This document shows positions 1-64,000 of a DNA stretch of 64,000 bases, piece by piece; position 1 is the first letter of the stretch; each line of letters starts with the position of its first letter. A program made the translations under genes and the position numbers. This stretch comes from Candidatus Zhuqueibacterota bacterium. Its GTDB lineage: Bacteria > Zhuqueibacterota > JdFR-76 > DREG01. Location: assembly GCA_022566355.1 (NCBI GenBank), contig JADFJB010000003.1:15377-79376 (forward strand), in the 5' to 3' direction. The notes below the pieces were generated by a model that was not told the origin of the DNA, did not search any database, and was given only the letters and a program-made list of their open reading frames with translations.

Positions 1-1399
1 CAATTATGCCATCGTTGTTGAGGTCTAACCCGGCAAAACCGTCGTTATCCGTATCGACACCAGGAGTGTCAAAAAAACTGTTTGCTATGATTGCGTTTTT
101 ACCAAGATCCTCAAAAGCAGCCGGATCGTAAGAATTCAATCCTCTAGCAACATCCGGATCGCCACTACCGCCAATAATTGCAATAGTAAACAGAATTGAA
201 TCACCTGGAGCGAATATCTTAACTGTTTGGCCAAACATGGAGTCGTTCTGTTCTGTAATCGTGGAATCCCTGGTTCCCATTGGACCGACTGAAAGTAAAA
301 ATCTCGAAGGATCATTGGCAATAAATCCAAACGGACCCATAGGTACGGGAATCCTGGAGTCAAATTGATTATCGTCTGTATCGTATTGATTCCAGTCGAT
401 GGAGCCATTGCTCATAAGAATGTATTTTTCAGGATCATCTACCGGTGTGCCAATGGGATCTCCGGAATTGGGATCGCCGGTAAGGACATTGGGTGTTATG
501 GGGCCCCAATCTTCCTTAGAGTTTATATCAGAGTCACTCATCCACCAGTTAAAGGCAAGCGGAGCTGCACGCGAAGTCGGCCGTAAAATTCTAAACCCGA
601 CTACGCCTGCCATACACCCTTCACCACCATCGGTTTCGACAACCCAGGCTGTATTGACGACATCACCAAAAGAATTGACAGCCATAAATCCAGTAGCATC
701 ACTTTGATCGCCAGCATTCCCCCTACAACCCATATCGTTGTCAGCGAAAATACCTGCATAAAAATTCCTGATATAGTTATTACCGACATTTATTATCACC
801 AGGTCGAAAAAGACAATATCTTCGGCAAATGATAATGAAAACTGGTAACTTTTTTCGATTATTTCCAAACCAAGGGAACGTTGGTGTTTGGGTGGAGAAA
901 ATGAAAAGTTGGCTACATTCAAAAAAGTATCTGTATAAACAGCTATAAAATCTTCCTCCGAGACCGCAGATGGATGGTAGAATTCACTACTAGTAAGTGA
1001 AGAGCGAACTTCGATTGCCGAACGACTGTCCGGGTAATGAGGAAAGGTCTCAGCGAAATCTACAACACTCCAGGCTGAAGTGCCTTCGGAGACCAGGGTA
1101 TCCAGATCACCGGAATCATTCAAATCCGGCCCATTTGTTCCGTCCGATGGCACAATTCCGCCGAACCAAAATCCACCACGATTTATGTATCTGGGCAGGC
1201 CTTGAATATCGGTACCTGGCCAAAGTACACCTGCTGACTGGTTCCCGCCAATTTGACCATAATTCGTAATCGTTACCCAAAGCTTGCCGGTCTTGTGAAT
1301 TTTTGAATCGCTAAAATAGTTAGAAAATTGGGCAGGAAGTTCTCTGGTTACGCAAACAGTAGAGATCAGTAATAATGAATAGCATACGATCGCTTTCAT
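1..1399 (-). CDS. T9SS C-terminal-domain (CTD) secreted protein, N-terminal about 465 codons of a paralog of 2602..4830; 3' end lies beyond window start
   Basis: Minus-strand frame from ATG at 1397-1399 (MKAIVCYSLLLISTVCV... signal peptide) stays open to the window edge. It aligns residue-for-residue with the 742-aa protein (e.g. GGIVPSDGTNGPDLNDSGDLDTLVSEGTSAWSVVDFAETFPHYPD, SLGLEIIEKSYQFSLSFAEDIVFFDLVIIN). Near-identical nucleotide stretches are visible around 800-900 and 4200-4300. It is absent from the ORF track only because its stop is outside the window. Confidence 0.8.
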   Translation of the reverse strand, partial: MKAIVCYSLLLISTVCVTRELPAQFSNYFSDSKIHKTGKLWVTITNYGQIGGNQSAGVLWPGTDIQGLPRYINRGGFWFGGIVPSDGTNGPDLNDSGDLDTLVSEGTSAWSVVDFAETFPHYPDSRSAIEVRSSLTSSEFYHPSAVSEEDFIAVYTDTFLNVANFSFSPPKHQRSLGLEIIEKSYQFSLSFAEDIVFFDLVIINVGNNYIRNFYAGIFADNDMGCRGNAGDQSDATGFMAVNSFGDVVNTAWVVETDGGEGCMAGVVGFRILRPTSRAAPLAFNWWMSDSDINSKEDWGPITPNVLTGDPNSGDPIGTPVDDPEKYILMSNGSIDWNQYDTDDNQFDSRIPVPMGPFGFIANDPSRFLLSVGPMGTRDSTITEQNDSMFGQTVKIFAPGDSILFTIAIIGGSGDPDVARGLNSYDPAAFEDLGKNAIIANSFFDTPGVDTDNDGFAGLDLNNDGII

Positions 1400-1483
1400 A
1401 TAAAATTCCCCAAAAAAGGTTAAAAAAATGGCTCCATCAAATAAATAAAAGATGGAGCCATTTGAGACTAAGGATTATTAAAT

Positions 1484-2539
1484 CTAAAAGCCTAATAATA
1501 CGGAGAATCTTACCAAGTCATCAAAGTTTGTCATTTTGGTCCAGGATACATCGAATCGGCCGTTAACTCCGCTTACATCGAGATTAATGCCTGCGCCAAA
1601 GGATAATGATTCGGCAAAACCGGATCCATCTTCAATCTTGATACCATCATCGTCCAGTATATCATTATTTTCTTCGTCAATTTTAAAGCCAGTGCGAAGG
1701 AAAATCAGGTCATGATAACCATATTCGAGGCCGACGCTCTGGTACCTGAGGTTATCGTTAGGTTGATTTAATTGGCCTGTTAGCCACAATTTACTGTCAT
1801 CGGAATACATTAAGTCGACTGCCACACCAAACCTGAAAGTTAATGGCATAGGAAAGGATTGGCTTTCGAAGCCCACATCACTTTCGCTACCGAAAGTAAT
1901 ATCAGGTCCAAAATTTGAAATTGACATCCCCAAACGTGCGTGTCGATAGCCAGCAAAGTATATGGTGCCAATATCAAATGCAACCGTTCGTGAGTCGAAA
2001 CCAGCTAAATCCTGGGCAATAAATTTTGCAGTGCCGCCTATGGCAAATCTATCCGTTAAGCTTTTGGAATAGGTTAGCCCGATGGCAATTTCAGTGGCGC
2101 TAAAGTTCTCACCTGTGGGTCCCTGGAAAGCTACCGTCACCGGAATGTCCCCGGTGGTCAACGCGATGAAACTCAAGGCGAATGTTCCCATGGAATTGGT
2201 CGGCAGTATAAAACTACCAAAGTAATGTGCCAAACCTGCGGGCAAGTTAGTATGATTGAAAAAGGCTTGCCTATTCTCAATTAAAGCTAAAACTCCAGGA
2301 TTATAGAATGCGCCGCTGGCATCATCTACAAGAGCAACAAATGTTTCACCCATACCGGTTGCCCTGGCGCTTACTCCAAGCTGCAGAAATTGAGCCGCTG
2401 CAGTTCCAGTCCTAGATGCACCGCCCAAAACTGTTATGGCACCTTGATTATTATCTTGAGCCAAAAGTGAGAATGGAAAAAATGAAACCAGCAACACCAG
2501 GGCTAAGAAAACTCGAATTGATTTTTTTATTGTTTTCAT
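1484..2539 (-). CDS. outer-membrane beta-barrel protein, candidate T9SS-associated PorP/SprF- or PorV/PorQ-like partner of the flanking cargo genes
   Basis: Signal peptide (MKTIKKSIRVFLALVLLVSFFPFSLLAQ), alternating hydrophobic beta-strand pattern and a C-terminal aromatic residue (...SVLLGF). It is encoded between two T9SS-CTD cargo paralogs on the same strand. The family assignment is inference from architecture and context only. Confidence 0.5.
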   Translation of the reverse strand: MKTIKKSIRVFLALVLLVSFFPFSLLAQDNNQGAITVLGGASRTGTAAAQFLQLGVSARATGMGETFVALVDDASGAFYNPGVLALIENRQAFFNHTNLPAGLAHYFGSFILPTNSMGTFALSFIALTTGDIPVTVAFQGPTGENFSATEIAIGLTYSKSLTDRFAIGGTAKFIAQDLAGFDSRTVAFDIGTIYFAGYRHARLGMSISNFGPDITFGSESDVGFESQSFPMPLTFRFGVAVDLMYSDDSKLWLTGQLNQPNDNLRYQSVGLEYGYHDLIFLRTGFKIDEENNDILDDDGIKIEDGSGFAESLSFGAGINLDVSGVNGRFDVSWTKMTNFDDLVRFSVLLGF

Positions 2540-2601
2540 AAAGGACTCCCTACCTTATCGATAGTTAAAAGTTTTTTATTCATTTAATTTCTCATGGTTT
2601 A

Positions 2602-4830
2602 TTATTTTATTACAACAAACCTACCGACTTTTTGATCTCCATTATCAGATTCGACTGAATAGAGGTAAATGCCGCTTGCAATCGGTCTGGTGTTTCTTGA
2701 AAGTAAGTTCCACCGAGCTCGGGATGACATAGGATCGTCATGCCGGATGGTATCGACCAAATCACCATCCACGGTAAATATTCGAATGGTGCATTTTGCC
2801 GGGACATTTACAAAATCGATAACGCGGAAGTTTTCGACTGCAACATTATTCGGTAATCCAAAATCCTCAAAACCGGAACGCTCTATATAAGGATTAGGCT
2901 CAGTCCAGATCTCTTGATCACCAAAACCTCCTGAAGTCTCTGCTGCTGGTGAGGCGGCTATTTTAATTCCATTTATTAGTGGGCTCGAGGCTAAGGTTTC
3001 GATTCCAAATGAGGGGGCGCCGCGATCAAAAGAAACTACTGCATAAGTGTATTCCAAACCATTTGGAACGTGGTCAACATAAGTGAAAGATAAACCTGTG
3101 TTGCGGCCTAAGTCATTATCCGGTAAATCATATTCTGCTAATATTTCAAAGGTTCCTAAAATACCGGTTGCACTTCTTAATACGCGGAATCCTTCGAAGT
3201 CCTTACTTTCATCTTCGGGTGTATTCGGATCATCTGAAACAAATGGATCTTTAAAGTTCAATGGCAAATTAGGATCGTTTGCATCGTAGCCCGGGCTTGA
3301 GGGATCTGCTTCCGACCAATCCAGGGTTATTGTATGGTCGCCAGGGGTAACCTTGAGTGGTGGTGATGGCGGAGGTGGCGGACCTGTAAAATCAGGAACC
3401 CCGTCCCCGGTATCGATAACGCCGTCACCGTCCAAATCGTCACCGAAATAGCCATCTCCGTCGGTGTCGACGCCCGGGTTATCAAACATAATTCCTGCCA
3501 TAAAGGCATTTCGACCTAAATCTACAAAAGATGCCGGGTCGAATGAGCCCAATGCTTGTGATATGGCAGCATCACCTTCACCGCCAATAATAGCATAGGT
3601 GAATAAAACAGTATCACCAGGGGCAAAGATCTTAACTGTCTGACCAAACATTGGATCGCTCGGGTCAGATATGGTTTCTTCCGTAGCTCCAAGAGGACCG
3701 AAAGAAATTAAAAATCGTGAGTTATCATTGGGATCGACACCAGCCGGAATATTTGGATTAAACTCCAGTGTCTCCGGATCGAATTGAGGATCATCAAAGG
3801 ATCCATTACTCATGAAGACGTATTTTTCAACGTCAACTTCCGGGGTGCCGACTTGCTCTCCATCATTTGGATCACCGGTATAAACGTTAGGTGTTATCGG
3901 TCCCCAGTCGTTTTTTGTGCTGATGTCGGAATCACTCATCCACCAGTTAAAAGAAACCTGGCCTTCTTCTGCTGTTGGCCGTAAAACCCGAACCCCTACA
4001 ACACCGGGCATGCAACCATCATCTCCATCAGGCTCCACAACCCAGGAAGTATTTACTCTATCACCAGTGGAATTAAATTGCATAAATCCTGTGGCGTCAT
4101 CTCTTTGGGACGCGTTTCCTATACAGCCCATGTCATTGTCGGCAAAAAATCCAGCATAAGCATTCCTGATACGGTTATTCCCGATATTTATGATCACCAG
4201 GTCGAAAAAGACAATATCCTCGGCAAAAGATAGGGAAAACTGGTAACTTTTTTCGATTATTTCCAAACCGAGTGCACGTTGGTGTTTGGGTGGAGCAAAT
4301 GGAAAGCCGGCAGCATTTAAAAAAGTATCTGAATATACCGCTATAAAGTCTTCTTCCGAGACCGCATCCGGATGGAAGAATGGACTACTCACAAGCGAAG
4401 AGCGAACTTCGATTGCCGAGCGATCGTCAGGATAATGAGGAAAGGTCTCAGCAAAATCTACAACACTCCAGGCTGAAGTGCCCTCGGAAACCAGGGTATC
4501 TAAATCACCGGGGTCATTTAAATCGGGGCCGCTGGTTGCATCGGATGGTACAATACCGCCGAACCACAATGCGCCGCGATTGATATACCGTGCCTGTCGG
4601 CCTACGAGGTCGGTACCAGGCCAGAACACACCACCCGTTGAATTCGTACCAAACTGACCAAAATTGGTGACCATGACCCATATTTTCCCATTTCTATGCT
4701 GTCTTGAATCGGCAAAATAATTTGCAAATTGTGCGAACAGGTTTCCGCTGGATAAGAATAATAACACCATAAGGAAACCTATGCCGCGACTAATCAATTT
4801 CGTTTTCATAATTGCTCCTTTATTAAACAC
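2602..4830 (-). CDS. T9SS C-terminal sorting domain-containing secreted protein (742 aa) with Pro-rich linker and Asp-rich Ca-binding-like repeats
   Basis: Signal peptide. C-terminus ...ASGIYLYSVESDNGDQKVGRFVVIK is a typical Por/T9SS CTD. Contains a PPPPPSPP linker and DTDGDGYFGDDLDGDGVIDTGDGVPD calcium-binding-like repeats. Tandem paralog of 1..1399. The start may be the internal Met MKTKLIS at about 4809. Confidence 0.85.
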   Translation of the reverse strand: MFNKGAIMKTKLISRGIGFLMVLLFLSSGNLFAQFANYFADSRQHRNGKIWVMVTNFGQFGTNSTGGVFWPGTDLVGRQARYINRGALWFGGIVPSDATSGPDLNDPGDLDTLVSEGTSAWSVVDFAETFPHYPDDRSAIEVRSSLVSSPFFHPDAVSEEDFIAVYSDTFLNAAGFPFAPPKHQRALGLEIIEKSYQFSLSFAEDIVFFDLVIINIGNNRIRNAYAGFFADNDMGCIGNASQRDDATGFMQFNSTGDRVNTSWVVEPDGDDGCMPGVVGVRVLRPTAEEGQVSFNWWMSDSDISTKNDWGPITPNVYTGDPNDGEQVGTPEVDVEKYVFMSNGSFDDPQFDPETLEFNPNIPAGVDPNDNSRFLISFGPLGATEETISDPSDPMFGQTVKIFAPGDTVLFTYAIIGGEGDAAISQALGSFDPASFVDLGRNAFMAGIMFDNPGVDTDGDGYFGDDLDGDGVIDTGDGVPDFTGPPPPPSPPLKVTPGDHTITLDWSEADPSSPGYDANDPNLPLNFKDPFVSDDPNTPEDESKDFEGFRVLRSATGILGTFEILAEYDLPDNDLGRNTGLSFTYVDHVPNGLEYTYAVVSFDRGAPSFGIETLASSPLINGIKIAASPAAETSGGFGDQEIWTEPNPYIERSGFEDFGLPNNVAVENFRVIDFVNVPAKCTIRIFTVDGDLVDTIRHDDPMSSRARWNLLSRNTRPIASGIYLYSVESDNGDQKVGRFVVIK

Positions 4831-4864
4831 CTAATTTTTTGCATTATGCTTATCTGAATTAAAA

Positions 4865-7800
4865 TTAAAACCGCAAGCCAAATCCAAATAGAATTTGCCT
4901 GGGTGGGCCTAATTGATTCGGTTGTAGATCCCGAGGGGTACCGTCTCCCTCAATATTACCGTGGGGAAAGGTTTTGGTTTCTAAAACATTTGTTTCCGGA
5001 TTTTCAATTGTGCAAGTGATACAACGGTGAGCGTCATCGCCTTGTAAGAAGAGAACATTTCTTCTATTAAACAGGTTGTTGACATCCAAATAGAATGTTG
5101 CAAAAATATCAGACATGAGTTTGAAGTCCTTTCGAAAACGAAGATCCAACTCGCTGAAATAGGACAGCCGCTCGTTATTTACGATTCTACTAGGGTCGAG
5201 TTCGCTATCAAGAGTAAAAGGCTGACCACTGCCGTAGCGCCAAAATAAAGTCAGTGAGGCACGATCGATCGTCGTTCCAAACAGATCGATACCTCGGCCG
5301 GCAGGTAATTCAAACCGGATATTGGCATTAATGGTATGACGTTGATCCCAACTCGAATTAATTTCATTTATGTTTGAGTAGGGTATAGTAGAGTTTGTTA
5401 AGTTAAACGTTGATGATCGTGCGGTGGCCCACATGAGAGTATAATTAATATTGGCGGCATAATAATTACTAAATCGTTTTATGAGATCAAATTCGAATCC
5501 GCGGTCCTGACCATAGTCTTTGTTCACTAAAATGCGAAACGGAGCCGCTTCCGGACCAAAAATTTCCGAGTTGATTTGGTTGCGGATATCTTTATAAAAT
5601 CCGGTTACGCCAATTTTGAGATCATCTGTTAGTTGGTGATCGAAACCGATTTCATAAGAAATGGTTTCTTCTGCCTCGAGGTCGGGATTACCAAAAGTGT
5701 TTAGCTGGTTCTGGAATACACGAAAACGATTTTGCCGGCGGTACAATTCACTCAAGGTAGGTATTTGTACGAACCGTCCATAGAAGAAGTATAACCTGCT
5801 GCGATCTGTGATTGGATGTGATAAACCAAGCCGGGGTGAAAAGTAATTTTTAGTGTTAATGCGCTTTTTTTCAGAATCTTCGGTTAAAAAGGCTTCACCC
5901 TGTTCAAATACCTGGGCGCCAGCATCAAAACGATCGAATCGAAAGCCGATATTAGCAATTAATGATTCGAATTCGATTTTATCCTGAATATAAACAGCGC
6001 CTGAATTGGGGTAGCGGATATAAAAATCCCGCAATGAACCGGAGGTGATATATGGGCCATTGTCCGGTGGATTTACACGGCGGGAAGGCACTTTACTATC
6101 GGCATCGCTAATTTGCTGCTGCTGCAATATACTATAGTCCCAATTAAAGCCAATTTTTACTTCGTTATGCCTGTTAAACTGGGTAAGGTAATCGACTTTT
6201 AAAGAATATTTTCGGGTATCATGTTGTGACCAATCATCTCCATACCCAACTGCATTAAAAGCAGTACGGGGGTCTAATCTCCCTAATTTTTCATCTGCAG
6301 AGTCTATGGCATCCAGGAATCCATCAGGATTTCCACTGTTGGTCGTGCCAAAATCTGCTCCCAGTCCGTCTAAAAGACGATTGTTCATTGCATCGGGCAG
6401 TAATCTGATGCCATTTCTCATACCCGGATAGGTTTCTCTGAAATTGTCTAATAAGGCAATCTTTACTTGATAAAACGTTTTAGGGCTTAGAGTATGGCTC
6501 CAGCTAAAAACGGTATTGGAATTCCTGCCCTCCGTTTGAGTCGTGCGTTCCGGCAGCCATTTCCAGGTGTTGTGATTATGGCTATCCCGCCAGAATTGCG
6601 AGCCGGTAAAACTAAGGCTGGTATTAATCTGGTTATTCACCCGGTAACTTACGCGGGCGCTATAGTTTAAATCATTCCTGAATCTGCCACCCCAATCGAT
6701 ACCCAGAAAATTTTGTTGGAACGGATGATCCACCTGCCTGGGATTTACTAAGGTGAGATCACCGCTAGGCGCTTCACCGGGTTCTTCAATCTTACCTTCT
6801 TCAAAGGTGAATTGTTCATCGAATGTAGTTAGTTGACCGCTTTGATCCTCGTTAGGGAGGTATCCATCCGTGCTAAAAGCCGTTCCTGAGATAAAAAAGT
6901 TCACCTTACCTTGCAAGCCGGTAAAACCCAATGCCGGTAAAATCCTATTGGTGATTGGCTCCGGACCGCCCAAATTGAATTCTGTTCGATCTGAGTTAAA
7001 CGAATTGCTGCGAACGCCAGGTCCTATTCCCTTAAAATAATCTGTAGATAACACGTCCAGGGGATTTTCAGCGCCGGAAAGTACATCTGATGGGAAGCGG
7101 CCGCTGCCAGTAATATGGTCGGTAAAATGTGCAATTCTACCGGATAACTTTGGGCCACCGCCCCGGGTAATAATGTTTACTACTCCTGATTGTGTATTGC
7201 CATATTCCGCTTGGAAACCACCCGTTAAAAGCTCGATTTCCTGCACAGCATATTTACCAATGCTTACGATTTCACTATTAAACAGAGGATCGTTCACTGA
7301 CATTCCGTCTACAAGGTATACAACCTCACCGGAACGACCGCCGCGAGCATGAATTTCTTCACCCTCGCCGACGATGCCAGGCATCAATGAGATGGCGTCG
7401 GTGACGGTTGAGACGTTAGGAAGATCTTCGATTTCGGCTGCAGTTATTCGAGTAGAAGAAGACGTCATATCTTTAATAACGAGGGGTCGTTCGGAGACGA
7501 TCGTCACGGCTTCACCTAATAATGTAGTGATTTCAAGGTTAAAATTAATAGTGGTCGTCAAATCCGCCGAAACTTGTACATTGGTTGTCCGAACTTTTTT
7601 GTAACCAATCACACTGGAAACAACCGTATACGTACCCGGCCGCATCTTCAAGATCGTATAATAACCGTTTATATCTGTTGCTGCACCCTGGGTTGTACCT
7701 TCGATAATGACATTAGCGCCAGGTATTGGGTCGCCTGTTTGTCCATCAACAACCCGGCCGGCAATTTTACCTGTTTCACCGAAATTGGCGGCTTGTACAA

Positions 7801-7870
7801 AGCCGATACTAAAAACAACGGTGAAACAGAGTAAAAACCCGCTAACTTTAAATAGTGTTTTAAGTTTCAT
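4865..7870 (-). CDS. TonB-dependent outer-membrane receptor with N-terminal carboxypeptidase-regulatory-like domain
   Basis: 1001 aa with a signal peptide. An N-terminal CarbopepD_reg-like segment (GKIAGRVVDGQTGDPIPGANVIIEGTTQGAATDINGYYTI) is followed by plug and barrel regions, and the C-terminus is ...FGFGLRF. Confidence 0.9.
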   Translation of the reverse strand: MKLKTLFKVSGFLLCFTVVFSIGFVQAANFGETGKIAGRVVDGQTGDPIPGANVIIEGTTQGAATDINGYYTILKMRPGTYTVVSSVIGYKKVRTTNVQVSADLTTTINFNLEITTLLGEAVTIVSERPLVIKDMTSSSTRITAAEIEDLPNVSTVTDAISLMPGIVGEGEEIHARGGRSGEVVYLVDGMSVNDPLFNSEIVSIGKYAVQEIELLTGGFQAEYGNTQSGVVNIITRGGGPKLSGRIAHFTDHITGSGRFPSDVLSGAENPLDVLSTDYFKGIGPGVRSNSFNSDRTEFNLGGPEPITNRILPALGFTGLQGKVNFFISGTAFSTDGYLPNEDQSGQLTTFDEQFTFEEGKIEEPGEAPSGDLTLVNPRQVDHPFQQNFLGIDWGGRFRNDLNYSARVSYRVNNQINTSLSFTGSQFWRDSHNHNTWKWLPERTTQTEGRNSNTVFSWSHTLSPKTFYQVKIALLDNFRETYPGMRNGIRLLPDAMNNRLLDGLGADFGTTNSGNPDGFLDAIDSADEKLGRLDPRTAFNAVGYGDDWSQHDTRKYSLKVDYLTQFNRHNEVKIGFNWDYSILQQQQISDADSKVPSRRVNPPDNGPYITSGSLRDFYIRYPNSGAVYIQDKIEFESLIANIGFRFDRFDAGAQVFEQGEAFLTEDSEKKRINTKNYFSPRLGLSHPITDRSRLYFFYGRFVQIPTLSELYRRQNRFRVFQNQLNTFGNPDLEAEETISYEIGFDHQLTDDLKIGVTGFYKDIRNQINSEIFGPEAAPFRILVNKDYGQDRGFEFDLIKRFSNYYAANINYTLMWATARSSTFNLTNSTIPYSNINEINSSWDQRHTINANIRFELPAGRGIDLFGTTIDRASLTLFWRYGSGQPFTLDSELDPSRIVNNERLSYFSELDLRFRKDFKLMSDIFATFYLDVNNLFNRRNVLFLQGDDAHRCITCTIENPETNVLETKTFPHGNIEGDGTPRDLQPNQLGPPRQILFGFGLRF

Positions 7871-7900
7871 AGCTAGGTCTCCTTTTTTTTAGTGATATTT

Positions 7901-9340
7901 TTATTGTCCCATTTCTCTCATAATTTCTTGTGCCAATGCCGTTGAATTGCGCAGGCTGGCTTTTACGTTGGAATTTTCAAATAACGGAAAAGTCATAAAA
8001 ACCACTTCTGTATTTGTGCCGCCTACCGGGAAGCGTAATGCAACATTCCCTATTTCATCTTGCAGACCACCTTTGCCGATATAAATAATTTCTGCATCTG
8101 GACCAGGAAAGAATTCGTCAACATCACCAGACTGAACGTCTATAGTAACCCGTGGAAAGTTGACCGGATCACCCAATGTATTATCTGCAAAACTAAATTT
8201 AAGATCGCCGTCAAAATCGCCTGCACGGCTCCATCTTATTGTGGGATCGATTAGTGTGTCACCTGTCGCACCAGCCACATGTAGATAGACTACTTCAAAT
8301 TCCGTTGGATCGGGCGGATTACTGTGATTATTACCCGGTCCTGCGGGAGATGAAAAGATTTCCATAATTCCCTGGCCCATAATCCAGAGCTTTCCACCGC
8401 CATCCGCAAATTCGGAAAGTTGAACCGGAGCTTCCGGGTAAGCATCGCCAATTTCGTGCCACATGGAAGATCCACTTCCATATAACACAGCTACCTGGAA
8501 TGGAGTTAAATCAGCAGTTACTGGGATTCCTTGCTCGGCGATATCCCAGGTATCGAAGGCAAAACCTTCGAGAATAGCGGCATAGAAACCATCTTCATCG
8601 ATTTCATCCAAGACGCTGCCCTGGGGATTATCATCGACAATAAGGACAGTAGGGAGTTTTACTTCATATTCTATCTCGGTGGTTGAGACCTCGCCATCAT
8701 TGTCCTGGGCTTCCAATGTAAAGGTATAAGTATCGGGCGCAGCAGGTACAACGAATCCGGCTGTCGTTCCTAAAGCAAATTCACCAAAAGCTCCACCCTC
8801 TGTGCTGCGCCAGCGATAGCCGGTAATTGAACCGAATTTGTCCGGATCTGTACCGCTCCATTGAAACTTTGCGGTTTGACCGGGAGCATAAGCCGGGGTT
8901 GCACCGCTGCCGCCCGAAGAGGCGCTGCCGCGGGCGCCGGAAATGAGGACTTGTGGAGGTCCTGTATTGGCGCCAACATTGAATGTCCTGGAGACTGTGG
9001 CTGTCTCACTTCCGCCGGTTGCAGTTACCGTAAATGTATAACTACCCGAAGGCTGCCCATTATATGTTTTTGATATTTCATTTGTAGATACAAGTGAAGC
9101 ATCAACCCCTGATAATTGAATCTGAAAGCTTACACTTGCTCCCCCACCACGTGCTCGCCATTCGAAGGAGAAGCGCGAATTATTTAATATGGTTCCGCCC
9201 TCTGCGGGACCTGCAATAATCTCGACTATAAGCGCCTGGGTAAAGGCTGTTATGGTTTTATCATCCTTGGCGCAGGAAAACAAAAGCGCCAAAGATAGTA
9301 TGAAGTAAGGAGCGCTTCTCTTAATTATTGTTTTTAACAT
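7901..9340 (-). CDS. surface lipoprotein with Ig/FN3-like repeats (hypothetical)
   Basis: Lipobox LALLFSC after the signal peptide. Gly/Ser/Thr-rich beta-sandwich-like repeats. Sits in an operon with the TonB receptor. Confidence 0.6.
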   Translation of the reverse strand: MLKTIIKRSAPYFILSLALLFSCAKDDKTITAFTQALIVEIIAGPAEGGTILNNSRFSFEWRARGGGASVSFQIQLSGVDASLVSTNEISKTYNGQPSGSYTFTVTATGGSETATVSRTFNVGANTGPPQVLISGARGSASSGGSGATPAYAPGQTAKFQWSGTDPDKFGSITGYRWRSTEGGAFGEFALGTTAGFVVPAAPDTYTFTLEAQDNDGEVSTTEIEYEVKLPTVLIVDDNPQGSVLDEIDEDGFYAAILEGFAFDTWDIAEQGIPVTADLTPFQVAVLYGSGSSMWHEIGDAYPEAPVQLSEFADGGGKLWIMGQGIMEIFSSPAGPGNNHSNPPDPTEFEVVYLHVAGATGDTLIDPTIRWSRAGDFDGDLKFSFADNTLGDPVNFPRVTIDVQSGDVDEFFPGPDAEIIYIGKGGLQDEIGNVALRFPVGGTNTEVVFMTFPLFENSNVKASLRNSTALAQEIMREMGQ

Positions 9341-9388
9341 ATTAGAATCTCCTAAAATTTAAGTCCTTCATATCATATTTTAAAATGT

Positions 9389-11299
9389 TTACAGTTCTCC
9401 AAAAAAATTTCTCAGGATATATTCAAAATTACTTGCAGCGCCGGCGTAGTTCTGTCCATAGATTCGGCCGGCGATGTATACAAAATTACTTTTCGTTTCA
9501 TCAGTACCGGGTGTGGGCAGCGTAACTTCACTCCTGCTGGTATATACCAGGTTCGGATGTGCCCAGACACTTAAACCGCGCACAAAACTGAATGGTGAGG
9601 TACCACCCTCTTCCATGGTCGTAGCGCTGCTGCGATGAGCAAATAACATAGTATGAGTAAATGAAGACTTGGTGTAGCTGGACATACCGTCCCAATCGGT
9701 TACGGTGCCATCGTCACTGGAATTCAAGAATCCACCGCCCCCAGAGAATACTGCGGTTGCACTCATACTGCGTGTAAAAGGTGTCATCTCAACGAGTCCA
9801 GGAAAAACCGGAATATATTCTCTTATTCTTACCCTGCCGGAGGTAAACCCCTCCCGTCCGGAAATATTGGCATAAGAAATTAAGGCACTATCGAAAAAGT
9901 TGTCACCGTTTCGGGTTGCAAGGAGCACATTTCCTCCAGCTTGTAGATAAGCTAAAATGGGCGTTCCCTGCCAATCTGCCAGATCACCCTGAAAATTGTT
10001 ACCCAGCCAGACCACAGACGAGTATTTTGCCAGAACATCCGGAGATATTGGACCCGATCCAATTGATGCAGGGACTGTAGTGGGAACATGTTGTCCCGGG
10101 AAGAGATCCCAGAAAGCTCCAACGGTAAGCTCTCCAAAATAAGCCTTTGCTGCATAACCATCATGGGGGAGGGGATCATAGCTACCCCAGGTGATGCCGT
10201 TAACAAGAAGGAAACCCTCGTCGAATGTTGGTAAAGCTACACTGATTTTGTTTGATTGTATGACGACAGCCCCACCCGCATCTCGCAATGCCAGGAAGAC
10301 AGTATGTTCGCCTGCCGGCATATCGATGCTGGCAGAAACCGGATCGCTATAGGATAACCATTCAGTGCCGGAAAATGCGTACGATCCATCGGCGTTTAAG
10401 GTTTCATCGTTTAAAGAGTAGGAGTAGTTAGAAACAGCGCCGGTATAATAGGCTGTTTCTCCACGCCAGGTAAAAACTGCAGCTGCTCCCGCGAACCAGC
10501 CACCTCCATCCGTTGGACCAGTGGATTGTTGTAATATCGGAGAAAACCCACTGCCAACAAAAAAGCTTCGAGTGTCTGGTGTCTCATCTCGAGCGCCATA
10601 ATTATCGATGGATTGCACGGCAAATACATGATTGCCTTCCGCAAACACATTGCCCAGGACAACGCTAAATTCTACACTGGCTTTGCCATCTGAGTCAGCC
10701 GCGATAATTGTCTCGGCTCCGCCATCGACGGTATAGGCAAATTCTATTACTTGGCCATTTTCGTCAGACCCGGATATTCCAAAAGTCACACCTCCACCTG
10801 TAGTGGCTCCATTCGCAGGGCCTGACACAATCGAGGTAATAGGCGATTTATTTGCCAGAATCTCAGCAAGGCTCAACTTGGCAACCGCTGGTGTAGGATC
10901 TTCCGCACCCTCGTTGTCTTTGGATTTGACTTCCACAGTGTGTTCATCTGTTGCTGAAGTGAATGTAATCGTTCCTGAAAAAAACTGTTTGACTGTCCAG
11001 TTGGAATAATCCCCGCCATCTAAGCGAACAGCAAAACTGTCCACTGACCCATCCAGATCGGTACCAGTATATTCTACCGTAAAAGAAAAATCTCCTAAAT
11101 TAGTCACAACCCCAAGGGTATCTGTTTCCAGATCCACTTTTTTCAATATTTTTGACGTGATCGATGTTTCCGGAGCTTGATTTACTCCTTTCGCATCAAA
11201 CTTTGTCGGTCCGTCACCACAGCTCCAAAGAAACAATAAACTTATAACCAGGAGCAATGGGAAAGCCTTCTTACCATCATGTAAGATTTCTTTAAGCAT
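9389..11299 (-). CDS. large surface lipoprotein (hypothetical, possibly substrate-binding component of the locus)
   Basis: Lipobox LLFLWSC. 636 aa. First gene of the minus-strand operon, preceded by a long AT-rich promoter region. Confidence 0.6.
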   Translation of the reverse strand: MLKEILHDGKKAFPLLLVISLLFLWSCGDGPTKFDAKGVNQAPETSITSKILKKVDLETDTLGVVTNLGDFSFTVEYTGTDLDGSVDSFAVRLDGGDYSNWTVKQFFSGTITFTSATDEHTVEVKSKDNEGAEDPTPAVAKLSLAEILANKSPITSIVSGPANGATTGGGVTFGISGSDENGQVIEFAYTVDGGAETIIAADSDGKASVEFSVVLGNVFAEGNHVFAVQSIDNYGARDETPDTRSFFVGSGFSPILQQSTGPTDGGGWFAGAAAVFTWRGETAYYTGAVSNYSYSLNDETLNADGSYAFSGTEWLSYSDPVSASIDMPAGEHTVFLALRDAGGAVVIQSNKISVALPTFDEGFLLVNGITWGSYDPLPHDGYAAKAYFGELTVGAFWDLFPGQHVPTTVPASIGSGPISPDVLAKYSSVVWLGNNFQGDLADWQGTPILAYLQAGGNVLLATRNGDNFFDSALISYANISGREGFTSGRVRIREYIPVFPGLVEMTPFTRSMSATAVFSGGGGFLNSSDDGTVTDWDGMSSYTKSSFTHTMLFAHRSSATTMEEGGTSPFSFVRGLSVWAHPNLVYTSRSEVTLPTPGTDETKSNFVYIAGRIYGQNYAGAASNFEYILRNFFGEL

Positions 11300-11608
11300 C
11301 TGCAGCCCTCCTCAAGGTTAGAGAATAATAAATATTATAGTTAATTATAATAATGTACTTTTAGAAATTGTATTTTACTAAGTAGAAATCCGAAAAAATC
11401 AGCTACAAGAACAACCAATACATAAAACTAATAATACTTGGGCAGAGTACGTTTCTGTTGTTAGGAAAGGAAACATTGAAATACGACTTGAATATTTTGA
11501 AGAATGATAATTGATTCACAGGATTTGTAGCAATTTTTTTGAATGACCACCTCCGAACTTTATTTCAATTATTAACTTATTGTAGTTATTGTAGAAAATT
11601 AAAACATG

Positions 11609-11621
11609 ATTGTCAAGAAAA
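11609..11621. promoter_or_regulatory. 13-bp motif ATTGTCAAGAAAA upstream of the XRE-cupin regulator gene; identical copy at 13347..13359
   Basis: Exact 13-mer found in both intergenic regions flanking the regulator gene. Candidate operator or promoter element. Confidence 0.3.
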
Positions 11622-11727
11622 AAATTTCAATTATCAAATTTTTTTATTAATATATCTAACAAAGCACATCATATCTTACAATATGCAACCTTAAATCCAT
11701 ATTTGCACTGAGGTGAATTTGATTACG

Positions 11728-11775
11728 GTTCTGTGTTTAGTAATGTTCCAAGTTCTGTGTTTAGTAATGTTCCAA
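11728..11775. repeat. perfect tandem direct repeat, 2 x 24 bp (GTTCTGTGTTTAGTAATGTTCCAA)
   Basis: Read directly from the sequence. Lies about 130 bp upstream of the regulator start codon. Confidence 0.8.
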
Positions 11776-11906
11776 AAATTTATGATCTACAGAAAATATT
11801 TGTTTCTTCATTGCATTCTCGTTCAAGAAATATTACAATAAGGGTCTTAAAAATTTGGCTCATTTGTTCGTATACCTCGAAAAATGTTAAATCCGGAAAA
11901 GGTGTC

Positions 11907-12461
11907 ATGACAAATTTAAATATAGGTGTTAGAGTAAAAAAGTTACGATCTGGAAAAAAATTAACATTACGACAGCTCTCTGGTCTTTCCGGTGTTTCTG
12001 CAACACAGATTTCTGAAATTGAACGCAACCTTACGGCTCCGACTGTCCCGACCCTTATGAAAATTGTATCAGCATTAGATACGGAGGCTAGTATATTTTT
12101 TGAAAAGAAAGATAATAAAACGATTTCGCTGGTTCGAAAAAATGACCGCCAGCAGTTAATAGACCGGAAGAATAACGTCTTTATTGAAAATATTACGACA
12201 GGGATAACCGATTCGAAAATAAAAGCGATCATCGCACATCCTCCTCCGGGCGCTGAAAATATTCCGGGTGGTTATCAGCATCCTGGAGAAGAGTTGATTT
12301 ATGTAATCAAAGGAAAAATTGAAGTTCAATTAAATGACACAAGTTACACTCTCGAAGAAGGCGATAGTATTCATTTTCGGGGAGAAATCAGGCATATCAT
12401 AAGAAATCCGACTAATCAGGATGTTGAAGTGCTTGCCATAATATCACCGCCAAATTATTAG
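11907..12461 (+). CDS. XRE-family HTH transcriptional regulator with C-terminal cupin domain
   Basis: HTH segment LRSGKKLTLRQLSGLSGVSATQISEIERN followed by cupin_2-like GYQHPGEELIYVIKGKIEV...GDSIHFRGEIRHII. The track ORF starts at 11733, but the Met at 11907 (MTNLNIG) is a more plausible start. Confidence 0.8.
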   Translation: MTNLNIGVRVKKLRSGKKLTLRQLSGLSGVSATQISEIERNLTAPTVPTLMKIVSALDTEASIFFEKKDNKTISLVRKNDRQQLIDRKNNVFIENITTGITDSKIKAIIAHPPPGAENIPGGYQHPGEELIYVIKGKIEVQLNDTSYTLEEGDSIHFRGEIRHIIRNPTNQDVEVLAIISPPNY

Positions 12462-12678
12462 AGGCCAGGCTTCAGATAAACAATTATTGGAAAACTGCTC
12501 GATCCGTTTGATTCTAACTAAGTAGTTAACTTGCTTTATTCATGAATTGCTTGTATAAGCAAAGTTTTCAAAAATTGCGATCATGAAGTAAAGTATCCAG
12601 GCTATCCGAGAACCGGGTTTTATTGCTTCTGAATGCTTAAAGCAGGAGTTCACTCTGTGGTTGATAACGTAAAAATAT

Positions 12679-12742
12679 CCCCGATAAAAGTATTCGGGGA
12701 TGACATATTGGTAGTTCTCAGATAGCCTGCTAAAAGCGTAGG
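12679..12742 (-). repeat. two REP-like hairpin units (family GTCAYYCCCGMATGCTTTTAGCGGG), inverted orientation
   Basis: Reverse complement reads gtcatccccgaatacttttatcgggg and cctacgcttttagcagg. Same family as the units at 17577-17720 and 18815-18905. Confidence 0.5.
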
Positions 12743-12760
12743 ATTTGCGAATAATCCAGG

Positions 12761-12824
12761 TTAATTAAGATTTCTCGTCGTAAACTCCGTTCGACTACGC
12801 TCACGACGCTGCCTCGAAATGACA
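12761..12824 (-). mobile_element. partial MITE-like element: TTAATTAA terminus plus about 55-bp core shared (inverted) with 52820..52885
   Basis: Core atttctcgtcgtaaactccgttcgactacgctcacgacgctgcctcgaaatgaca is the reverse complement of 52829-52885, with 3 mismatches. Confidence 0.5.
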
Positions 12825-13346
12825 ATTGAGTTGATTATTATCACTAATTCATCACTGGGATAATAGAACTTCAAGTGAAAATAAACTTTCATCTAGATTC
12901 GAGCTTTTCGCTGCAACACTAATCAAAGTTGGAGAAGAAATATTAGTCAGATCAATATTCGTTTTGCTGCCTGCATCCAAAAGGCTATCGTACATGGGGT
13001 ACTTGTTGAACGGATGGCAAGGAGATAAGTGATCCCATCTCCACTACCACCTACAGCATTCCAGGTACTATGATAATTGCCATCATCTTGCTTTTTGGGC
13101 TGACAAACCTGTATGAGAGGGGGAGCGCCCGCCAGACTAGCCAAATAGGCAGTATTAACCTGAACGACCTGCGAAAATAGTTAAAATTCATAAATTCGAT
13201 TAAATCATTGGTGTTGATGGATTCTTGTCACAACCTAATATTGAAAAAGCTATAATGAAAATTAACTGGCGAGGAAAATTAAATTGTCCCATTTTGTCTC
13301 TCATTTTCAAAAATTATAAAATTAGTAATGTAGAATCTTAAGAAGA

Positions 13347-13359
13347 ATTGTCAAGAAAA
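13347..13359. promoter_or_regulatory. second copy of the ATTGTCAAGAAAA motif, about 140 bp upstream of the permease gene
   Basis: Exact match to 11609..11621. Confidence 0.3.
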
Positions 13360-13497
13360 TATATCGAGTTGAGCTTAGTAAAGTTGCATGGCTTGACTTT
13401 CCAAAAAAAAACACCTACCTTGTCCAAAATCTAAAATAATCTATTTATAATTACTCCAAGTCTTAATAAAAATCCAGAAGGAACTCATAAATATAAA

Positions 13498-14844
13498 ATG
13501 GAACGTGGCGAAAGTGCTTCTTTGAAAAAAGCGATTGGTTTACCCCATGCTACTGCAATGGTTGTGGGAACGATTATAGGAGCATCTATTTTCGTTCAGC
13601 CATCGGAGATAACCACTCTGGTTCCTTCGCTACTTGGAATTTTCCTGGTTTGGATTATTTCAGGGGTGCTCACAATGTTTGGCGCTTTGGTGTGCGCCGA
13701 ATTAGCTTCCATCTTTAGCCGTAGTGGGGGTGTCTATATTTATTTAAAAGAAGCATTTTCACCTGCTCTTGGATTTTTGTGGGGCTGGGCAATGTTTTGG
13801 GTAATGCATTCCGGAATTATCGCAGTTATCGCCGTAGTTTTCGCACGCTATGTTGCTTATTTCATACCTTTGGATCCCCTAGCCATTAAAGCGGTAGCGA
13901 TAATAGTTATTATTGCTCTTTCTTTCATCAATTATATTGGTGTGAAACATGGTAGTATGCTGCAGACACTTTTTACTTTCGGGAAATTGGTTGCGATTCT
14001 TGCAATTATTATTTTGGGTTTTTCACTTGGGTCAGGTTTGACGACAAATTATCAAACAGAAGAAATGCTAACTTTTTCGGTGGGATTTGGCGATTTCGGT
14101 TTGGCATTGGTAGCCGGTCTTTTTGCTTTTGGTGGGTGGCACATGGTATCCTATAATGCTGGAGAAACCATTCAACCGCGAAAAACAATTCCACGGGCAT
14201 TAATACTAGGGACAGCCATTGTAATCTTTTGTTATATCGCTTTAAATGCAGTGTACATGTATGTCCTTCCATTAGAGGTTGTGGCTTCCTCCACGCGGGT
14301 GGCAGCCGATGCTGCGGATGCCGTTATCGGAAGTGGTGGTGGTGCAGTCATGTCGGGATTGGTTGTTTTTTCAACATTTGGTGCGCTAAGCGGAATTATT
14401 TTAGCAGGACCCCGTGTCTATTACGCAATGGCCCGGGATGGTCTGGTTTTTAAGTGGATGGGAGAAATCCATCCCAAATATCGAACGCCGCATCGATCTA
14501 TTCTCATTCAAGCCATCTGGTCATCAATACTGGTTAGTACCGGAACCTATCGAGTTCTTTTCACCAGGGTGATCTATACAGAGTGGATATTTTTCGGTCT
14601 TATGGCGATCGGTTTATTTGTCTTGCGAAAAAGATCAGATCTAAAAAGAGATTATTCAGTATGGGGATATCCCGTTGTTCCGGTGATATTTATTCTATCG
14701 GCATTTGCAATTGTTGCGAATCAAATTTATTCGGATTTAACCGAGTGTTTATTCGGTTTGTCGCTCGTTTTGATTGGCTTACCTGTTTATCATTTTTGGG
14801 CGAAGACCGGAATGACAAAGGAGGAGAACCATGAAAGTAATTGA
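13498..14844 (+). CDS. APC-family amino acid permease
   Basis: 448 aa, about 12 TM segments, typical APC N-terminal motif (GTIIGASIF). Overlaps the next gene by 14 bp, suggesting translational coupling. Confidence 0.9.
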   Translation: MERGESASLKKAIGLPHATAMVVGTIIGASIFVQPSEITTLVPSLLGIFLVWIISGVLTMFGALVCAELASIFSRSGGVYIYLKEAFSPALGFLWGWAMFWVMHSGIIAVIAVVFARYVAYFIPLDPLAIKAVAIIVIIALSFINYIGVKHGSMLQTLFTFGKLVAILAIIILGFSLGSGLTTNYQTEEMLTFSVGFGDFGLALVAGLFAFGGWHMVSYNAGETIQPRKTIPRALILGTAIVIFCYIALNAVYMYVLPLEVVASSTRVAADAADAVIGSGGGAVMSGLVVFSTFGALSGIILAGPRVYYAMARDGLVFKWMGEIHPKYRTPHRSILIQAIWSSILVSTGTYRVLFTRVIYTEWIFFGLMAIGLFVLRKRSDLKRDYSVWGYPVVPVIFILSAFAIVANQIYSDLTECLFGLSLVLIGLPVYHFWAKTGMTKEENHESN

Positions 14845-15811
14845 CTTCCATAATCACTATTATCCCCCGGAATACCTGCGAGCTTTACAAGAGGGTTCAA
14901 GTACCATCAAAGTCACATTCGATTCCGAGAATAACCCATTGCTCCATTATCCGGGTGACTACAATGTGGTTGTTCCAGGGCATAGAGACATTGCATTTAG
15001 AGAGACTGTCCTTGAAAAAGAGAAAATTGATAAACAAGTATTAACCTTTACCTCACCGGGAACCCACATTGAAAAAAACGATTTCTCTATTGAACTGGCC
15101 ATGTTGGTAAACAATATGTTAGCCAGAATTAAAGATGAAAAATCTCACTGTTTCACCGCGCTAGCTACACTGCCATTAAATAATCCACAAGCTTCGGTAA
15201 AAGAATTCGAGAGAGCAACCAAAGAACTTGGTTTCGCGGGTTGTATGTTGTTTAGCAACGTAAACGGGACTGCTTTAAGTGATGACCGCTATTGGCCTTT
15301 GTATGAAAGTGCGAATGAAGCAAAAACAGTATTCTATATTCATCCAATACATCCTGTGGGTGTAGAGGCAATGTTGGATTATTGGCTTATGCCATTAATT
15401 GGCTTTACTTTTGATACGACTTTAGCTGCCGCGAAATTAGTGTTCAGCGGTGTTATTGAACGATTCCCCGAAATTCGCTGGGTGTTGGCGCATTTAGGCG
15501 GTGCAATTCCATATCTTGCAGAAAGACTCGACCGTGGTTTTTATGCATTTAAAGAGTGCCGGCAGAATATCAGCAAACCACCTAGTGAGTACTTGAAAAA
15601 TTTTTATTTTGATACCGTTAATTTTGACACCAAAGCCTTGCAACTTGCGATCGATTTTGCCGGAACGGATCATATATTGGCAGGCAGTGATTACCCCCAT
15701 AAAATAGGAAGCCTGGAACAAATGCTTCAAAGTATTAACGATTTGAAGATTTCATCTAAAGCCAAAGAGGATATTTTATGGAACAATACAGAGAGACTCC
15801 TGGGCTTATAA
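14831..15811 (+). CDS. amidohydrolase_2 family metal-dependent hydrolase/decarboxylase (ACMSD-like)
   Basis: MKVIDFHNHYYPPEY (HxH metal motif) near the N-terminus and AGSDYPH near the C-terminus. 326 aa. Confidence 0.85.
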   Translation: MKVIDFHNHYYPPEYLRALQEGSSTIKVTFDSENNPLLHYPGDYNVVVPGHRDIAFRETVLEKEKIDKQVLTFTSPGTHIEKNDFSIELAMLVNNMLARIKDEKSHCFTALATLPLNNPQASVKEFERATKELGFAGCMLFSNVNGTALSDDRYWPLYESANEAKTVFYIHPIHPVGVEAMLDYWLMPLIGFTFDTTLAAAKLVFSGVIERFPEIRWVLAHLGGAIPYLAERLDRGFYAFKECRQNISKPPSEYLKNFYFDTVNFDTKALQLAIDFAGTDHILAGSDYPHKIGSLEQMLQSINDLKISSKAKEDILWNNTERLLGL

Positions 15812-15840
15812 AACTGTAGAAAGTCATCAGCAAATAAATT

Positions 15841-17508
15841 ATGACCGAAAGTAAATTTAACATACTTTACATCGATACTTCACAAACAGATCTGGAACTG
15901 TTTAAAGCACAATTCGAAAACGATTACAATATCACCACTGTGGATGATCCTGATGAAGCTAGGGAAATCTTAAAACTGACTGATATTCAACTGATGATTT
16001 CCGAACAGGAGTTACCGAGTACAACCGGGATTGAGTTTTTCGAAAGTTTAAATAATTCTAATCCGGATTTAATCAAAGTGATTTTGACCCATTTCAGAAA
16101 TGCCGATCAAGTAATAACTGCGTTAAATACCTACCAGGTTCACAAATTCATCATAAAACCATACGATAAATTTGCAATAGAAGAGATTATCGATGATGCG
16201 TTACAAATCTATCTAAAAAAACAGAAAAATAGAAAAACCTTACTCGAACTTCGACATTTGTTGGATGAAATGAACCTGGTTTACGAGGTCTCGCTTAAAA
16301 TTTCAGAGAAAAAGCCTCTGGGTAAGTTACTTACAGAAATTATGGAGAGCTGTAAAACTGTAATGAACGCCGAAGCCAGTTCTCTATTACTGTATGATCC
16401 TGAAGATGAGCAGTTGCATTTCCAGGTTGCAACCGGATCGAAAGGAATGCTGGTTAAAAAATACAGTGTATCAATGGGAGAGGGGATCGCCGGGTGGGTG
16501 GCAAAAAACCAGGAATCGCAATTGATCGAAGATTGCTATCAAGATCCCAGGTTTAATCGCGAATTTGATCTAAAAAGCGATTTCCATACACGTTCAATGA
16601 TTTGCGTCCCGTTGGTTAGAAAAGAGAAATTACTCGGGGTCATTCAGGTGATCAATAAAATAGATGGCAAAGTATTTACAGAATCTGATTTACGCATCTT
16701 CTCGACTCTTGCATCTCAGTGTGCAATTTCAATAGAAAATGCGCAATTGATCGAATCGCAGATAGAAGCAGAGGCATTAGAGCGTGAATTACAAACCGCA
16801 AGGGAAATACAAAACCAATTACTGCCATCATCACTTCCGGAATTTGATGATTTGGATATAGCAACTCGATTAATACCGGCTCGATTAATAGGCGGTGATT
16901 ATTACAATGTAATAAAAATCAATGACCATCAAAGTTTGCTTTTCATTTCTGATGTTAGTGGAAAAGGGATTCCTGCAGCTCTTATCGTTTCTACAATATA
17001 TTCATGCCTTGAAACCTATCTCGATCTACGAAAAGAAGAATTTGATCTCCTTTCTTTAGTAACAAGTTTGAATAAAGCATTGATCAGTTCAACGCCTCTT
17101 GATAAATATGCAACCTGCTGGTTTGGTTTATATGATCATACCAAGAAGAAATTGATCAGTTTAAATGCCGGTCATAATCCACCCTATATTTTTCATAAAA
17201 AGGATAAGAAACCAATAGAATTAAACACGGGCGGTATTATTTTAGGAATTATGGAGTTCCTTTTTGAAACAGAAGAAATCGATATGCAACTGCACGATGT
17301 ATTGGTATTTTTCACGGATGGTGTCACAGAAGCGCTGAACAAACAAGATGAAGAATATGGTGAGGCTCGTTTGATTGATGTGGTTAATAGAAATCAACAT
17401 AAACCAGCAACTGAGATTATAAATGAAATCGAGGAAGATGTAAAGAAACATGTCTCTGGCGCCCCGCAAAGTGATGATTTTACTTGCGTGGTGGCGAAGA
17501 TATTATAG
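15841..17508 (+). CDS. response-regulator receiver - GAF - PP2C (SpoIIE/RsbU-like) serine phosphatase
   Basis: N-terminal REC-like fold with Glu where the phospho-Asp is expected (LMISEQELPSTTG). Central GAF domain. C-terminal PP2C motifs (GDYYNV...FISDVSGKG...FTDGVTEA). Confidence 0.85.
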   Translation: MTESKFNILYIDTSQTDLELFKAQFENDYNITTVDDPDEAREILKLTDIQLMISEQELPSTTGIEFFESLNNSNPDLIKVILTHFRNADQVITALNTYQVHKFIIKPYDKFAIEEIIDDALQIYLKKQKNRKTLLELRHLLDEMNLVYEVSLKISEKKPLGKLLTEIMESCKTVMNAEASSLLLYDPEDEQLHFQVATGSKGMLVKKYSVSMGEGIAGWVAKNQESQLIEDCYQDPRFNREFDLKSDFHTRSMICVPLVRKEKLLGVIQVINKIDGKVFTESDLRIFSTLASQCAISIENAQLIESQIEAEALERELQTAREIQNQLLPSSLPEFDDLDIATRLIPARLIGGDYYNVIKINDHQSLLFISDVSGKGIPAALIVSTIYSCLETYLDLRKEEFDLLSLVTSLNKALISSTPLDKYATCWFGLYDHTKKKLISLNAGHNPPYIFHKKDKKPIELNTGGIILGIMEFLFETEEIDMQLHDVLVFFTDGVTEALNKQDEEYGEARLIDVVNRNQHKPATEIINEIEEDVKKHVSGAPQSDDFTCVVAKIL

Positions 17509-17576
17509 ATTTCTATAAATATTTTATTATTAACCTGGATAATTCATGAACCATGTTTTTAAGCTTAACATCCAAT

Positions 17577-17720
17577 GTCATCCCGTCGTACAGGATGCTG
17601 CAGAGTGTCGTTCCCGAATGCTTTCAGGGTGCCCGCGTACTACCCAAAATGTCATCCTCTAATGTTTTCAGCCTGTCCGAGAACTCCAAAAATGTCACGC
17701 CCGAGTGCTTTTATCGGGGG
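17577..17720 (+). repeat. array of about 4 contiguous REP-like hairpin units (about 25-45 bp each)
   Basis: Units gtcatcccgtcgtacaggatg, gtcgttcccgaatgctttcaggg, gtcatcctctaatgttttcagcc and gtcacgcccgagtgcttttatcggggg. Each can form a 5-7 bp stem around an ATGCTTTTA-like loop. The track ORF 17553..17750 lies inside this array and is judged spurious. Confidence 0.6.
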
Positions 17721-17792
17721 TCTATGAGCCTGTCTTGCATATGCGAGTAAAATATTGCATGCTGAAAAAGTATATCCTGTAGAGAATTAGTG

Positions 17793-18156
17793 ATGAAGAT
17801 CTTAGCAAACGAAAATATTCCTGGCGGGGTAGTTCATGAGCTCCGATCAGTAGGATACGATGTTGCCTGGATAAGAGATAGCACCAGGTATTACAGATGC
17901 TGAAGTTTTAGATATTGCAGTAAATGAAAATCGTATTTTGATTACTTTTGATAAAGATTTTGGCGAATTAGTTTTTAATAAAAAATTAAAAGCTTCACCA
18001 AGTATTATTTTATTTCGAATTATTCCCTCATCACCGTCTAAAATTGCACAAACTGCAGTTTCTATCTTAAAAAGTCGAACTGATTGGGGTGGACATTTTT
18101 CTGTTATAGAAGAAAACCGCATAAGAATGACAAAATTACCAATGAATAAACTTTGA
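17793..18156 (+). CDS. DUF5615 (PIN-like, Mut7-C-like) domain protein, disrupted by a 1-nt frameshift at the CC dinucleotide 17884-17885
   Basis: N-terminal MKILANENIPGGVVHELRSVGYDVAWIRDS in one frame. Continuation ...ITDAEVLDIAVNENRILITFDKDFGELVF... in the +1 frame (track ORF 17938..18156). Deleting one C restores a contiguous protein of about 120 aa. Confidence 0.7.
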
Positions 18157-18166
18157 TCTATTAAAA

Positions 18167-18706
18167 GTGAATATCTTAGTCGGTTCTCTCAATCCGGTAA
18201 AAATTGATGCTGTAAAAATTTCCTTCTCAACCTATTTTCCGGATATAACGGTTAGTGGTATTGAGGTTTTTTCAAATGTTGCGGGTCAACCGGTAGATTC
18301 GGATACCTTCCTTGGCGCCCAAAATCGTGCAAAAGCATTACAAAAAATAGATACTGAACAAAATCTTAAAGCCCGATTTTTTGTTGGAATCGAAGGAGGT
18401 ATTCAGGAAATCTTTTCAAAATGGTTTGCTTTCGGTTGCATGTGTATTATGGATCGGGAAGGCAAAATTGGATTTGGCACCTCTCCCCAGTTTGAACTTC
18501 CTATGGTCATTGTCGAGCGTTTACTGAACGGTGAAGAACTCGGTGACGTTATAGATGATCTCACCGGATTGAAAAACACAAAACAAAAACAAGGGGCAAT
18601 TGGATATTTAACACAGGGTGTTTTGGATCGCAAGAATATTTATGTCCAGGGATTACATATGGCTCTCATCCCATTTTTAAATCCAGGTCTTTTCAATTCC
18701 AAGTAA
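18167..18706 (+). CDS. yjjX: inosine/xanthosine triphosphatase (non-canonical purine NTP phosphatase, YjjX family)
   Basis: The conserved pattern matches E. coli YjjX: NP.K...NRA...FVGIEGGI...GEELG.V.D..TG......KQGAIGYLT.G.L.R...Y.Q.L.MALIPF.N. GTG start. Confidence 0.85.
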   Translation: MNILVGSLNPVKIDAVKISFSTYFPDITVSGIEVFSNVAGQPVDSDTFLGAQNRAKALQKIDTEQNLKARFFVGIEGGIQEIFSKWFAFGCMCIMDREGKIGFGTSPQFELPMVIVERLLNGEELGDVIDDLTGLKNTKQKQGAIGYLTQGVLDRKNIYVQGLHMALIPFLNPGLFNSK

Positions 18707-18781
18707 TCGGTTATTTTCTGAAATTCGAAATTAGAATTTATTATTGGCAATGATGTTCTTTTTATAGATATTTAAAATTTA

Positions 18782-18954
18782 TTAATTAGTGTCTGAACGA
18801 AAAGCATCCATTCTGTCATTCCCGCATGCTTTTAGCGGGAATCTACCTGCTTGAAATGATTAGATTTCGGCTCAAGCTTGTCCCTGCATGTTTTTAGCAG
18901 GGAAGATTACCGGAATAACACTAGTTGTCGAGTTTTCGTTCAGACACTAATTAA
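18782..18954. mobile_element. 173-bp MITE with perfect 22-bp terminal inverted repeats (TTAATTAGTGTCTGAACGAAAA), carrying two internal REP-like hairpins
   Basis: Left end 18782-18803 is the exact reverse complement of right end 18933-18954. Internal units gtcattcccgcatgcttttagcgggaatc (18815-18842) and gtccctgcatgtttttagcagggaag (18880-18905). No ORF. Confidence 0.7.
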
Positions 18955-19227
18955 GAAACGAATTCAGTTCTATCGAAATATCAGGAGGTGAAAATGGCAG
19001 ACCAGGTGTAATTCAGTATCCCACCTCGCAGTCTGGCTCGCGCAGATGTTGAATTTCAGAGAAAACGGAACTTTGATGGGAACATTACAAATTTCAAAAG
19101 GATCGTTGGTGTGGTTTCCGGCAAAAACGACTTATGGCCATAAGATGGAATGGGGTAAATTTGCGAAGATCATGCAACAGGAGACTGCATTGATTTGAGC
19201 AGAGATGACAAACCAAGAGATTGTGGT

Positions 19228-19956
19228 ATGATTGAAGTCAAGAACTTAAGTAAAGTTTTCAAGGATCGAAAAAAAGGAGATGTTTGGGCCTTAAATGATG
19301 TGTCGTTTAGTATTGGGCAAGGGGAGATTTTCGCATTATTGGGGCCAAACGGTGCAGGCAAAACCACGACTTTACGAATTTTATCTACCCTAATCGAACC
19401 CACTTCCGGTGAAGCACATATTCAACAATTTTCAATTAAGAACAATAAAGAAGATATACGCAAACTCATTGGAGTTGTCTCCTATGAAACCGGTGTTTAT
19501 GAAAAAATGACACCTAGGGAAATCGGGTTATTCTTTGGCAGGTTGAATGATCTTACAGATGAACAAATCGAAAAGAATCTTGAATACATTTTCCAATTGC
19601 TCCGCATGAAAGACTTTTGCGATCATCGTACGGATAATTTTTCTTCAGGCATGAAACAAAAGACTGTCATTATGCGAGCACTGGTGACTAATCCTCAAAT
19701 TCTCATATTCGATGAACCAACCGCCGGACTTGATTTATTGACTGCAAAAAATGTGACGGATTATATCAGGCTCTTGAGAGATGATGGCAAAACCATTTTG
19801 TTTTCGACCCATATTTTATGGGAAGCCGAAAGATTGGCCGACAGGATTGCCATTATTCATAAAGGAAAAATTGTAGAAAATGGCACGCTTACTGAGCTGC
19901 GTCAAAAAACCGGAAAAACAGATATTGAAGAAATTTTCTTTTCTATTGTGGATTGA
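19228..19956 (+). CDS. ABC transporter ATP-binding protein (ABC-2 type exporter)
   Basis: Walker A GPNGAGKTT, signature SSGMKQK, Walker B ILIFDEPTAGLD. The track start at 19195 is TTG; the ATG at 19228 (MIEVKNLSKVF) is more likely. Confidence 0.9.
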   Translation: MIEVKNLSKVFKDRKKGDVWALNDVSFSIGQGEIFALLGPNGAGKTTTLRILSTLIEPTSGEAHIQQFSIKNNKEDIRKLIGVVSYETGVYEKMTPREIGLFFGRLNDLTDEQIEKNLEYIFQLLRMKDFCDHRTDNFSSGMKQKTVIMRALVTNPQILIFDEPTAGLDLLTAKNVTDYIRLLRDDGKTILFSTHILWEAERLADRIAIIHKGKIVENGTLTELRQKTGKTDIEEIFFSIVD

Positions 19957-19959
19957 GCG

Positions 19960-20045
19960 TGGGGCAGCAAAAGTAAAAAGTAAAAAGTAAAAAGTAAAAA
20001 GGAAAAAGACAAAGGGCAAAAGGCAAATAGACATGAGACATGAGA
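19960..20045. repeat. purine-rich simple tandem repeats (GTAAAAA x4, GACATGA x2.5) in the intergenic spacer
   Basis: Read directly. Similar purine-rich AAAG/ACAAAGG tracts occur at 21240-21330, 50940-50995 (inverted) and 54880-54960, each just downstream of a transporter or Mo gene. Confidence 0.5.
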
Positions 20046-20064
20046 CAGGGTTATATAAATTAAA

Positions 20065-21195
20065 ATGAGAAATAAAGCAATTCTGGTTTATTCAAGAGAG
20101 ATGAAAGTGATGTTCCGGGATCGTAGGTTGATTTTGGGTGTGGTAATTGTGTCTTTGGTTGTGATGCCTTTTCTGATGGGACTAATTGGAAATTTAGATA
20201 AAATTGTCGGATCTGATGATACACCTGTTGATGTCTTGGTTTTTGTCAATGAACCGCCAGTTATTGATCTGTTGCAAGATTTGGATAATGTTAGAGTTTT
20301 AACCAGGGAAAATTTGATGCATGATTTATCCGAATCCTATTTGATTATAACAAAAGAAAACAAAACTTACAAAATCGAATATGATTCCATAGACAGAAGA
20401 ATCGCAAGAGTGGCATTAGAAATCCGTAATCGATTTGAAAACTGGCGGGATAGAGCTGTTACGGAAGCACTTTCAAAAAATGGAATTTCTCCTGATATAT
20501 TAAATCCTTTTTTGATCGAAATGGTAGATTCTTCTGATGAAGAACAAAAATCTGCCTTTGCATTAGGACTATTGGTGCCTTATTTGGTAATCATTTTATT
20601 GGTGGCAAATTCCATTCGGGCAATTTATATCGCAGTGGGAGAAAAACAACACAATACGATTGCTTCTCTTTTGGTGTCCACAACGCCACGTCATTCGATT
20701 GTAATTGGTAAGAGTCTCGCCATAATGACATTCTCGATTATTGCATCTGTTCTTCTCATTATTGGGATGGTGTTATTTGCAAATTTCGGATTTTCGATTT
20801 CCAGCTCGCTCTCCGATGTTCGGTATTCAATGTCTTTAGCACAAATGGGCGAATTGCTGGTCAATATTATGTCGGTTGCCTTGTTTGTATCTTCGGTAAT
20901 TATGTTCTTAGGAACTTTGGCCAGAAACTCCAGGGAAGCCGGAATTTACACGTCGCCATTGATTTACATTTCGATTGTTTTAGCGGTGTTTTCGATGTCA
21001 AGTTCAAATTTTAGCACGAAGGTGTATGCCATTCCAATTTTGGGCAATGTTTTGGCGATGAGGGATTCTTTTCTCAATTCTCTTTCATGGATCGATCTTT
21101 TGCTGCCCATTTTATCCAATTTAGTTTTATTTTCATTGTTTCTCTGGGGCTCGATTAAATTATATAATAAAGAGACAGTTTTGTTTAGAAACTGA
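20065..21195 (+). CDS. ABC-2 family transporter permease
   Basis: 376 aa. One N-terminal TM, an extracytoplasmic loop, then 5 C-terminal TM segments. Directly downstream of the ABC ATPase. Confidence 0.8.
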   Translation: MRNKAILVYSREMKVMFRDRRLILGVVIVSLVVMPFLMGLIGNLDKIVGSDDTPVDVLVFVNEPPVIDLLQDLDNVRVLTRENLMHDLSESYLIITKENKTYKIEYDSIDRRIARVALEIRNRFENWRDRAVTEALSKNGISPDILNPFLIEMVDSSDEEQKSAFALGLLVPYLVIILLVANSIRAIYIAVGEKQHNTIASLLVSTTPRHSIVIGKSLAIMTFSIIASVLLIIGMVLFANFGFSISSSLSDVRYSMSLAQMGELLVNIMSVALFVSSVIMFLGTLARNSREAGIYTSPLIYISIVLAVFSMSSSNFSTKVYAIPILGNVLAMRDSFLNSLSWIDLLLPILSNLVLFSLFLWGSIKLYNKETVLFRN

Positions 21196-21214
21196 AAAGG
21201 AATGCATCCTTTTG
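21195..21214 (+). terminator. rho-independent terminator candidate (AAAAGGA-ATGCA-TCCTTTT)
   Basis: 7-bp stem plus T-run immediately after the permease stop codon. Confidence 0.5.
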
Positions 21215-21447
21215 AAAGGATGTAATCCATAATAAATAATAATTTACAAGGTGACAAAGGCACAAAGTAACAAAGGTACAATGAAAAGTAATAAAATGTG
21301 AAACGGCAAACAAAAAGATGAAGTTACAGAAAATTGGCTTAGTTTGGTTAGATTTAGTAGTAGATATCTAGTTAAATTTCAATATTATTATTGATATAAC
21401 TCAGGATTTAACCTGGTTGATTTTTTAAAACAGTTTTAGGAAAACTA

Positions 21448-21852
21448 GTGGGAATCTCAAATCAAAAAAAACAGGAACGCCCAAGCGGCCTAACCATTAT
21501 CGCCATTTGGTATATCTTTTTTGCAGTTTATAATTTAATTAGTGCATTTGGCTTTACCGCCGGCGTCTTTGGAATGTGGACAAGAGCAGAAGAATATACG
21601 GATCAATTAAACTTTGGTGTTCTTCTAACGACATTTGAAATATTGGCTACATTATTCTATGGCGGTGCAAGCGCAATTGTTGGTTTTGGCTTATGGACAT
21701 TAAAGAGTTGGGCGTGGAATGCCGGAGTTATCTTTGGAATTTTAATGCTGCCTGGAATACCGGTCGGGACTTTTATTGGTGCGGTAACCGTGGTTTATTT
21801 ATTAAAAAGTCAGCCCGCTAAGGAAGCGCTCACTAAAAAAACGAATCCCTAG
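21448..21852 (+). CDS. small 4-TM membrane protein (hypothetical)
   Basis: 134 aa, four hydrophobic segments, non-ATG start in the track. Overlaps the stop of the convergent metB-like gene by 4 bp. Confidence 0.45.
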   Translation: MGISNQKKQERPSGLTIIAIWYIFFAVYNLISAFGFTAGVFGMWTRAEEYTDQLNFGVLLTTFEILATLFYGGASAIVGFGLWTLKSWAWNAGVIFGILMLPGIPVGTFIGAVTVVYLLKSQPAKEALTKKTNP

Positions 21853-23009
21853 ATTCTATTAAATCCACGCTCCAGGTCATTGATTAAGTCTTCAACATCT
21901 TCAATTCCAACCGAAATACGAATTAGCCCATCGTTTAAACCGATTCTTTTTCTCTCATCCGTTGGAATCGACGCATGTGTCATCAGGGCAGGAAGTTCGA
22001 TAAGTGATTCGACACCGCCCAAACTTTCTGCAATGGCATGATAATGCAAACTTTCCACAAATGTTTTAGCCATTTGCAAATCGCCATCCAATTCGAAAGA
22101 AAGCATTCCGCCAAATCCGTTCATTTGTGTTTTCGCTAGTTCATATTGGGGATGGTTTTCCAAGCCCGGGTAAAAAACCTTCAATACTTTTGGATGTGAT
22201 TGCAGAAACCTGGCAATAGTTAATGCGTTTTTTTCATGCTGGCGCATGCGAATCGCCAGGGTTTTTAGTCCGCGTAAAATTAAATAGCTGTCAAATGGAG
22301 ATAACACGAAACCTGCAGCATTTTGCATGAACTTCAATTTTTGGTGGATTTTATCATCCGAAAGCATAATTGCACCTCCGACCGAATCACAATGGCCATT
22401 CAGATATTTGGTAGTACTGTGCAACGAAATGGTAGCGCCAAGGGCAAGTGGCTGTTGAAAATATGAGCTCACAAAAGTGTTATCAACCACGACTATGATG
22501 TCATTTTGTTTGGCTATTTCCGAAATCTTTTGGATATCGCAGATTTTGAGTAAAGGATTGGTCGGTGTTTCCAGCCAGATTAATTTGGTATTGGGTTGGA
22601 TAGCATTGGCTACTTCATCAGGATTACGAGCGTCTACAAAGGTTGATTCGATATTGAATTTGTCTTGAAAAACCTGGGTTAATAATCGTCGTGTACCTCC
22701 GTAAAGATCATCGAATGCAACAATATGATCGCCTGATTTTGTTAAGCTTAACAAAATCGCAGTTTCCGCACCCAATCCCGATGAAAAAGCCAATCCGTAT
22801 TTAGCATTTTCCAGAGCTGCGAGTCTCAACTGTAATGCGGTGCGAGTGGGATTATCCGTTCGGCTATATTCATATCCGGCAGTAGGTTTGTCGACCTCTT
22901 TCCTGGCGAACGTTGAACTTAAATGGATCGGAATGGCAACATCCCCGGTGCCCCCATCACGAAAATTGGGTTCTTCACCAATATGAATTGCTCGAGTCTC
23001 GAATTTCAT
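21849..23009 (-). CDS. PLP-dependent cystathionine gamma-lyase/gamma-synthase family enzyme (trans-sulfuration)
   Basis: Cys/Met-metabolism PLP fold with the Schiff-base Lys in STTKYLNGHCD. The track start is at 23039, but the Met at 23009 (MKFETRAIHIG) fits family N-termini. Confidence 0.85.
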   Translation of the reverse strand: MKFETRAIHIGEEPNFRDGGTGDVAIPIHLSSTFARKEVDKPTAGYEYSRTDNPTRTALQLRLAALENAKYGLAFSSGLGAETAILLSLTKSGDHIVAFDDLYGGTRRLLTQVFQDKFNIESTFVDARNPDEVANAIQPNTKLIWLETPTNPLLKICDIQKISEIAKQNDIIVVVDNTFVSSYFQQPLALGATISLHSTTKYLNGHCDSVGGAIMLSDDKIHQKLKFMQNAAGFVLSPFDSYLILRGLKTLAIRMRQHEKNALTIARFLQSHPKVLKVFYPGLENHPQYELAKTQMNGFGGMLSFELDGDLQMAKTFVESLHYHAIAESLGGVESLIELPALMTHASIPTDERKRIGLNDGLIRISVGIEDVEDLINDLERGFNRI

Positions 23010-23135
23010 GGGATCACCTTCAATAAATACATATGGCACAATTTATAGTTATAAATTGTGAGAGATTTGGTTATCAAAAACAGTAGTTTCAATTAAAATA
23101 GGTATGTGGATTTTTTATGAGGTTGGATGGAAACA

Positions 23136-24107
23136 TTACATATAGCCGTTTGTTTGCATCCAATTGTCATTGTATATTTTACTTAAATAACGATTCCCTG
23201 AATCCGGCAGGATGACCACAATATTCTTTGGCTCTGCTGATTTTTTTGCAACCTCAATTGCCGCCCAAAGATTACTGCCACTTGAACCACCTGCAAACAA
23301 TCCTTCTTCACTCGACAACCTTCTTGTCATTTGAAAGGAACACTTATCATTCACTTGAATAATGTCATCAATCACTTCAAAATCAACTGCCTTCACCAGG
23401 TAATCCTCGCCAATTCCTTCTACTTGATAGACATGCGGTTGCGGAAGTGTGCCGGTTTTAAAATAATCATAAAATACTGAGCCAATTGGATCTACGGCAA
23501 TAATCTGAATCTCAGGATTCTTTTCTTTTAAAAAGCGTCCTGCTCCACTCAAAGTTCCACCAGTACCAATTCCAGCAACTAAGATATCTAGATTTCCATC
23601 GGTTTGTTGCCAGATTTCGGGCCCTGTGGAGTAATAATGAGCATCGATATTTTTGGGATTGTTGTATTGATCCGGGTAATAGGAATTGGGAGTTTCCTGC
23701 GCGATTCTCCTCGCAACACTATAATAACTTTCCGGTGAATCCGCGGGAACATCTGTTGGAGTAACAACGACTTCAGCACCAAATGCCTGCATAAGATTCT
23801 TCTTTTCATCACTCATTTTATCCGGCATTGTGATGATGCATTTGTATCCTTTCACCGCTGCGATCATTGCCAGAGCACTGCCGGTATTGCCGGATGAATT
23901 CTCTACGATTGTTCCTCCGGGTTTAAGAAGTCCGTGTTTTTCGGCATCTTCTATCATATAGATTGCCATGCGATCCTTTATACTTCCGGATGGATTCACA
24001 TATTCGACTTTAGCAAATATTTTACTTGATAGATTCTTAGTTATTTTTTGAATTTCTACAAGTGGTGTATTACCGATATGTTCCAGGACATCTTTTTTAA
24101 TTTCCAA
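23136..24107 (-). CDS. cysteine synthase / cystathionine beta-synthase family PLP enzyme
   Basis: PLP-Lys motif SGSIKDRMA and the GNTG glycine loop. 323 aa with no CBS tandem domains. Confidence 0.85.
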   Translation of the reverse strand: MEIKKDVLEHIGNTPLVEIQKITKNLSSKIFAKVEYVNPSGSIKDRMAIYMIEDAEKHGLLKPGGTIVENSSGNTGSALAMIAAVKGYKCIITMPDKMSDEKKNLMQAFGAEVVVTPTDVPADSPESYYSVARRIAQETPNSYYPDQYNNPKNIDAHYYSTGPEIWQQTDGNLDILVAGIGTGGTLSGAGRFLKEKNPEIQIIAVDPIGSVFYDYFKTGTLPQPHVYQVEGIGEDYLVKAVDFEVIDDIIQVNDKCSFQMTRRLSSEEGLFAGGSSGSNLWAAIEVAKKSAEPKNIVVILPDSGNRYLSKIYNDNWMQTNGYM

Positions 24108-24313
24108 ATATATTCCTTTTTATAAATTTTAAGGGCATTTAATATTATCGAGATTTTCAGGATATTATCAAGTATAAATAATTTTAATAGCTTTTTTTGA
24201 ATCTTGAATTGAACGAAATTGAGGATTATTGAGTTTAGTCATTTAATTCAAAAAGATATTCGACAAAATCTCGTTGCTTTTCATGACACTTAGGTTTACT
24301 TTTAAAAAAAACC

Positions 24314-25111
24314 ATGATAAATTTTAGGATATTTGATATGAATCCCAGAAAATCTCTCCAGTCTGTAAAAAATTCAATTTATTTGATTCTAATTTTTTGT
24401 TTGTCTATTCAATTCCAAACTGAGCTTGGAGCAACTCCTAATGAGGGCGGCAATATCAAATTTGGTGTTGCTTTTCTAATGGGATTTCCACAATCTGAAT
24501 TTGCCGATAATGTTGAAAACAACGGGTATGGTCTCAATGTCAATTTTGATTATACATTTCCCCAAAGTCCTTTTGCTATCGGCTTGAGCGGAGGATTTTT
24601 AATTTATGGACAGGAAACCCGGCGTGAGCCTTTTAGCTTAACCATTCCGGATGTTACGGTTGAAGTAACAAGAAGCAATAATATTGTGCCGATTAATCTT
24701 TACTTCAGGGTTGTTCCCATCGCTGGCGCTGTATTACCATATGTAGAAGGTTTATTTGGCTTGAATTATCTTTTCACAGAAACATCCATAAAAGATGTTG
24801 ATGCATTTGATGAGGACATTGCCTCATCCAAGAATTTGGAAGATGTGTCGTTTAGTTATGGGGTAGGCGGCGGTTTTATGTTTAGGGTTTATCAACAGAA
24901 CAAAAACCAGGGACGGACCAGGTCTGATGATGATGACAATAAAGTGAGCTCTGTTTATATCAACCTGGGATTAAGCTATAGGAAAGGCGGAGAAGCGGAA
25001 TATTTGACTAAAGGATCGATAACGATTGACGATGGCATTGTAACTTATGATGCTCGCGAATCCAAGACAGATATTATGATGCTAAAGATTGGAGTAGTAA
25101 TAGCGTTTTAG
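24314..25111 (+). CDS. outer-membrane beta-barrel protein (hypothetical)
   Basis: Signal peptide, amphipathic beta-strand pattern, C-terminal ...IGVVIAF. Confidence 0.6.
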   Translation: MINFRIFDMNPRKSLQSVKNSIYLILIFCLSIQFQTELGATPNEGGNIKFGVAFLMGFPQSEFADNVENNGYGLNVNFDYTFPQSPFAIGLSGGFLIYGQETRREPFSLTIPDVTVEVTRSNNIVPINLYFRVVPIAGAVLPYVEGLFGLNYLFTETSIKDVDAFDEDIASSKNLEDVSFSYGVGGGFMFRVYQQNKNQGRTRSDDDDNKVSSVYINLGLSYRKGGEAEYLTKGSITIDDGIVTYDARESKTDIMMLKIGVVIAF

Positions 25112-25417
25112 AAAAAAACATTATTTAGCGATAGCTCGTTAATAATCCTAAGTAATGTAGGGGCGGTTATGATTTTTCCCATAGTAAATTAACATTGCAC
25201 AATAGCACTGTCTCCAATTATTTTAAGAAAATGTAATAATCTACTTGTGTCCTTACTTTTGAAACCATATATTAACGGATTCAAATGAACAGACATAGAG
25301 CTTCTTCAAACGCTCAATTTGAATTTGATTCAAAATCAAGATTAACATTTTCATGTTATGAATTACAATTTACTAGTTTACAATATTTTCTATAGAAACT
25401 GTTAGGAAGGGATTTCT

Positions 25418-26968
25418 ATGAAGAAACTTCGTATTGGTATTATCGATCTCGTTACCAAGGGACCTACAAAAGCATTGTGGGGGCGCGTTATGAACCCCAA
25501 TTTTGCCAGCATTATGCCCCAGGTGCTTGCCAAGTGGTGTGAAGATAGTGGCCATGACGTGAAGCTCGTGTGTTATACCGGTTTTGAGAATTTGACCGAA
25601 GAGTTACCGGATAAAGTTGATATCGTTTTTATTGGCGCTTTTACGCAAGCTGCACAATTAGCCTATTCTTTGAGTAATCTATTTCGCTCAAAGGGAGCAA
25701 TTACCGTACTGGGTGGTCCCCATGCCCGTTGTTATCCACAGGACGCACAAAAATACTTCGACTATGTTCTGGGATTTACAGATAAGTCAATCGTCAATGA
25801 AGTTTTACAAGATTGCTCACAAAATCGGCCAATGGGTGTTTATCTAGAGGCTTCGCAACAACCACAAACACTGCCCGGCGTAAAAGAGCGCTGGAAATAT
25901 ATAGAGCAGACGCTCGATAAAGCCCCATTTATCAAGATTGTTCCGATGATTGGAAGTTTGGGTTGTCCTTATACTTGCAGCTTTTGTATCGATTCGATAG
26001 TACCTTATCAAACCTTAGATTTTGATGTGATCAAGGAAGATTTGCGGTTTCTGTTAACTAAGTTTAAACGGCCGATCGTTGGATGGCATGATCCAAACTT
26101 TGGGATTCGGTTCGATGATTATATGGGTGCGATTGAAGAAGCCATACCCCCCGACAGTATTGATTTTATAGCGGAAAGCAGTTTGTCGCTTTTGTCTGAA
26201 CCCCATATGCAAAGGTTACAAAAAAATGGATTTAAAGCACTTTTGCCTGGCATTGAATCCTGGTATGATATGGGAAACAAATCGAAAACCGGTAAATTGA
26301 TGGGATTGGATAAACTCAATAAAATCTCGGATCATGTTAATATGCTATTAAGGTATGCTCCCTATATTCAGGCCAATTTTGTGCTCGGACTTGACGTTGA
26401 CGAGGGACCGGATCCGTTTGAACTTACCAAACAATTTTTAGATAGGTCACCGGGCGCTTTCCCAGCGTATTCCCTGCTTTCGGCTTTTGGAAAAGCAGCG
26501 CCTCTCAACCTCGACTACCAGAGAGAAAACCGGGTCCTACCCTTCCCATTCATTTTTCTCAACAATAATCATGCAATGAATGTAAAACCGAAAAACTATG
26601 AATGGCCTGAATTCTACGATTACGTGATTGATGTTACCAGGCATGCATTTTCCTGGCCTCGGATTTATAAACGGTTCAAAGCTGCACGCGGCTATATTCC
26701 AAAATGGATGAACTTTGTCAGGGCAGTGTCGTCTGAAGGATTTGGCAGAATAAAATACTACTCGAAAGTACGCCAATTGCTGGACGAAGACCGGCAGTTT
26801 CGCAGCTATTTCGAACAAGAGACTACCGTTCTGCCAAAATTTTACATGGATCAGGTAAAAGTATCATTAGGCCCATTATTTGAATGGCTGCCGGAAGGCG
26901 CTTTGTTTCATGATCCCCATGCCTATCTGAAATCAGAAGAAGAATTGGCTGTTAGAAAAAGGGCTTAG
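25418..26968 (+). CDS. B12-binding domain radical SAM enzyme
   Basis: N-terminal B12-binding-like Rossmann segment (RIGIIDLV...DVKLVCYTGFEN...DIVFIGAF) followed by the CPYTCSFC (CX3CX2C) radical SAM cluster motif. Confidence 0.85.
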   Translation: MKKLRIGIIDLVTKGPTKALWGRVMNPNFASIMPQVLAKWCEDSGHDVKLVCYTGFENLTEELPDKVDIVFIGAFTQAAQLAYSLSNLFRSKGAITVLGGPHARCYPQDAQKYFDYVLGFTDKSIVNEVLQDCSQNRPMGVYLEASQQPQTLPGVKERWKYIEQTLDKAPFIKIVPMIGSLGCPYTCSFCIDSIVPYQTLDFDVIKEDLRFLLTKFKRPIVGWHDPNFGIRFDDYMGAIEEAIPPDSIDFIAESSLSLLSEPHMQRLQKNGFKALLPGIESWYDMGNKSKTGKLMGLDKLNKISDHVNMLLRYAPYIQANFVLGLDVDEGPDPFELTKQFLDRSPGAFPAYSLLSAFGKAAPLNLDYQRENRVLPFPFIFLNNNHAMNVKPKNYEWPEFYDYVIDVTRHAFSWPRIYKRFKAARGYIPKWMNFVRAVSSEGFGRIKYYSKVRQLLDEDRQFRSYFEQETTVLPKFYMDQVKVSLGPLFEWLPEGALFHDPHAYLKSEEELAVRKRA

Positions 26969-27191
26969 TGGAATTATAAGTCGTTAGTAATTCCCTGTGC
27001 AAGTTATTGGTCTAAGAATTATGTAAATGGCCAACTAAATTTCAATCAATATGAATACTAAATATAACTGATTGAATTTGCAGAAAAGGAAATTAGGGGT
27101 GCGAGTAACCCATTGGAGAGGGCTGGGTACATGGTTGGTAAAAAAATATCACATTATCGAATTTCTGGTGGATAAGATAGGGTTATTGTAA

Positions 27192-27729
27192 ATGAGCCAA
27201 CCGATTGTACATCATCGTAAATCTATTAGATTGCAAGAATATGATTACGGGCAAGCAGGGGCTTATTATATAACAATTTGTACCTATGACAAAAAATGTA
27301 TCTTCGGGACTATTACTGATGGACAAATGCTTCTGAGCGAATTTGGGCAAATTATGGAGGATTGCTGGAAAACAATTCCCAAGCATTTTGATTTTGTTCT
27401 GTTAGATGTGTATAGTATCATGCCAAATCATTTACATGGAATTTTAATAATAGTAGGCGACGCATGCGTCGCCCCTACTAAAATTACAAAATTCGATGAG
27501 ACCAGCAGGACCTCAATCTCGGTCATTGGGTGCAATTATAGGTTCATTTAAATCTGCAACAACAAAACAAATTAATGAATTACGTGACACTCCTGGTTAC
27601 CAAGTTTGGCAACGAAATTATTATGATCATATAATCCGTACAAAAAGATCTTTACAGCACATCCGGAAATATATCTTCAATAATCCACTAAACTGGAATT
27701 TGGATGAAGAAAACCCTGGGAAAGCTTAA
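27192..27729 (+). CDS. Y1 HuH transposase of IS200/IS605 / REP-associated tyrosine transposase (RAYT) family, interrupted by a 1-nt frameshift at CCCC 27472-27475
   Basis: HuH motif NHLHGILII in the first track ORF (27192..27551). The downstream part SLGAIIGSFKSATTKQIN...WQRNYYDHIIR (catalytic Tyr region) is in the +1 ORF (27496..27729). Removing one C gives a continuous protein of about 179 aa. Confidence 0.75.
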
Positions 27730-30655
27730 ATGATAGGTAAAACAATATCTCATTACAAAATCCTCGAAAAGCTCGGCAGTGGCGGCATGGGTGTGGTTTA
27801 CAAAGCCCAGGACCTAAAACTCGACCGCTTCGTCGCCCTTAAATTTCTGCCGCCACACATCAGCGCAGATGGGGATGAAAAGAAACGTTTTATACACGAA
27901 GCCAAGGCGGCATCTGCTCTACAGCACAACAACATCTGCACCATCCATGAAATCGGAGAGACGGATGATGGGCAGATGTTCATTTGTATGGACTACTACG
28001 AAGGGGAAACCCTCAAGAAAAAGATCGAGCGCGGGCCTTTGAACCTGGAAGATGCAATCGATATTGCGATTCAAATTTCCCAGGGTTTGGCCAAGGCACA
28101 TTCCAAAGAAATCACCCATCGAGATATCAAGCCCGCAAATATTCTCATCACGGAAGAAAAGCAAGTCAAGATCGTCGACTTCGGACTGGCGAAGCTAGCC
28201 GGTCGGACAGTGCTTACCAAAGAAGGGACGACCATAGGAACGGTTGCCTACATGTCGCCTGAGCAGGCACAAGGTACGGAAGTGGACCATCGCACCGATA
28301 TTTGGGCATTAGGAGTAGTTTTGTATGAAATGCTTACTGGCAAGCAGCCGTTTGCAGGAGATTATGAACAGGCTGTGATGTATTCGATCATGAACGAAGA
28401 CGCCGAGCCGATTACGGGTTTGCGGACCGGTGTGCCGATGGAATTGGAGCGGATTGTTAACAAGTGTCTGGAGAAAACTCCGGGGAATCGCTACCAATCG
28501 GTTAATGAACTTATTGTGGACTTGCGGCGGATAAGAAAAGTTGCTAATCCCGAGAACGTTGCTCCTGCAGCTTACAAGAAGTTAGAAACGGCGAGTTTTA
28601 AAAAGCGAGCATTTATCTGGATTGGAGTTAGTCTTGCTGTCATTTTCACGGCAATTGCTGGTTATTTGTTTCTTGCTAGAGAAGCAAGCAGTCCAGAACG
28701 TATCCCCATTGCAGTTGTGGACGTCATAAATGAGACTGGTGAGAAGGAACTAGATGGATTTATCCGGTCTGCTCATTACATCATTAGAGCAATCGCGGCG
28801 ATTGTCTGTTCTCACTCGATCAAGACTATTTGACATTCTCAAGCAAATGGGCAAGCCGAACATCGAACAAATCGACGTGGAACTTGGGCGGGAGATTTGT
28901 AGGAAGGCAAACATTAACTTCCTGGCAATTGCCTCTATCAGAAAATTTGGCCGGGTTTATACACTTGACTTTAAGCTACTTGATACTAACAAGAACAGAT
29001 ATTTTCTGACCGCATCTGAAAACGGTGAAGGGCACGAGAGTATCCCTGATTTGATTGACAAACTGGCAAAAAGAATACGGCAAGGTTTTAAGGAGAAATC
29101 TAGCGAAATTCAGGCTGAAAGCCAAGCTGTTACAGAATTAACGACTTCAAATTTGGAGGCATATCGATATTATAATCTTGGCGAAACGCTCTTGAGTCAA
29201 TTCAAATATAGAGAAGCTGCTGAAGAGTTCAAAAGAGCCGTCACCCTGGACTCGACATTTGCTCTTGCTCATTTCCGGTTGGCTTTTGCTAAACAGTATG
29301 GTGGTATGGGAGGGGACAAGGAAGCTATGCGGATGGCCATAAAATACATCGACAAAGTGCCTGAAAAAGAGCATTTTTTGATCAGGGCACAAGATGCATG
29401 GTTTAATAATAGACGGGAAAAGTCATACACACTGTATCAGGAAGTTTTGAAAATATATCCTCAGGAGAAGGAAGCACTCCTTCAAATTGCCGAATATATG
29501 TTGCACCATACTTTGGATCCAATTTCCGCACTACAATATTTTGAGAAATCGGTCGATGCAGATCCTGGCTATGGGGATGGCCTGGGACATCTAATTTATC
29601 TGAATCACGCTCTAAAAAGACACGATAAGGCAATCGAATATGCACTGCAGTTTGTTGATTTGCATCCGGGCGAGGCATCGTATCGCAGATTAGGAGAGAC
29701 TTACTGCTTTGCTGGTCAATTTAGCAAGGCAGAAGAAGTATTGAATAGAGCCTTAGAACTATTCCCCCGAAGCCCAGGGCTAGTTATCACTAAGGCGAAT
29801 ATCCCAGTCTTTAAGGAGAGTTATGAGACTGCAAAAGCTCAGATCACTGTGTTTCTATTAGATGCCAATTCCATATCGGAGCGAAGAATGGGTTCTCGAT
29901 ACCTGGCCGACTTATATGCTTATCAGGGAAAATATAAAGAAATTGAAGCAGTGTTTGACAAGATTATCGGGTTGGACTCGATGTCAGATCCAGATGCCAG
30001 GCTAAGATTTGATTACGCGGAAAAGGCATGGTGGCTTGCAGTCGGAAGGGGCGATGGAAACGCTGCTAAAACGGAAATTGAGAAGGCAAAAAGGATCGGA
30101 GGCCAACAAATCTCCTGGTTCTTTATGTCTCTTTTGCGAACTTATTTGCTTTTGGGCGAATTTGATGCTGCCGATTCTAGTTATTCGGCTGCAATCGCTT
30201 TAGCTGGTGAGGAAATGCATCCTTTTAGGTCGCACCTGATTAATGGGTATAAATACAAATCTCGCCAGGAATTTGGCAAGGCTGCTGCCGAGTTTGAAAA
30301 GTGGATAGAAATTAGAGGCTCGTTTAACTTTTGGGACAAAGTATTTTATTTATACGAACTTGCAGGTTGTTATTTTAGCTTAGGCGATTACAAGAAAGCG
30401 ATTGAAACCATCGCCAATATGCAAGGAATTTATATAACCTTTACGCCTAACAATAATTTACCTAGCTCACGTGGCGCCGTTTATCCGAGGGGCTTCCATC
30501 TTCTCGGCAAGATCTATGAGAAACAAGGTGAACCTAAGCGTGCCATCGAAAACTACGAAAAATTCCTCGAAATCTGGAAAAACGCCGACGAAGATTTGCC
30601 GGATTTGATCGATGCGAAGGCGAGGCTGGCGAGATTGAAGGAAAACTCGAAGTAA
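27730..30655 (+). CDS. Hanks-type Ser/Thr protein kinase - TM - TPR-repeat sensor protein, split by a 1-nt frameshift at TTT 28759-28761
   Basis: Kinase motifs GSGGMGVVYKA, HRDIKPANIL, DFGLAK, GTVAYMSPE. A TM helix (IWIGVSLAVIFTAIAGYLFL). The second ORF (28754..30655) continues ...ELDG|LSGLLITSLEQSRRLSVLTR, the canonical post-TM segment of this kinase class, and then TPR repeats. A TTT to TT correction fuses them into about 975 aa. Confidence 0.8.
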
Positions 30656-30836
30656 TCAATTACTACTAACAAAAACCTATATAATAATTTCAACCAACAA
30701 AATAAAAGAAATCATTGGGAATTCTTTTTTGAGTATGTATATTAGAAAAAGAATCTTAAAATGATGTCCTTGTACTGGTAATATTCCATACAGATAAAAA
30801 AAGAAAATTTCTTTTTAGAAATAACCAGAGGTCATT

Positions 30837-31643
30837 ATGAAAAAACTATCCCTTTTAATTGGCTTGATTTTTATCCCTATTTCAATATCAGCCCAGGATT
30901 CCCCTGGCAAGCGATTAGAGAAATCTCCAAGGCACCAGGAATGGGTAAAAATCAAACAGGGAGAACGGATTGTCCATGCGTTTTTAGTATACCCGGAAAT
31001 TAAAGACAAAGCGCCGGCTGTTATTGTCATCCATGAAAACAGGGGATTAAACGATTGGGTATGCAGTGTTGCCGATCGGCTTGCTGAAGCCGGTTATATT
31101 GCGATTGCCCCCGACTTACTTTCCGGTATGGGACCGGATGGAGGAAAGACAAGTGATTTTCCCGACAGAAATGCCGCAAGGGATGCAATATATAGCCTGA
31201 CTCCTGAGCAGGTCACTGCTGATTTAAATGCAACTGCAGACTATGTCAAAAAACTGCCTGCCGCCAATGGTACTTTGGCAGTATCCGGATTTTGTTGGGG
31301 AGGTTCCCAAACTTTTCGCTTCGCTACCAATCGTAAAGACTTATCTGCAGCCTATGTTTTCTACGGCAGCGCTCCCAAGAATAAAGAAGACCTTGCTAAA
31401 ATCCAATGTCCTGTTTATGGTTTCTATGGCGGTAACGATGCCAGGGTAACATCAACCATTCCCAAAACTTCTGAATTAATGAAGGAAGTCAAAAAAACCT
31501 ATGAGCCAGTTATTTATGACCAAGCCAGGCACGGATTCATGCGTGCAGGTGAAGCCGATGATGCATCGGAAGCCAATAAGAAAGCAGTGGCTGAAGGTTG
31601 GAAACGCTGGAAAGCACTTTTGAAAAGCTCTGAAGAAAAGTAA
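30837..31643 (+). CDS. dienelactone hydrolase family protein (secreted)
   Basis: Signal peptide. DLH fold with nucleophile elbow SGFCWGG, Asp (GGNDARV) and His (QARHGF). Confidence 0.85.
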   Translation: MKKLSLLIGLIFIPISISAQDSPGKRLEKSPRHQEWVKIKQGERIVHAFLVYPEIKDKAPAVIVIHENRGLNDWVCSVADRLAEAGYIAIAPDLLSGMGPDGGKTSDFPDRNAARDAIYSLTPEQVTADLNATADYVKKLPAANGTLAVSGFCWGGSQTFRFATNRKDLSAAYVFYGSAPKNKEDLAKIQCPVYGFYGGNDARVTSTIPKTSELMKEVKKTYEPVIYDQARHGFMRAGEADDASEANKKAVAEGWKRWKALLKSSEEK

Positions 31644-31729
31644 GAAAGTGAAACGCGAAGATTGTAGTTTGGAGTAGTTGAACTGTAAATCTTTAAGGTA
31701 ATTGAATCGGAAATAACCGTTTAGTTGTA

Positions 31730-32194
31730 GTGGGGGTTTTCCTTATTATGCTTTGCGTATCAATGTGCGGTACGACGAAGATGTTTCATTTCGATCGCAG
31801 TCCCTTTATTCCCTATATGCCAATCGTTCTATTTAATAATGGTTGGATCGCTGCCGATTCTTGCTCGAAGGGAGTTCATGCCCTGGTGGAATTCGAAGTT
31901 CCAATTGATGAGGTTAATCCTGGATTTGGCAAATATGAAAAAGTGGGACTTTGGTTGGAATCTAGATTTCCTCACAAGGCAGAACACGTTCGAATTGCTG
32001 GGCCTTTACCCAGGCAAATCTTGAATTACCAATCTTATGATATTAGCAGGTTGATGAATAGAACCGGACAACCGGAGGAAGAGTACTGGGTTTATGTTAT
32101 TCAAGCACAGTTTAACCTTGGATTACTACCGAAGCATGGAGATGCCATTTATCTATTGTATGAAAGCAGATTGATCAGTTTTCTGTGGAAGTAA
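31730..32194 (+). CDS. hypothetical protein
   Basis: 154-aa ORF with no recognisable motifs. The start may be the internal Met (MFHFDRS). Confidence 0.35.
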   Translation: MGVFLIMLCVSMCGTTKMFHFDRSPFIPYMPIVLFNNGWIAADSCSKGVHALVEFEVPIDEVNPGFGKYEKVGLWLESRFPHKAEHVRIAGPLPRQILNYQSYDISRLMNRTGQPEEEYWVYVIQAQFNLGLLPKHGDAIYLLYESRLISFLWK

Positions 32195-32314
32195 TTTTTA
32201 TTGCTGAAAGATTTGGATTCAAATTTCGATCTGAGATTATTGTGAACTTTCGATTGATAAAAAAGTAACTTAAGAGATCCACCGCAAAACAGAGCGGATA
32301 ACTATAAACGCAAT

Positions 32315-32566
32315 ATGGAAAAGGTTAACACCATGAGAGAATTTGTGGAATTCCTGGTTAAGCATTTGGTTGATCATCCGGATGAAATTCGGATTAATGA
32401 ATTAGAAAGCGAACGTTCCATAATTTATGAATTGCATGTAGCTAAGAGTGATATGGGAAAAGTCCTCGGTAAAAAAGGCCGAACTGCTCATGCTATGCGT
32501 ACTCTTATCAATGCGGCTGCTGGGGCAAGTACAAAAAAAAGAGTTATGCTGGAAATCATTGAGTAA
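32315..32566 (+). CDS. KH-domain RNA-binding protein (YlqC/UPF0109 family)
   Basis: GKVLGKKGRTAHAMRTLINAA, the KH GXXG loop. The likely start is MREFVEF at about 32333. Confidence 0.7.
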   Translation: MEKVNTMREFVEFLVKHLVDHPDEIRINELESERSIIYELHVAKSDMGKVLGKKGRTAHAMRTLINAAAGASTKKRVMLEIIE

Positions 32567-33022
32567 AGTTAGTTAAAATATTTGGGGATTCATTTTGCGA
32601 GTAACTGTAATAAAAAAATTAATATTCTTAATTCTGAATTTCCAAATACTGGTTTCACTATCCTTTGCCCAAGAGGAAAATCCGGGCTGGTTCTCTCACA
32701 AACGGTTATCGTTTTCTCTCAATACCACCTATCATTTCAGCCCCTGGGATAATTACAATAATGCATTAGCAACAGTTACGAAATAGATTCGATTGGATAA
32801 TTTTATTTATGAACCAACCGGTTTTTATAAAAAGATTAAACAGGGATGGCACACACTTTTGGGTGCATGATTACGAAACGCATGAGTTTTGTAAACTGGA
32901 GTTGGAGGGATTGTAGGACTAAACCTCAAATTCAAAAAATTAAATTTTCAAACCAAAGTTCGACCTAATTGAGATTTGTTTGGAATCTGTCTTTTGGTAT
33001 TTGGAAATTAAGTAAATTATGA

Positions 33023-33063
33023 GTGTAAGGTATAAGTATTGTAAATAAGCTTATACCTTACAC
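33023..33063. other. perfect 14-bp stem hairpin (GTGTAAGGTATAAG / CTTATACCTTACAC) without flanking U-tract
   Basis: Read directly. Lies just 3' of the minus-strand gene 33081..34187 and downstream of a 63-aa signal-peptide-only ORF fragment (32595..32786). Confidence 0.4.
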
Positions 33064-33080
33064 CCAATACCTAAAATTCC

Positions 33081-34187
33081 CTAGGAGGAAGTCATTTTCT
33101 GCAAGTTATCTAAAACTCCTTGAATGCGTTGTTTCTGATTTTCCGGCGCTTTATCCAGTGCGGTTTTGTAGTTCTTGACGGCATCCTTGGTTTTGCCTTT
33201 TTTGGCATAGGCTTCGCCAAGACTATCATAAGCATTCCATGAATCGGAATGTTTCTTAACATTAAGCTTGAAGATTTCTATAGCTTTGTCTACCTGGTCT
33301 GTTTGGAAATATAAATAACCGGCTGTGTTGAGGTCACTTTCAACACCGGTATTCTTGGCAAATTTCACAGCAGCGGCGATGGCTGTATTGGATTCTGCTG
33401 TTTTATTTGCTTGAACCAGCAACCTGGCCTTAACAGATAAATTATTGATGTTTTTGTCTCTATTGATAGAATTATCTGCCCAACTTAATGCTTCGTCGGT
33501 AGCCATATTATTTTGCAGGCAATAATTTGCGGCTTGCAGATATGCTTGCCAGCGGAATCCGGCCAATGATTTTAACTCACTTCGCATATTATTCAGAACG
33601 ATCTTTGGTGTGTCCACTTCAATCTTGAATGGAATCTTTTTCTTTTCCCATTGGAGATATGCAGTAGCAGATGTATTAGAAATATCCTCGAAGCCATACT
33701 GCAGCCATTCCAGATGATCAACGTTCATAGGTGAAACGGTTACTCTTAAAGCGTCTGCATGTGGGTCATAGAAAAAGCTACCCCAGGCCATGTTATCTTT
33801 GCTAAATATGATTGTCATTTCATTTTCCGATGGCAGCATATGTAATCCATAGTTACCTGCTGCTAGGTTTTGCCCTTCAATAGAAACATCATGAGTAAAA
33901 GTAATCGTGGTATTTTCATTCGCTCCCGCACGCCAGGGGAAATCGATGCCATTATTGAAATTTTGACCTTTGGCCATACCATTTGGAACCAATGCACCCC
34001 AAATCGCTCTCCCTTTAACACCCGGTCGATGGTAAGTAATCGTCACATCAGTGATACCGATTCTTTGAGAAACTGATGCATAAGAACTGGCCCTCGGTGT
34101 AGTCAAGTTCTGCGCAATTAATGGCGCCGCGACCATGACTAAAGCTGCCAGAACCATGACAAAAGTGGTAAATCGTGATTGTTTCAT
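33081..34187 (-). CDS. DUF2911 domain + C-terminal TPR-repeat secreted protein
   Basis: Signal peptide. A DUF2911-like segment (ITDVTITYHRPGVKGR...GANENTTITFTHDV...GNYGLHM) followed by TPR-like repeats (AYDSLGEAYAKKGKTKDAVKNYKTALD). Confidence 0.7.
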   Translation of the reverse strand: MKQSRFTTFVMVLAALVMVAAPLIAQNLTTPRASSYASVSQRIGITDVTITYHRPGVKGRAIWGALVPNGMAKGQNFNNGIDFPWRAGANENTTITFTHDVSIEGQNLAAGNYGLHMLPSENEMTIIFSKDNMAWGSFFYDPHADALRVTVSPMNVDHLEWLQYGFEDISNTSATAYLQWEKKKIPFKIEVDTPKIVLNNMRSELKSLAGFRWQAYLQAANYCLQNNMATDEALSWADNSINRDKNINNLSVKARLLVQANKTAESNTAIAAAVKFAKNTGVESDLNTAGYLYFQTDQVDKAIEIFKLNVKKHSDSWNAYDSLGEAYAKKGKTKDAVKNYKTALDKAPENQKQRIQGVLDNLQKMTSS

Positions 34188-34463
34188 TGAAACCTCCGTC
34201 TTGGTTAGTAATACAGTGAATTATTGCAAGGAATAAACATATTTGTGGTGACTAATATTCTAAAGGCTTAGTGTGAATATATAATTTTTCTGGATCGTAT
34301 TTACAGCTATGAACAAAGCAATTACGCAAATAACTTCCAAAAGTTACCCAAAAGTTATTTATCTTATCATTTTATATTTGCAATTCTGATTTGATTTTTC
34401 TTGTTTAATAAATTATAGAAATGAACTGTTGGTAAATTTTGATATTTTAAAAAGTGAGGTATT

Positions 34464-35396
34464 ATGAATAGTAAAATAAAAAACCAGGTCTATTTGTTTT
34501 TTGTGTTGATTGTCTCTGCATGCAGCTTTGCAATAGCGGACGAGAAAACAAATTCAACTCCAAGTGAGCAGTTTAAATCCTATTGGTACCAAGGTAAAGC
34601 TGAGCTTACGCGCTACAAACTCGACCAGGCGCGCTATGGAGAAATCCATACGGGAGATGCGGTATTGATTTTCGTGACCGAAGATTTCCTGAAATACGAA
34701 CAGGTAAAAAAGGAATTTGGTGATAGTAAGAATTATACTTCTGTTCTCAAGTTGAACGCAACCCGGAAATTTTATACCGGAATTTATCCATATTCAACCA
34801 TGGTTTCGGTATTCACACCAGTTGATTTGCATAACGATCCAAAAACATTAAAAGTCACGAGTTCTAACCAGGAATGGTGCGGCCAAACTTTTACGCAAAT
34901 GAATCTTAGAGGCCGTAATTATGAAGTCCAACTTCACTCCTATTTCCAAAACGAAGCCGATCAGAACTTTAAGATAAAATCTGTTCTTTTGGAAGATGAA
35001 GTTTGGACCCGTATCCGAATATCGCCTGAATCTTTACCAAAAGGAGATATCGAAATAATTCCCGGGTTGTTATTTTCCCGGTTTCGTCATACAAAAAGTA
35101 AAGTGGAAAAGGCGTCAGCAAATTTAACAGATTTGACGGATAATTCTCTTTCCGATCATCCACTGCAGGTTTATACCATCGAATACAGTGAATTGAAACG
35201 CAGGCTCTCAATCACCTTCGAAAAGGATTTTCCCCATACGATCGTAGCCTGGGAAGAGACACAACCGAGTGGATTTGGCAGGAATGCAAAATCTTTAACA
35301 ACACGAGCGCTACGCACCCATTCGATCTTTACAGATTATTGGTCTAAGAATGCTGTGGCCGATTCGACATTTAGAATTCAATTAGGTTTAGAGTGA
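34464..35396 (+). CDS. hypothetical lipoprotein
   Basis: Signal peptide with lipobox-like LIVSACS. 310 aa with no recognised catalytic motif. Confidence 0.55.
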   Translation: MNSKIKNQVYLFFVLIVSACSFAIADEKTNSTPSEQFKSYWYQGKAELTRYKLDQARYGEIHTGDAVLIFVTEDFLKYEQVKKEFGDSKNYTSVLKLNATRKFYTGIYPYSTMVSVFTPVDLHNDPKTLKVTSSNQEWCGQTFTQMNLRGRNYEVQLHSYFQNEADQNFKIKSVLLEDEVWTRIRISPESLPKGDIEIIPGLLFSRFRHTKSKVEKASANLTDLTDNSLSDHPLQVYTIEYSELKRRLSITFEKDFPHTIVAWEETQPSGFGRNAKSLTTRALRTHSIFTDYWSKNAVADSTFRIQLGLE

Positions 35397-35441
35397 AAAA
35401 GAAACAAAACGAACAACACTGAAAAAAATATAATATGATTG

Positions 35442-35581
35442 ACGTGAGTTCGATATATTTAATGGTAATGAAAATATGCAAAATTACCAGTCTTCGACGA
35501 GTTTATCCTGAGCATGAAGGGCTCAGGCTGCTGAATTTAAGCCATGGTGAGCAGAGTCGAACCATGAATTCACTTATGTCG
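35442..35581 (+). promoter_or_regulatory. candidate structured 5' leader: 12-bp long-range inverted repeat (ACGTGAGTTCGA / TCGAACTCACGT) enclosing two to three local hairpins
   Basis: Stems CCTGAGC/GCTCAGG, CTGCTGA/TGAGCAG and CCATGG/CCATG. Ends about 20 nt before the decarboxylase start codon. Confidence 0.35.
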
Positions 35582-35602
35582 AACTCACGTTATAATTAGG
35601 AA

Positions 35603-37081
35603 ATGATGAATTCTTCTAATAATCATGGCGATATGCCAGCCGAGGACTTTCGTAAATATGGCTACCAGTTAATCGATTGGATTGCAGATTTTTTTGCTGA
35701 AATCGATAAACACGCAGTCCTTCCGAATATTCAACCTGGTGATATTGTTAATAAATTACCCCATAGACCGCCGGTATCGTCCGAATCGATGGATAAGATT
35801 TTATCGGATATTGATAAAGTGATTATGCCCGGCATGACTCATTGGAATCATCCTAATTTCTTCGCTTACTTTTCTTCCAGTGGCTCGGCTCCCGGAGTGT
35901 TAGGAGAATTAATTGGCTCGGCTTTCAATATCAATGGCATGGTATGGCAATCCTGTCCATCATCGACCGAATTGGAAAAAGTGACAATGGATTGGCTGCG
36001 CCAATTATTGGGTCTTCCGGAAGAATATTGGGGCATCATTTACGACACGGCATCGACCAGTAATCTTCATGCAATCGCGGCTGCTCGGGAACAGTTGACT
36101 GATCTGAAACTCAGGGAAAAAGGAATGTGTGGCAGAACGGATGTACCGCGACTGAGAATTTATCTTTCCGAACATGCTCATTCTTCGGTGGATAAAGCTG
36201 CCATCACATTGGGTTTTGGCATGGATTCAATTTGCAAGATCCCTGTTGATGAAGCTTTCAGGATGAAGCCAGCATTATTGCAGGAAGCAATCCAGGCTGA
36301 TCGCAGCAAAGGGTGGCGGCCGTTTTGTGTCGTGGCAACTATTGGGACGACATCAACCACGAGTGTAGATCCGACTTCTGAAATAGCCGATATTTGTGAG
36401 CGTGAAAATTTGTGGCTGCATGTCGATGCGGCATATGGCGGTTCCGCTGCAATCCTGCCGGAAAAACGGGATCTGTTTTATGGTTGGGAACGAGCCGATT
36501 CGATTGTGATGAATCCGCATAAATGGATGTTTGTACCAATCGACTTAAGTGCATTTTATACGAGAAAACCTGCGTTATTACGCCAGGCATTCAGCTTAGT
36601 GCCGGAATACCTGAAAACCGAACATGACGAAGTAACGGACAACTTTATGGATTACGGATTTCAACTTGGCCGACGATTTCGATCGTTAAAACTATGGTTT
36701 GTACTTCGTTACTTTGGTCAGGAAGGATTGGCTAGCCGGATTCGTTACCACCTGGAATTAGCCAAAGAATTCATCCAATGGGTGGAGGATCACCCCTCGT
36801 TTGAAGTCATGGCGCCGGCGCCATTTAGTACGGTCTGTTTTCGATTTCATCCTGAAGGAACGGATGATGAAAATAAACTCAATCAGCTAAATGAAAAACT
36901 ATTACAGGCGATCAATGCAACGCATCAAATCTTCTTATCCCATACAAAACTTGGAGAAACTTATATTATTCGTTTTGCAATTTCGAATTTGAGAACCGAG
37001 AAAGAACATGTTGAAAGAGCTTGGAAACTTATCCAAACTGAAGCGCAAAAGTTGATTGATAGCTTCATGTATACAAGTTAA
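35603..37081 (+). CDS. PLP-dependent aromatic-L-amino-acid (tyrosine/tryptophan/DOPA-type) decarboxylase, group II
   Basis: Pyridoxal_deC family: HWNHPNFFAYF, SSSGSAPGVLGE and the PLP-Lys motif NPHKWMFVP. 492 aa. Confidence 0.9.
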   Translation: MMNSSNNHGDMPAEDFRKYGYQLIDWIADFFAEIDKHAVLPNIQPGDIVNKLPHRPPVSSESMDKILSDIDKVIMPGMTHWNHPNFFAYFSSSGSAPGVLGELIGSAFNINGMVWQSCPSSTELEKVTMDWLRQLLGLPEEYWGIIYDTASTSNLHAIAAAREQLTDLKLREKGMCGRTDVPRLRIYLSEHAHSSVDKAAITLGFGMDSICKIPVDEAFRMKPALLQEAIQADRSKGWRPFCVVATIGTTSTTSVDPTSEIADICERENLWLHVDAAYGGSAAILPEKRDLFYGWERADSIVMNPHKWMFVPIDLSAFYTRKPALLRQAFSLVPEYLKTEHDEVTDNFMDYGFQLGRRFRSLKLWFVLRYFGQEGLASRIRYHLELAKEFIQWVEDHPSFEVMAPAPFSTVCFRFHPEGTDDENKLNQLNEKLLQAINATHQIFLSHTKLGETYIIRFAISNLRTEKEHVERAWKLIQTEAQKLIDSFMYTS

Positions 37082-37085
37082 GCAA

Positions 37086-38015
37086 ATGGGACTTCGCGTT
37101 TTATTGTGGATATTTTTCCTGGCTGTTTTGTGGGGGCCTTCATTTCTGTTCATTAAAGTAGCTGTTCTTGAAATCCCGCCGTTTACCTTAATGACTGCTC
37201 GAGTAGGAATCGCCTCGCTAATTTTATATATCATACTACGCGCGAGCGGTAAAAAACTGACGCTTAATCCAGCAACCTGGCGGTCTTTTGCATTTATGGC
37301 TGTATTTGCCAATGCACTTCCTTTCGTCCTGTTTGGCTGGGGAGAAATCCATGTTGACAGTGCCCTGGCCGCCGTGTTAAATGGAACAACGCCAATTTTT
37401 ACTATCATTATTGCTCATTTTTTTATAAGTGATGATCGGTTGAATCTTGTAAAAATTATCGGAATTATCTTTGGATTCCTGGGAGTTGTCATTTTGTTTT
37501 TCCCATTTTTATCGAAAGGATTAACACTGGATACTCTCGGAGTTTTCGCCTTCATAGCCGCAGCTTTATGTTATGGAATATCCACAGTTTATGCCCGCAA
37601 GAAACTTCGGGGTTTACCGCCTTTAGTAGCGCCAACCGCTCAATTAATTTTGGCTACGATCTGTTTACTTCCATTTTCACTTATTATCGATCGACCATTT
37701 GAAATGAATTTTCCTTCCTGGAATGCAATCAATTCGGTATTGGCCTTGGCCATTTTTGGTTCTGCCATCGCATTTGCAACATTCTATCATATTCTGGAAA
37801 TGACTTCTGCCACGAATCTATCCATGGTTACTTACTTGATTCCGGTGATCGGTGTAATTCTCGGAGTTGTTTTTCTGGATGAAAAATTGGGCTGGTATGT
37901 TTATGTTGGTTGTGCGATTATTGTGTTGGGCATTATGGTTGTAAATGGCGTGTTTAATCAGTTTCTGGGCAGGAAGGTTGAAAATGAAATCATTGCAGCT
38001 AAACCTTCAGAATAA
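37086..38015 (+). CDS. DMT-superfamily (EamA-like) transporter
   Basis: 10 TM segments with a duplicated EamA architecture. Starts 5 bp after the decarboxylase stop. The track ORF starts at 37056; the Met at 37086 is preferred. Confidence 0.85.
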   Translation: MGLRVLLWIFFLAVLWGPSFLFIKVAVLEIPPFTLMTARVGIASLILYIILRASGKKLTLNPATWRSFAFMAVFANALPFVLFGWGEIHVDSALAAVLNGTTPIFTIIIAHFFISDDRLNLVKIIGIIFGFLGVVILFFPFLSKGLTLDTLGVFAFIAAALCYGISTVYARKKLRGLPPLVAPTAQLILATICLLPFSLIIDRPFEMNFPSWNAINSVLALAIFGSAIAFATFYHILEMTSATNLSMVTYLIPVIGVILGVVFLDEKLGWYVYVGCAIIVLGIMVVNGVFNQFLGRKVENEIIAAKPSE

Positions 38016-38068
38016 AAGGCACAGGCCACAAAGAAATAAAATGTTAAAATAGTAGGTAAGTAAATCCA

Positions 38069-38500
38069 ATGAAAATTGCAATGGCTGCGGATCACGCTGG
38101 GTATGAACTTAAAGAACAAATTAAAACTTATTTAATCGAAAAAGGACATGAGGTCAAAGATTTTGGCACGAATTCCTCTGAATCTGTCGATTATCCACTT
38201 TTCATACGGCCTGTTGCCGAAGCGGTTGTTAAAGGCGAGTTCGAACGAGGAATTATTCTGGGTGGCTCCGGCAATGGGGAAGCCATCGTTGCGAATCGAC
38301 TGAAAGGGGTTCGGTGTACCCTATGCTGGAATTCGAAGTCGGCGAGGCTGGCCCGAGAGCATAACGATGCTAATATCTTGTCACTGGGCGCGCGGTTAAT
38401 CAACCTTGAAACTGCAAAAAGTATTGTTGATATTTGGCTGACTACCGAATTCGTTGGGGGAAGGCATGAAAGAAGAATTAAACAAATTGATAATAATTAA
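38069..38500 (+). CDS. rpiB: ribose-5-phosphate isomerase B (RpiB/LacA/LacB family)
   Basis: MKIAMAADHAGYELKE...GILIGGSGNGEAIVANR... is the canonical RpiB pattern, including the Cys in RCTLCWN. Confidence 0.9.
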   Translation: MKIAMAADHAGYELKEQIKTYLIEKGHEVKDFGTNSSESVDYPLFIRPVAEAVVKGEFERGIILGGSGNGEAIVANRLKGVRCTLCWNSKSARLAREHNDANILSLGARLINLETAKSIVDIWLTTEFVGGRHERRIKQIDNN

Positions 38501-38978
38501 TTAGGTTTGACGATGGAGAATCTAGATCGAATAGCAAGCGTTTTAATATTGTCCGTTATCCAGGATTGTATTTTGACAACAATTTCAAATTGTATAAAAA
38601 TGAAATCAATCAAAGAACCCTTTATCCCTTAGTGAACTTCGTTTCCTTCGTGGTGAAATAATACAAGTTCTCTCTATTTTCATTCACTTATGCTATACAG
38701 TGTAAAACTTTGTTTTTTGAACAAACTTTTTAACAGATGTTTCTTTTTTGACAGGATTAACAAGATATACTGGATTTTTATCCTGATTATCCTGTCTAAA
38801 AATGAACATTTAGATTAGTAAAATATATTTTTTGTTTGCAGCCTTGAGTTGCGCTGTGATTTAAGTTAAGTAAATCATCCATGTAATAATTATGAATTTG
38901 TTGGTTTGCTAATTGATTTTATGCACGGGAAAAGAATTATCTTGATCCTAAAATTTTAAATCTTTAAATTATTATCCT

Positions 38979-39215
38979 ATGGCATATGTGGTGAGCAAAA
39001 AATTAGATTGTCGATGGTTATACGACCCACTTCCAATTATCCGCTTAAGTTGTGCTGTTCGACAATTAAATGCTGGAGAAATCATTGAAATGATATCAAA
39101 TGATCCTGCAGCTTTGTATGATATGAAAGCATGGAGTAAATTAACCGGCCATACCGTACTAGAAACAACAAATCGCCCAGACCATACTTGTTTTTTAATT
39201 CAAAAAAAGATATAG
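38979..39215 (+). CDS. TusA-like sulfur-carrier family protein, with Asp in place of the canonical CPxP cysteine
   Basis: LDCRWLYDPLPIIRL...EMISNDPAALYDMKAW matches the TusA fold pattern. The canonical Cys position reads D, and a Cys occurs 5 residues earlier. Confidence 0.65.
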   Translation: MAYVVSKKLDCRWLYDPLPIIRLSCAVRQLNAGEIIEMISNDPAALYDMKAWSKLTGHTVLETTNRPDHTCFLIQKKI

Positions 39216-39224
39216 GAGATTTTC

Positions 39225-39464
39225 ATGGCTGAATATGAAATCAAAGAAACCTTGGATTGTAGTGGATTACTATGTTCAGAGCCGGTTATAAAAACAAGCA
39301 AAAAAATTAAAGAGTTAGAAGTAGGTGATGTATTTGAAATGATTTCCACCGACCCGGGTGCAATGCCCGATATGCAAGCATGGGCAAACCAGACCAAACA
39401 TGAACTGCTGGAGTCTAGTGAGGATGGGTCGCTGTACCGTTTTGTAATCAAAAAAACTCATTGA
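39225..39464 (+). CDS. tusA: TusA-family sulfurtransferase/sulfur carrier
   Basis: LDCSGLLCSEPVIKT matches the TusA LDxxGLxCPxP signature with Cys conserved. ...EMISTDPGAMPDMQAW. Confidence 0.7.
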   Translation: MAEYEIKETLDCSGLLCSEPVIKTSKKIKELEVGDVFEMISTDPGAMPDMQAWANQTKHELLESSEDGSLYRFVIKKTH

Positions 39465-39485
39465 ATTTTAAATGGAGGCAAAACC

Positions 39486-40007
39486 ATGTCAAAAGAAAAT
39501 GGCACTCGTCGCCTTGCTTTAATCTCTAGTAAAGGAACTTTAGATTGGGCGTACCCACCATTTATTATGGCGAGCGCTGCCGGAGCGATGGATTGGGAGG
39601 TGGCAATTTTTTATACTTTTTATGGTTTACCGCTTTTAAAGAAAAAATTGGATGCAACAGTTACCCCGATTGGTAATCCTGCCATGCCCATGAAAATGCC
39701 TTTTGGCCCGAAAGGTTTTCAAAACATTGATTGGAATATCCCAAATCTTTTGATGAGCAATATTCCCGGTTTCGACAATGTTGCTACAAGTTTAATGAAA
39801 CAGACCTTTAAGAAAAAAGGTGTTGCCACAATTGAAGAGCTGCGGGAAATGTGTATTGAGATGGACAACGTGCGCTTGATCGGTTGCCAGATGACGATGG
39901 ATGTTTTCGGTTTTAAACGAGAAGATTTTATAGATAAATGTGAAATTGGTGGTGCGGCGACTTTTTTGGAATACGCCGCAGATGCGGATGTAAATCTATT
40001 TATTTAG
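39486..40007 (+). CDS. DsrE/DsrF-like (DsrE2-type) sulfur-relay family protein
   Basis: 173 aa. DsrE-like Rossmann beta-alpha pattern (RLALISSKG...AAGAMDWEVAIFYTFYGL) with a conserved Cys (IGCQMTMD). Immediately downstream of two tusA-like genes, as in tusA-dsrE2 clusters. The family call is motif- and context-based. Confidence 0.5.
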   Translation: MSKENGTRRLALISSKGTLDWAYPPFIMASAAGAMDWEVAIFYTFYGLPLLKKKLDATVTPIGNPAMPMKMPFGPKGFQNIDWNIPNLLMSNIPGFDNVATSLMKQTFKKKGVATIEELREMCIEMDNVRLIGCQMTMDVFGFKREDFIDKCEIGGAATFLEYAADADVNLFI

Positions 40008-40071
40008 GTATCACACTTTCTTTGATTAGGATATGATACAAAATAGTAGGGTATACAGATTTTCTTGGAGA

Positions 40072-40170
40072 TGCTCACAGAAGGGTCGCTTTTTTCGCGA
40101 AGCTCAAGCAGCCGTATCTCTTAATCACGCTAACATTGCCGCGATTTATGAAGTTGATGAAAATCGATAA
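40072..40170 (+). pseudogene. relic of a Ser/Thr kinase gene (subdomain II-III fragment)
   Basis: Translates to ...RFFREAQAAVSLNHANIAAIYEVDENR*, the kinase consensus RFxREAxxxxxLxHPNIVxxYxVxE. It stands alone in intergenic DNA at the left edge of the GC-rich patch. Confidence 0.5.
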
Positions 40171-40279
40171 CCAGGCTTTTATCGCAAAGAAGGAGGCAAA
40201 GAAGATATTCTCGGAAGGTTGAGAAACGATTAAGCGTTACATGCGTGTTGTAGAGCAACCTGATTGAAAGACAGAGAAA

Positions 40280-41503
40280 ATGACCAAACAACAAGCACAA
40301 AAGACGGAGTGGACGGTCCGGGAACAGAAGGAACATCTGGATCGCCGTGCGAACTTCTTTATTCTTGATGTGCGCAACCGCGACGAGTTCTCCGTCTGGA
40401 AGATCGAGGGGTGGAAAACACCGCCCACATTGAACGTACCTTACTTCGAGATGTATGAGAAGGGCGGCAAGGACGACTTCATCGAGTCGATAATTGCCTA
40501 TATCGAGATCGAGTTGCTTGGACAGTTACCCAAGGACCGACCGATCTTGGCCGTTTGTTCCAAGGGCAACACCTCGGCATACGTGGCCGAAGGCCTATGT
40601 CAGCTCGGTTACGACGCATTCAACCTACAGGGTGGCATGCAGGCATGGGGCAACTTCTACGAGATCAACCCAGTCACCGAAAGCCGCGAGTTGAGCGTCT
40701 ACCAGATCAGCCGGCCAGCGCGTGGCTGCTTGAGTTACATCATCGTAAGCGATGGCCAAGCGGTGGTCATCGACCCGTTGCGCCATATCGAAACATACCT
40801 CGACATCGCGAGCGCGAAAGGATTCCAAATTGAACACATCATGGAGACCCACGGCCATGCCGATCATATTAGCGGTGGGTCAAAGCTGGCCAAACAGCTC
40901 AACCGACGGTACTACCTCCACCCTTACGACGGCATCCACCTCCTTGATATGCTACCAGCTCGCATTCCTTTCGAGTACCTGCGTGACGGTCAGGCGCTCT
41001 CGGTCGGCAAGGCGAAAATCCAAACCCTACATATCCCAGGTCACACACTTGGTAATGTGGCCTATCTTCTGAATGAAGCGTACTTGTTCACCGGTGACAG
41101 CATCTTTATCAACTCGATCGCCCGTCCGGATCTCGGTGGACGTGGGGAGACCTGGGCGGGGCTGCACTATCACTCCCTAAGAAGACTACTCGATTTTCCC
41201 GACACGACGTTTGTGCTACCGGGTCACTTCAGCACTCCACGCGAAGCCAACGTCGCCGGGCTTTTCATGGCTTCCTTGGGCGAGCTAAAGGAGAAGAACG
41301 AGGGCCTGCACATGGCCCAGAAGAGCGAAGATGCGTTTGTACAGTACATTTTGGGAAGCCTACCGGAGTTCCCGTCGCAGTACGTTGAGATCAAGCGGGT
41401 AAACGCGGGCCTGCTTCTCGTCGACGAAGTTAAGGCGAGTGAGCTTGAGCTAGGAAAAAACGTCTGCGCGTTGGCGCAAGCCTACGAAACAGAGTCGACT
41501 TGA
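40280..41503 (+). CDS. rhodanese domain - metallo-beta-lactamase fold fusion protein (persulfide dioxygenase-like); GC-rich, probably horizontally acquired
   Basis: N-terminal rhodanese with catalytic Cys loop (AVCSKGNTS). MBL motifs HIMETHGHADHISGG, HIPGHTLGN and GDSIF. The nucleotide composition is clearly GC-richer than the flanking DNA. The many long overlapping spurious ORFs in the track here are typical of GC-rich DNA. Confidence 0.8.
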   Translation: MTKQQAQKTEWTVREQKEHLDRRANFFILDVRNRDEFSVWKIEGWKTPPTLNVPYFEMYEKGGKDDFIESIIAYIEIELLGQLPKDRPILAVCSKGNTSAYVAEGLCQLGYDAFNLQGGMQAWGNFYEINPVTESRELSVYQISRPARGCLSYIIVSDGQAVVIDPLRHIETYLDIASAKGFQIEHIMETHGHADHISGGSKLAKQLNRRYYLHPYDGIHLLDMLPARIPFEYLRDGQALSVGKAKIQTLHIPGHTLGNVAYLLNEAYLFTGDSIFINSIARPDLGGRGETWAGLHYHSLRRLLDFPDTTFVLPGHFSTPREANVAGLFMASLGELKEKNEGLHMAQKSEDAFVQYILGSLPEFPSQYVEIKRVNAGLLLVDEVKASELELGKNVCALAQAYETEST

Positions 41504-41542
41504 GCACCGCATGAGTTGAGGAATCATAAGAAGGGATTAAGT

Positions 41543-41608
41543 ATGAGAATGACATTCGACAAGGTTCTGGATGCACGCGGGCTCGCCTGCCCCATGATCG
41601 GATATTAA
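41543..41608 (+). pseudogene. truncated tusA-like start (22 codons: MRMTFDKVLDARGLACPMIGY*)
   Basis: A canonical TusA N-terminal motif xLDxRGLxCP, cut short by a stop. Lies in the GC-rich patch directly after the rhodanese-MBL gene. Confidence 0.5.
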
Positions 41609-42170
41609 AACCAAGGCATATGCAACAATGGCCGAGGATTCTACTAAACTAATAGTATTTACATATAGTATTTACATAAAAAAATAGATGGTACCAGGCG
41701 TTGGGGGATAAATTCCATACAAGAGTTATTTTCGTGATACAAAGATTAAAAATCGATATTCTTTGATATTTGAGAGGATGCAAAGGCACAATTAGGAAAA
41801 TTACGGGGACAATTATTAAATGATCGGCAAACCATCCTCCACTACAAATTTCTCTCCAAACGCGACGACCACAATTGAAACAATTGGGTAGTTTCAAATG
41901 CGACAAAATTATCTATTTACACAAATATACAAACAAAGTCAAAAAATCATTGATTTTTAACTTATCAATTTGTAAAATTCAATATCGTAGAAACGGAAAT
42001 ATCTCCTGACTAAAATCAAAAACTATCTTGTAATAACCATATCATGATCGGCAAGACAATATTTCACTAAAAAAATTCAAATATCGCGTGCTGGCCAAGG
42101 TATTTCAGATATTTTCAAGATACTTAAGCAGAGCTTGGTCAAAACAATGAAAACTAACCTGGATCGTTAA

Positions 42171-43841
42171 ATGCAATTTGGATTCATTATCGACAACCGT
42201 AGATGTATTGGTTGCCACGCTTGTACTGTAGCATGTAAAGCAGAACATGATACTCCTCTGGGTGTCAATCGAACCTGGGTTAAATATATTGAGAAGGGTG
42301 AATTCCCAAACACACGCCGCTTGTTTTCGGTCATGCGCTGCAACCACTGTGCGGATGCGCCCTGTGTGGAAATTTGTCCTACCGGGTCCTTATTCACTCG
42401 TGAAGACGGCATCGTCGATTTTGATAAACGTCGCTGTATCGGCTGTAAAGCTTGCATGCAAGCCTGTCCCTACGACGCGCTTTACATCGACCCTGAAACG
42501 GATACAGCGGCAAAATGTAACTATTGCGCCCATCGAGTAGATATTGGTTTAGAGCCGGCTTGTGTAAATGTTTGTCCAACTCATGCGATCATTTCCGGTG
42601 ATATGGACGATCCGCAATCGGAAATATCTCAACTATTGGCTCACGAGAAAGTCACGGCAAGGAAAGTCGAAAAAGGAACTCAACCTAAATTGTTCTATAT
42701 CGATGGAGATGAGGCGTCTTTAAATCCAGCTGCAACAGATCAATCGAGTGATTATATGTGGAACTCACAAATCTCCGGAGTCGGCCATTTTGCCAGCTAT
42801 GCTGAAAATCGGATTGCAAGTTCTGATCCACAAGAATTGCTCAATCAATTAACCGGCAGTAACGGTGATGATAAACAATGGCTATCCAGTGAGAAAAACC
42901 CCAAAGAAAAAGTGCTAGTTCCTGAAAGCCAAGGTAGCGAAATTATCCAACAAAAAGCCAAAGATGTTGTCGAAGAAACAACCAAGCGAGTTTATGATAG
43001 TCCGGGTAAAGGAGTCTTGTGGGGTTGGGAAGTGCCGGCTTATATCTGGACCAAAGCGGTTTCAACGGGTGCATTCCTGGTTCCTTTCCTGGCATTCGTG
43101 GGTGGTTTTTCTTCGGTTAGCGACCCAGTTCAATGGCTTGGATTGAGCCTGGGATTGTTATTTCTTGTTTTAACCAATATTCTGCTAATTAAGGACTTGG
43201 ATCAGCCATTTAGATTTGCTTATGTTTTGCTAAGACCCCAGTGGCGATCCTGGCTGGTCCGTGGTGGCTATGCAATCACTTTTTATGGTGGATTGTTGAC
43301 CGCCGGGATTATTACAAAGTTAAGCGGATTAACCAATCTGGAAATTTTGGTAAAATGGCTTTGTGCAATCGTCGCAGTTATAACTTCTGTTTATACCGCA
43401 TTCTTACTTGCCCAGGCTAAAGGCCGCGATTTTTGGCAGAGTCCGATCTTACCGTTTCATATGATCGTTCACACAATGCTAGCTGGTGCTGCTATTTTTG
43501 CTTTTCTGTCACCCATAGCCGGATTTGATCAAAGTTGGCATACTTATTTGGATCATGTTTTTTACACGTTTATTATTCTAAACTTACTGATTATTAGTGT
43601 GGAGTTATTTACACCACACCCGACAGCAGATTCAAAGGTCGTTGTAGATATGATAATACGTGGACGGTTCAAGAGGCTATTCAAAGTGGGTGTTGTCATT
43701 ATGGGCAATATCGTTCCATTATTCTTTGTTTTGTTGGGCAGCCCGGAATTATTGCCGTTTGTGGGTTTGTTGATTTTGATGGGGATCTATTTCACAGAAC
43801 ATATCTGGGTGCTGGCGCCGCAACTGGTTCCATTAAGTTAG
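42171..43841 (+). CDS. fusion of 4Fe-4S ferredoxin-type electron-transfer subunit (PsrB/TtrB/DmsB-like) with NrfD/PsrC-like integral membrane quinone-interacting subunit
   Basis: N-terminal 4 Cys clusters (CIGCHACTVAC, CNHCADAPCVEICP, CIGCKACMQACP, CNYCAHRVDIGLEPACVNVCP) followed by about 300 aa with 8 or more hydrophobic helices. No signal or TAT peptide. Confidence 0.8.
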   Translation: MQFGFIIDNRRCIGCHACTVACKAEHDTPLGVNRTWVKYIEKGEFPNTRRLFSVMRCNHCADAPCVEICPTGSLFTREDGIVDFDKRRCIGCKACMQACPYDALYIDPETDTAAKCNYCAHRVDIGLEPACVNVCPTHAIISGDMDDPQSEISQLLAHEKVTARKVEKGTQPKLFYIDGDEASLNPAATDQSSDYMWNSQISGVGHFASYAENRIASSDPQELLNQLTGSNGDDKQWLSSEKNPKEKVLVPESQGSEIIQQKAKDVVEETTKRVYDSPGKGVLWGWEVPAYIWTKAVSTGAFLVPFLAFVGGFSSVSDPVQWLGLSLGLLFLVLTNILLIKDLDQPFRFAYVLLRPQWRSWLVRGGYAITFYGGLLTAGIITKLSGLTNLEILVKWLCAIVAVITSVYTAFLLAQAKGRDFWQSPILPFHMIVHTMLAGAAIFAFLSPIAGFDQSWHTYLDHVFYTFIILNLLIISVELFTPHPTADSKVVVDMIIRGRFKRLFKVGVVIMGNIVPLFFVLLGSPELLPFVGLLILMGIYFTEHIWVLAPQLVPLS

Positions 43842-43914
43842 GAAAGCGCCTAAAGCGCCAAAATTGCCAAATGCTTATTATCATATATTTTTTGGTTACC
43901 AATAGGAGAATTTA

Positions 43915-46776
43915 ATGTCCGACCGGAATTCGGGAAATCTAATTGAAAAAATAGCCGAGAAACTGCACCTCATTCCAAATCTACATACAGAAACTGGACC
44001 CGATCTTCAAAGTTTAACCGAAGCTGGCAAGCTAACGGATTTTCCTCCTATCGAAAAGTGGGACGATTGGGTTGAATATGAAGCGAAAAGCTGGCCGCGA
44101 CGCGACCCCAAGCATTATATGATCATACCAACGACATGCTTTAATTGTGAAGCCGGCTGTGGTTTACTAAGCTACGTCGACAAAGAGACTATGACTGTCC
44201 GAAAATTTGAGGGCAATCCTTATCATCCAGCCAGCCGAGGGCGGAATTGTGCTAAGGGGCCGGCAACGATCAATCAAATTAATGATGAGGACAGAATCCT
44301 TTATCCGATGAAACGAAAAGGCAAGCGCGGGGAAGGTGGCTGGGATCGCGTTTCGTGGGATGAAGTTTTGGATGATTTTTCGGGACGAATACGAAAAGCG
44401 CTTCAGGAGAAACGAAATAATGAAGTCGTTTATCACGTTGGTCGACCGGGTCATGAGGGTTATATGGATCGAATACTACAGTCCTGGGGTGTGGATGGCC
44501 ACAACAGCCACACCAATATTTGTTCTGCCGGTGCGCGATTTGGTTATGCGATTTGGCATGGTTTCGACCGGCCTTCTCCGGATCATGCCAATGCAAAATT
44601 AATATTGCTGATCTCTGCTCATCTTGAGTCCGGACATTATTTTAACCCTCATGCACAAAGAATAATAGAAGGATTAATGAACGGTTGCAAATTGGTGGTT
44701 ATGGATCCACGGCTCTCCAATACCGCCAGTATGGCTGATTATTGGCTGCCTACTTATCCAGGCAGTGAAGCGGCCGTGCTTTTGGCCATGGCAAAAGTGA
44801 TTCTCGATGAAAGCCTTTTCGATGAAAAATATTTACATGATTGGGTAAACTGGCAAGAGTTTCTGCAAAAAGAACATCCAACTGTAGAAGTAAACTTTGC
44901 TAATTTTATTCGATTGCTGAAAGAAACCTACCAGGAATACACACCGGAATTCGCCGCTAACGAAAGCGGAATTGATGCCGAGACCATTATTGAGGTCGCA
45001 CGCAAAATAGGTGAAGCCGGAAGTCGATTTTCATCCCATAATTGGCGCAGTGCGGGTAGCGGAAATTTAGGTGGCTGGGCTGTTTCGCGCTGTTTGCATT
45101 TTTTGAATGTGCTCACGGGTAGTGTCGGAACAGTGGGGGGGACGTCGCCAAGCGGTTGGAACAAATTTAAACCAACTGTCTTTGATAAGCCACCCGCACA
45201 AAAATTCTGGAATGAATTGCATTTTCCAAACGAATATCCGCTCGCACATTACGAAATGAGTTTTCTATTGCCGCATTTCTTGAAAGAGGGGAGAAGTAAA
45301 CTGGATGTGTATTTCACCCGGGTTTTTAATCCGGTATGGTCTTTTCCTGATGGTTTTACCTGGATTGAAGTATTACAGGATGAAAGCAAAATTGGCCTGC
45401 ACGCTGCCTTAACACCCACCTGGAATGAAACAGCGTTTTTTGCGGATTATGTTCTGCCGATGGGCCATGCAAGCGAGCGGCATGACTTGATCAGCTACGA
45501 GACCCATTCCGGCATGTGGATTGCTTTTCGTCAACCTGTTTTGCGTGAGGCTGCTCGAAAAATGGGTAATCCTGTCCAATTTACTTATGAGGCTAACCCT
45601 GGAGAAGTGTGGGAGGAGGACGAGTTTTGGGTCGAATTATCCTGGCGGATTGATCCGGATGGGAGCCTGGGGATTAAAAAACATTTTATGTCCCCTTATA
45701 GAAAGGGAGAAAAAATCACCATTGATGAATATTATCAATTCGTTTTTGATAATGTACCTGGGTTGCCGGAAAAAGCGGCTGAAAAAAAGTTGACTCCACT
45801 GGAATATATGCGAATTTACGGCGCTTTTGAGGTGGAGAAAACTTCATATCATAAGCATCTAAAACCGCTAACAAAAGAAGAATTAAAGAAAACTAAGGTG
45901 GATACAAAAACGGGAACGATTAAAACGAAAGAAAAAATTGTCGGTGTTTTTGCGGATGGAAAATCTTATGCCGGATTCCCGACGCCTTCTAAAAAGCAAG
46001 AGTTTTATTCCCAAACGATGGTCGATTGGAATTGGCCAGAATATAAAATTCCAATTTATATAAAAAGTCATGTTCATCCGGATCAAATGGATCGAAGCAA
46101 AGGAGAGTTCCCATTGGTGCCAACTTTTCGGTTACCGACCCTGATTCATTCCCGATCTGGTAATGCCAAATGGCTTATGGAAATTTCGAATCGCAATCCA
46201 ATTTGGATGCATACTTCAGATGGAAAAGACCTGGGAATAAAGACAGGGGATTTGCTGCGGGTAAATACAGACATCGGTTATTTTGTCGATCGGGTTTGGC
46301 TAACAGAAGGGATGAAACCGGGCATCGTGGCGTGTTCTCACCATCTCGGCAGGTGGCGGCGGCCACAAGATGCTAAGGGAAATCGATGGGCAACCAATTT
46401 GGTTTCCATCAAACAAATGAAAAATGGCAAATGGAAAATGAGGCAATTGGATGGCATCCGCCCCTATAAAAGCAACGATCCGGATTCGTCCCGTATCTTT
46501 TGGAGCGATGGCGGTGTACATCAAAATCTCACTTTCCCTGTTCATCCGGATCCAGTCAGCGGTATGCATTGCTGGCATCAAAAGGTGAGAATTGAGAAAG
46601 CGCATCCGGAAGATAAATATGGCGATGTGGTGGTCGATACCAATCGCTCCTTTGAAATTTATAAAGAATGGTTGAAAAAAACTCGTCCGGCGCCAGGTCC
46701 AGGAGGATTGAGAAGGCCGCTTTGGCTGAATAGACCGCTCCGTCCATCGGAAGAGATGTTTTACATCGATTTATAA
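43915..46776 (+). CDS. molybdopterin (bis-MGD) oxidoreductase catalytic subunit, Psr/Phs/Ttr/Soe-like, without twin-arginine signal
   Basis: 953 aa. N-terminal FeS motif CFNCEAGCG...C. Molybdopterin and C-terminal molybdop-binding domain (GIVACSHHLGRW). No RRxFLK motif in the first 70 residues. Confidence 0.9.
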   Translation: MSDRNSGNLIEKIAEKLHLIPNLHTETGPDLQSLTEAGKLTDFPPIEKWDDWVEYEAKSWPRRDPKHYMIIPTTCFNCEAGCGLLSYVDKETMTVRKFEGNPYHPASRGRNCAKGPATINQINDEDRILYPMKRKGKRGEGGWDRVSWDEVLDDFSGRIRKALQEKRNNEVVYHVGRPGHEGYMDRILQSWGVDGHNSHTNICSAGARFGYAIWHGFDRPSPDHANAKLILLISAHLESGHYFNPHAQRIIEGLMNGCKLVVMDPRLSNTASMADYWLPTYPGSEAAVLLAMAKVILDESLFDEKYLHDWVNWQEFLQKEHPTVEVNFANFIRLLKETYQEYTPEFAANESGIDAETIIEVARKIGEAGSRFSSHNWRSAGSGNLGGWAVSRCLHFLNVLTGSVGTVGGTSPSGWNKFKPTVFDKPPAQKFWNELHFPNEYPLAHYEMSFLLPHFLKEGRSKLDVYFTRVFNPVWSFPDGFTWIEVLQDESKIGLHAALTPTWNETAFFADYVLPMGHASERHDLISYETHSGMWIAFRQPVLREAARKMGNPVQFTYEANPGEVWEEDEFWVELSWRIDPDGSLGIKKHFMSPYRKGEKITIDEYYQFVFDNVPGLPEKAAEKKLTPLEYMRIYGAFEVEKTSYHKHLKPLTKEELKKTKVDTKTGTIKTKEKIVGVFADGKSYAGFPTPSKKQEFYSQTMVDWNWPEYKIPIYIKSHVHPDQMDRSKGEFPLVPTFRLPTLIHSRSGNAKWLMEISNRNPIWMHTSDGKDLGIKTGDLLRVNTDIGYFVDRVWLTEGMKPGIVACSHHLGRWRRPQDAKGNRWATNLVSIKQMKNGKWKMRQLDGIRPYKSNDPDSSRIFWSDGGVHQNLTFPVHPDPVSGMHCWHQKVRIEKAHPEDKYGDVVVDTNRSFEIYKEWLKKTRPAPGPGGLRRPLWLNRPLRPSEEMFYIDL

Positions 46777-46797
46777 TATGCTCTAGTTAGCTGGATA

Positions 46798-47123
46798 ATG
46801 AAACGAAAGAAAATACCATACGGAACAAAATTACCTGTCATGCTAACCTTACGTGAACGGGATATCATCCGTGATGAGACATTCTGCGATCAAGACTTTG
46901 CAAAATTGGCTTTAGTAGACGGCAAAAGGATTAAAGTCGAACTGTCATTGGGGACATCGAGGAAATTCAGGGGTACATAGCAGCCGAGGCAAATCATACG
47001 AAAAATAAAAAACTCAAGAAAGAACTTGATCGCCTTTTCGATAAACTTCAGGTCTTTCTGGATACTTACGATGATCAACATGAATTAGACAGCTTACAAA
47101 TTCATCCAGCCGACCGGGAATAA
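46798..47123 (+). CDS. small hypothetical protein, apparent -1 frameshift at GGGG 46950-46953
   Basis: The track ORF 46798..46980 ends ...LSLGTSRKFRGT*. The +2 frame continues DIEEIQGYIAAEANHTKNKKLKKELDRLFDKLQVFLDTYDD... to a stop at 47121-47123. Adding one G joins them into about 107 aa. Confidence 0.3.
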
Positions 47124-47246
47124 CGCTTGTTTGATTTTTGTTCCTGGCTCGTGGCCGGCGGCTGGTGATAGCGTTATTATAAGCGGTTCTTCAATTTTAA
47201 TCATTTTTAGAAGCTTTTTCCCCTTAAAACGTCATTTATTACTTAT

Positions 47247-48974
47247 ATGGAAATCTCCAAAATAACCGATCATATTCGAACTTATAACAAAACACTATTT
47301 CGCCGTGATATTATCGCTGGGCTCACCGTCACCTTTGTGGCAATCCCGCAATCGATGGTCTATGCACTTATTGCTGGTGTTGAACCGCAATATGGTTTGT
47401 ACGCTTTTATGGTGGGTTCAATTGTCGGATCGATTTTTGGTTCATCACGTCATCTGAACACTGGGCCAACGAATGCCACATCAATAGTTATTGCCAGCAC
47501 CCTGGCTTTATATTCTGTTGATGACCAATTTTTGAAGATGGTTTTTCTATTGGGATTCCTTTCTGGATGTTTGCAACTAGGTGCCGGACTTTTAAAGTTG
47601 AGCAACTTAACTCATTTTCTTTCTCGCTCAGTATTAGCTGGTTTTATCGGCGGGGCGGGCCTTTTTATCATTGTCAACCAGATGCCCAATTTAATGGGAT
47701 TTTCAAAAAATACTAATTCCTCTGTATTTGAGGGAGTAAAACACATATTTAACAGTTTGGATCAAATTCAACCAACTGTTTTATTGGTGGGAATTGGATC
47801 TATTTTATTAACACTCCTTATTAATAGGCTAAGCCCAAAAACAACTTCAGGAATTCCCATTTTACCGTCGTACCTGATTTCTATTTTATTGTCAGCGGCA
47901 ATTGTTGTGATATTTGATCTTGGAGATACAGTCAAAGTGGTGGGAGATATCCCCAGGTCTCTGCCACCTTTAAGCATGCCACTATTTGAGTTGGAATCTA
48001 TTCAAACTCTGATGCAAGGCGCAATAGCGATAGCATTTATAGGATTAGCAGAAGCTACGTCTGCAGCCAAAATAGTAGCAGACTTTGCTGGTGATAAGCT
48101 GCAAGTTGACAAAGAATTTAGAGGCCAGGGACTTGCAAAAATTGCAACATCCTTTTTTAGCGGAATACCTGTTTCGGGCTCATTTACCAGGAGTTTACTT
48201 TGCTACAGAGCAGGTGCAGAGACAAAAATGGCGAATATTATGGCCGGTATTTTTGTTGCAATTGCCGTGTTATTTTTTGGTCCGGTTATTAAACACATCC
48301 CATTAGCGGCTTTGGCTGGTATTGTTATGTTGATTGCAAGCAATATGGTTGATTGGAAATACGTTAAAATGGCTCTTCGCTCATCGAATGTGGATTCATT
48401 AGCTATTCTTGCAACTTTTTTTGCTGCCCTGTTTTTTTCATTGGTCACTGCAATTTATATTGGTGTGGGGTTTTCCCTGGTCCTGTTCCTTCGCAGGGTA
48501 AAGAAGCCTAACCTTGTTGAGTTGATATACGATGATAAGTTCGGGTTCAAAGAAAAAACTGAATCTAATCAAAGTTCCATTCCTGAGCTTACCATTATCC
48601 ATGTTGAAGGAGATGTTTTTTTTGCCAGCGTAGATTCTGTGGATGATGATATTCAAAAGATTGCTCAACGAAATGCGGTAAAAGTGATTATACTTAGATT
48701 GAAAAGAGCCTTTAGCCTGGATGCAACTTCTATGATGGTATTTATGAAAATCTATAAGGATTTAGAAAAACAAGGCAAATTGTTGCTCATCTCAGGAGCT
48801 GGCGGGCAAGTTAAAAAGATTATTCACGAATCAGGTTTGGATAAAGTAATTGGCGAAGACCACATTTTTTATTCAGATGAGAACTTATTTAAATCCACAC
48901 GCGCTGCGATTAGTTATGCGCTTCAATTCATCAATGCGAATTATGGTACAAATTATACGATGTCTAATTTGTAA
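47247..48974 (+). CDS. SulP-family (SLC26) anion/sulfate permease with C-terminal STAS domain
   Basis: 575 aa. The N-terminal SulP signature region (TVTFVAIPQSMVYALIAGVEPQYGLY), multiple TM segments and a STAS-like C-terminus. Confidence 0.9.
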   Translation: MEISKITDHIRTYNKTLFRRDIIAGLTVTFVAIPQSMVYALIAGVEPQYGLYAFMVGSIVGSIFGSSRHLNTGPTNATSIVIASTLALYSVDDQFLKMVFLLGFLSGCLQLGAGLLKLSNLTHFLSRSVLAGFIGGAGLFIIVNQMPNLMGFSKNTNSSVFEGVKHIFNSLDQIQPTVLLVGIGSILLTLLINRLSPKTTSGIPILPSYLISILLSAAIVVIFDLGDTVKVVGDIPRSLPPLSMPLFELESIQTLMQGAIAIAFIGLAEATSAAKIVADFAGDKLQVDKEFRGQGLAKIATSFFSGIPVSGSFTRSLLCYRAGAETKMANIMAGIFVAIAVLFFGPVIKHIPLAALAGIVMLIASNMVDWKYVKMALRSSNVDSLAILATFFAALFFSLVTAIYIGVGFSLVLFLRRVKKPNLVELIYDDKFGFKEKTESNQSSIPELTIIHVEGDVFFASVDSVDDDIQKIAQRNAVKVIILRLKRAFSLDATSMMVFMKIYKDLEKQGKLLLISGAGGQVKKIIHESGLDKVIGEDHIFYSDENLFKSTRAAISYALQFINANYGTNYTMSNL

Positions 48975-49386
48975 TTGTATGTTGACTCTAAAAACCAGCT
49001 TTCTTTCGAATCTTGAAAACCGATACATTGATTCCATAAATAAATATTATATTATAAACATCATTTGAGGTCAACAGAAAGTCGGTTTTCACAGTAATCA
49101 CTAGCGAAGCTTCGCCTCAACCGACAAGAAAAACAAGCTTAATAAACTCGAAATGCTAATATCGAAATTCTAAACAAATTCCAAATACACCAAACAAAAC
49201 GAAGAAACCTATTGAGGAGAGTCAATCAATTTTGCCCTGTTTTTAATTTTGTACATTGGAATTTTCGATATTGTTTAGAATCTAGAATTTTGGATTTCGA
49301 ATTTTAAATCAAAGTAATTTTATTTAATCGCAAAAAATCTTGACTCAAAATCAAAGTTGGATTTCTGATAAAACATTTAATTATAT

Positions 49387-49983
49387 ATGTTTGAAAACTT
49401 ATCTGCCGCCATCATCGCAGGGGGAAAAAGTGCCAGGTTTGGAGAGCATAAAGGGTTGGCTGTTCTAAATTCTCGACAAATGATTGACTATTCGATTGTC
49501 CTTGCAAAAGAGATCGGGTTTTCTCAATTCCTGGTATATGGCAAGGAAAATTACTTTGACCAAATTGACATACCTTGTTATTCCGATATCATCCCACATT
49601 GTGGACCAATGGGTGGGATTTATACAGCTTTGGTGAAAGCACAAACAAATTTAGTCGCAACCATTCCTTGTGATATGCCTTTTCTAACGGCAGAAGTGTA
49701 TAGATTGCTTTATGATAATTATGGGGAAAACAAGCCTGTTATTGCAGTTTCAGAAAACGGCGTAGAATCCCTGGTAGCAATATGGCCAAAAACATATGAA
49801 AGTAAATTAAGGGATGCAATTCACAAGAAAGTTTTTACAATTCATGCATTCATTCAAAATAATGATATCCCTAAAATATCCATTCCTGAATTAATGCCGG
49901 ATTATGAGGAGAAAATTTTTCTTAATATTAACACGAAAGAAGATTTAGCAGCTATCCAAAAAAATTCTTATTGGAGTAAATAA
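49387..49983 (+). CDS. mobA: molybdenum cofactor guanylyltransferase MobA
   Basis: AAIIAGGKSARFG..K... and IPCDMPFL motifs of the MobA-like NTP transferase family. Confidence 0.8.
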   Translation: MFENLSAAIIAGGKSARFGEHKGLAVLNSRQMIDYSIVLAKEIGFSQFLVYGKENYFDQIDIPCYSDIIPHCGPMGGIYTALVKAQTNLVATIPCDMPFLTAEVYRLLYDNYGENKPVIAVSENGVESLVAIWPKTYESKLRDAIHKKVFTIHAFIQNNDIPKISIPELMPDYEEKIFLNINTKEDLAAIQKNSYWSK

Positions 49984-50010
49984 TAGAATTCGTTAGAACT
50001 TACTAAATTG

Positions 50011-50391
50011 TTATATTTTCCTGTTTATCAGTTTCAGACGCGTCGCTGGAAGGCGTTTAAGTCGTTGATTTCTCGGATCAACTTCGATGCCCGCAGATTC
50101 AAGTGCAGTCACACCGAGAATAGGCTCAACGTCTTTTCCTCCAAAAATGACAGTTCCACCTACGAAATCACCCATAAATTCAATGTCAGCGGTAGTTATA
50201 TCCATTTTGATTTTACTGCCATCGGCGAGTTCATAAATTCTTTGGCCTTTGGGTTTTAGACCTATACTTTTAAGATGCTGCCCTGGAACGAGAGTATCTA
50301 TAGCACCGGTATCCACGAGAAAAAGTCCTTCCCAACTCTTGTTAGATTCAGCAGGGTTACGTATTGTGACTGTAACATGAGTGGATCCCAT
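50011..50391 (-). CDS. retropepsin-like (clan AA) aspartic protease
   Basis: Active-site motif LVDTGAIDTLV. 126 aa. The local nucleotide composition is GC-richer than the surroundings. Confidence 0.7.
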   Translation of the reverse strand: MGSTHVTVTIRNPAESNKSWEGLFLVDTGAIDTLVPGQHLKSIGLKPKGQRIYELADGSKIKMDITTADIEFMGDFVGGTVIFGGKDVEPILGVTALESAGIEVDPRNQRLKRLPATRLKLINRKI

Positions 50392-50976
50392 TATTTTACC
50401 TATCTCATAAGATAAATTTTTAACAACAATTCGATTTGATTAATTGTACGCTGACTGATCTCAGAATTATGTTTAACCATCCTTGTTTGACGAAGTGCGT
50501 TAATATATGCAGATATCCTATAAAATCAATATAAAACGCCAGGGTGCTAAATCCTTAAATCCGTGGATTACCGCTTATATGCTTATAGATATTAATGAGG
50601 TGGTGTAATTTGTTATGCAATCACGTATTTTGTTGAGCCACATAAAATAATCTAAGTAATCTAACGAATGACCAAGTTATTTTCTCAAACTACTTTTTGA
50701 TATACCTTATTAGCTATAATTTCTTGATAAGAGGAATTGGGTTTTAACAGCAAACCTATGATTAGTTTAACCTGTCTTGTGTTTATCTGCTCGTCAGTAT
50801 AAAACTTGCCGGTTCCCGGAATATTAGATGGATCCAGGCTTGAATTGCGAAGACGCCATTTCTAATCATCAAAGTCAATGTAGCCACGAAGGTTTTAATA
50901 ACTTATCGCAAATAAAAAATGTCAATGCATCTATTTTTTCTTTTTTTCTTTGTTACTCTGTGCCTTTGTGCCTTTG

Positions 50977-52197
50977 TTACTTTGTTACCACCCAGGGAAA
51001 TAAAAAAGCGTCGATAAGTTCGCCCTCGTACAAAGATACACCAGCATCAATGAGTATAAACCCATTCGCATTGACAATGGTCGAAATCATGTGCGAACCT
51101 TGTTTCTCCAAAGGATAAGCTATTGGTTTTCCTTGTGAATTTGTTGTGATTTGAACACGCATAAGATGAGCTCTGTTTAATTTGTTTTGAATAGGCTCTT
51201 GTAATTCCGCTTGCAAGGGGAAAGCGGTCTTAACTTTTCCACATAGCTGATGAATCATTGGATGGATAAAATAGGAATAACACATAAATGCTGAAACGGG
51301 ATTTCCGGGTAATCCAAACAAAAGAGTATTCTCTTTTTTAGCGAACAGAAGCGGTTTGCCTGGTTTTATCCGAACTCGCCAAAATAAAGTTTCGAATCCC
51401 ACTTTCTGTACCGCTTCTTTAATATGGTCGTGAGGTCCCACTGAAACACCGCCAGATAAAATGATGAGGTTGCAATTTTCCATAATCCGCTCAAGTAATT
51501 CGACTGTTTGATCCAGGCTATCAGGAACTTTTTCCACGGCTTTCACTAAACCGCCGGATTGTTGCAGTGCTGTGGACAGCATGATTCCATTTGAATCGCG
51601 AATTTGCCAAGGTTGTACAGGCTGATCAAATGGGACAAGTTCAGTTCCGGTAACAATTATGGCTGCTTGTGGTCTCGCATAGACGGATAATTGAGATAAG
51701 CCTACTGAAGCCAATAAAGCAATCTGGGGGGGATGGATTTCCATACCCTTGGGGATTAGAAGATCGCCTGCTTTAAATTCCTCACCTTCATAGCGAATAT
51801 TTTGTCCCTTCTTTTTAACCTGCAAAATCTTAACCATTGAGCCGGTTACTTCTACTTCTTCAATTGGGACAACCGTATCAGCACCTTCAGCCACCATGGC
51901 GCCTGTACTGATTCTAACAGCTTTACCCGATATTAATTTTTCCTGAAATGGTATTCCCGCCTGGCTTTCTCCAACGATTTTGAGAGACACCGGGTTTGCA
52001 GATGAAGTGGATCGGATATCATCCCATCGCAATGCAAAGCCATCCATGGCGCTGTTGGTATAACGGGGTGAAGGCTCCGGTGCAAGAATATCTTCTGCAG
52101 ATATTAACCCTAACGCATCTTGCAATTTTGCCGAAGTTATTTCTTTTTCCGGTAAATGATCTTGAATGATTTTAGATGCTTCTTGTATTGAAATCAT
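50977..52197 (-). CDS. moeA: molybdopterin molybdotransferase MoeA
   Basis: MoeA N-terminal and central domains plus the MoCF-binding domain with LILSGGVSVG. Confidence 0.9.
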   Translation of the reverse strand: MISIQEASKIIQDHLPEKEITSAKLQDALGLISAEDILAPEPSPRYTNSAMDGFALRWDDIRSTSSANPVSLKIVGESQAGIPFQEKLISGKAVRISTGAMVAEGADTVVPIEEVEVTGSMVKILQVKKKGQNIRYEGEEFKAGDLLIPKGMEIHPPQIALLASVGLSQLSVYARPQAAIIVTGTELVPFDQPVQPWQIRDSNGIMLSTALQQSGGLVKAVEKVPDSLDQTVELLERIMENCNLIILSGGVSVGPHDHIKEAVQKVGFETLFWRVRIKPGKPLLFAKKENTLLFGLPGNPVSAFMCYSYFIHPMIHQLCGKVKTAFPLQAELQEPIQNKLNRAHLMRVQITTNSQGKPIAYPLEKQGSHMISTIVNANGFILIDAGVSLYEGELIDAFLFPWVVTK

Positions 52198-52410
52198 ATT
52201 GGATACTCCAACTGAAGATTTACAATTATAGATTATTTTTGGATCATCATAATAATGGCGTACTTATTCTTTGCCACAGACTTGCACAGACTAAAACGGA
52301 AATGCGATCAGACAGGATTAGCATGATGAACAAGATTTATAAAGCGATAAATAAAAATGGCTAGTGCTTCTAAAACCGTTGAAACGGTTATAACTTATTG
52401 TTTTTTTGTC

Positions 52411-52440
52411 ATTAACACCTGGCTTAAGCCAGGTGTTAAT
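52411..52440. promoter_or_regulatory. 30-bp perfect palindrome (ATTAACACCTGGC-TTAA-GCCAGGTGTTAAT) in the moeA/modA divergent intergenic region, flanked by inverted GTTGAAAC motifs
   Basis: Read directly. 13-bp arms. AAACCGTTGAAACGGTT at about 52373-52389 and GGTTTCAACCG at about 52450-52462 form an outer inverted pair. Candidate operator. Confidence 0.4.
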
Positions 52441-52819
52441 AGGATTATGAATGGTTTCAACCGCTTTAGCTGTTTTTATAACCATCATTCTTCTATCTAC
52501 ATACGTTCTGTGTTTATATTGAAATTAAAGAAATATTTTTTTAAACTGATTTTTATCTGAATCAATCAACATTTTATGAGAAATTTAACGTCTTAAAATA
52601 AAGCATTCATTCAATATTTTTGGCGTAAGATTATTGAAATATTTCCTTAGATAAACTTCGATTCCTAATTGAAAAAGTACGTAGATAAATCATTAAAGAC
52701 CAGAAAGAAAAAGATTTTGAACTGTTTGAATATATCGCTAAATATAATGTCAACATTGATCCAGTTCCGTTATTTTCAAGTGAGAAATGTTAGTATGTAA
52801 TAAACATTCTGAAAATACC

Positions 52820-52885
52820 TTAATTAGCTGTCGTTTCGAGGCAGCGTCGTGAACGTAGTCGAACGGAGTTTACGATGAGAAATCT
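52820..52885 (+). mobile_element. partial MITE-like element: TTAATTAG terminus plus about 55-bp core, inverted copy of 12761..12824
   Basis: ttaattagctgtcgtttcgaggcagcgtcgtgaacgtagtcgaacggagtttacgatgagaaatct. Shares its TTAATTAG terminus with the intact MITE at 18782. Confidence 0.5.
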
Positions 52886-53026
52886 ATTGATCCAAAAAAT
52901 ATAACTTGTAAAAGGCAAGATTTTTCCTCCTTGAGTTTTGTAATTGTTAAATGACCCTAGCCAATAAACGTTTGAATAATAGTACGCATTTGTTTAAATT
53001 GCAAGGCTTAAAAGTAACATTAGAAT

Positions 53027-53788
53027 ATGAAGTCTATCACAAAAATAATAATACTTTTTAATTTCTTCCTGAGTTTAGCAATCCAGGTCTATGCACAAGA
53101 ACTAACTATTGCGGTTGCCGCAAATGTTCAGTTTACCATGGAAGAAATTCAAAAAGAATTTACCAAAAAAACAGGCATTCCACTAAACACAGTGATCGGT
53201 TCATCCGGAAAGTTAACGGCTCAAATTAATAATGGCGCTCCCTTTGATGTATTTTTGTCTGCAGACATGAAATATCCTGAATTCTTATTTGCAAATAAAA
53301 AAGCTGTTACAGAACCTGAAATTTATGCACATGGCAGTTTGGTATTGTGGACACGAAAAGATCTGGAATTGATGGATCTGGTCTCGGTTTTAAAAGATGA
53401 AAGAGTACAGAAAATTGCTATAGCCAAACCTAAAACCGCTCCCTATGGCCGGGAATCTTTGAGAGTTTTACATCTCCACAAAATTTTTGATGCAATCGAA
53501 GACAAGCTGGTATATGCCGGAAGTATTGCACAAGTTAATCAGTACGTGGATTCCAAAGTGGTGGATATCGGCTTCACGGCAAAATCTGCGGTGTTGTCCG
53601 AGAAATTGCTTGGGAAAGGCGCATGGCTGGAAATTGATCCAGCCGATTATATGCCAATCGATCAGGGTGTGGTTATTTTGAAGCATGGACTACAAAAATA
53701 TCCTGAAGAGAGCAGGTTATTTTATGATTTCCTTTTCTCAGATAGGGCCAAAGATATTTTCAAAAAGAACGGTTACCGATTGCCATGA
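53027..53788 (+). CDS. modA: molybdate ABC transporter substrate-binding protein ModA
   Basis: Signal peptide. ModA family pattern (LTIAVAANVQFTMEEI...GSSGKLTAQI..GAPFDVFLSAD). Confidence 0.9.
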   Translation: MKSITKIIILFNFFLSLAIQVYAQELTIAVAANVQFTMEEIQKEFTKKTGIPLNTVIGSSGKLTAQINNGAPFDVFLSADMKYPEFLFANKKAVTEPEIYAHGSLVLWTRKDLELMDLVSVLKDERVQKIAIAKPKTAPYGRESLRVLHLHKIFDAIEDKLVYAGSIAQVNQYVDSKVVDIGFTAKSAVLSEKLLGKGAWLEIDPADYMPIDQGVVILKHGLQKYPEESRLFYDFLFSDRAKDIFKKNGYRLP

Positions 53789-54189
53789 ATAAACTCAAGG
53801 CTGAAATTGTTCGGATCGATTCTTCAAAAGATATCTCATTGGTTGATTTAAAAGTCAAAAACGATATTTTTTCGTGTGTGGTTATTGAGACTCCCGAGAC
53901 AGCTGATTATCTAAAAATTGGAAATCAAGTGACCATTTTATTCAAGGAAACTGAGGTTGCTATCGGTAAGAATCTTTCCGGTGAAATAAGTTTACGGAAC
54001 CGGGTTCAGTCAATTATTAAACATATTGAAAAGGGTGAAGTCTTAACCAGGTTAGTCTTAGATTATGAAGGAGTCGATATTGGATCCATCATCACAACTC
54101 GTTCGGCAAATCGTTTGAAGTTGGAGAAAGGGGATGAAGTCGTTGGATTAATCAAAGCGAATGAAGTTTCAATTTTAGAGGGAGATTGA
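53785..54189 (+). CDS. tandem TOBE (Mop-like) molybdate-binding protein
   Basis: Two TOBE repeats (SxxNxLxG pattern: SCVVIETPETADYLKIGNQVTILFKETEV; LTRLVLDYEGVDIGSIITTRSANRLKLEKGDEVVGLIKANEV). No DNA-binding domain. Confidence 0.8.
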   Translation: MNKLKAEIVRIDSSKDISLVDLKVKNDIFSCVVIETPETADYLKIGNQVTILFKETEVAIGKNLSGEISLRNRVQSIIKHIEKGEVLTRLVLDYEGVDIGSIITTRSANRLKLEKGDEVVGLIKANEVSILEGD

Positions 54190-54190
54190 A

Positions 54191-54862
54191 TTGGAATTCA
54201 ACCTGTCGCCACTAATTCTGACATTCAAACTCGCTATCATTACAACTTTTTTCCTTTTGTTAATCGGATTGCCCCTGGCGTATTGGTTAACGTATTGGAA
54301 GAATAAAAGTAAATATTTGCTGCAAACTTTAGTGAGTATGCCACTCGTTCTGCCTCCAACCGTAATCGGATTCTATTTGCTCATTGCCTTTAATCCGGAA
54401 AATTTCTTTGGCAGATTTTTGCTATCGGTTTTTGATATTCAATTGGTGTTTTCATTCGAAGGACTTGTGGTCGCTTCCATGATTTATAGTTTACCATTTA
54501 TGGTTAATCCCATTCAAGCAGGATTGCAGAGTTTACCGGCTTCTATTATGGAGGCATCTTACACACTGGGAAAATCTAAACTGAAAACGTTTACGCATGT
54601 GCTGATCCCTAATATTAAGCCATCCTTAATAACCGGCATCATCATTAGTTTTGCACATACTGTTGGTGAATTTGGCGTGATCTTGATGATTGGTGGGAGT
54701 ATCCCCGGTAAAACCAGGGTTGCCTCAATAGCTATTTACGACGAGGTGGAAGCCCTCAATTATGACAATGCACATTATTATTCATTGATTTTATTTGCGA
54801 TCACGTTTGTCATTTTACTTGCAGTTTATATTTTTAATCGCAGGTATTTGAAGGCATTTTAG
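54191..54862 (+). CDS. modB: molybdate ABC transporter permease ModB
   Basis: 6 TM segments. EAA-type loop (EASYTLGKSKLKTFTHVLIPNIKPSLITG). Confidence 0.9.
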   Translation: MEFNLSPLILTFKLAIITTFFLLLIGLPLAYWLTYWKNKSKYLLQTLVSMPLVLPPTVIGFYLLIAFNPENFFGRFLLSVFDIQLVFSFEGLVVASMIYSLPFMVNPIQAGLQSLPASIMEASYTLGKSKLKTFTHVLIPNIKPSLITGIIISFAHTVGEFGVILMIGGSIPGKTRVASIAIYDEVEALNYDNAHYYSLILFAITFVILLAVYIFNRRYLKAF

Positions 54863-55099
54863 GATTGAAATATTTTCAAAGAGACATGAAGGACACGGAG
54901 GAAGAAGAATGAAGAAAGAAAAAAGATAAAAGAAAAAACCAAAAAAAAGGAAAAGACGATTATTTTTGGTGAATTTGTATCCACAATTACCGCGGTAGGG
55001 TAAATATTTGTAACACTATTCGCCAATAAAAATTGAAGAACCCCGGAAGGGTTCCATATAAACAAACTTACCCAAAAGATAAATATCTTTCATAATTTA

Positions 55100-55978
55100 A
55101 TGATAAAAATTAAAGTTACAAAAACCCTACAAGATCCAGAAGGTGAATTTCAACTGAACCTGGATGTGGAGATTAATGATAATGAATTCATTACCTTGTA
55201 TGGTAAATCCGGTGCGGGCAAAACCACGACACTACGGATTTTAGCGGGATTGTTGAATCCCGATTTTGGCACGGTCCATGTCGATGATGAAGTCTGGTAT
55301 GACAGTAAACATGGCGTGAATTTAACTCCCCAACAAAGAGGGATCGGTCTGGTTTTCCAGGACTATGCTTTATTTCCCAACATGACCGTGCGGAAAAATC
55401 TCGAATATTCGTTAGATTCAAAAAAGGATTTCCAAATCATCGATACTTTGTTAGAATTAATGGGCCTGGAAAACCTGGCAAGCCGTAAGCCCAATTCGCT
55501 TTCAGGAGGACAACAACAACGGGTTGCTTTGGCTCGTGCTTTGGTACGCAAACCAAAACTTCTCCTTCTCGATGAACCTTTATCAGCTTTGGATATGGAA
55601 ATGAGATCCAAGCTGCAAGATGAAATTTTAAAGATCCATCACGAATTTGCCATCACGACGATCCTGGTTAGCCACAGTTTCGCGGAAATATTTAAACTAT
55701 CGAACCGAGTGTTTGTGATTGATAAAGGAAAAATCACCAAGACCGGAAATCCTGCTGATATTTTCATAGACAGGAAATTAAGCGGTAAATTTAAGTTTGA
55801 AGGCAAAATCCTGGCGTTGCAAAAAAGTGATGTCGTTTATATCGCAACAATTTCTATTGGAAATAACATTGTAAAAGTAATTGCTTCAGATGAAGAAGCG
55901 CGGCAATTCAATATTGGTGATCGAGTGGTGGTTTCCTCGAAGGCGTTTAATCCGATTTTGATGAAAATTGATCCTTAA
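55100..55978 (+). CDS. modC: molybdate ABC transporter ATP-binding protein ModC with C-terminal TOBE domain
   Basis: Walker A GKSGAGKTT, signature LSGGQQQRVALARAL, Walker B LLLLDEPLSALD. A C-terminal TOBE-like tail. Confidence 0.9.
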   Translation: MIKIKVTKTLQDPEGEFQLNLDVEINDNEFITLYGKSGAGKTTTLRILAGLLNPDFGTVHVDDEVWYDSKHGVNLTPQQRGIGLVFQDYALFPNMTVRKNLEYSLDSKKDFQIIDTLLELMGLENLASRKPNSLSGGQQQRVALARALVRKPKLLLLDEPLSALDMEMRSKLQDEILKIHHEFAITTILVSHSFAEIFKLSNRVFVIDKGKITKTGNPADIFIDRKLSGKFKFEGKILALQKSDVVYIATISIGNNIVKVIASDEEARQFNIGDRVVVSSKAFNPILMKIDP

Positions 55979-56245
55979 GGGTTCTCGGTTGTGTTGGGTG
56001 GGGGAAATATAATTAAACTATAGAAAAAATGGACTACACGCATGTTATGAACACGAGCATTAAGTTTGCACCGTACATCGAGCGAGTATTTGCGGATGAT
56101 TTAAGAGTGAACAAATCTATGTCCGAATGTTACGCGATAAGTTCAGTTCTCAAATAAAGTCTCTTCGTTTTCAAACTAACCCTTAAGTTTCATGAGAATA
56201 AACCACTTTCACTTTTCCCCATACACACTTTCCAGCAATGCATCA

Positions 56246-56548
56246 CTAACTAATTCCCATTGAACTAAAACTGCCGTCATTATAGATATTTTGTAGGATG
56301 ATTTTGCGGGTCAAATCAGATAGCAGCACAACGACCAAATCGGCGCATTCTTCTGCTGTGGCATTACCGAGGGGAGATAATTTTTCCGCAAAGTCATAGA
56401 GATAGAGATGATTGAAGCCCTCTATTCCGCTACCTGCTGTGGTTTTTGTTGGGCTTTGCGATAGCGTATTCACACAAATTCCTCGATTGTCTAACCTGGC
56501 GCCAAAGTTTCTGGCTATACTTTCAAGCAAAGCTTTCACATCGGACAT
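56246..56548 (-). pseudogene. diverged duplicate of the fabI 3' end (C-terminal about 100 codons), gene fragment
   Basis: Translation MSDVKALLESIARNFGARLDNRGICVNTLSQSPTKTTAGSGIEGFNHLYLYDFAEKLSPLGNATAEECADLVVVLLSDLTRKIILQNIYNDGSFSSMGIS aligns with the FabI C-terminus (57272..58102). By eye the two copies are close to 90 percent identical over about 335 nt, with one 6-nt indel. Confidence 0.8.
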
Positions 56549-56723
56549 GTCGGGATACTCGGTGTTGTGGATGGATTAGAGTTGGGTGGCTCCGCACTTA
56601 TCCGAATAGACTTTTAAGAAAAATTAGCGCTCAATCAGCTAAATCTTTATTTGATTCAGTAGTTAATATTTCCTATTTATTACTTAACGAATCTCGACCA
56701 AGAACAAGCACGAGGAGTTTTCT

Positions 56724-56942
56724 ATGGGAAATCCAAAAACAATTCTTGAACAAGCTTTAAAAATGAAACCTGCTGATAAGTTTTTATTAATTGAAGGATT
56801 ATTGAATAGTCTAGACGAGCCTGACAAAACCATTGATGGAATTTGGGCTATTGAGGCAGAAAAACGGTTAGAAGCCTACAAACAAGGAAAATTAAAAACG
56901 GTATCATATGAGGAAATATTTGATGAAAAAAATACAAAGTAA
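56724..56942 (+). CDS. putative type II antitoxin (addiction-module component, TIGR02574-like)
   Basis: 72 aa. ...ADKFLLIEGLLNSLDEPDKTIDGIWAIEAEKRLEAYKQGKLKTVSYEEIF is the pattern of the ParE-partner addiction-module antidote family. Its stop overlaps the start of the toxin gene. Confidence 0.6.
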   Translation: MGNPKTILEQALKMKPADKFLLIEGLLNSLDEPDKTIDGIWAIEAEKRLEAYKQGKLKTVSYEEIFDEKNTK

Positions 56943-57231
56943 TGAAAATTCAAATATCCGACTTTGCTCATAAAGAACTCGAAGAAGCAATATACTTCTA
57001 TGAATTAGAACAACAAGGATTAGGTCGAAGGTTTAAAAAAGAAATTCAAAAAGCCATTGATCGCATTATAAAGTACCCAAAGGCATGGCCATTTGAAAGA
57101 AGCGAAATCAGAAAATGCTTAGTTCACAAATTTCCCTACAAATATTATATTCTTTACAATCTCCCGACATCGTCATTCTTGCAATAGCTCACCAACACAG
57201 AAGACCAGGGTACTGGATAAATAGTATTTAA
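56942..57231 (+). CDS. RelE/ParE-family type II toxin; 3' end reached only after correcting a 1-nt frameshift at CCC 57163-57165
   Basis: The track ORF 56942..57187 ends ...KFPYKYYILYNLPTSSFLQ*. The +2 frame reads ...DIVILAIAHQHRRPGYWINSI*, the canonical ParE/RelE C-terminus. CCC to CCCC gives a contiguous protein of about 96 aa. Confidence 0.7.
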
Positions 57232-57271
57232 AACAAGTTATTATCCTCCGCTTATCCTGCCTTCGGAATAA

Positions 57272-58102
57272 TCAACTATCCTTCTCACCATACACAGATT
57301 CTATCAGCGCATCACTAATTCCCATGGAACTAAAACCGCCATCATTATAAATGTTTTGCATGGTGATTTTCCGGGTTAAATCGGAGAGTAATACAACAAC
57401 CAAATCGGCGCATTCTTCTGCGCTGGCATTTCCGAGAGGGGATAGTTTTTCCGCAAAATCGTACAGGTGATTGAATCCCTCAATGCCGCTACCTGCTGTG
57501 GTTTTTGTTGGGCTTTGGGAGATAGTATTCACACGAATTCCTCGATTGCCTAACCTGGATCCAAAGTTTCTGGCTATACTTTCAAGCAAAGCTTTCGCAT
57601 CGGCCATGTCTGAGTATTTTGAAAAGATTCTCTGGGCGCCAATGTAACTTAAGGCAACTATACTAGCGCCATTGTTCAGCACCTCCGCTTGCATTGCCGC
57701 TGAGATCATTCGATGCAATGACATTGCAGAAACATCCAGTGTCTTGTGGTACCAATCGTAATTCAGTTCCTGGTAGCCTTTTTTCTTACGAACGTTAGGA
57801 GACATGCCAATGGAATGAATAATGAAGTCGATTGAACCGAATTGGCTTTTAACTTCAGCAAAAGTGTTGTCTAAATCTTCTGTAGAGCTGGCGTCGCAGG
57901 TAATTAAGGGAGCATCGCCACATTGTTTTGATAATTCTTCAATATTACTTAGTCTGAATGCAACTTTGATATTGGAAACCGCAAATTGGGCGCCTTCCCG
58001 ATAAGCGGCGAGGGCAATCTGCCAACCGATACTGCTTTTATCCAATGGCCCAAAGATAATTCCTTTTTTCCCTTTTAGTAAGCCGTAACTTTTTTCATTC
58101 AT
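57272..58102 (-). CDS. fabI: enoyl-[acyl-carrier-protein] reductase (NADH) FabI
   Basis: SDR fold matching the FabI pattern (LLKGKKGIIFG..., LSYIGAQR, Y..M..AKA, RVNTISQSP.KT.A.SGI, ...DGGFS). Confidence 0.85.
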   Translation of the reverse strand: MNEKSYGLLKGKKGIIFGPLDKSSIGWQIALAAYREGAQFAVSNIKVAFRLSNIEELSKQCGDAPLITCDASSTEDLDNTFAEVKSQFGSIDFIIHSIGMSPNVRKKKGYQELNYDWYHKTLDVSAMSLHRMISAAMQAEVLNNGASIVALSYIGAQRIFSKYSDMADAKALLESIARNFGSRLGNRGIRVNTISQSPTKTTAGSGIEGFNHLYDFAEKLSPLGNASAEECADLVVVLLSDLTRKITMQNIYNDGGFSSMGISDALIESVYGEKDS

Positions 58103-58777
58103 CGATGAACGCTCCTAATTCTTTTAGTTTGTTTAAAAGTGGTTCTCGCAACATCAATTAACGAGAGATCAAACTTGGCACTCTTCGATAACACCGACCG
58201 AAGTCGGTTACTCAAGATGCTTTTTATTGAAGCGAATTAAATCGAACAACGAGCATCCCGAGTAGCAATCAATATTTTTCAATGATTGCATATCGAAAGG
58301 TGCCAGGTAGCCGGAATAACCTTGCAAATTTAAATTTAAGTTTGCAAATATGACGAATTTTATTTTAAAATTCAAACTAAAAATCATTAACCAACCTAGT
58401 TCATAAATCGCAGTGTTCACTGGGCGCTGATTGTTTTTATAAGACCCAACCTCAGATTTTCTTTTTTCCAATTTAAATTACTTTGAAGACCAATGCGTTC
58501 TTTTAACTGTTTGTTTTTATTTGATCTCTATGTTTCTTAGCAATCTCAGCCTTGAATATTCCAGGTTAATCTTTCCGAAACGTATTAATTCAATGATGTC
58601 AAATTGAATACATTTAAGACCACTTTACAAATATTTGATTTTGTACCACAAATCGTTTACTTTCTTGACTGTTTTTTAAACAAAAAAAGAATGCAATTTG
58701 ATTTCTTCTTTGAGGATTCACTCGAATTGGGCATTGGATTTTATCTCCAGTAAATATCAATAAAAAAGGAAACGTAA

Positions 58778-61453
58778 ATGGATAACAATCACTATGATCT
58801 ACTAACTGAAGACGATATTGAGATTCATGAGTGGTTGGAATCTCTAGATTATGTGATCCAATCAGGAGGCGCAGATAGAGTTCGGACTTTATTGCGGCAA
58901 TTACAAGTTCATGCACAGAAATCCGGAATTTCCATTCCATTTACGGCTAATACCCCTTATATTAACACAATTCCGGTGGAAGATCAACCGCCATACCCTG
59001 GCAGCAGGGAGATCGAACGCCGCATAAAAAGTATTATTCGCTGGAACGCCATGGTCATGGTCGTCAGAGCAAATAGAACTGAAAGTGGTATAGGTGGTCA
59101 CATTTCCACTTATGCGTCAGCAGCAACTTTGCTTGAAGTGGGTTTTAATCATTTCTTTCGAGCAGGCGGCGAAAACAACGATGGCGACATTATCTTTTTC
59201 CAGGGACATGCTTCCCCTGGAATTTATGCTCGCGCTTTTCTGGAAGGAAGAATTTCAGAGACTGAGCTAATAAACTTTCGCAGGGAATTGCAACCGGAAG
59301 GTGGTTTGTCGTCTTATCCGCATCCCTGGCTGATGCCGGGATTTTGGCAATTTCCAACGGTATCTATGGGACTTGCCCCGATCATGGCAATCTACCAGGC
59401 TCGATTCAACGAGTATTTAGCGGATCGAGGTTTAAAGGATACAAAAAACTCAAAAATCTGGGCTTTCCTCGGCGATGGTGAAACAGATGAGCCTGAAGCG
59501 TTGGGAGCCATTACGCTGGCATCACGAGAAAAATTAGACAACCTGATTTTTGTGATCAACTGTAATTTGCAAAGATTGGATGGACCGGTTCGAGGTAACG
59601 GTAAAATCATTCAGGAACTTGAGGCGACATTCCGTGGTGCGGGCTGGAATGTCATTAAATTGATCTGGGGAGGTGACTGGGATCCATTAATAGCGAGCGA
59701 TCACGATGGTGTTCTTATTCGCCGGATGGAAGAAACAGTGGATGGCGAATACCAGAAATATACTGTTGAATCGGGCCAATATACGAGGCAACACTTTTTT
59801 GGCAAAGATCCTCGATTATTAAAACTTGTGGAAGGGCTTTCCGACGAACAGATCAGGAAATTGAAGCGCGGTGGTCACGATCCGGATAAAGTTTATGCGG
59901 CATATAAGGCAGCGGTAGAACATAGAGGATCACCGACGGTTATTATTGCCAAAACGGTCAAGGGTTATGGCATGGGTGAAAGTGGGGAAGGGAAGAATAT
60001 AACCCATCAACAGAAAAAACTGAATGAAGACGAAATGAGGGATTTTCGATCCCGGTTCGGCATTCCTATTTCCGATAAAGAAGTTGCTGAAGAAGCCTTT
60101 TACAAGCCGAAAGAAGATAGTCCGGAGTTAACTTATTTGCATGAGCGCAGAAAAAAACTAGGTGGTTATCTTCCGTCCCGATCGGTGAAAGTGAAACCAA
60201 TAAAAACTCCGAGTGAAAAAGTATTTGAAGAGTTTTATAAAGGTACTGATGGCAGGGAAGTTTCCAGCACGATGGTTTTTGTTCGCATTTTAGCAAAGTT
60301 GCTCAGAGATGCTGACATTGGAAAATTACTCGTTCCCATAGTGCCGGACGAAGCCCGAACTTTTGGTATGGAAGCTTTATTCCGTCAGGTTGGTATTTAT
60401 GCCCATGCTGGACAGCTTTACGAGCCGGTTGACAAAGACAGTCTCCTTTATTATAAAGAAGCGCAGGATGGCCAAATTTTAGAGGAAGGAATTACTGAGG
60501 CCGGATCGATATCTTCTTTTATTGCGGCAGGTACAGCTTACGCAACCCACGGTATTAATGCGATTCCGTTTTTTATTTTCTATTCCATGTTTGGTTTGCA
60601 AAGAGTGGGTGACCTGATCTGGGCCGCTGGAGATATTCGGTGCAAGGGATTTCTTATCGGTGGAACCGCAGGGCGGACCACGCTGAATGGTGAAGGGCTG
60701 CAGCATCAGGATGGACATAGCCATATGCTGGCCTATCCGGTACCAAACTTAGTTACTTACGATCCTGCATATGCATATGAGTTGGCCGTCATCATTCGAG
60801 ATGGCATCTATCGGATGTATGAGAAACAAGAATCTGTTTTTTATTACATAACTGTTATGAACGAAAATTATGCGATGCCGAGCATGCCAAAAGGCGTTAA
60901 AGAAGGGATCCTCAAAGGCATGTATCGCCTTGAAAAATCCAAAAAGAAAGATTCGAAATTACAAGCACATCTGTTTGGCAGTGGTACAATCTTGAATGAA
61001 GCCATAAAAGCAAAAGATATGTTGGAAAAGAATTACAATGTAGCCACTGACGTCTGGAGTGTTACCAGCTATAAAGAGCTACACCGTGATGCACTTGATG
61101 CGGAGCGCTGGAATATGTTGCATCCGGATGAGAATCCTCGAGTGTCTTACATTTCAAAATTATTAGAAAAAGAAAAAGGCGTTTTTGTAGCGGTGTCAGA
61201 TTATTTAAAAGCATTGCCTGAATTAATTTCCAGGTGGGTGCCTGGTCGATTGATGCCCCTTGGAACGGACGGTTTTGGCAGAAGCGAAACAAGAGAGGCG
61301 TTGCGGAATCATTTTGAGGTTGATGCACGATGGATTACTGTTGCAGTGCTTTACAATCTGGTCAAAGAAAACAAAATAAAGCTTACAGTGTTGAAAAAGG
61401 CATTTAAGGAGCTTGATATCGACCAGGAAAAAGCGAATCCACTTTTTGTTTAA
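58778..61453 (+). CDS. aceE: pyruvate dehydrogenase E1 component (homodimeric type)
   Basis: 891 aa. ThDP-binding GDGE...N and transketolase-like domains. Followed directly by E2 and E3. Confidence 0.95.
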   Translation: MDNNHYDLLTEDDIEIHEWLESLDYVIQSGGADRVRTLLRQLQVHAQKSGISIPFTANTPYINTIPVEDQPPYPGSREIERRIKSIIRWNAMVMVVRANRTESGIGGHISTYASAATLLEVGFNHFFRAGGENNDGDIIFFQGHASPGIYARAFLEGRISETELINFRRELQPEGGLSSYPHPWLMPGFWQFPTVSMGLAPIMAIYQARFNEYLADRGLKDTKNSKIWAFLGDGETDEPEALGAITLASREKLDNLIFVINCNLQRLDGPVRGNGKIIQELEATFRGAGWNVIKLIWGGDWDPLIASDHDGVLIRRMEETVDGEYQKYTVESGQYTRQHFFGKDPRLLKLVEGLSDEQIRKLKRGGHDPDKVYAAYKAAVEHRGSPTVIIAKTVKGYGMGESGEGKNITHQQKKLNEDEMRDFRSRFGIPISDKEVAEEAFYKPKEDSPELTYLHERRKKLGGYLPSRSVKVKPIKTPSEKVFEEFYKGTDGREVSSTMVFVRILAKLLRDADIGKLLVPIVPDEARTFGMEALFRQVGIYAHAGQLYEPVDKDSLLYYKEAQDGQILEEGITEAGSISSFIAAGTAYATHGINAIPFFIFYSMFGLQRVGDLIWAAGDIRCKGFLIGGTAGRTTLNGEGLQHQDGHSHMLAYPVPNLVTYDPAYAYELAVIIRDGIYRMYEKQESVFYYITVMNENYAMPSMPKGVKEGILKGMYRLEKSKKKDSKLQAHLFGSGTILNEAIKAKDMLEKNYNVATDVWSVTSYKELHRDALDAERWNMLHPDENPRVSYISKLLEKEKGVFVAVSDYLKALPELISRWVPGRLMPLGTDGFGRSETREALRNHFEVDARWITVAVLYNLVKENKIKLTVLKKAFKELDIDQEKANPLFV

Positions 61454-61509
61454 GGAGATTCCTTAAAGATAACGTTTAACTTTTTTAATTAGAATAGGAT
61501 AGAATTAAT

Positions 61510-62856
61510 ATGAGTAGTGAAGTACGCCTGCCGGAACTTGGGGAAAACATTGAAGCTGGTGACATTATCCAGGTTTTGGTTTCGGTTGGAGATACCATCG
61601 ATCTGGAGCAGCCAATTATAGAACTTGAAACGGATAAAGCTGTGGTTGAAGTTCCATCCCCGGTAAGTGGTAAAGTAACCAAAATTCATGTCAAGGCTGG
61701 TGAAAGTTTAAAAGTGGGTGCTGTAGTTTTATTAGTCGATGTAAATAGTGGGGATACGATTGCAGGAAAACAGGAAGCTGTCGAAGACGCGCCAACAAAA
61801 GAAGAAGCCAAAGATGTTATTGAATCAGAACCACATGAACCAGATAAGCCGGTTGAACAAAGTTCGAGTGCTGAAATCAAACCGGAAGCTGCCGAAGTTC
61901 CACAGGTCGAAGCCAAACTGCCAGTAGAGAAACCCATTGACAGACCTTCAGGACCAAGAAATGTTGCACCTGCAGCTCCTTCAGTTCGTCGACTCGCGCG
62001 TGAGATTGGCATCGATATTAATCAAGTAGCAGGGTCCGGACCATCAGGACGAATTTCTGCTGACGATATAAAGAATCATTCCAAGAAATTGTTGCAAGGC
62101 GGTTCACCATTGGCGTCTGTTCAGGTTGAAATTTTACCTGATTTTTCCAAATGGGGCGAAATCGAACGAAAACCGATGAGCAACGTTCGCAGGAAGACGG
62201 CTCACCACTTAAGTTATGCCTGGGCGACCATACCCCATGTTACCCAATATGACAAGGCAGACATCACCAATGTTGAAAAATTCAGAAAAGAGTTTGGCAA
62301 GAAAGTTGAGCAAGCTGGTGCAAAATTAACAACGACTGCAATCCTGATAAAAATTGTTGCTTCTGCATTAAAGCTTTATCAACAATTTAATGCCAGTGTC
62401 GATATGGCGAACAATGAAATTATTTACAAAAACTACCTTCATATTGGAGTGGCGGTAGACACTGAGAGGGGATTATTGGTACCGGTAATCCGGAATGTCG
62501 ATCAGAAAAATATTATAGAAATCTCAATTGAACTAGCAGAGTTAGCGGCAAAAGCCAGGGATAAAAAAATATCACTTGAAGAAATGCAAGGTGCATCCTT
62601 TACTATTTCTAACCTTGGTGGATTGGGAGGCACTTATTTCTCCCCTGTTATCAATTCTCCGGAAGTTGCTATTCTCGGCGTCTCACGTGGTAAAATGGAG
62701 CCGGTTTACATTGATGGAGAATTTATTCCAAGGTTGATGCTGCCACTCTCATTATCTTACGATCACCGCGTCATAGATGGCGCTGAGGCAGTAAGATTTT
62801 TAAGATGGACCGTTGGCGCTCTTGAGCAGCCGTTCCTGATTTCTCTGGAGGGCTAA
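61510..62856 (+). CDS. aceF: dihydrolipoamide acetyltransferase (PDH E2) with one lipoyl domain
   Basis: Lipoyl Lys in ELETDKAVVEVPSP. An Ala/Pro-rich linker. The E3-binding domain PSVRRLAREIGIDINQVAGSGPSGRISADDI. The catalytic DHRVIDGA motif. Confidence 0.9.
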   Translation: MSSEVRLPELGENIEAGDIIQVLVSVGDTIDLEQPIIELETDKAVVEVPSPVSGKVTKIHVKAGESLKVGAVVLLVDVNSGDTIAGKQEAVEDAPTKEEAKDVIESEPHEPDKPVEQSSSAEIKPEAAEVPQVEAKLPVEKPIDRPSGPRNVAPAAPSVRRLAREIGIDINQVAGSGPSGRISADDIKNHSKKLLQGGSPLASVQVEILPDFSKWGEIERKPMSNVRRKTAHHLSYAWATIPHVTQYDKADITNVEKFRKEFGKKVEQAGAKLTTTAILIKIVASALKLYQQFNASVDMANNEIIYKNYLHIGVAVDTERGLLVPVIRNVDQKNIIEISIELAELAAKARDKKISLEEMQGASFTISNLGGLGGTYFSPVINSPEVAILGVSRGKMEPVYIDGEFIPRLMLPLSLSYDHRVIDGAEAVRFLRWTVGALEQPFLISLEG

Positions 62857-62922
62857 AATACATTCCTCTCTTCCTTATGTTTTTCACTATAAATCACTAT
62901 TTAATATTCTTGGAGATGAAGA

Positions 62923-64000
62923 ATGACTGACAACGCTAATTCCATTCAATTGGTCATTATTGGCGCTGGACCTGGTGGTTATGCCGCGGCATATTTAGCT
63001 GCTGATTTAGGTATGAAGGTTACTCTTATAGATAAAGAAGCCAACCCTGGTGGGGTTTGCTTATACGTCGGATGTATTCCATCGAAAGCACTGCTGCACG
63101 TTGCTAAAGTGATTACAGAAGCCGAGGAGGCAAAGGATTGGGGTTTGGAATTCTCTACTCCAAAAATTGATATTGATAAAATGCGTGAATGGAAAAATCA
63201 GGTTGTCGGGAAACTTACCGGCGGACTAGGTCAAATGAACAAACAGCGTAAAGTTAACTATATTCAGGGCAGCGCAAAATTTCTAAATAATAAGTCACTT
63301 CATATTTCCAAAAGCGATGGCAGTGAAGAACAACTAACTTTTGAGAATGCGATTATCGCAACTGGCTCTCGACCATCAGTTATTCCAAGTTTGAGTATCG
63401 ATTCACCAAACGTATTGAATTCTACAACAGCTTTGGAAATTAAAAAAATTCCGAAAACCATGTTGGTCATTGGCGGCGGATATATTGGGCTTGAACTTGG
63501 GACTGTATATGCGGCGCTTGGAACAAAAGTTTCTGTTGTTGAAATGATGCCTGGATTGTTGCCAGGCGCCGATCTGGATTTGGTCAGGCAATTGAATAAA
63601 AGGTTGTCAAGAAAATTTGATAGCATAATGCTGGAAACCACAGTAACGGAAATTAAGGAGACAAAATCCGGGATCAAGGTAAAATTTGAAGGTAAGAATG
63701 CTTCGGAAGGAGAAAAGATTTATGAAAACGTTTTGGTTTCGGTTGGCCGACGTCCAAATTCTGAAGACTTTGGTTTAGAGAATACAACGGTAAAAGTGAA
63801 TGAAAAGGGTTTCATCGAAATTGATGCCCAGAGACGAACTGCTGAACCATCAATTTATGCAATTGGTGATGTTGCCGGAGAGCCGATGTTGGCACACAAA
63901 GCATCTCATGAGGGTCGTACAGCAGTTGAGGTAATCGCAGGTCATAAAGTGGCCTTTGAACCGGCAGCCATTCCTGCCGTTGTTTTTACTGATCCGGAGT
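62923..64000 (+). CDS. lpd: dihydrolipoyl dehydrogenase (E3), N-terminal about 359 codons; continues beyond window end
   Basis: FAD motif GAGPGGYAAA. Redox-active disulfide GGVCLYVGCIPSK. NAD motif GGGYIGLELG. No stop codon before position 64000. Confidence 0.9.
   Translation, partial: MTDNANSIQLVIIGAGPGGYAAAYLAADLGMKVTLIDKEANPGGVCLYVGCIPSKALLHVAKVITEAEEAKDWGLEFSTPKIDIDKMREWKNQVVGKLTGGLGQMNKQRKVNYIQGSAKFLNNKSLHISKSDGSEEQLTFENAIIATGSRPSVIPSLSIDSPNVLNSTTALEIKKIPKTMLVIGGGYIGLELGTVYAALGTKVSVVEMMPGLLPGADLDLVRQLNKRLSRKFDSIMLETTVTEIKETKSGIKVKFEGKNASEGEKIYENVLVSVGRRPNSEDFGLENTTVKVNEKGFIEIDAQRRTAEPSIYAIGDVAGEPMLAHKASHEGRTAVEVIAGHKVAFEPAAIPAVVFTDPE

Follow-up and report, generated by a model that had tools for sequence, protein, structure and literature searches.

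SoeABC sulfite:quinone oxidoreductases, described from Allochromatium vinosum (Dahl et al. 2013) and Aquifex aeolicus (Boughanemi et al. 2020; both as cited in PMC8076601), are, like the enzyme presented here, NrfD-anchored Mo-bisPGD enzymes devoid of export signals, whose catalytic and FeS modules are cytoplasmic and whose membrane anchor, SoeC, is predicted to have the opposite orientation to PsrC (PMC8076601). All purple and green sulfur bacteria are described as having SoeABC-type genes (PMC8232776). In green sulfur bacteria, the complex termed PSRLC3 (Frigaard & Bryant 2008; Gregersen et al. 2011, as cited in PMC9324843 and PMC6338057) is encoded by two genes (PMC5473276) and has been called an alternative sulfite-oxidizing system (PMC6338057); its function as a sulfite oxidase has been inferred, and a tree of catalytic subunits includes it together with characterized SoeA (PMC9324843). 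The literature regards it as a cytoplasmic sulfite oxidase of the SoeABC type. The best solved relatives of the enzyme presented here are PsrABC of Thermus thermophilus (PDB 2VPW-2VPZ) and ArrAB of Shewanella (6CZ7).

The window, i.e. the whole analyzed stretch of 64,000 nucleotides, encodes a two-gene enzyme, BC-A (Table 1). As in PSRLC3, a gene for a fused FeS subunit and membrane anchor (BC) precedes the gene for the catalytic subunit (A), with a 73-bp gap between them, and the order B-C then A given by an earlier sequence-only reading of this DNA holds. The same arrangement, BC directly 5' of A, is found at the Chlorobium loci L040, L042, L050 and L055, which we equate with PSRLC3 on account of their architecture rather than through locus tags; the Chlorobium orthologues are 68-70% (A) and 46-51% (BC) identical to the window proteins and are adjoined by a DsrE2 protein 69% identical to that of the window. 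The primary PSRLC3 papers are said to have described the complex as both fused and signal-less. In contrast to the phototrophic host of PSRLC3, the host of the window belongs to candidate division KSB1 and is not a phototroph. SoeABC resembles the window enzyme also in its tie to cytoplasmic sulfite-generating systems, but comprises three separate polypeptides, ordered A-B-C, where the window has two genes, BC followed by A; the sum of SoeB (~27 kDa) and SoeC (~36 kDa) roughly equals the 556-aa fusion. BC-A is, on balance, probably a two-polypeptide version of a SoeABC-type sulfite:quinone oxidoreductase that is membrane-bound, quinone-coupled and faces the cytoplasm, the substrate assignment for the fused clade being based on gene context and published phylogeny. 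We know of no biochemically characterized member of this clade. A survey of the NrfD family left it uncounted, since SoeC is listed there only for Proteobacteria, Clostridia and Aquificae (PMC8076601).

Table 1. Features of the BC-A locus and its neighborhood (positions within the window)
Feature	Position	Strand	Basis
TusA-family protein (78 aa), canonical active-site Cys replaced (YDPLP)	38979..39215	+	Pfam TusA, E 6.7e-15
TusA sulfur carrier (79 aa), Cys kept (LCSEP)	39225..39464	+	Pfam TusA, E 9.7e-23
DsrE2-type sulfur carrier	39486..40007	+	Pfam DrsE_2, E 7e-48
Rhodanese/metallo-beta-lactamase fusion, putative rhodanese-persulfide dioxygenase	40280..41503	+	Rhodanese + Lactamase_B
Fused FeS subunit/NrfD-type membrane anchor BC (556 aa)	42171..43841	+	ORF; Fer4_11 + NrfD; full-length fused homologues
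B domain (aa 1-180), four-cluster [4Fe-4S] ferredoxin without signal peptide	42171..42710	+	PsrB match; Cys invariance
B-C linker (aa 181-285)	42711..43025	+	Linker lengths; invariant columns; low pLDDT
C domain (aa 286-556), NrfD/PsrC-type anchor, 8 TM helices, both termini cytoplasmic	43026..43841	+	AF2; Foldseek; K+R bias
Catalytic Mo-bisPGD subunit A (953 aa), without Tat signal	43915..46776	+	Domains; ArrA/PsrA relatives; homologues
Conserved 70-aa N-terminal extension of A, in place of a Tat signal	43915..44124	+	Invariant columns; no Tat-like motif
FS0 [4Fe-4S] motif of A, C75-x2-C78-x3-C82 ... C112	44137..44250	+	Molybdop_Fe4S4; four Cys invariant
Codon of Cys203, predicted Mo ligand of A, motif HNSHTNICSAGARFG	44521..44523	+	Alignment with ArrA and PsrA
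SulP-family anion permease + STAS, candidate sulfate exporter	47247..48974	+	Sulfate_transp + STAS
MobA-like guanylyltransferase, bis-PGD form of molybdenum cofactor	49387..49983	+	Pfam NTP_transf_3
MoeA molybdenum insertase	50977..52197	-	Pfam MoeA_N, MoCF_biosynth, MoeA_C
Probable molybdate ABC transporter, ModA-, ModB- and ModC-like genes	53027..55978	+	SBP_bac_11, BPD_transp_1, ABC_tran

The claim of the sequence-only reading that B and C lie in one 556-aa reading frame is borne out: the coordinates given for BC and A were correct, both frames are free of internal stops, and the Pfam search proposed at that time recovered Fer4_11 (aa 52-144, E 1.8e-24) as well as NrfD (aa 281-525, E 3.6e-14) in BC. 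Alternative assemblies carry the exact 556-aa sequence on four contigs (NCBI, Logan, ENA), the 90% cluster of the protein comprises further 556-aa members from JGI, and the handful of truncated cluster members all derive from short contigs. In the survey of homologous fusions, Fer4_11 and NrfD were present in all 120 homologue clusters listed, 118 of which span 100% of the query, and full-length fused BC likewise occurs in most of 80 species-level loci from many phyla. An assembly or sequencing artefact, in which a missed stop or frameshift would have joined B to C, is ruled out by these clusters, loci and independent assemblies, and invariant residues inside the B-C linker speak against it as well; no hidden stop or start was found between the two parts. 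That such subunits are normally separate polypeptides is true of the characterized enzymes, but the fused form is itself very common. Correct as the architecture is, the arrangement is less unusual than had been implied, since the family (PSRLC3 / Soe-like) is known and very widespread; the find is therefore an ordinary one, KSB1 being a host of a widespread two-gene family.

The first cluster motif forms the immediate start of the BC protein, residues 3-179 of which match PsrB (2vpw_B, E 1.8e-51), and its 16 cysteines (C12/15/18/22, C57/60/65/69, C89/92/95/99, C116/119/131/135) are all invariant among 43 homologues. Alignments with the NCBIfam profiles of TtrB, NrfC and DsrO start at profile positions 38-44, hence BC is devoid of the signal-peptide part of these proteins. 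Confidence of the AlphaFold2 model is low for the FeS domain and, by pLDDT, for the linker, which varies from 59 to 124 aa across homologues (~100 aa in the window protein) and features conserved motifs (Y195, W197, Q200, G203-V-G-H206; Y275-D276, P278, K280-G281, W284, W286). The eight transmembrane helices between residues 287 and 551 (287-311, 318-343, 361-385, 388-417, 427-450, 454-480, 501-522, 525-551) are confidently modeled at pLDDT >90, and Foldseek matched this anchor to PsrC (2vpw_C, TMt 0.71) and ActC.

Placement of the hydrophilic domains on the cytoplasmic face, as proposed by the earlier reading, is supported by the positive-inside rule, by controls with reversed charge and by the geometry of the chain. 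Across 110 fused homologues, an average of 9.3 K+R residues was counted in the loops that share a side with the ferredoxin domain (2-3, 4-5, 6-7) vs 0.8 in the opposite loops, and the bias is directed to the ferredoxin side in all 110. The controls were two distant relatives, encoded on pAZKH of Azoarcus sp. KH32C and on a plasmid of Sulfurovum mangrovi by periplasmic B-C-A-TorD clusters. These share with the window the order of B, C and A, 31-38% identity of A over ~90% of its length and a conserved loop motif, DLxQPxRF, after TM2 of the anchor; however, B and C are separate genes, a TorD chaperone gene lies 3', and the NrfD subunit exhibits the reverse charge bias (3 vs 10; 5 vs 15). A classical Tat signal, ITRRTFLKASAG..., which the window's A lacks, was confirmed on A of the Azoarcus control. 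The K+R distribution thus places the N-terminus of BC inside, and the ferredoxin domain cannot cross the membrane because it is N-terminal to TM1 and without a signal peptide; an N-in, eight-helix topology with the enzyme facing the cytoplasm is supported, and the topology examined does not put the FeS domain in the periplasm. NrfD-anchored molybdoenzymes are mostly periplasmic (PMC8076601), which would fit export of BC-A by unrecognized means, for instance hitch-hiking or a cryptic signal, but this is exceedingly improbable given a strong and universal charge bias opposite to that of the separate-B/C controls, an FeS domain covalently attached ahead of TM1, and the absence of a signal on BC or A in the ~230 homologues inspected.

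Subunit A comprises the Pfam domains Molybdop_Fe4S4, Molybdopterin and Molydop_binding, and its matches to ArrA (E 1.8e-39) and PsrA (E 1.9e-34) cover only its N-terminal ~40%. Its Cys203, invariant among A homologues, aligns with the cysteines of ArrA 'SSVCAE' and PsrA 'SLCTAP', which we take to be Mo ligands; an FS0 cluster and a Cys ligand, both predicted in the window protein, are common to all three. PsrABC and ArrAB are reductases that consist of separate subunits and reach the periplasm by Tat export; unlike them, the window enzyme is signal-less, cytoplasm-facing and B-C fused, and its A carries the conserved 70-aa extension. This extension contains LIEKIAEKL... and W49-D-D-W52-x-E54-x-E56-A57, whose columns are invariant, and may mediate docking to BC or chaperone binding. 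The claim that A lacks an export signal stands, as no twin-arginine motif ahead of a hydrophobic stretch occurs in the ~70 aa preceding the FeS region of the window protein and 120 homologues. The sequence 'RRYMI' at position 66 of three A homologues is not a signal because it directly precedes the cluster motif.

Homologues of A occur in at least 591 GTDB species, the best 80 of which are 65-82% identical; identities across phyla range from 65 to 83%, and carriers include Chlorobium, Bacteroidota, Acidobacteriota, Planctomycetota, Chloroflexota, Actinomycetota, Myxococcota and haloarchaea. Of the 80 species-level loci, 72 contain a BC homologue, and in ~67 a full-length fused BC gene precedes A; SulP adjoins the enzyme in 34 and an MBL-rhodanese is near it in 29. 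When 51 full-size related loci were scored for SulP, MBL-rhodanese, rhodanese, YeeE, SQR-like, TauE, DsrE2 and TusA genes, 35 possessed at least one. Observed orders are MBL-rhodanese, YeeE halves, BC and A in Myxococcota, and DsrE-TusA-BC-A on pRHL3 of Rhodococcus jostii RHA1, with MBL hydrolases and ArsR regulators on the flanks; in Thermomicrobium, a gene annotated as 'metal-sensitive transcriptional regulator' lies directly 5' of the enzyme genes. Observations that count against sulfite oxidation include the remoteness of ArrA and PsrA as best solved relatives of A, a few loci with A but no BC within 8 kb, and the 16 of 51 full-size loci with no recognizable sulfur gene nearby.

The latter, together with ArrA as the best solved relative and the ArsR-family regulators flanking some loci, would also suit a quinone-linked molybdoenzyme that faces the cytoplasm but acts on something other than sulfur, such as an organic compound or one of arsenic, selenium or nitrogen, and has sulfur genes as neighbors by coincidence. 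This is quite improbable, as sulfur-gene synteny recurs in unrelated phyla while the 22 largest neighbor clusters contain no recurrent arsenic, selenium or nitrogen genes; moreover, the ArsR regulators are no argument against sulfur because the ArsR/SmtB family includes persulfide sensors. A cytoplasm-facing, quinol-oxidizing reductase of polysulfide, thiosulfate or tetrathionate, similar to Psr, Phs or Ttr, is likewise unlikely. The nearest NCBIfam and PDB matches are indeed reductases (TtrB, PhsA, ArrA, PsrA), a Cys is the predicted Mo ligand as in the Psr/Arr group, and the adjoining genes encode handlers of sulfane sulfur (TusA, DsrE2, rhodanese), but the matches remain far below family cut-offs (PhsA, 167 bits vs a cut-off of 694). 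Furthermore, the family is present in Rhodococcus jostii, Thermomicrobium roseum, Flavobacteriaceae and haloarchaea, which are known as aerobic heterotrophs, and its linkage to MBL-rhodanese, SQR-like, SulP and TauE genes fits an oxidative route via sulfite. In addition, green sulfur bacteria oxidize sulfur, and PSRLC3 is assigned to sulfite oxidation (PMC6338057, PMC9324843).

Domain content, fusion, missing signals, N-in eight-helix topology, conservation and synteny of BC-A are shown by the present analysis. For BC-A as a sulfite:quinone oxidoreductase, we infer that sulfite is the substrate, and likewise which way the electrons flow, where the quinone site lies and what SulP does. Sulfite would be generated by the adjoining TusA, DsrE2 and rhodanese-persulfide dioxygenase relay and oxidized to sulfate in the cytoplasm by subunit A, employing Mo-bisPGD on Cys203 and one [4Fe-4S] cluster. 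As the anchor and PsrC have opposite orientations, the quinone site would lie near the cytoplasmic face, and sulfate would leave via the adjoining SulP. The fusion would attach the FeS module to the membrane automatically and render Tat export needless. Unlike in PSRLC3, the likely source of sulfite is the rhodanese-persulfide dioxygenase with TusA and DsrE2, not the reverse Dsr system; the annotated part of the window (about 33-56 kb) showed no dsr genes. The rhodanese-MBL fusion itself, an architecture discussed for cable bacteria (PMC13047784), is the likely cytoplasmic origin of sulfite, and the window DsrE2 scores 205.8 bits against NCBIfam DsrE2, slightly below the 210-bit cut-off. Assignments of neighbors to persulfide dioxygenase, SQR, molybdate specificity and sulfate export derive from general Pfam domains; molybdate as the cargo of the ABC transporter is suggested by family and context.

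The window encodes a complex iron-sulfur molybdoenzyme of the Mo/W-bisPGD, DMSO-reductase superfamily, which comprises a catalytic subunit (A) and a protein termed BC, in which a four-cluster ferredoxin module (B domain) is joined to an NrfD-type membrane anchor (C domain). The sequence-only reading had described both modules as one 556-aa protein encoded ahead of A, and reading frame and gene order are as it gave them, with 73 bp between the two genes. A Pfam search of BC retrieves Fer4_11 at aa 52-144 (E 1.8e-24) as well as NrfD at aa 281-525 (E 3.6e-14), and residues 1-180 can be aligned over their whole length with PsrB of Thermus (2vpw_B, E 1.8e-51). The 16 Cys residues of the ferredoxin module, arranged in four motifs, are invariant in 43 homologues. 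In A, the domains Molybdop_Fe4S4 (E 3.9e-11), Molybdopterin (1.5e-16) and Molydop_binding (9.2e-12) all score above their gathering thresholds, and the FS0 motif is formed by C75, C78, C82 and C112, all of them invariant. Moreover, Cys203 aligns with a Cys of ArrA and PsrA, which we take to be the Mo ligand of these enzymes, so that Cys203 is the predicted Mo ligand of A.

Features of the enzyme locus and its surroundings, in nucleotide positions of the window
Feature	Position	Strand	Remarks
First TusA-family gene	38979-39215		active-site Cys replaced (YDPLP, not CPxP)
Second TusA-family gene	39225-39464		Cys kept (LCSEP)
Rhodanese/metallo-beta-lactamase (MBL) fusion gene	40280-41503	+	putative persulfide dioxygenase
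20-codon ORF	41543-41605		MRMTFDKVLDARGLACPMIGY, then stop
AT-rich spacer	41606-42170		~565 bp, up to the BC start codon
BC	42171-43841	+	556 aa
Linker between B and C domains	42711-43025		aa 181-285 of BC
A	43915-46776	+	953 aa
N-terminal extension of A	43915-44124		aa 1-70 of A
Molybdenum island	49387-55978		MobA (+), MoeA (-), ModA/ModB/ModC-like ABC transporter

The fusion of B and C is genuine, and an artefact caused by a missed stop or a frameshift between both parts is excluded. The exact 556-aa sequence is present in four contigs drawn from NCBI, Logan and ENA, and its 90% cluster contains further 556-aa members from JGI as well as the named member MCH8124584.1 of candidate division KSB1. 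Fer4_11 and NrfD occur together in all of the best 120 clusters of BC homologues, which are 503-580 aa long and of which 118 cover 100% of the query. The linker between the domains varies from 59 to 124 aa across homologues, yet it carries the invariant residues Q200, G203-V-G-H206, Y275-D276, P278, K280-G281, W284 and W286, and is thus part of the selected protein rather than the product of read-through. Among the best 80 loci of A, a BC homologue accompanies the catalytic subunit in 72, in about 67 of them at full length, and the shortfalls mostly coincide with contig ends; four loci (L009, L026, L036 and L052) contain A but no BC in the flank available, which reaches 8 kb at most. One of the ORFs upstream of A in L052 encodes a product that ends in a duplicated N-terminus of A (MKHKPTLIERVAEKLG), which suggests a rearrangement. 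The implication that such a fusion is unusual did not hold, as it constitutes the normal state of a large, highly conserved enzyme family, of which the window enzyme is a new KSB1 representative with an architecture that is not new. Explicit mention of a B-C fusion was not found in the literature searched, the primary papers on PSRLC3 and on the NrfD module lying outside that search.

With regard to the membrane domain of BC, the C domain as a single query sequence retrieved nothing from the PDB at E<=10, and PsrC is absent among the 60 matches listed in the corresponding profile search. Hence, it is the AlphaFold2 model together with Foldseek that reveals the fold: eight transmembrane helices with pLDDT >90, as in a cofactor-less NrfD/PsrC anchor, with structural matches to PsrC (2vpw_C, TMt 0.71) and to ActC of alternative complex III. 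Since the FeS domain and the linker are modelled with pLDDT <50, the model was used neither for inter-domain geometry nor for linker structure. The eight-helix assignment confirmed by AlphaFold2 also supplied the helix register for charge counts; in the window protein TM3 is weakly hydrophobic and escaped an automatic hydropathy-based finder, whose parity (9 vs 8) is therefore meaningless.

Several features bear on the orientation of the complex. A twin-arginine motif with a hydrophobic region ahead of FS0 is found neither in the window A nor in any of 120 homologues; in place of a Tat signal, A features a hydrophilic, conserved N-terminal extension with the motifs LIEKIAEKL... and W49-D-D-W52-x-E-x-E-A (WDDWxEYEA). 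BC opens directly with its first cluster motif, and its NCBIfam matches to TtrB, NrfC and DsrO begin at profile positions 38-44, so that the signal-peptide region of these periplasmic proteins is absent. In addition, K+R residues average 9.3 in loops 2-3, 4-5 and 6-7, which share a side with the N-terminus and FeS domain, versus 0.8 in the opposite loops, a bias present in 110 of 110 fused proteins. Azoarcus sp. KH32C and Sulfurovum mangrovi, whose distantly related enzymes have B and C encoded separately, served as controls, and there the NrfD subunit is biased the other way (3 vs 10 in Azoarcus, 5 vs 15 in Sulfurovum); the one catalytic-subunit N-terminus read, that of Azoarcus, bears a classical Tat signal (ITRRTFLKASAG...). 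Taken together, the lack of a Tat signal on A, the charge bias and the reversed controls support a cytoplasmic position of the FeS domain and A, with an anchor predicted to be inverted relative to PsrC. The sequence-only reading, which had noted the lack of export signals on both proteins and placed the hydrophilic domains on the cytoplasmic face, is thereby borne out, and neither of the two findings it had named as fatal emerged: no stop or start separates B from C, and the charge distribution speaks against a periplasmic FeS domain.

In a survey based on one genome per GTDB species, with BC and neighbour counts taken from the best 80 loci of A, relatives of A were detected in at least 591 species. 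Identity of A amounts to 73-83% among listed clusters from KSB1, Calditrichota, SAR324, Acidobacteriota and Bacteroidota, and to 65-82% in the best 80 genome loci, which add Planctomycetota, Spirochaetia, Chloroflexota and Chlorobium. The megaplasmids of Thermomicrobium roseum, Rhodococcus jostii RHA1 and haloarchaea encode versions with 56-62% identity, while a Myxococcota branch retains the fused BC at 40% identity of A. A tblastn search of plasmids yielded fused-type homologues in Thermomicrobium, Rhodococcus and haloarchaea, and in Azoarcus and Sulfurovum clusters of the order B-C-A-TorD. The latter (L081 on pAZKH, 60-68 kb; L082 on a plasmid of S. mangrovi) encode an A only 31-38% identical to that of the window; they are the nearest relatives found with separate B and C genes and carry further FeS and hypothetical genes after TorD. 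Further plasmid matches, from Caballeronia and Agrobacterium, are unrelated 700-aa oxidoreductases. None of the plasmid matches is a SoeA of the three-gene type, and P0262, the best full-length candidate for such a protein at 40% identity, belongs to the fused type and comes from Myxococcota.

The polysulfide-reductase-like complex 3 (PSRLC3) of green sulfur bacteria is said to have been described originally, by Frigaard and Bryant in 2008 and by Gregersen et al. in 2011, with a fused PsrB/PsrC and without a signal sequence. Four Chlorobium loci (L040, L042, L050 and L055) feature BC directly upstream of A and a DsrE2 gene (69% identical) nearby, and over their full length A and BC are 68-70% and 46-51% identical to the window proteins, respectively; by identity and shared synteny, the window enzyme is an orthologue of this two-gene enzyme. 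PSRLC3 is encoded by two genes (PMC5473276), and its layout of a fused FeS/anchor protein plus a catalytic subunit is the same in the window and in the Chlorobium loci, which were equated with PSRLC3 via architecture and not via locus tag. PSRLC3 has been 'inferred to be sulfite oxidase', and its catalytic subunit shares a tree with characterised SoeA (PMC9324843) of the three-gene sulfite:quinone oxidoreductase SoeABC. Genes of the SoeABC type are universal in purple and green sulfur bacteria, according to a review that repeats this from Dahl et al. 2013 (PMC8232776), and among NrfD-type subunits an inverted membrane orientation is predicted for SoeC alone (PMC8076601). Like SoeABC, the window enzyme is devoid of export signals, has its hydrophilic parts in the predicted cytoplasmic position with an inverted NrfD anchor as defined there (PMC8076601), and is associated with genes for cytoplasmic sulfur relay and sulfite generation. 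Unlike SoeABC, which has three subunits in the order soeA-soeB-soeC, it combines B and C in one polypeptide and is encoded in the order BC-A. The window enzyme probably works like SoeABC, and its catalytic subunit may group with characterised SoeA, given the published tree that covers both PSRLC3 and SoeA (PMC9324843).

The genomic neighbourhood is rich in sulfur genes. In the window, the operon order is TusA-like, TusA, DsrE2, rhodanese/MBL fusion, BC, A, SulP and MobA, and MoeA and a ModABC-like transporter lie just beyond MobA. Among the best 80 loci, neighbours include SulP (34/80), MBL plus rhodanese (putative persulfide dioxygenase, 29/80), rhodanese (27/80), YeeE/Sulf_transp halves (13/80), an SQR-like flavoprotein (11/80), DsrE2 (5/80), TauE (4/80) and TusA (4/80), in addition to the molybdenum cofactor genes MoaE (11/80), MobA (8/80), MoeB (7/80) and MoaC (5/80). 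At least one sulfur gene is present in 35 of 51 related loci with full flanks, and cofactor genes of these four kinds neighbour the enzyme in 10 of those 51. Distant carriers repeat the theme: on pRHL3 of R. jostii the order is DsrE-TusA-BC-A-Mrp, accompanied by MBL hydrolases and ArsR regulators; a Myxococcota locus reads MBL-rhodanese, YeeE halves, BC, A; and in Thermomicrobium a gene annotated as 'metal-sensitive transcriptional regulator' is located directly upstream.

The most economical reading is that A and BC form a cytoplasmic sulfite:quinone oxidoreductase, of which substrate and direction are inferred: the enzyme would remove sulfite made by the persulfide dioxygenase (by Dsr in Chlorobium), and the resulting sulfate would leave the cell via SulP. 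The chief alternative is an enzyme that likewise faces the cytoplasm but uses quinol to reduce thiosulfate, polysulfide or tetrathionate, a view favoured by the best database matches, which are reductases. All of these matches, however, fall far below the NCBIfam equivalog cut-offs (PhsA 167 vs 694 bits, TtrB 192 vs 416, ArrA 122 vs 1600), and no score exceeds the curated cut-off of the PhsA, TtrA/B, ArrA/B or DmsA models. Moreover, a reductase fits poorly with carriers that are aerobic and with a context of MBL-rhodanese, SQR-like and SulP genes. From the periplasmic reductases of the Psr/Phs/Ttr/Arr type the window enzyme also differs in that A lacks a Tat signal, with the FeS side predicted to be cytoplasmic.

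In a survey of the NrfD family, the entries for SoeC are confined to Proteobacteria, Clostridia and Aquificae (PMC8076601); the fused clade, found here in more than 10 other phyla, was evidently not counted. Over this range A is conserved at 65-83% identity, and the family extends far past green sulfur bacteria to heterotrophs and archaea, with repeated links to MBL-rhodanese (putative persulfide dioxygenase), SQR-like, SulP, YeeE and TauE genes. It is conceivable, if somewhat short of probable, that, outside Proteobacteria, fused BC-A is the principal sulfite:quinone oxidoreductase of the cytoplasm and has gone uncounted so far. It would then be coupled with persulfide dioxygenase and SQR to dispose of sulfide and persulfide in heterotrophs (Bacteroidota, KSB1, Calditrichota, Acidobacteriota, Actinomycetota and haloarchaea). 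A bolder variant would assign the fused clade a substrate or a mode of energy coupling unlike that of SoeABC. If the assignment as sulfite oxidase is true, inventories that seek only three-gene soeABC underestimate the capacity for sulfite oxidation. Besides, the covalent link makes the protein a natural, unambiguous inverted NrfD module, useful for studies of anchor-quinone coupling. What stays noteworthy is how broad the family is, how steadily it is linked to persulfide and sulfite metabolism in heterotrophs, and that both the N-terminal extension of A and a motif of the B-C linker are conserved.

Further observations concern the surroundings of the enzyme genes. In two Saprospiraceae loci (Bacteroidota; L038 6130-7978, L044 6152-7990), BC is separated from A by two inserted genes, encoding an SQR-like flavoprotein of 396 aa and a protein of ~210 aa read as a putative methyltransferase. 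In some lineages (L088 8940-9830; L083 8802-9971), an accessory gene directly follows A, namely a NarJ/TorD-family chaperone (Nitrate_red_del) in Actinobacteria and an Mrp/NBP35 ATPase on R. jostii pRHL3; tblastn detected no TorD/NarJ-like or Mrp-like gene anywhere in the window. Likewise, neither tRNA genes nor Rfam families passing the gathering threshold were found in the 64-kb window, and promoter and terminator scans gave background level only. The molybdenum island is situated directly downstream of the enzyme. In the window, the GC content of the 2-kb bin 40001-42000, which holds the rhodanese/MBL fusion gene, is 0.477 versus 0.374 in the preceding and 0.424 in the next bin, and a recent acquisition of this gene is possible. 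The 20-codon ORF right after it resembles the N-terminus of TusA (LDxxGLxCP) before its stop, which suggests a putative gene remnant.
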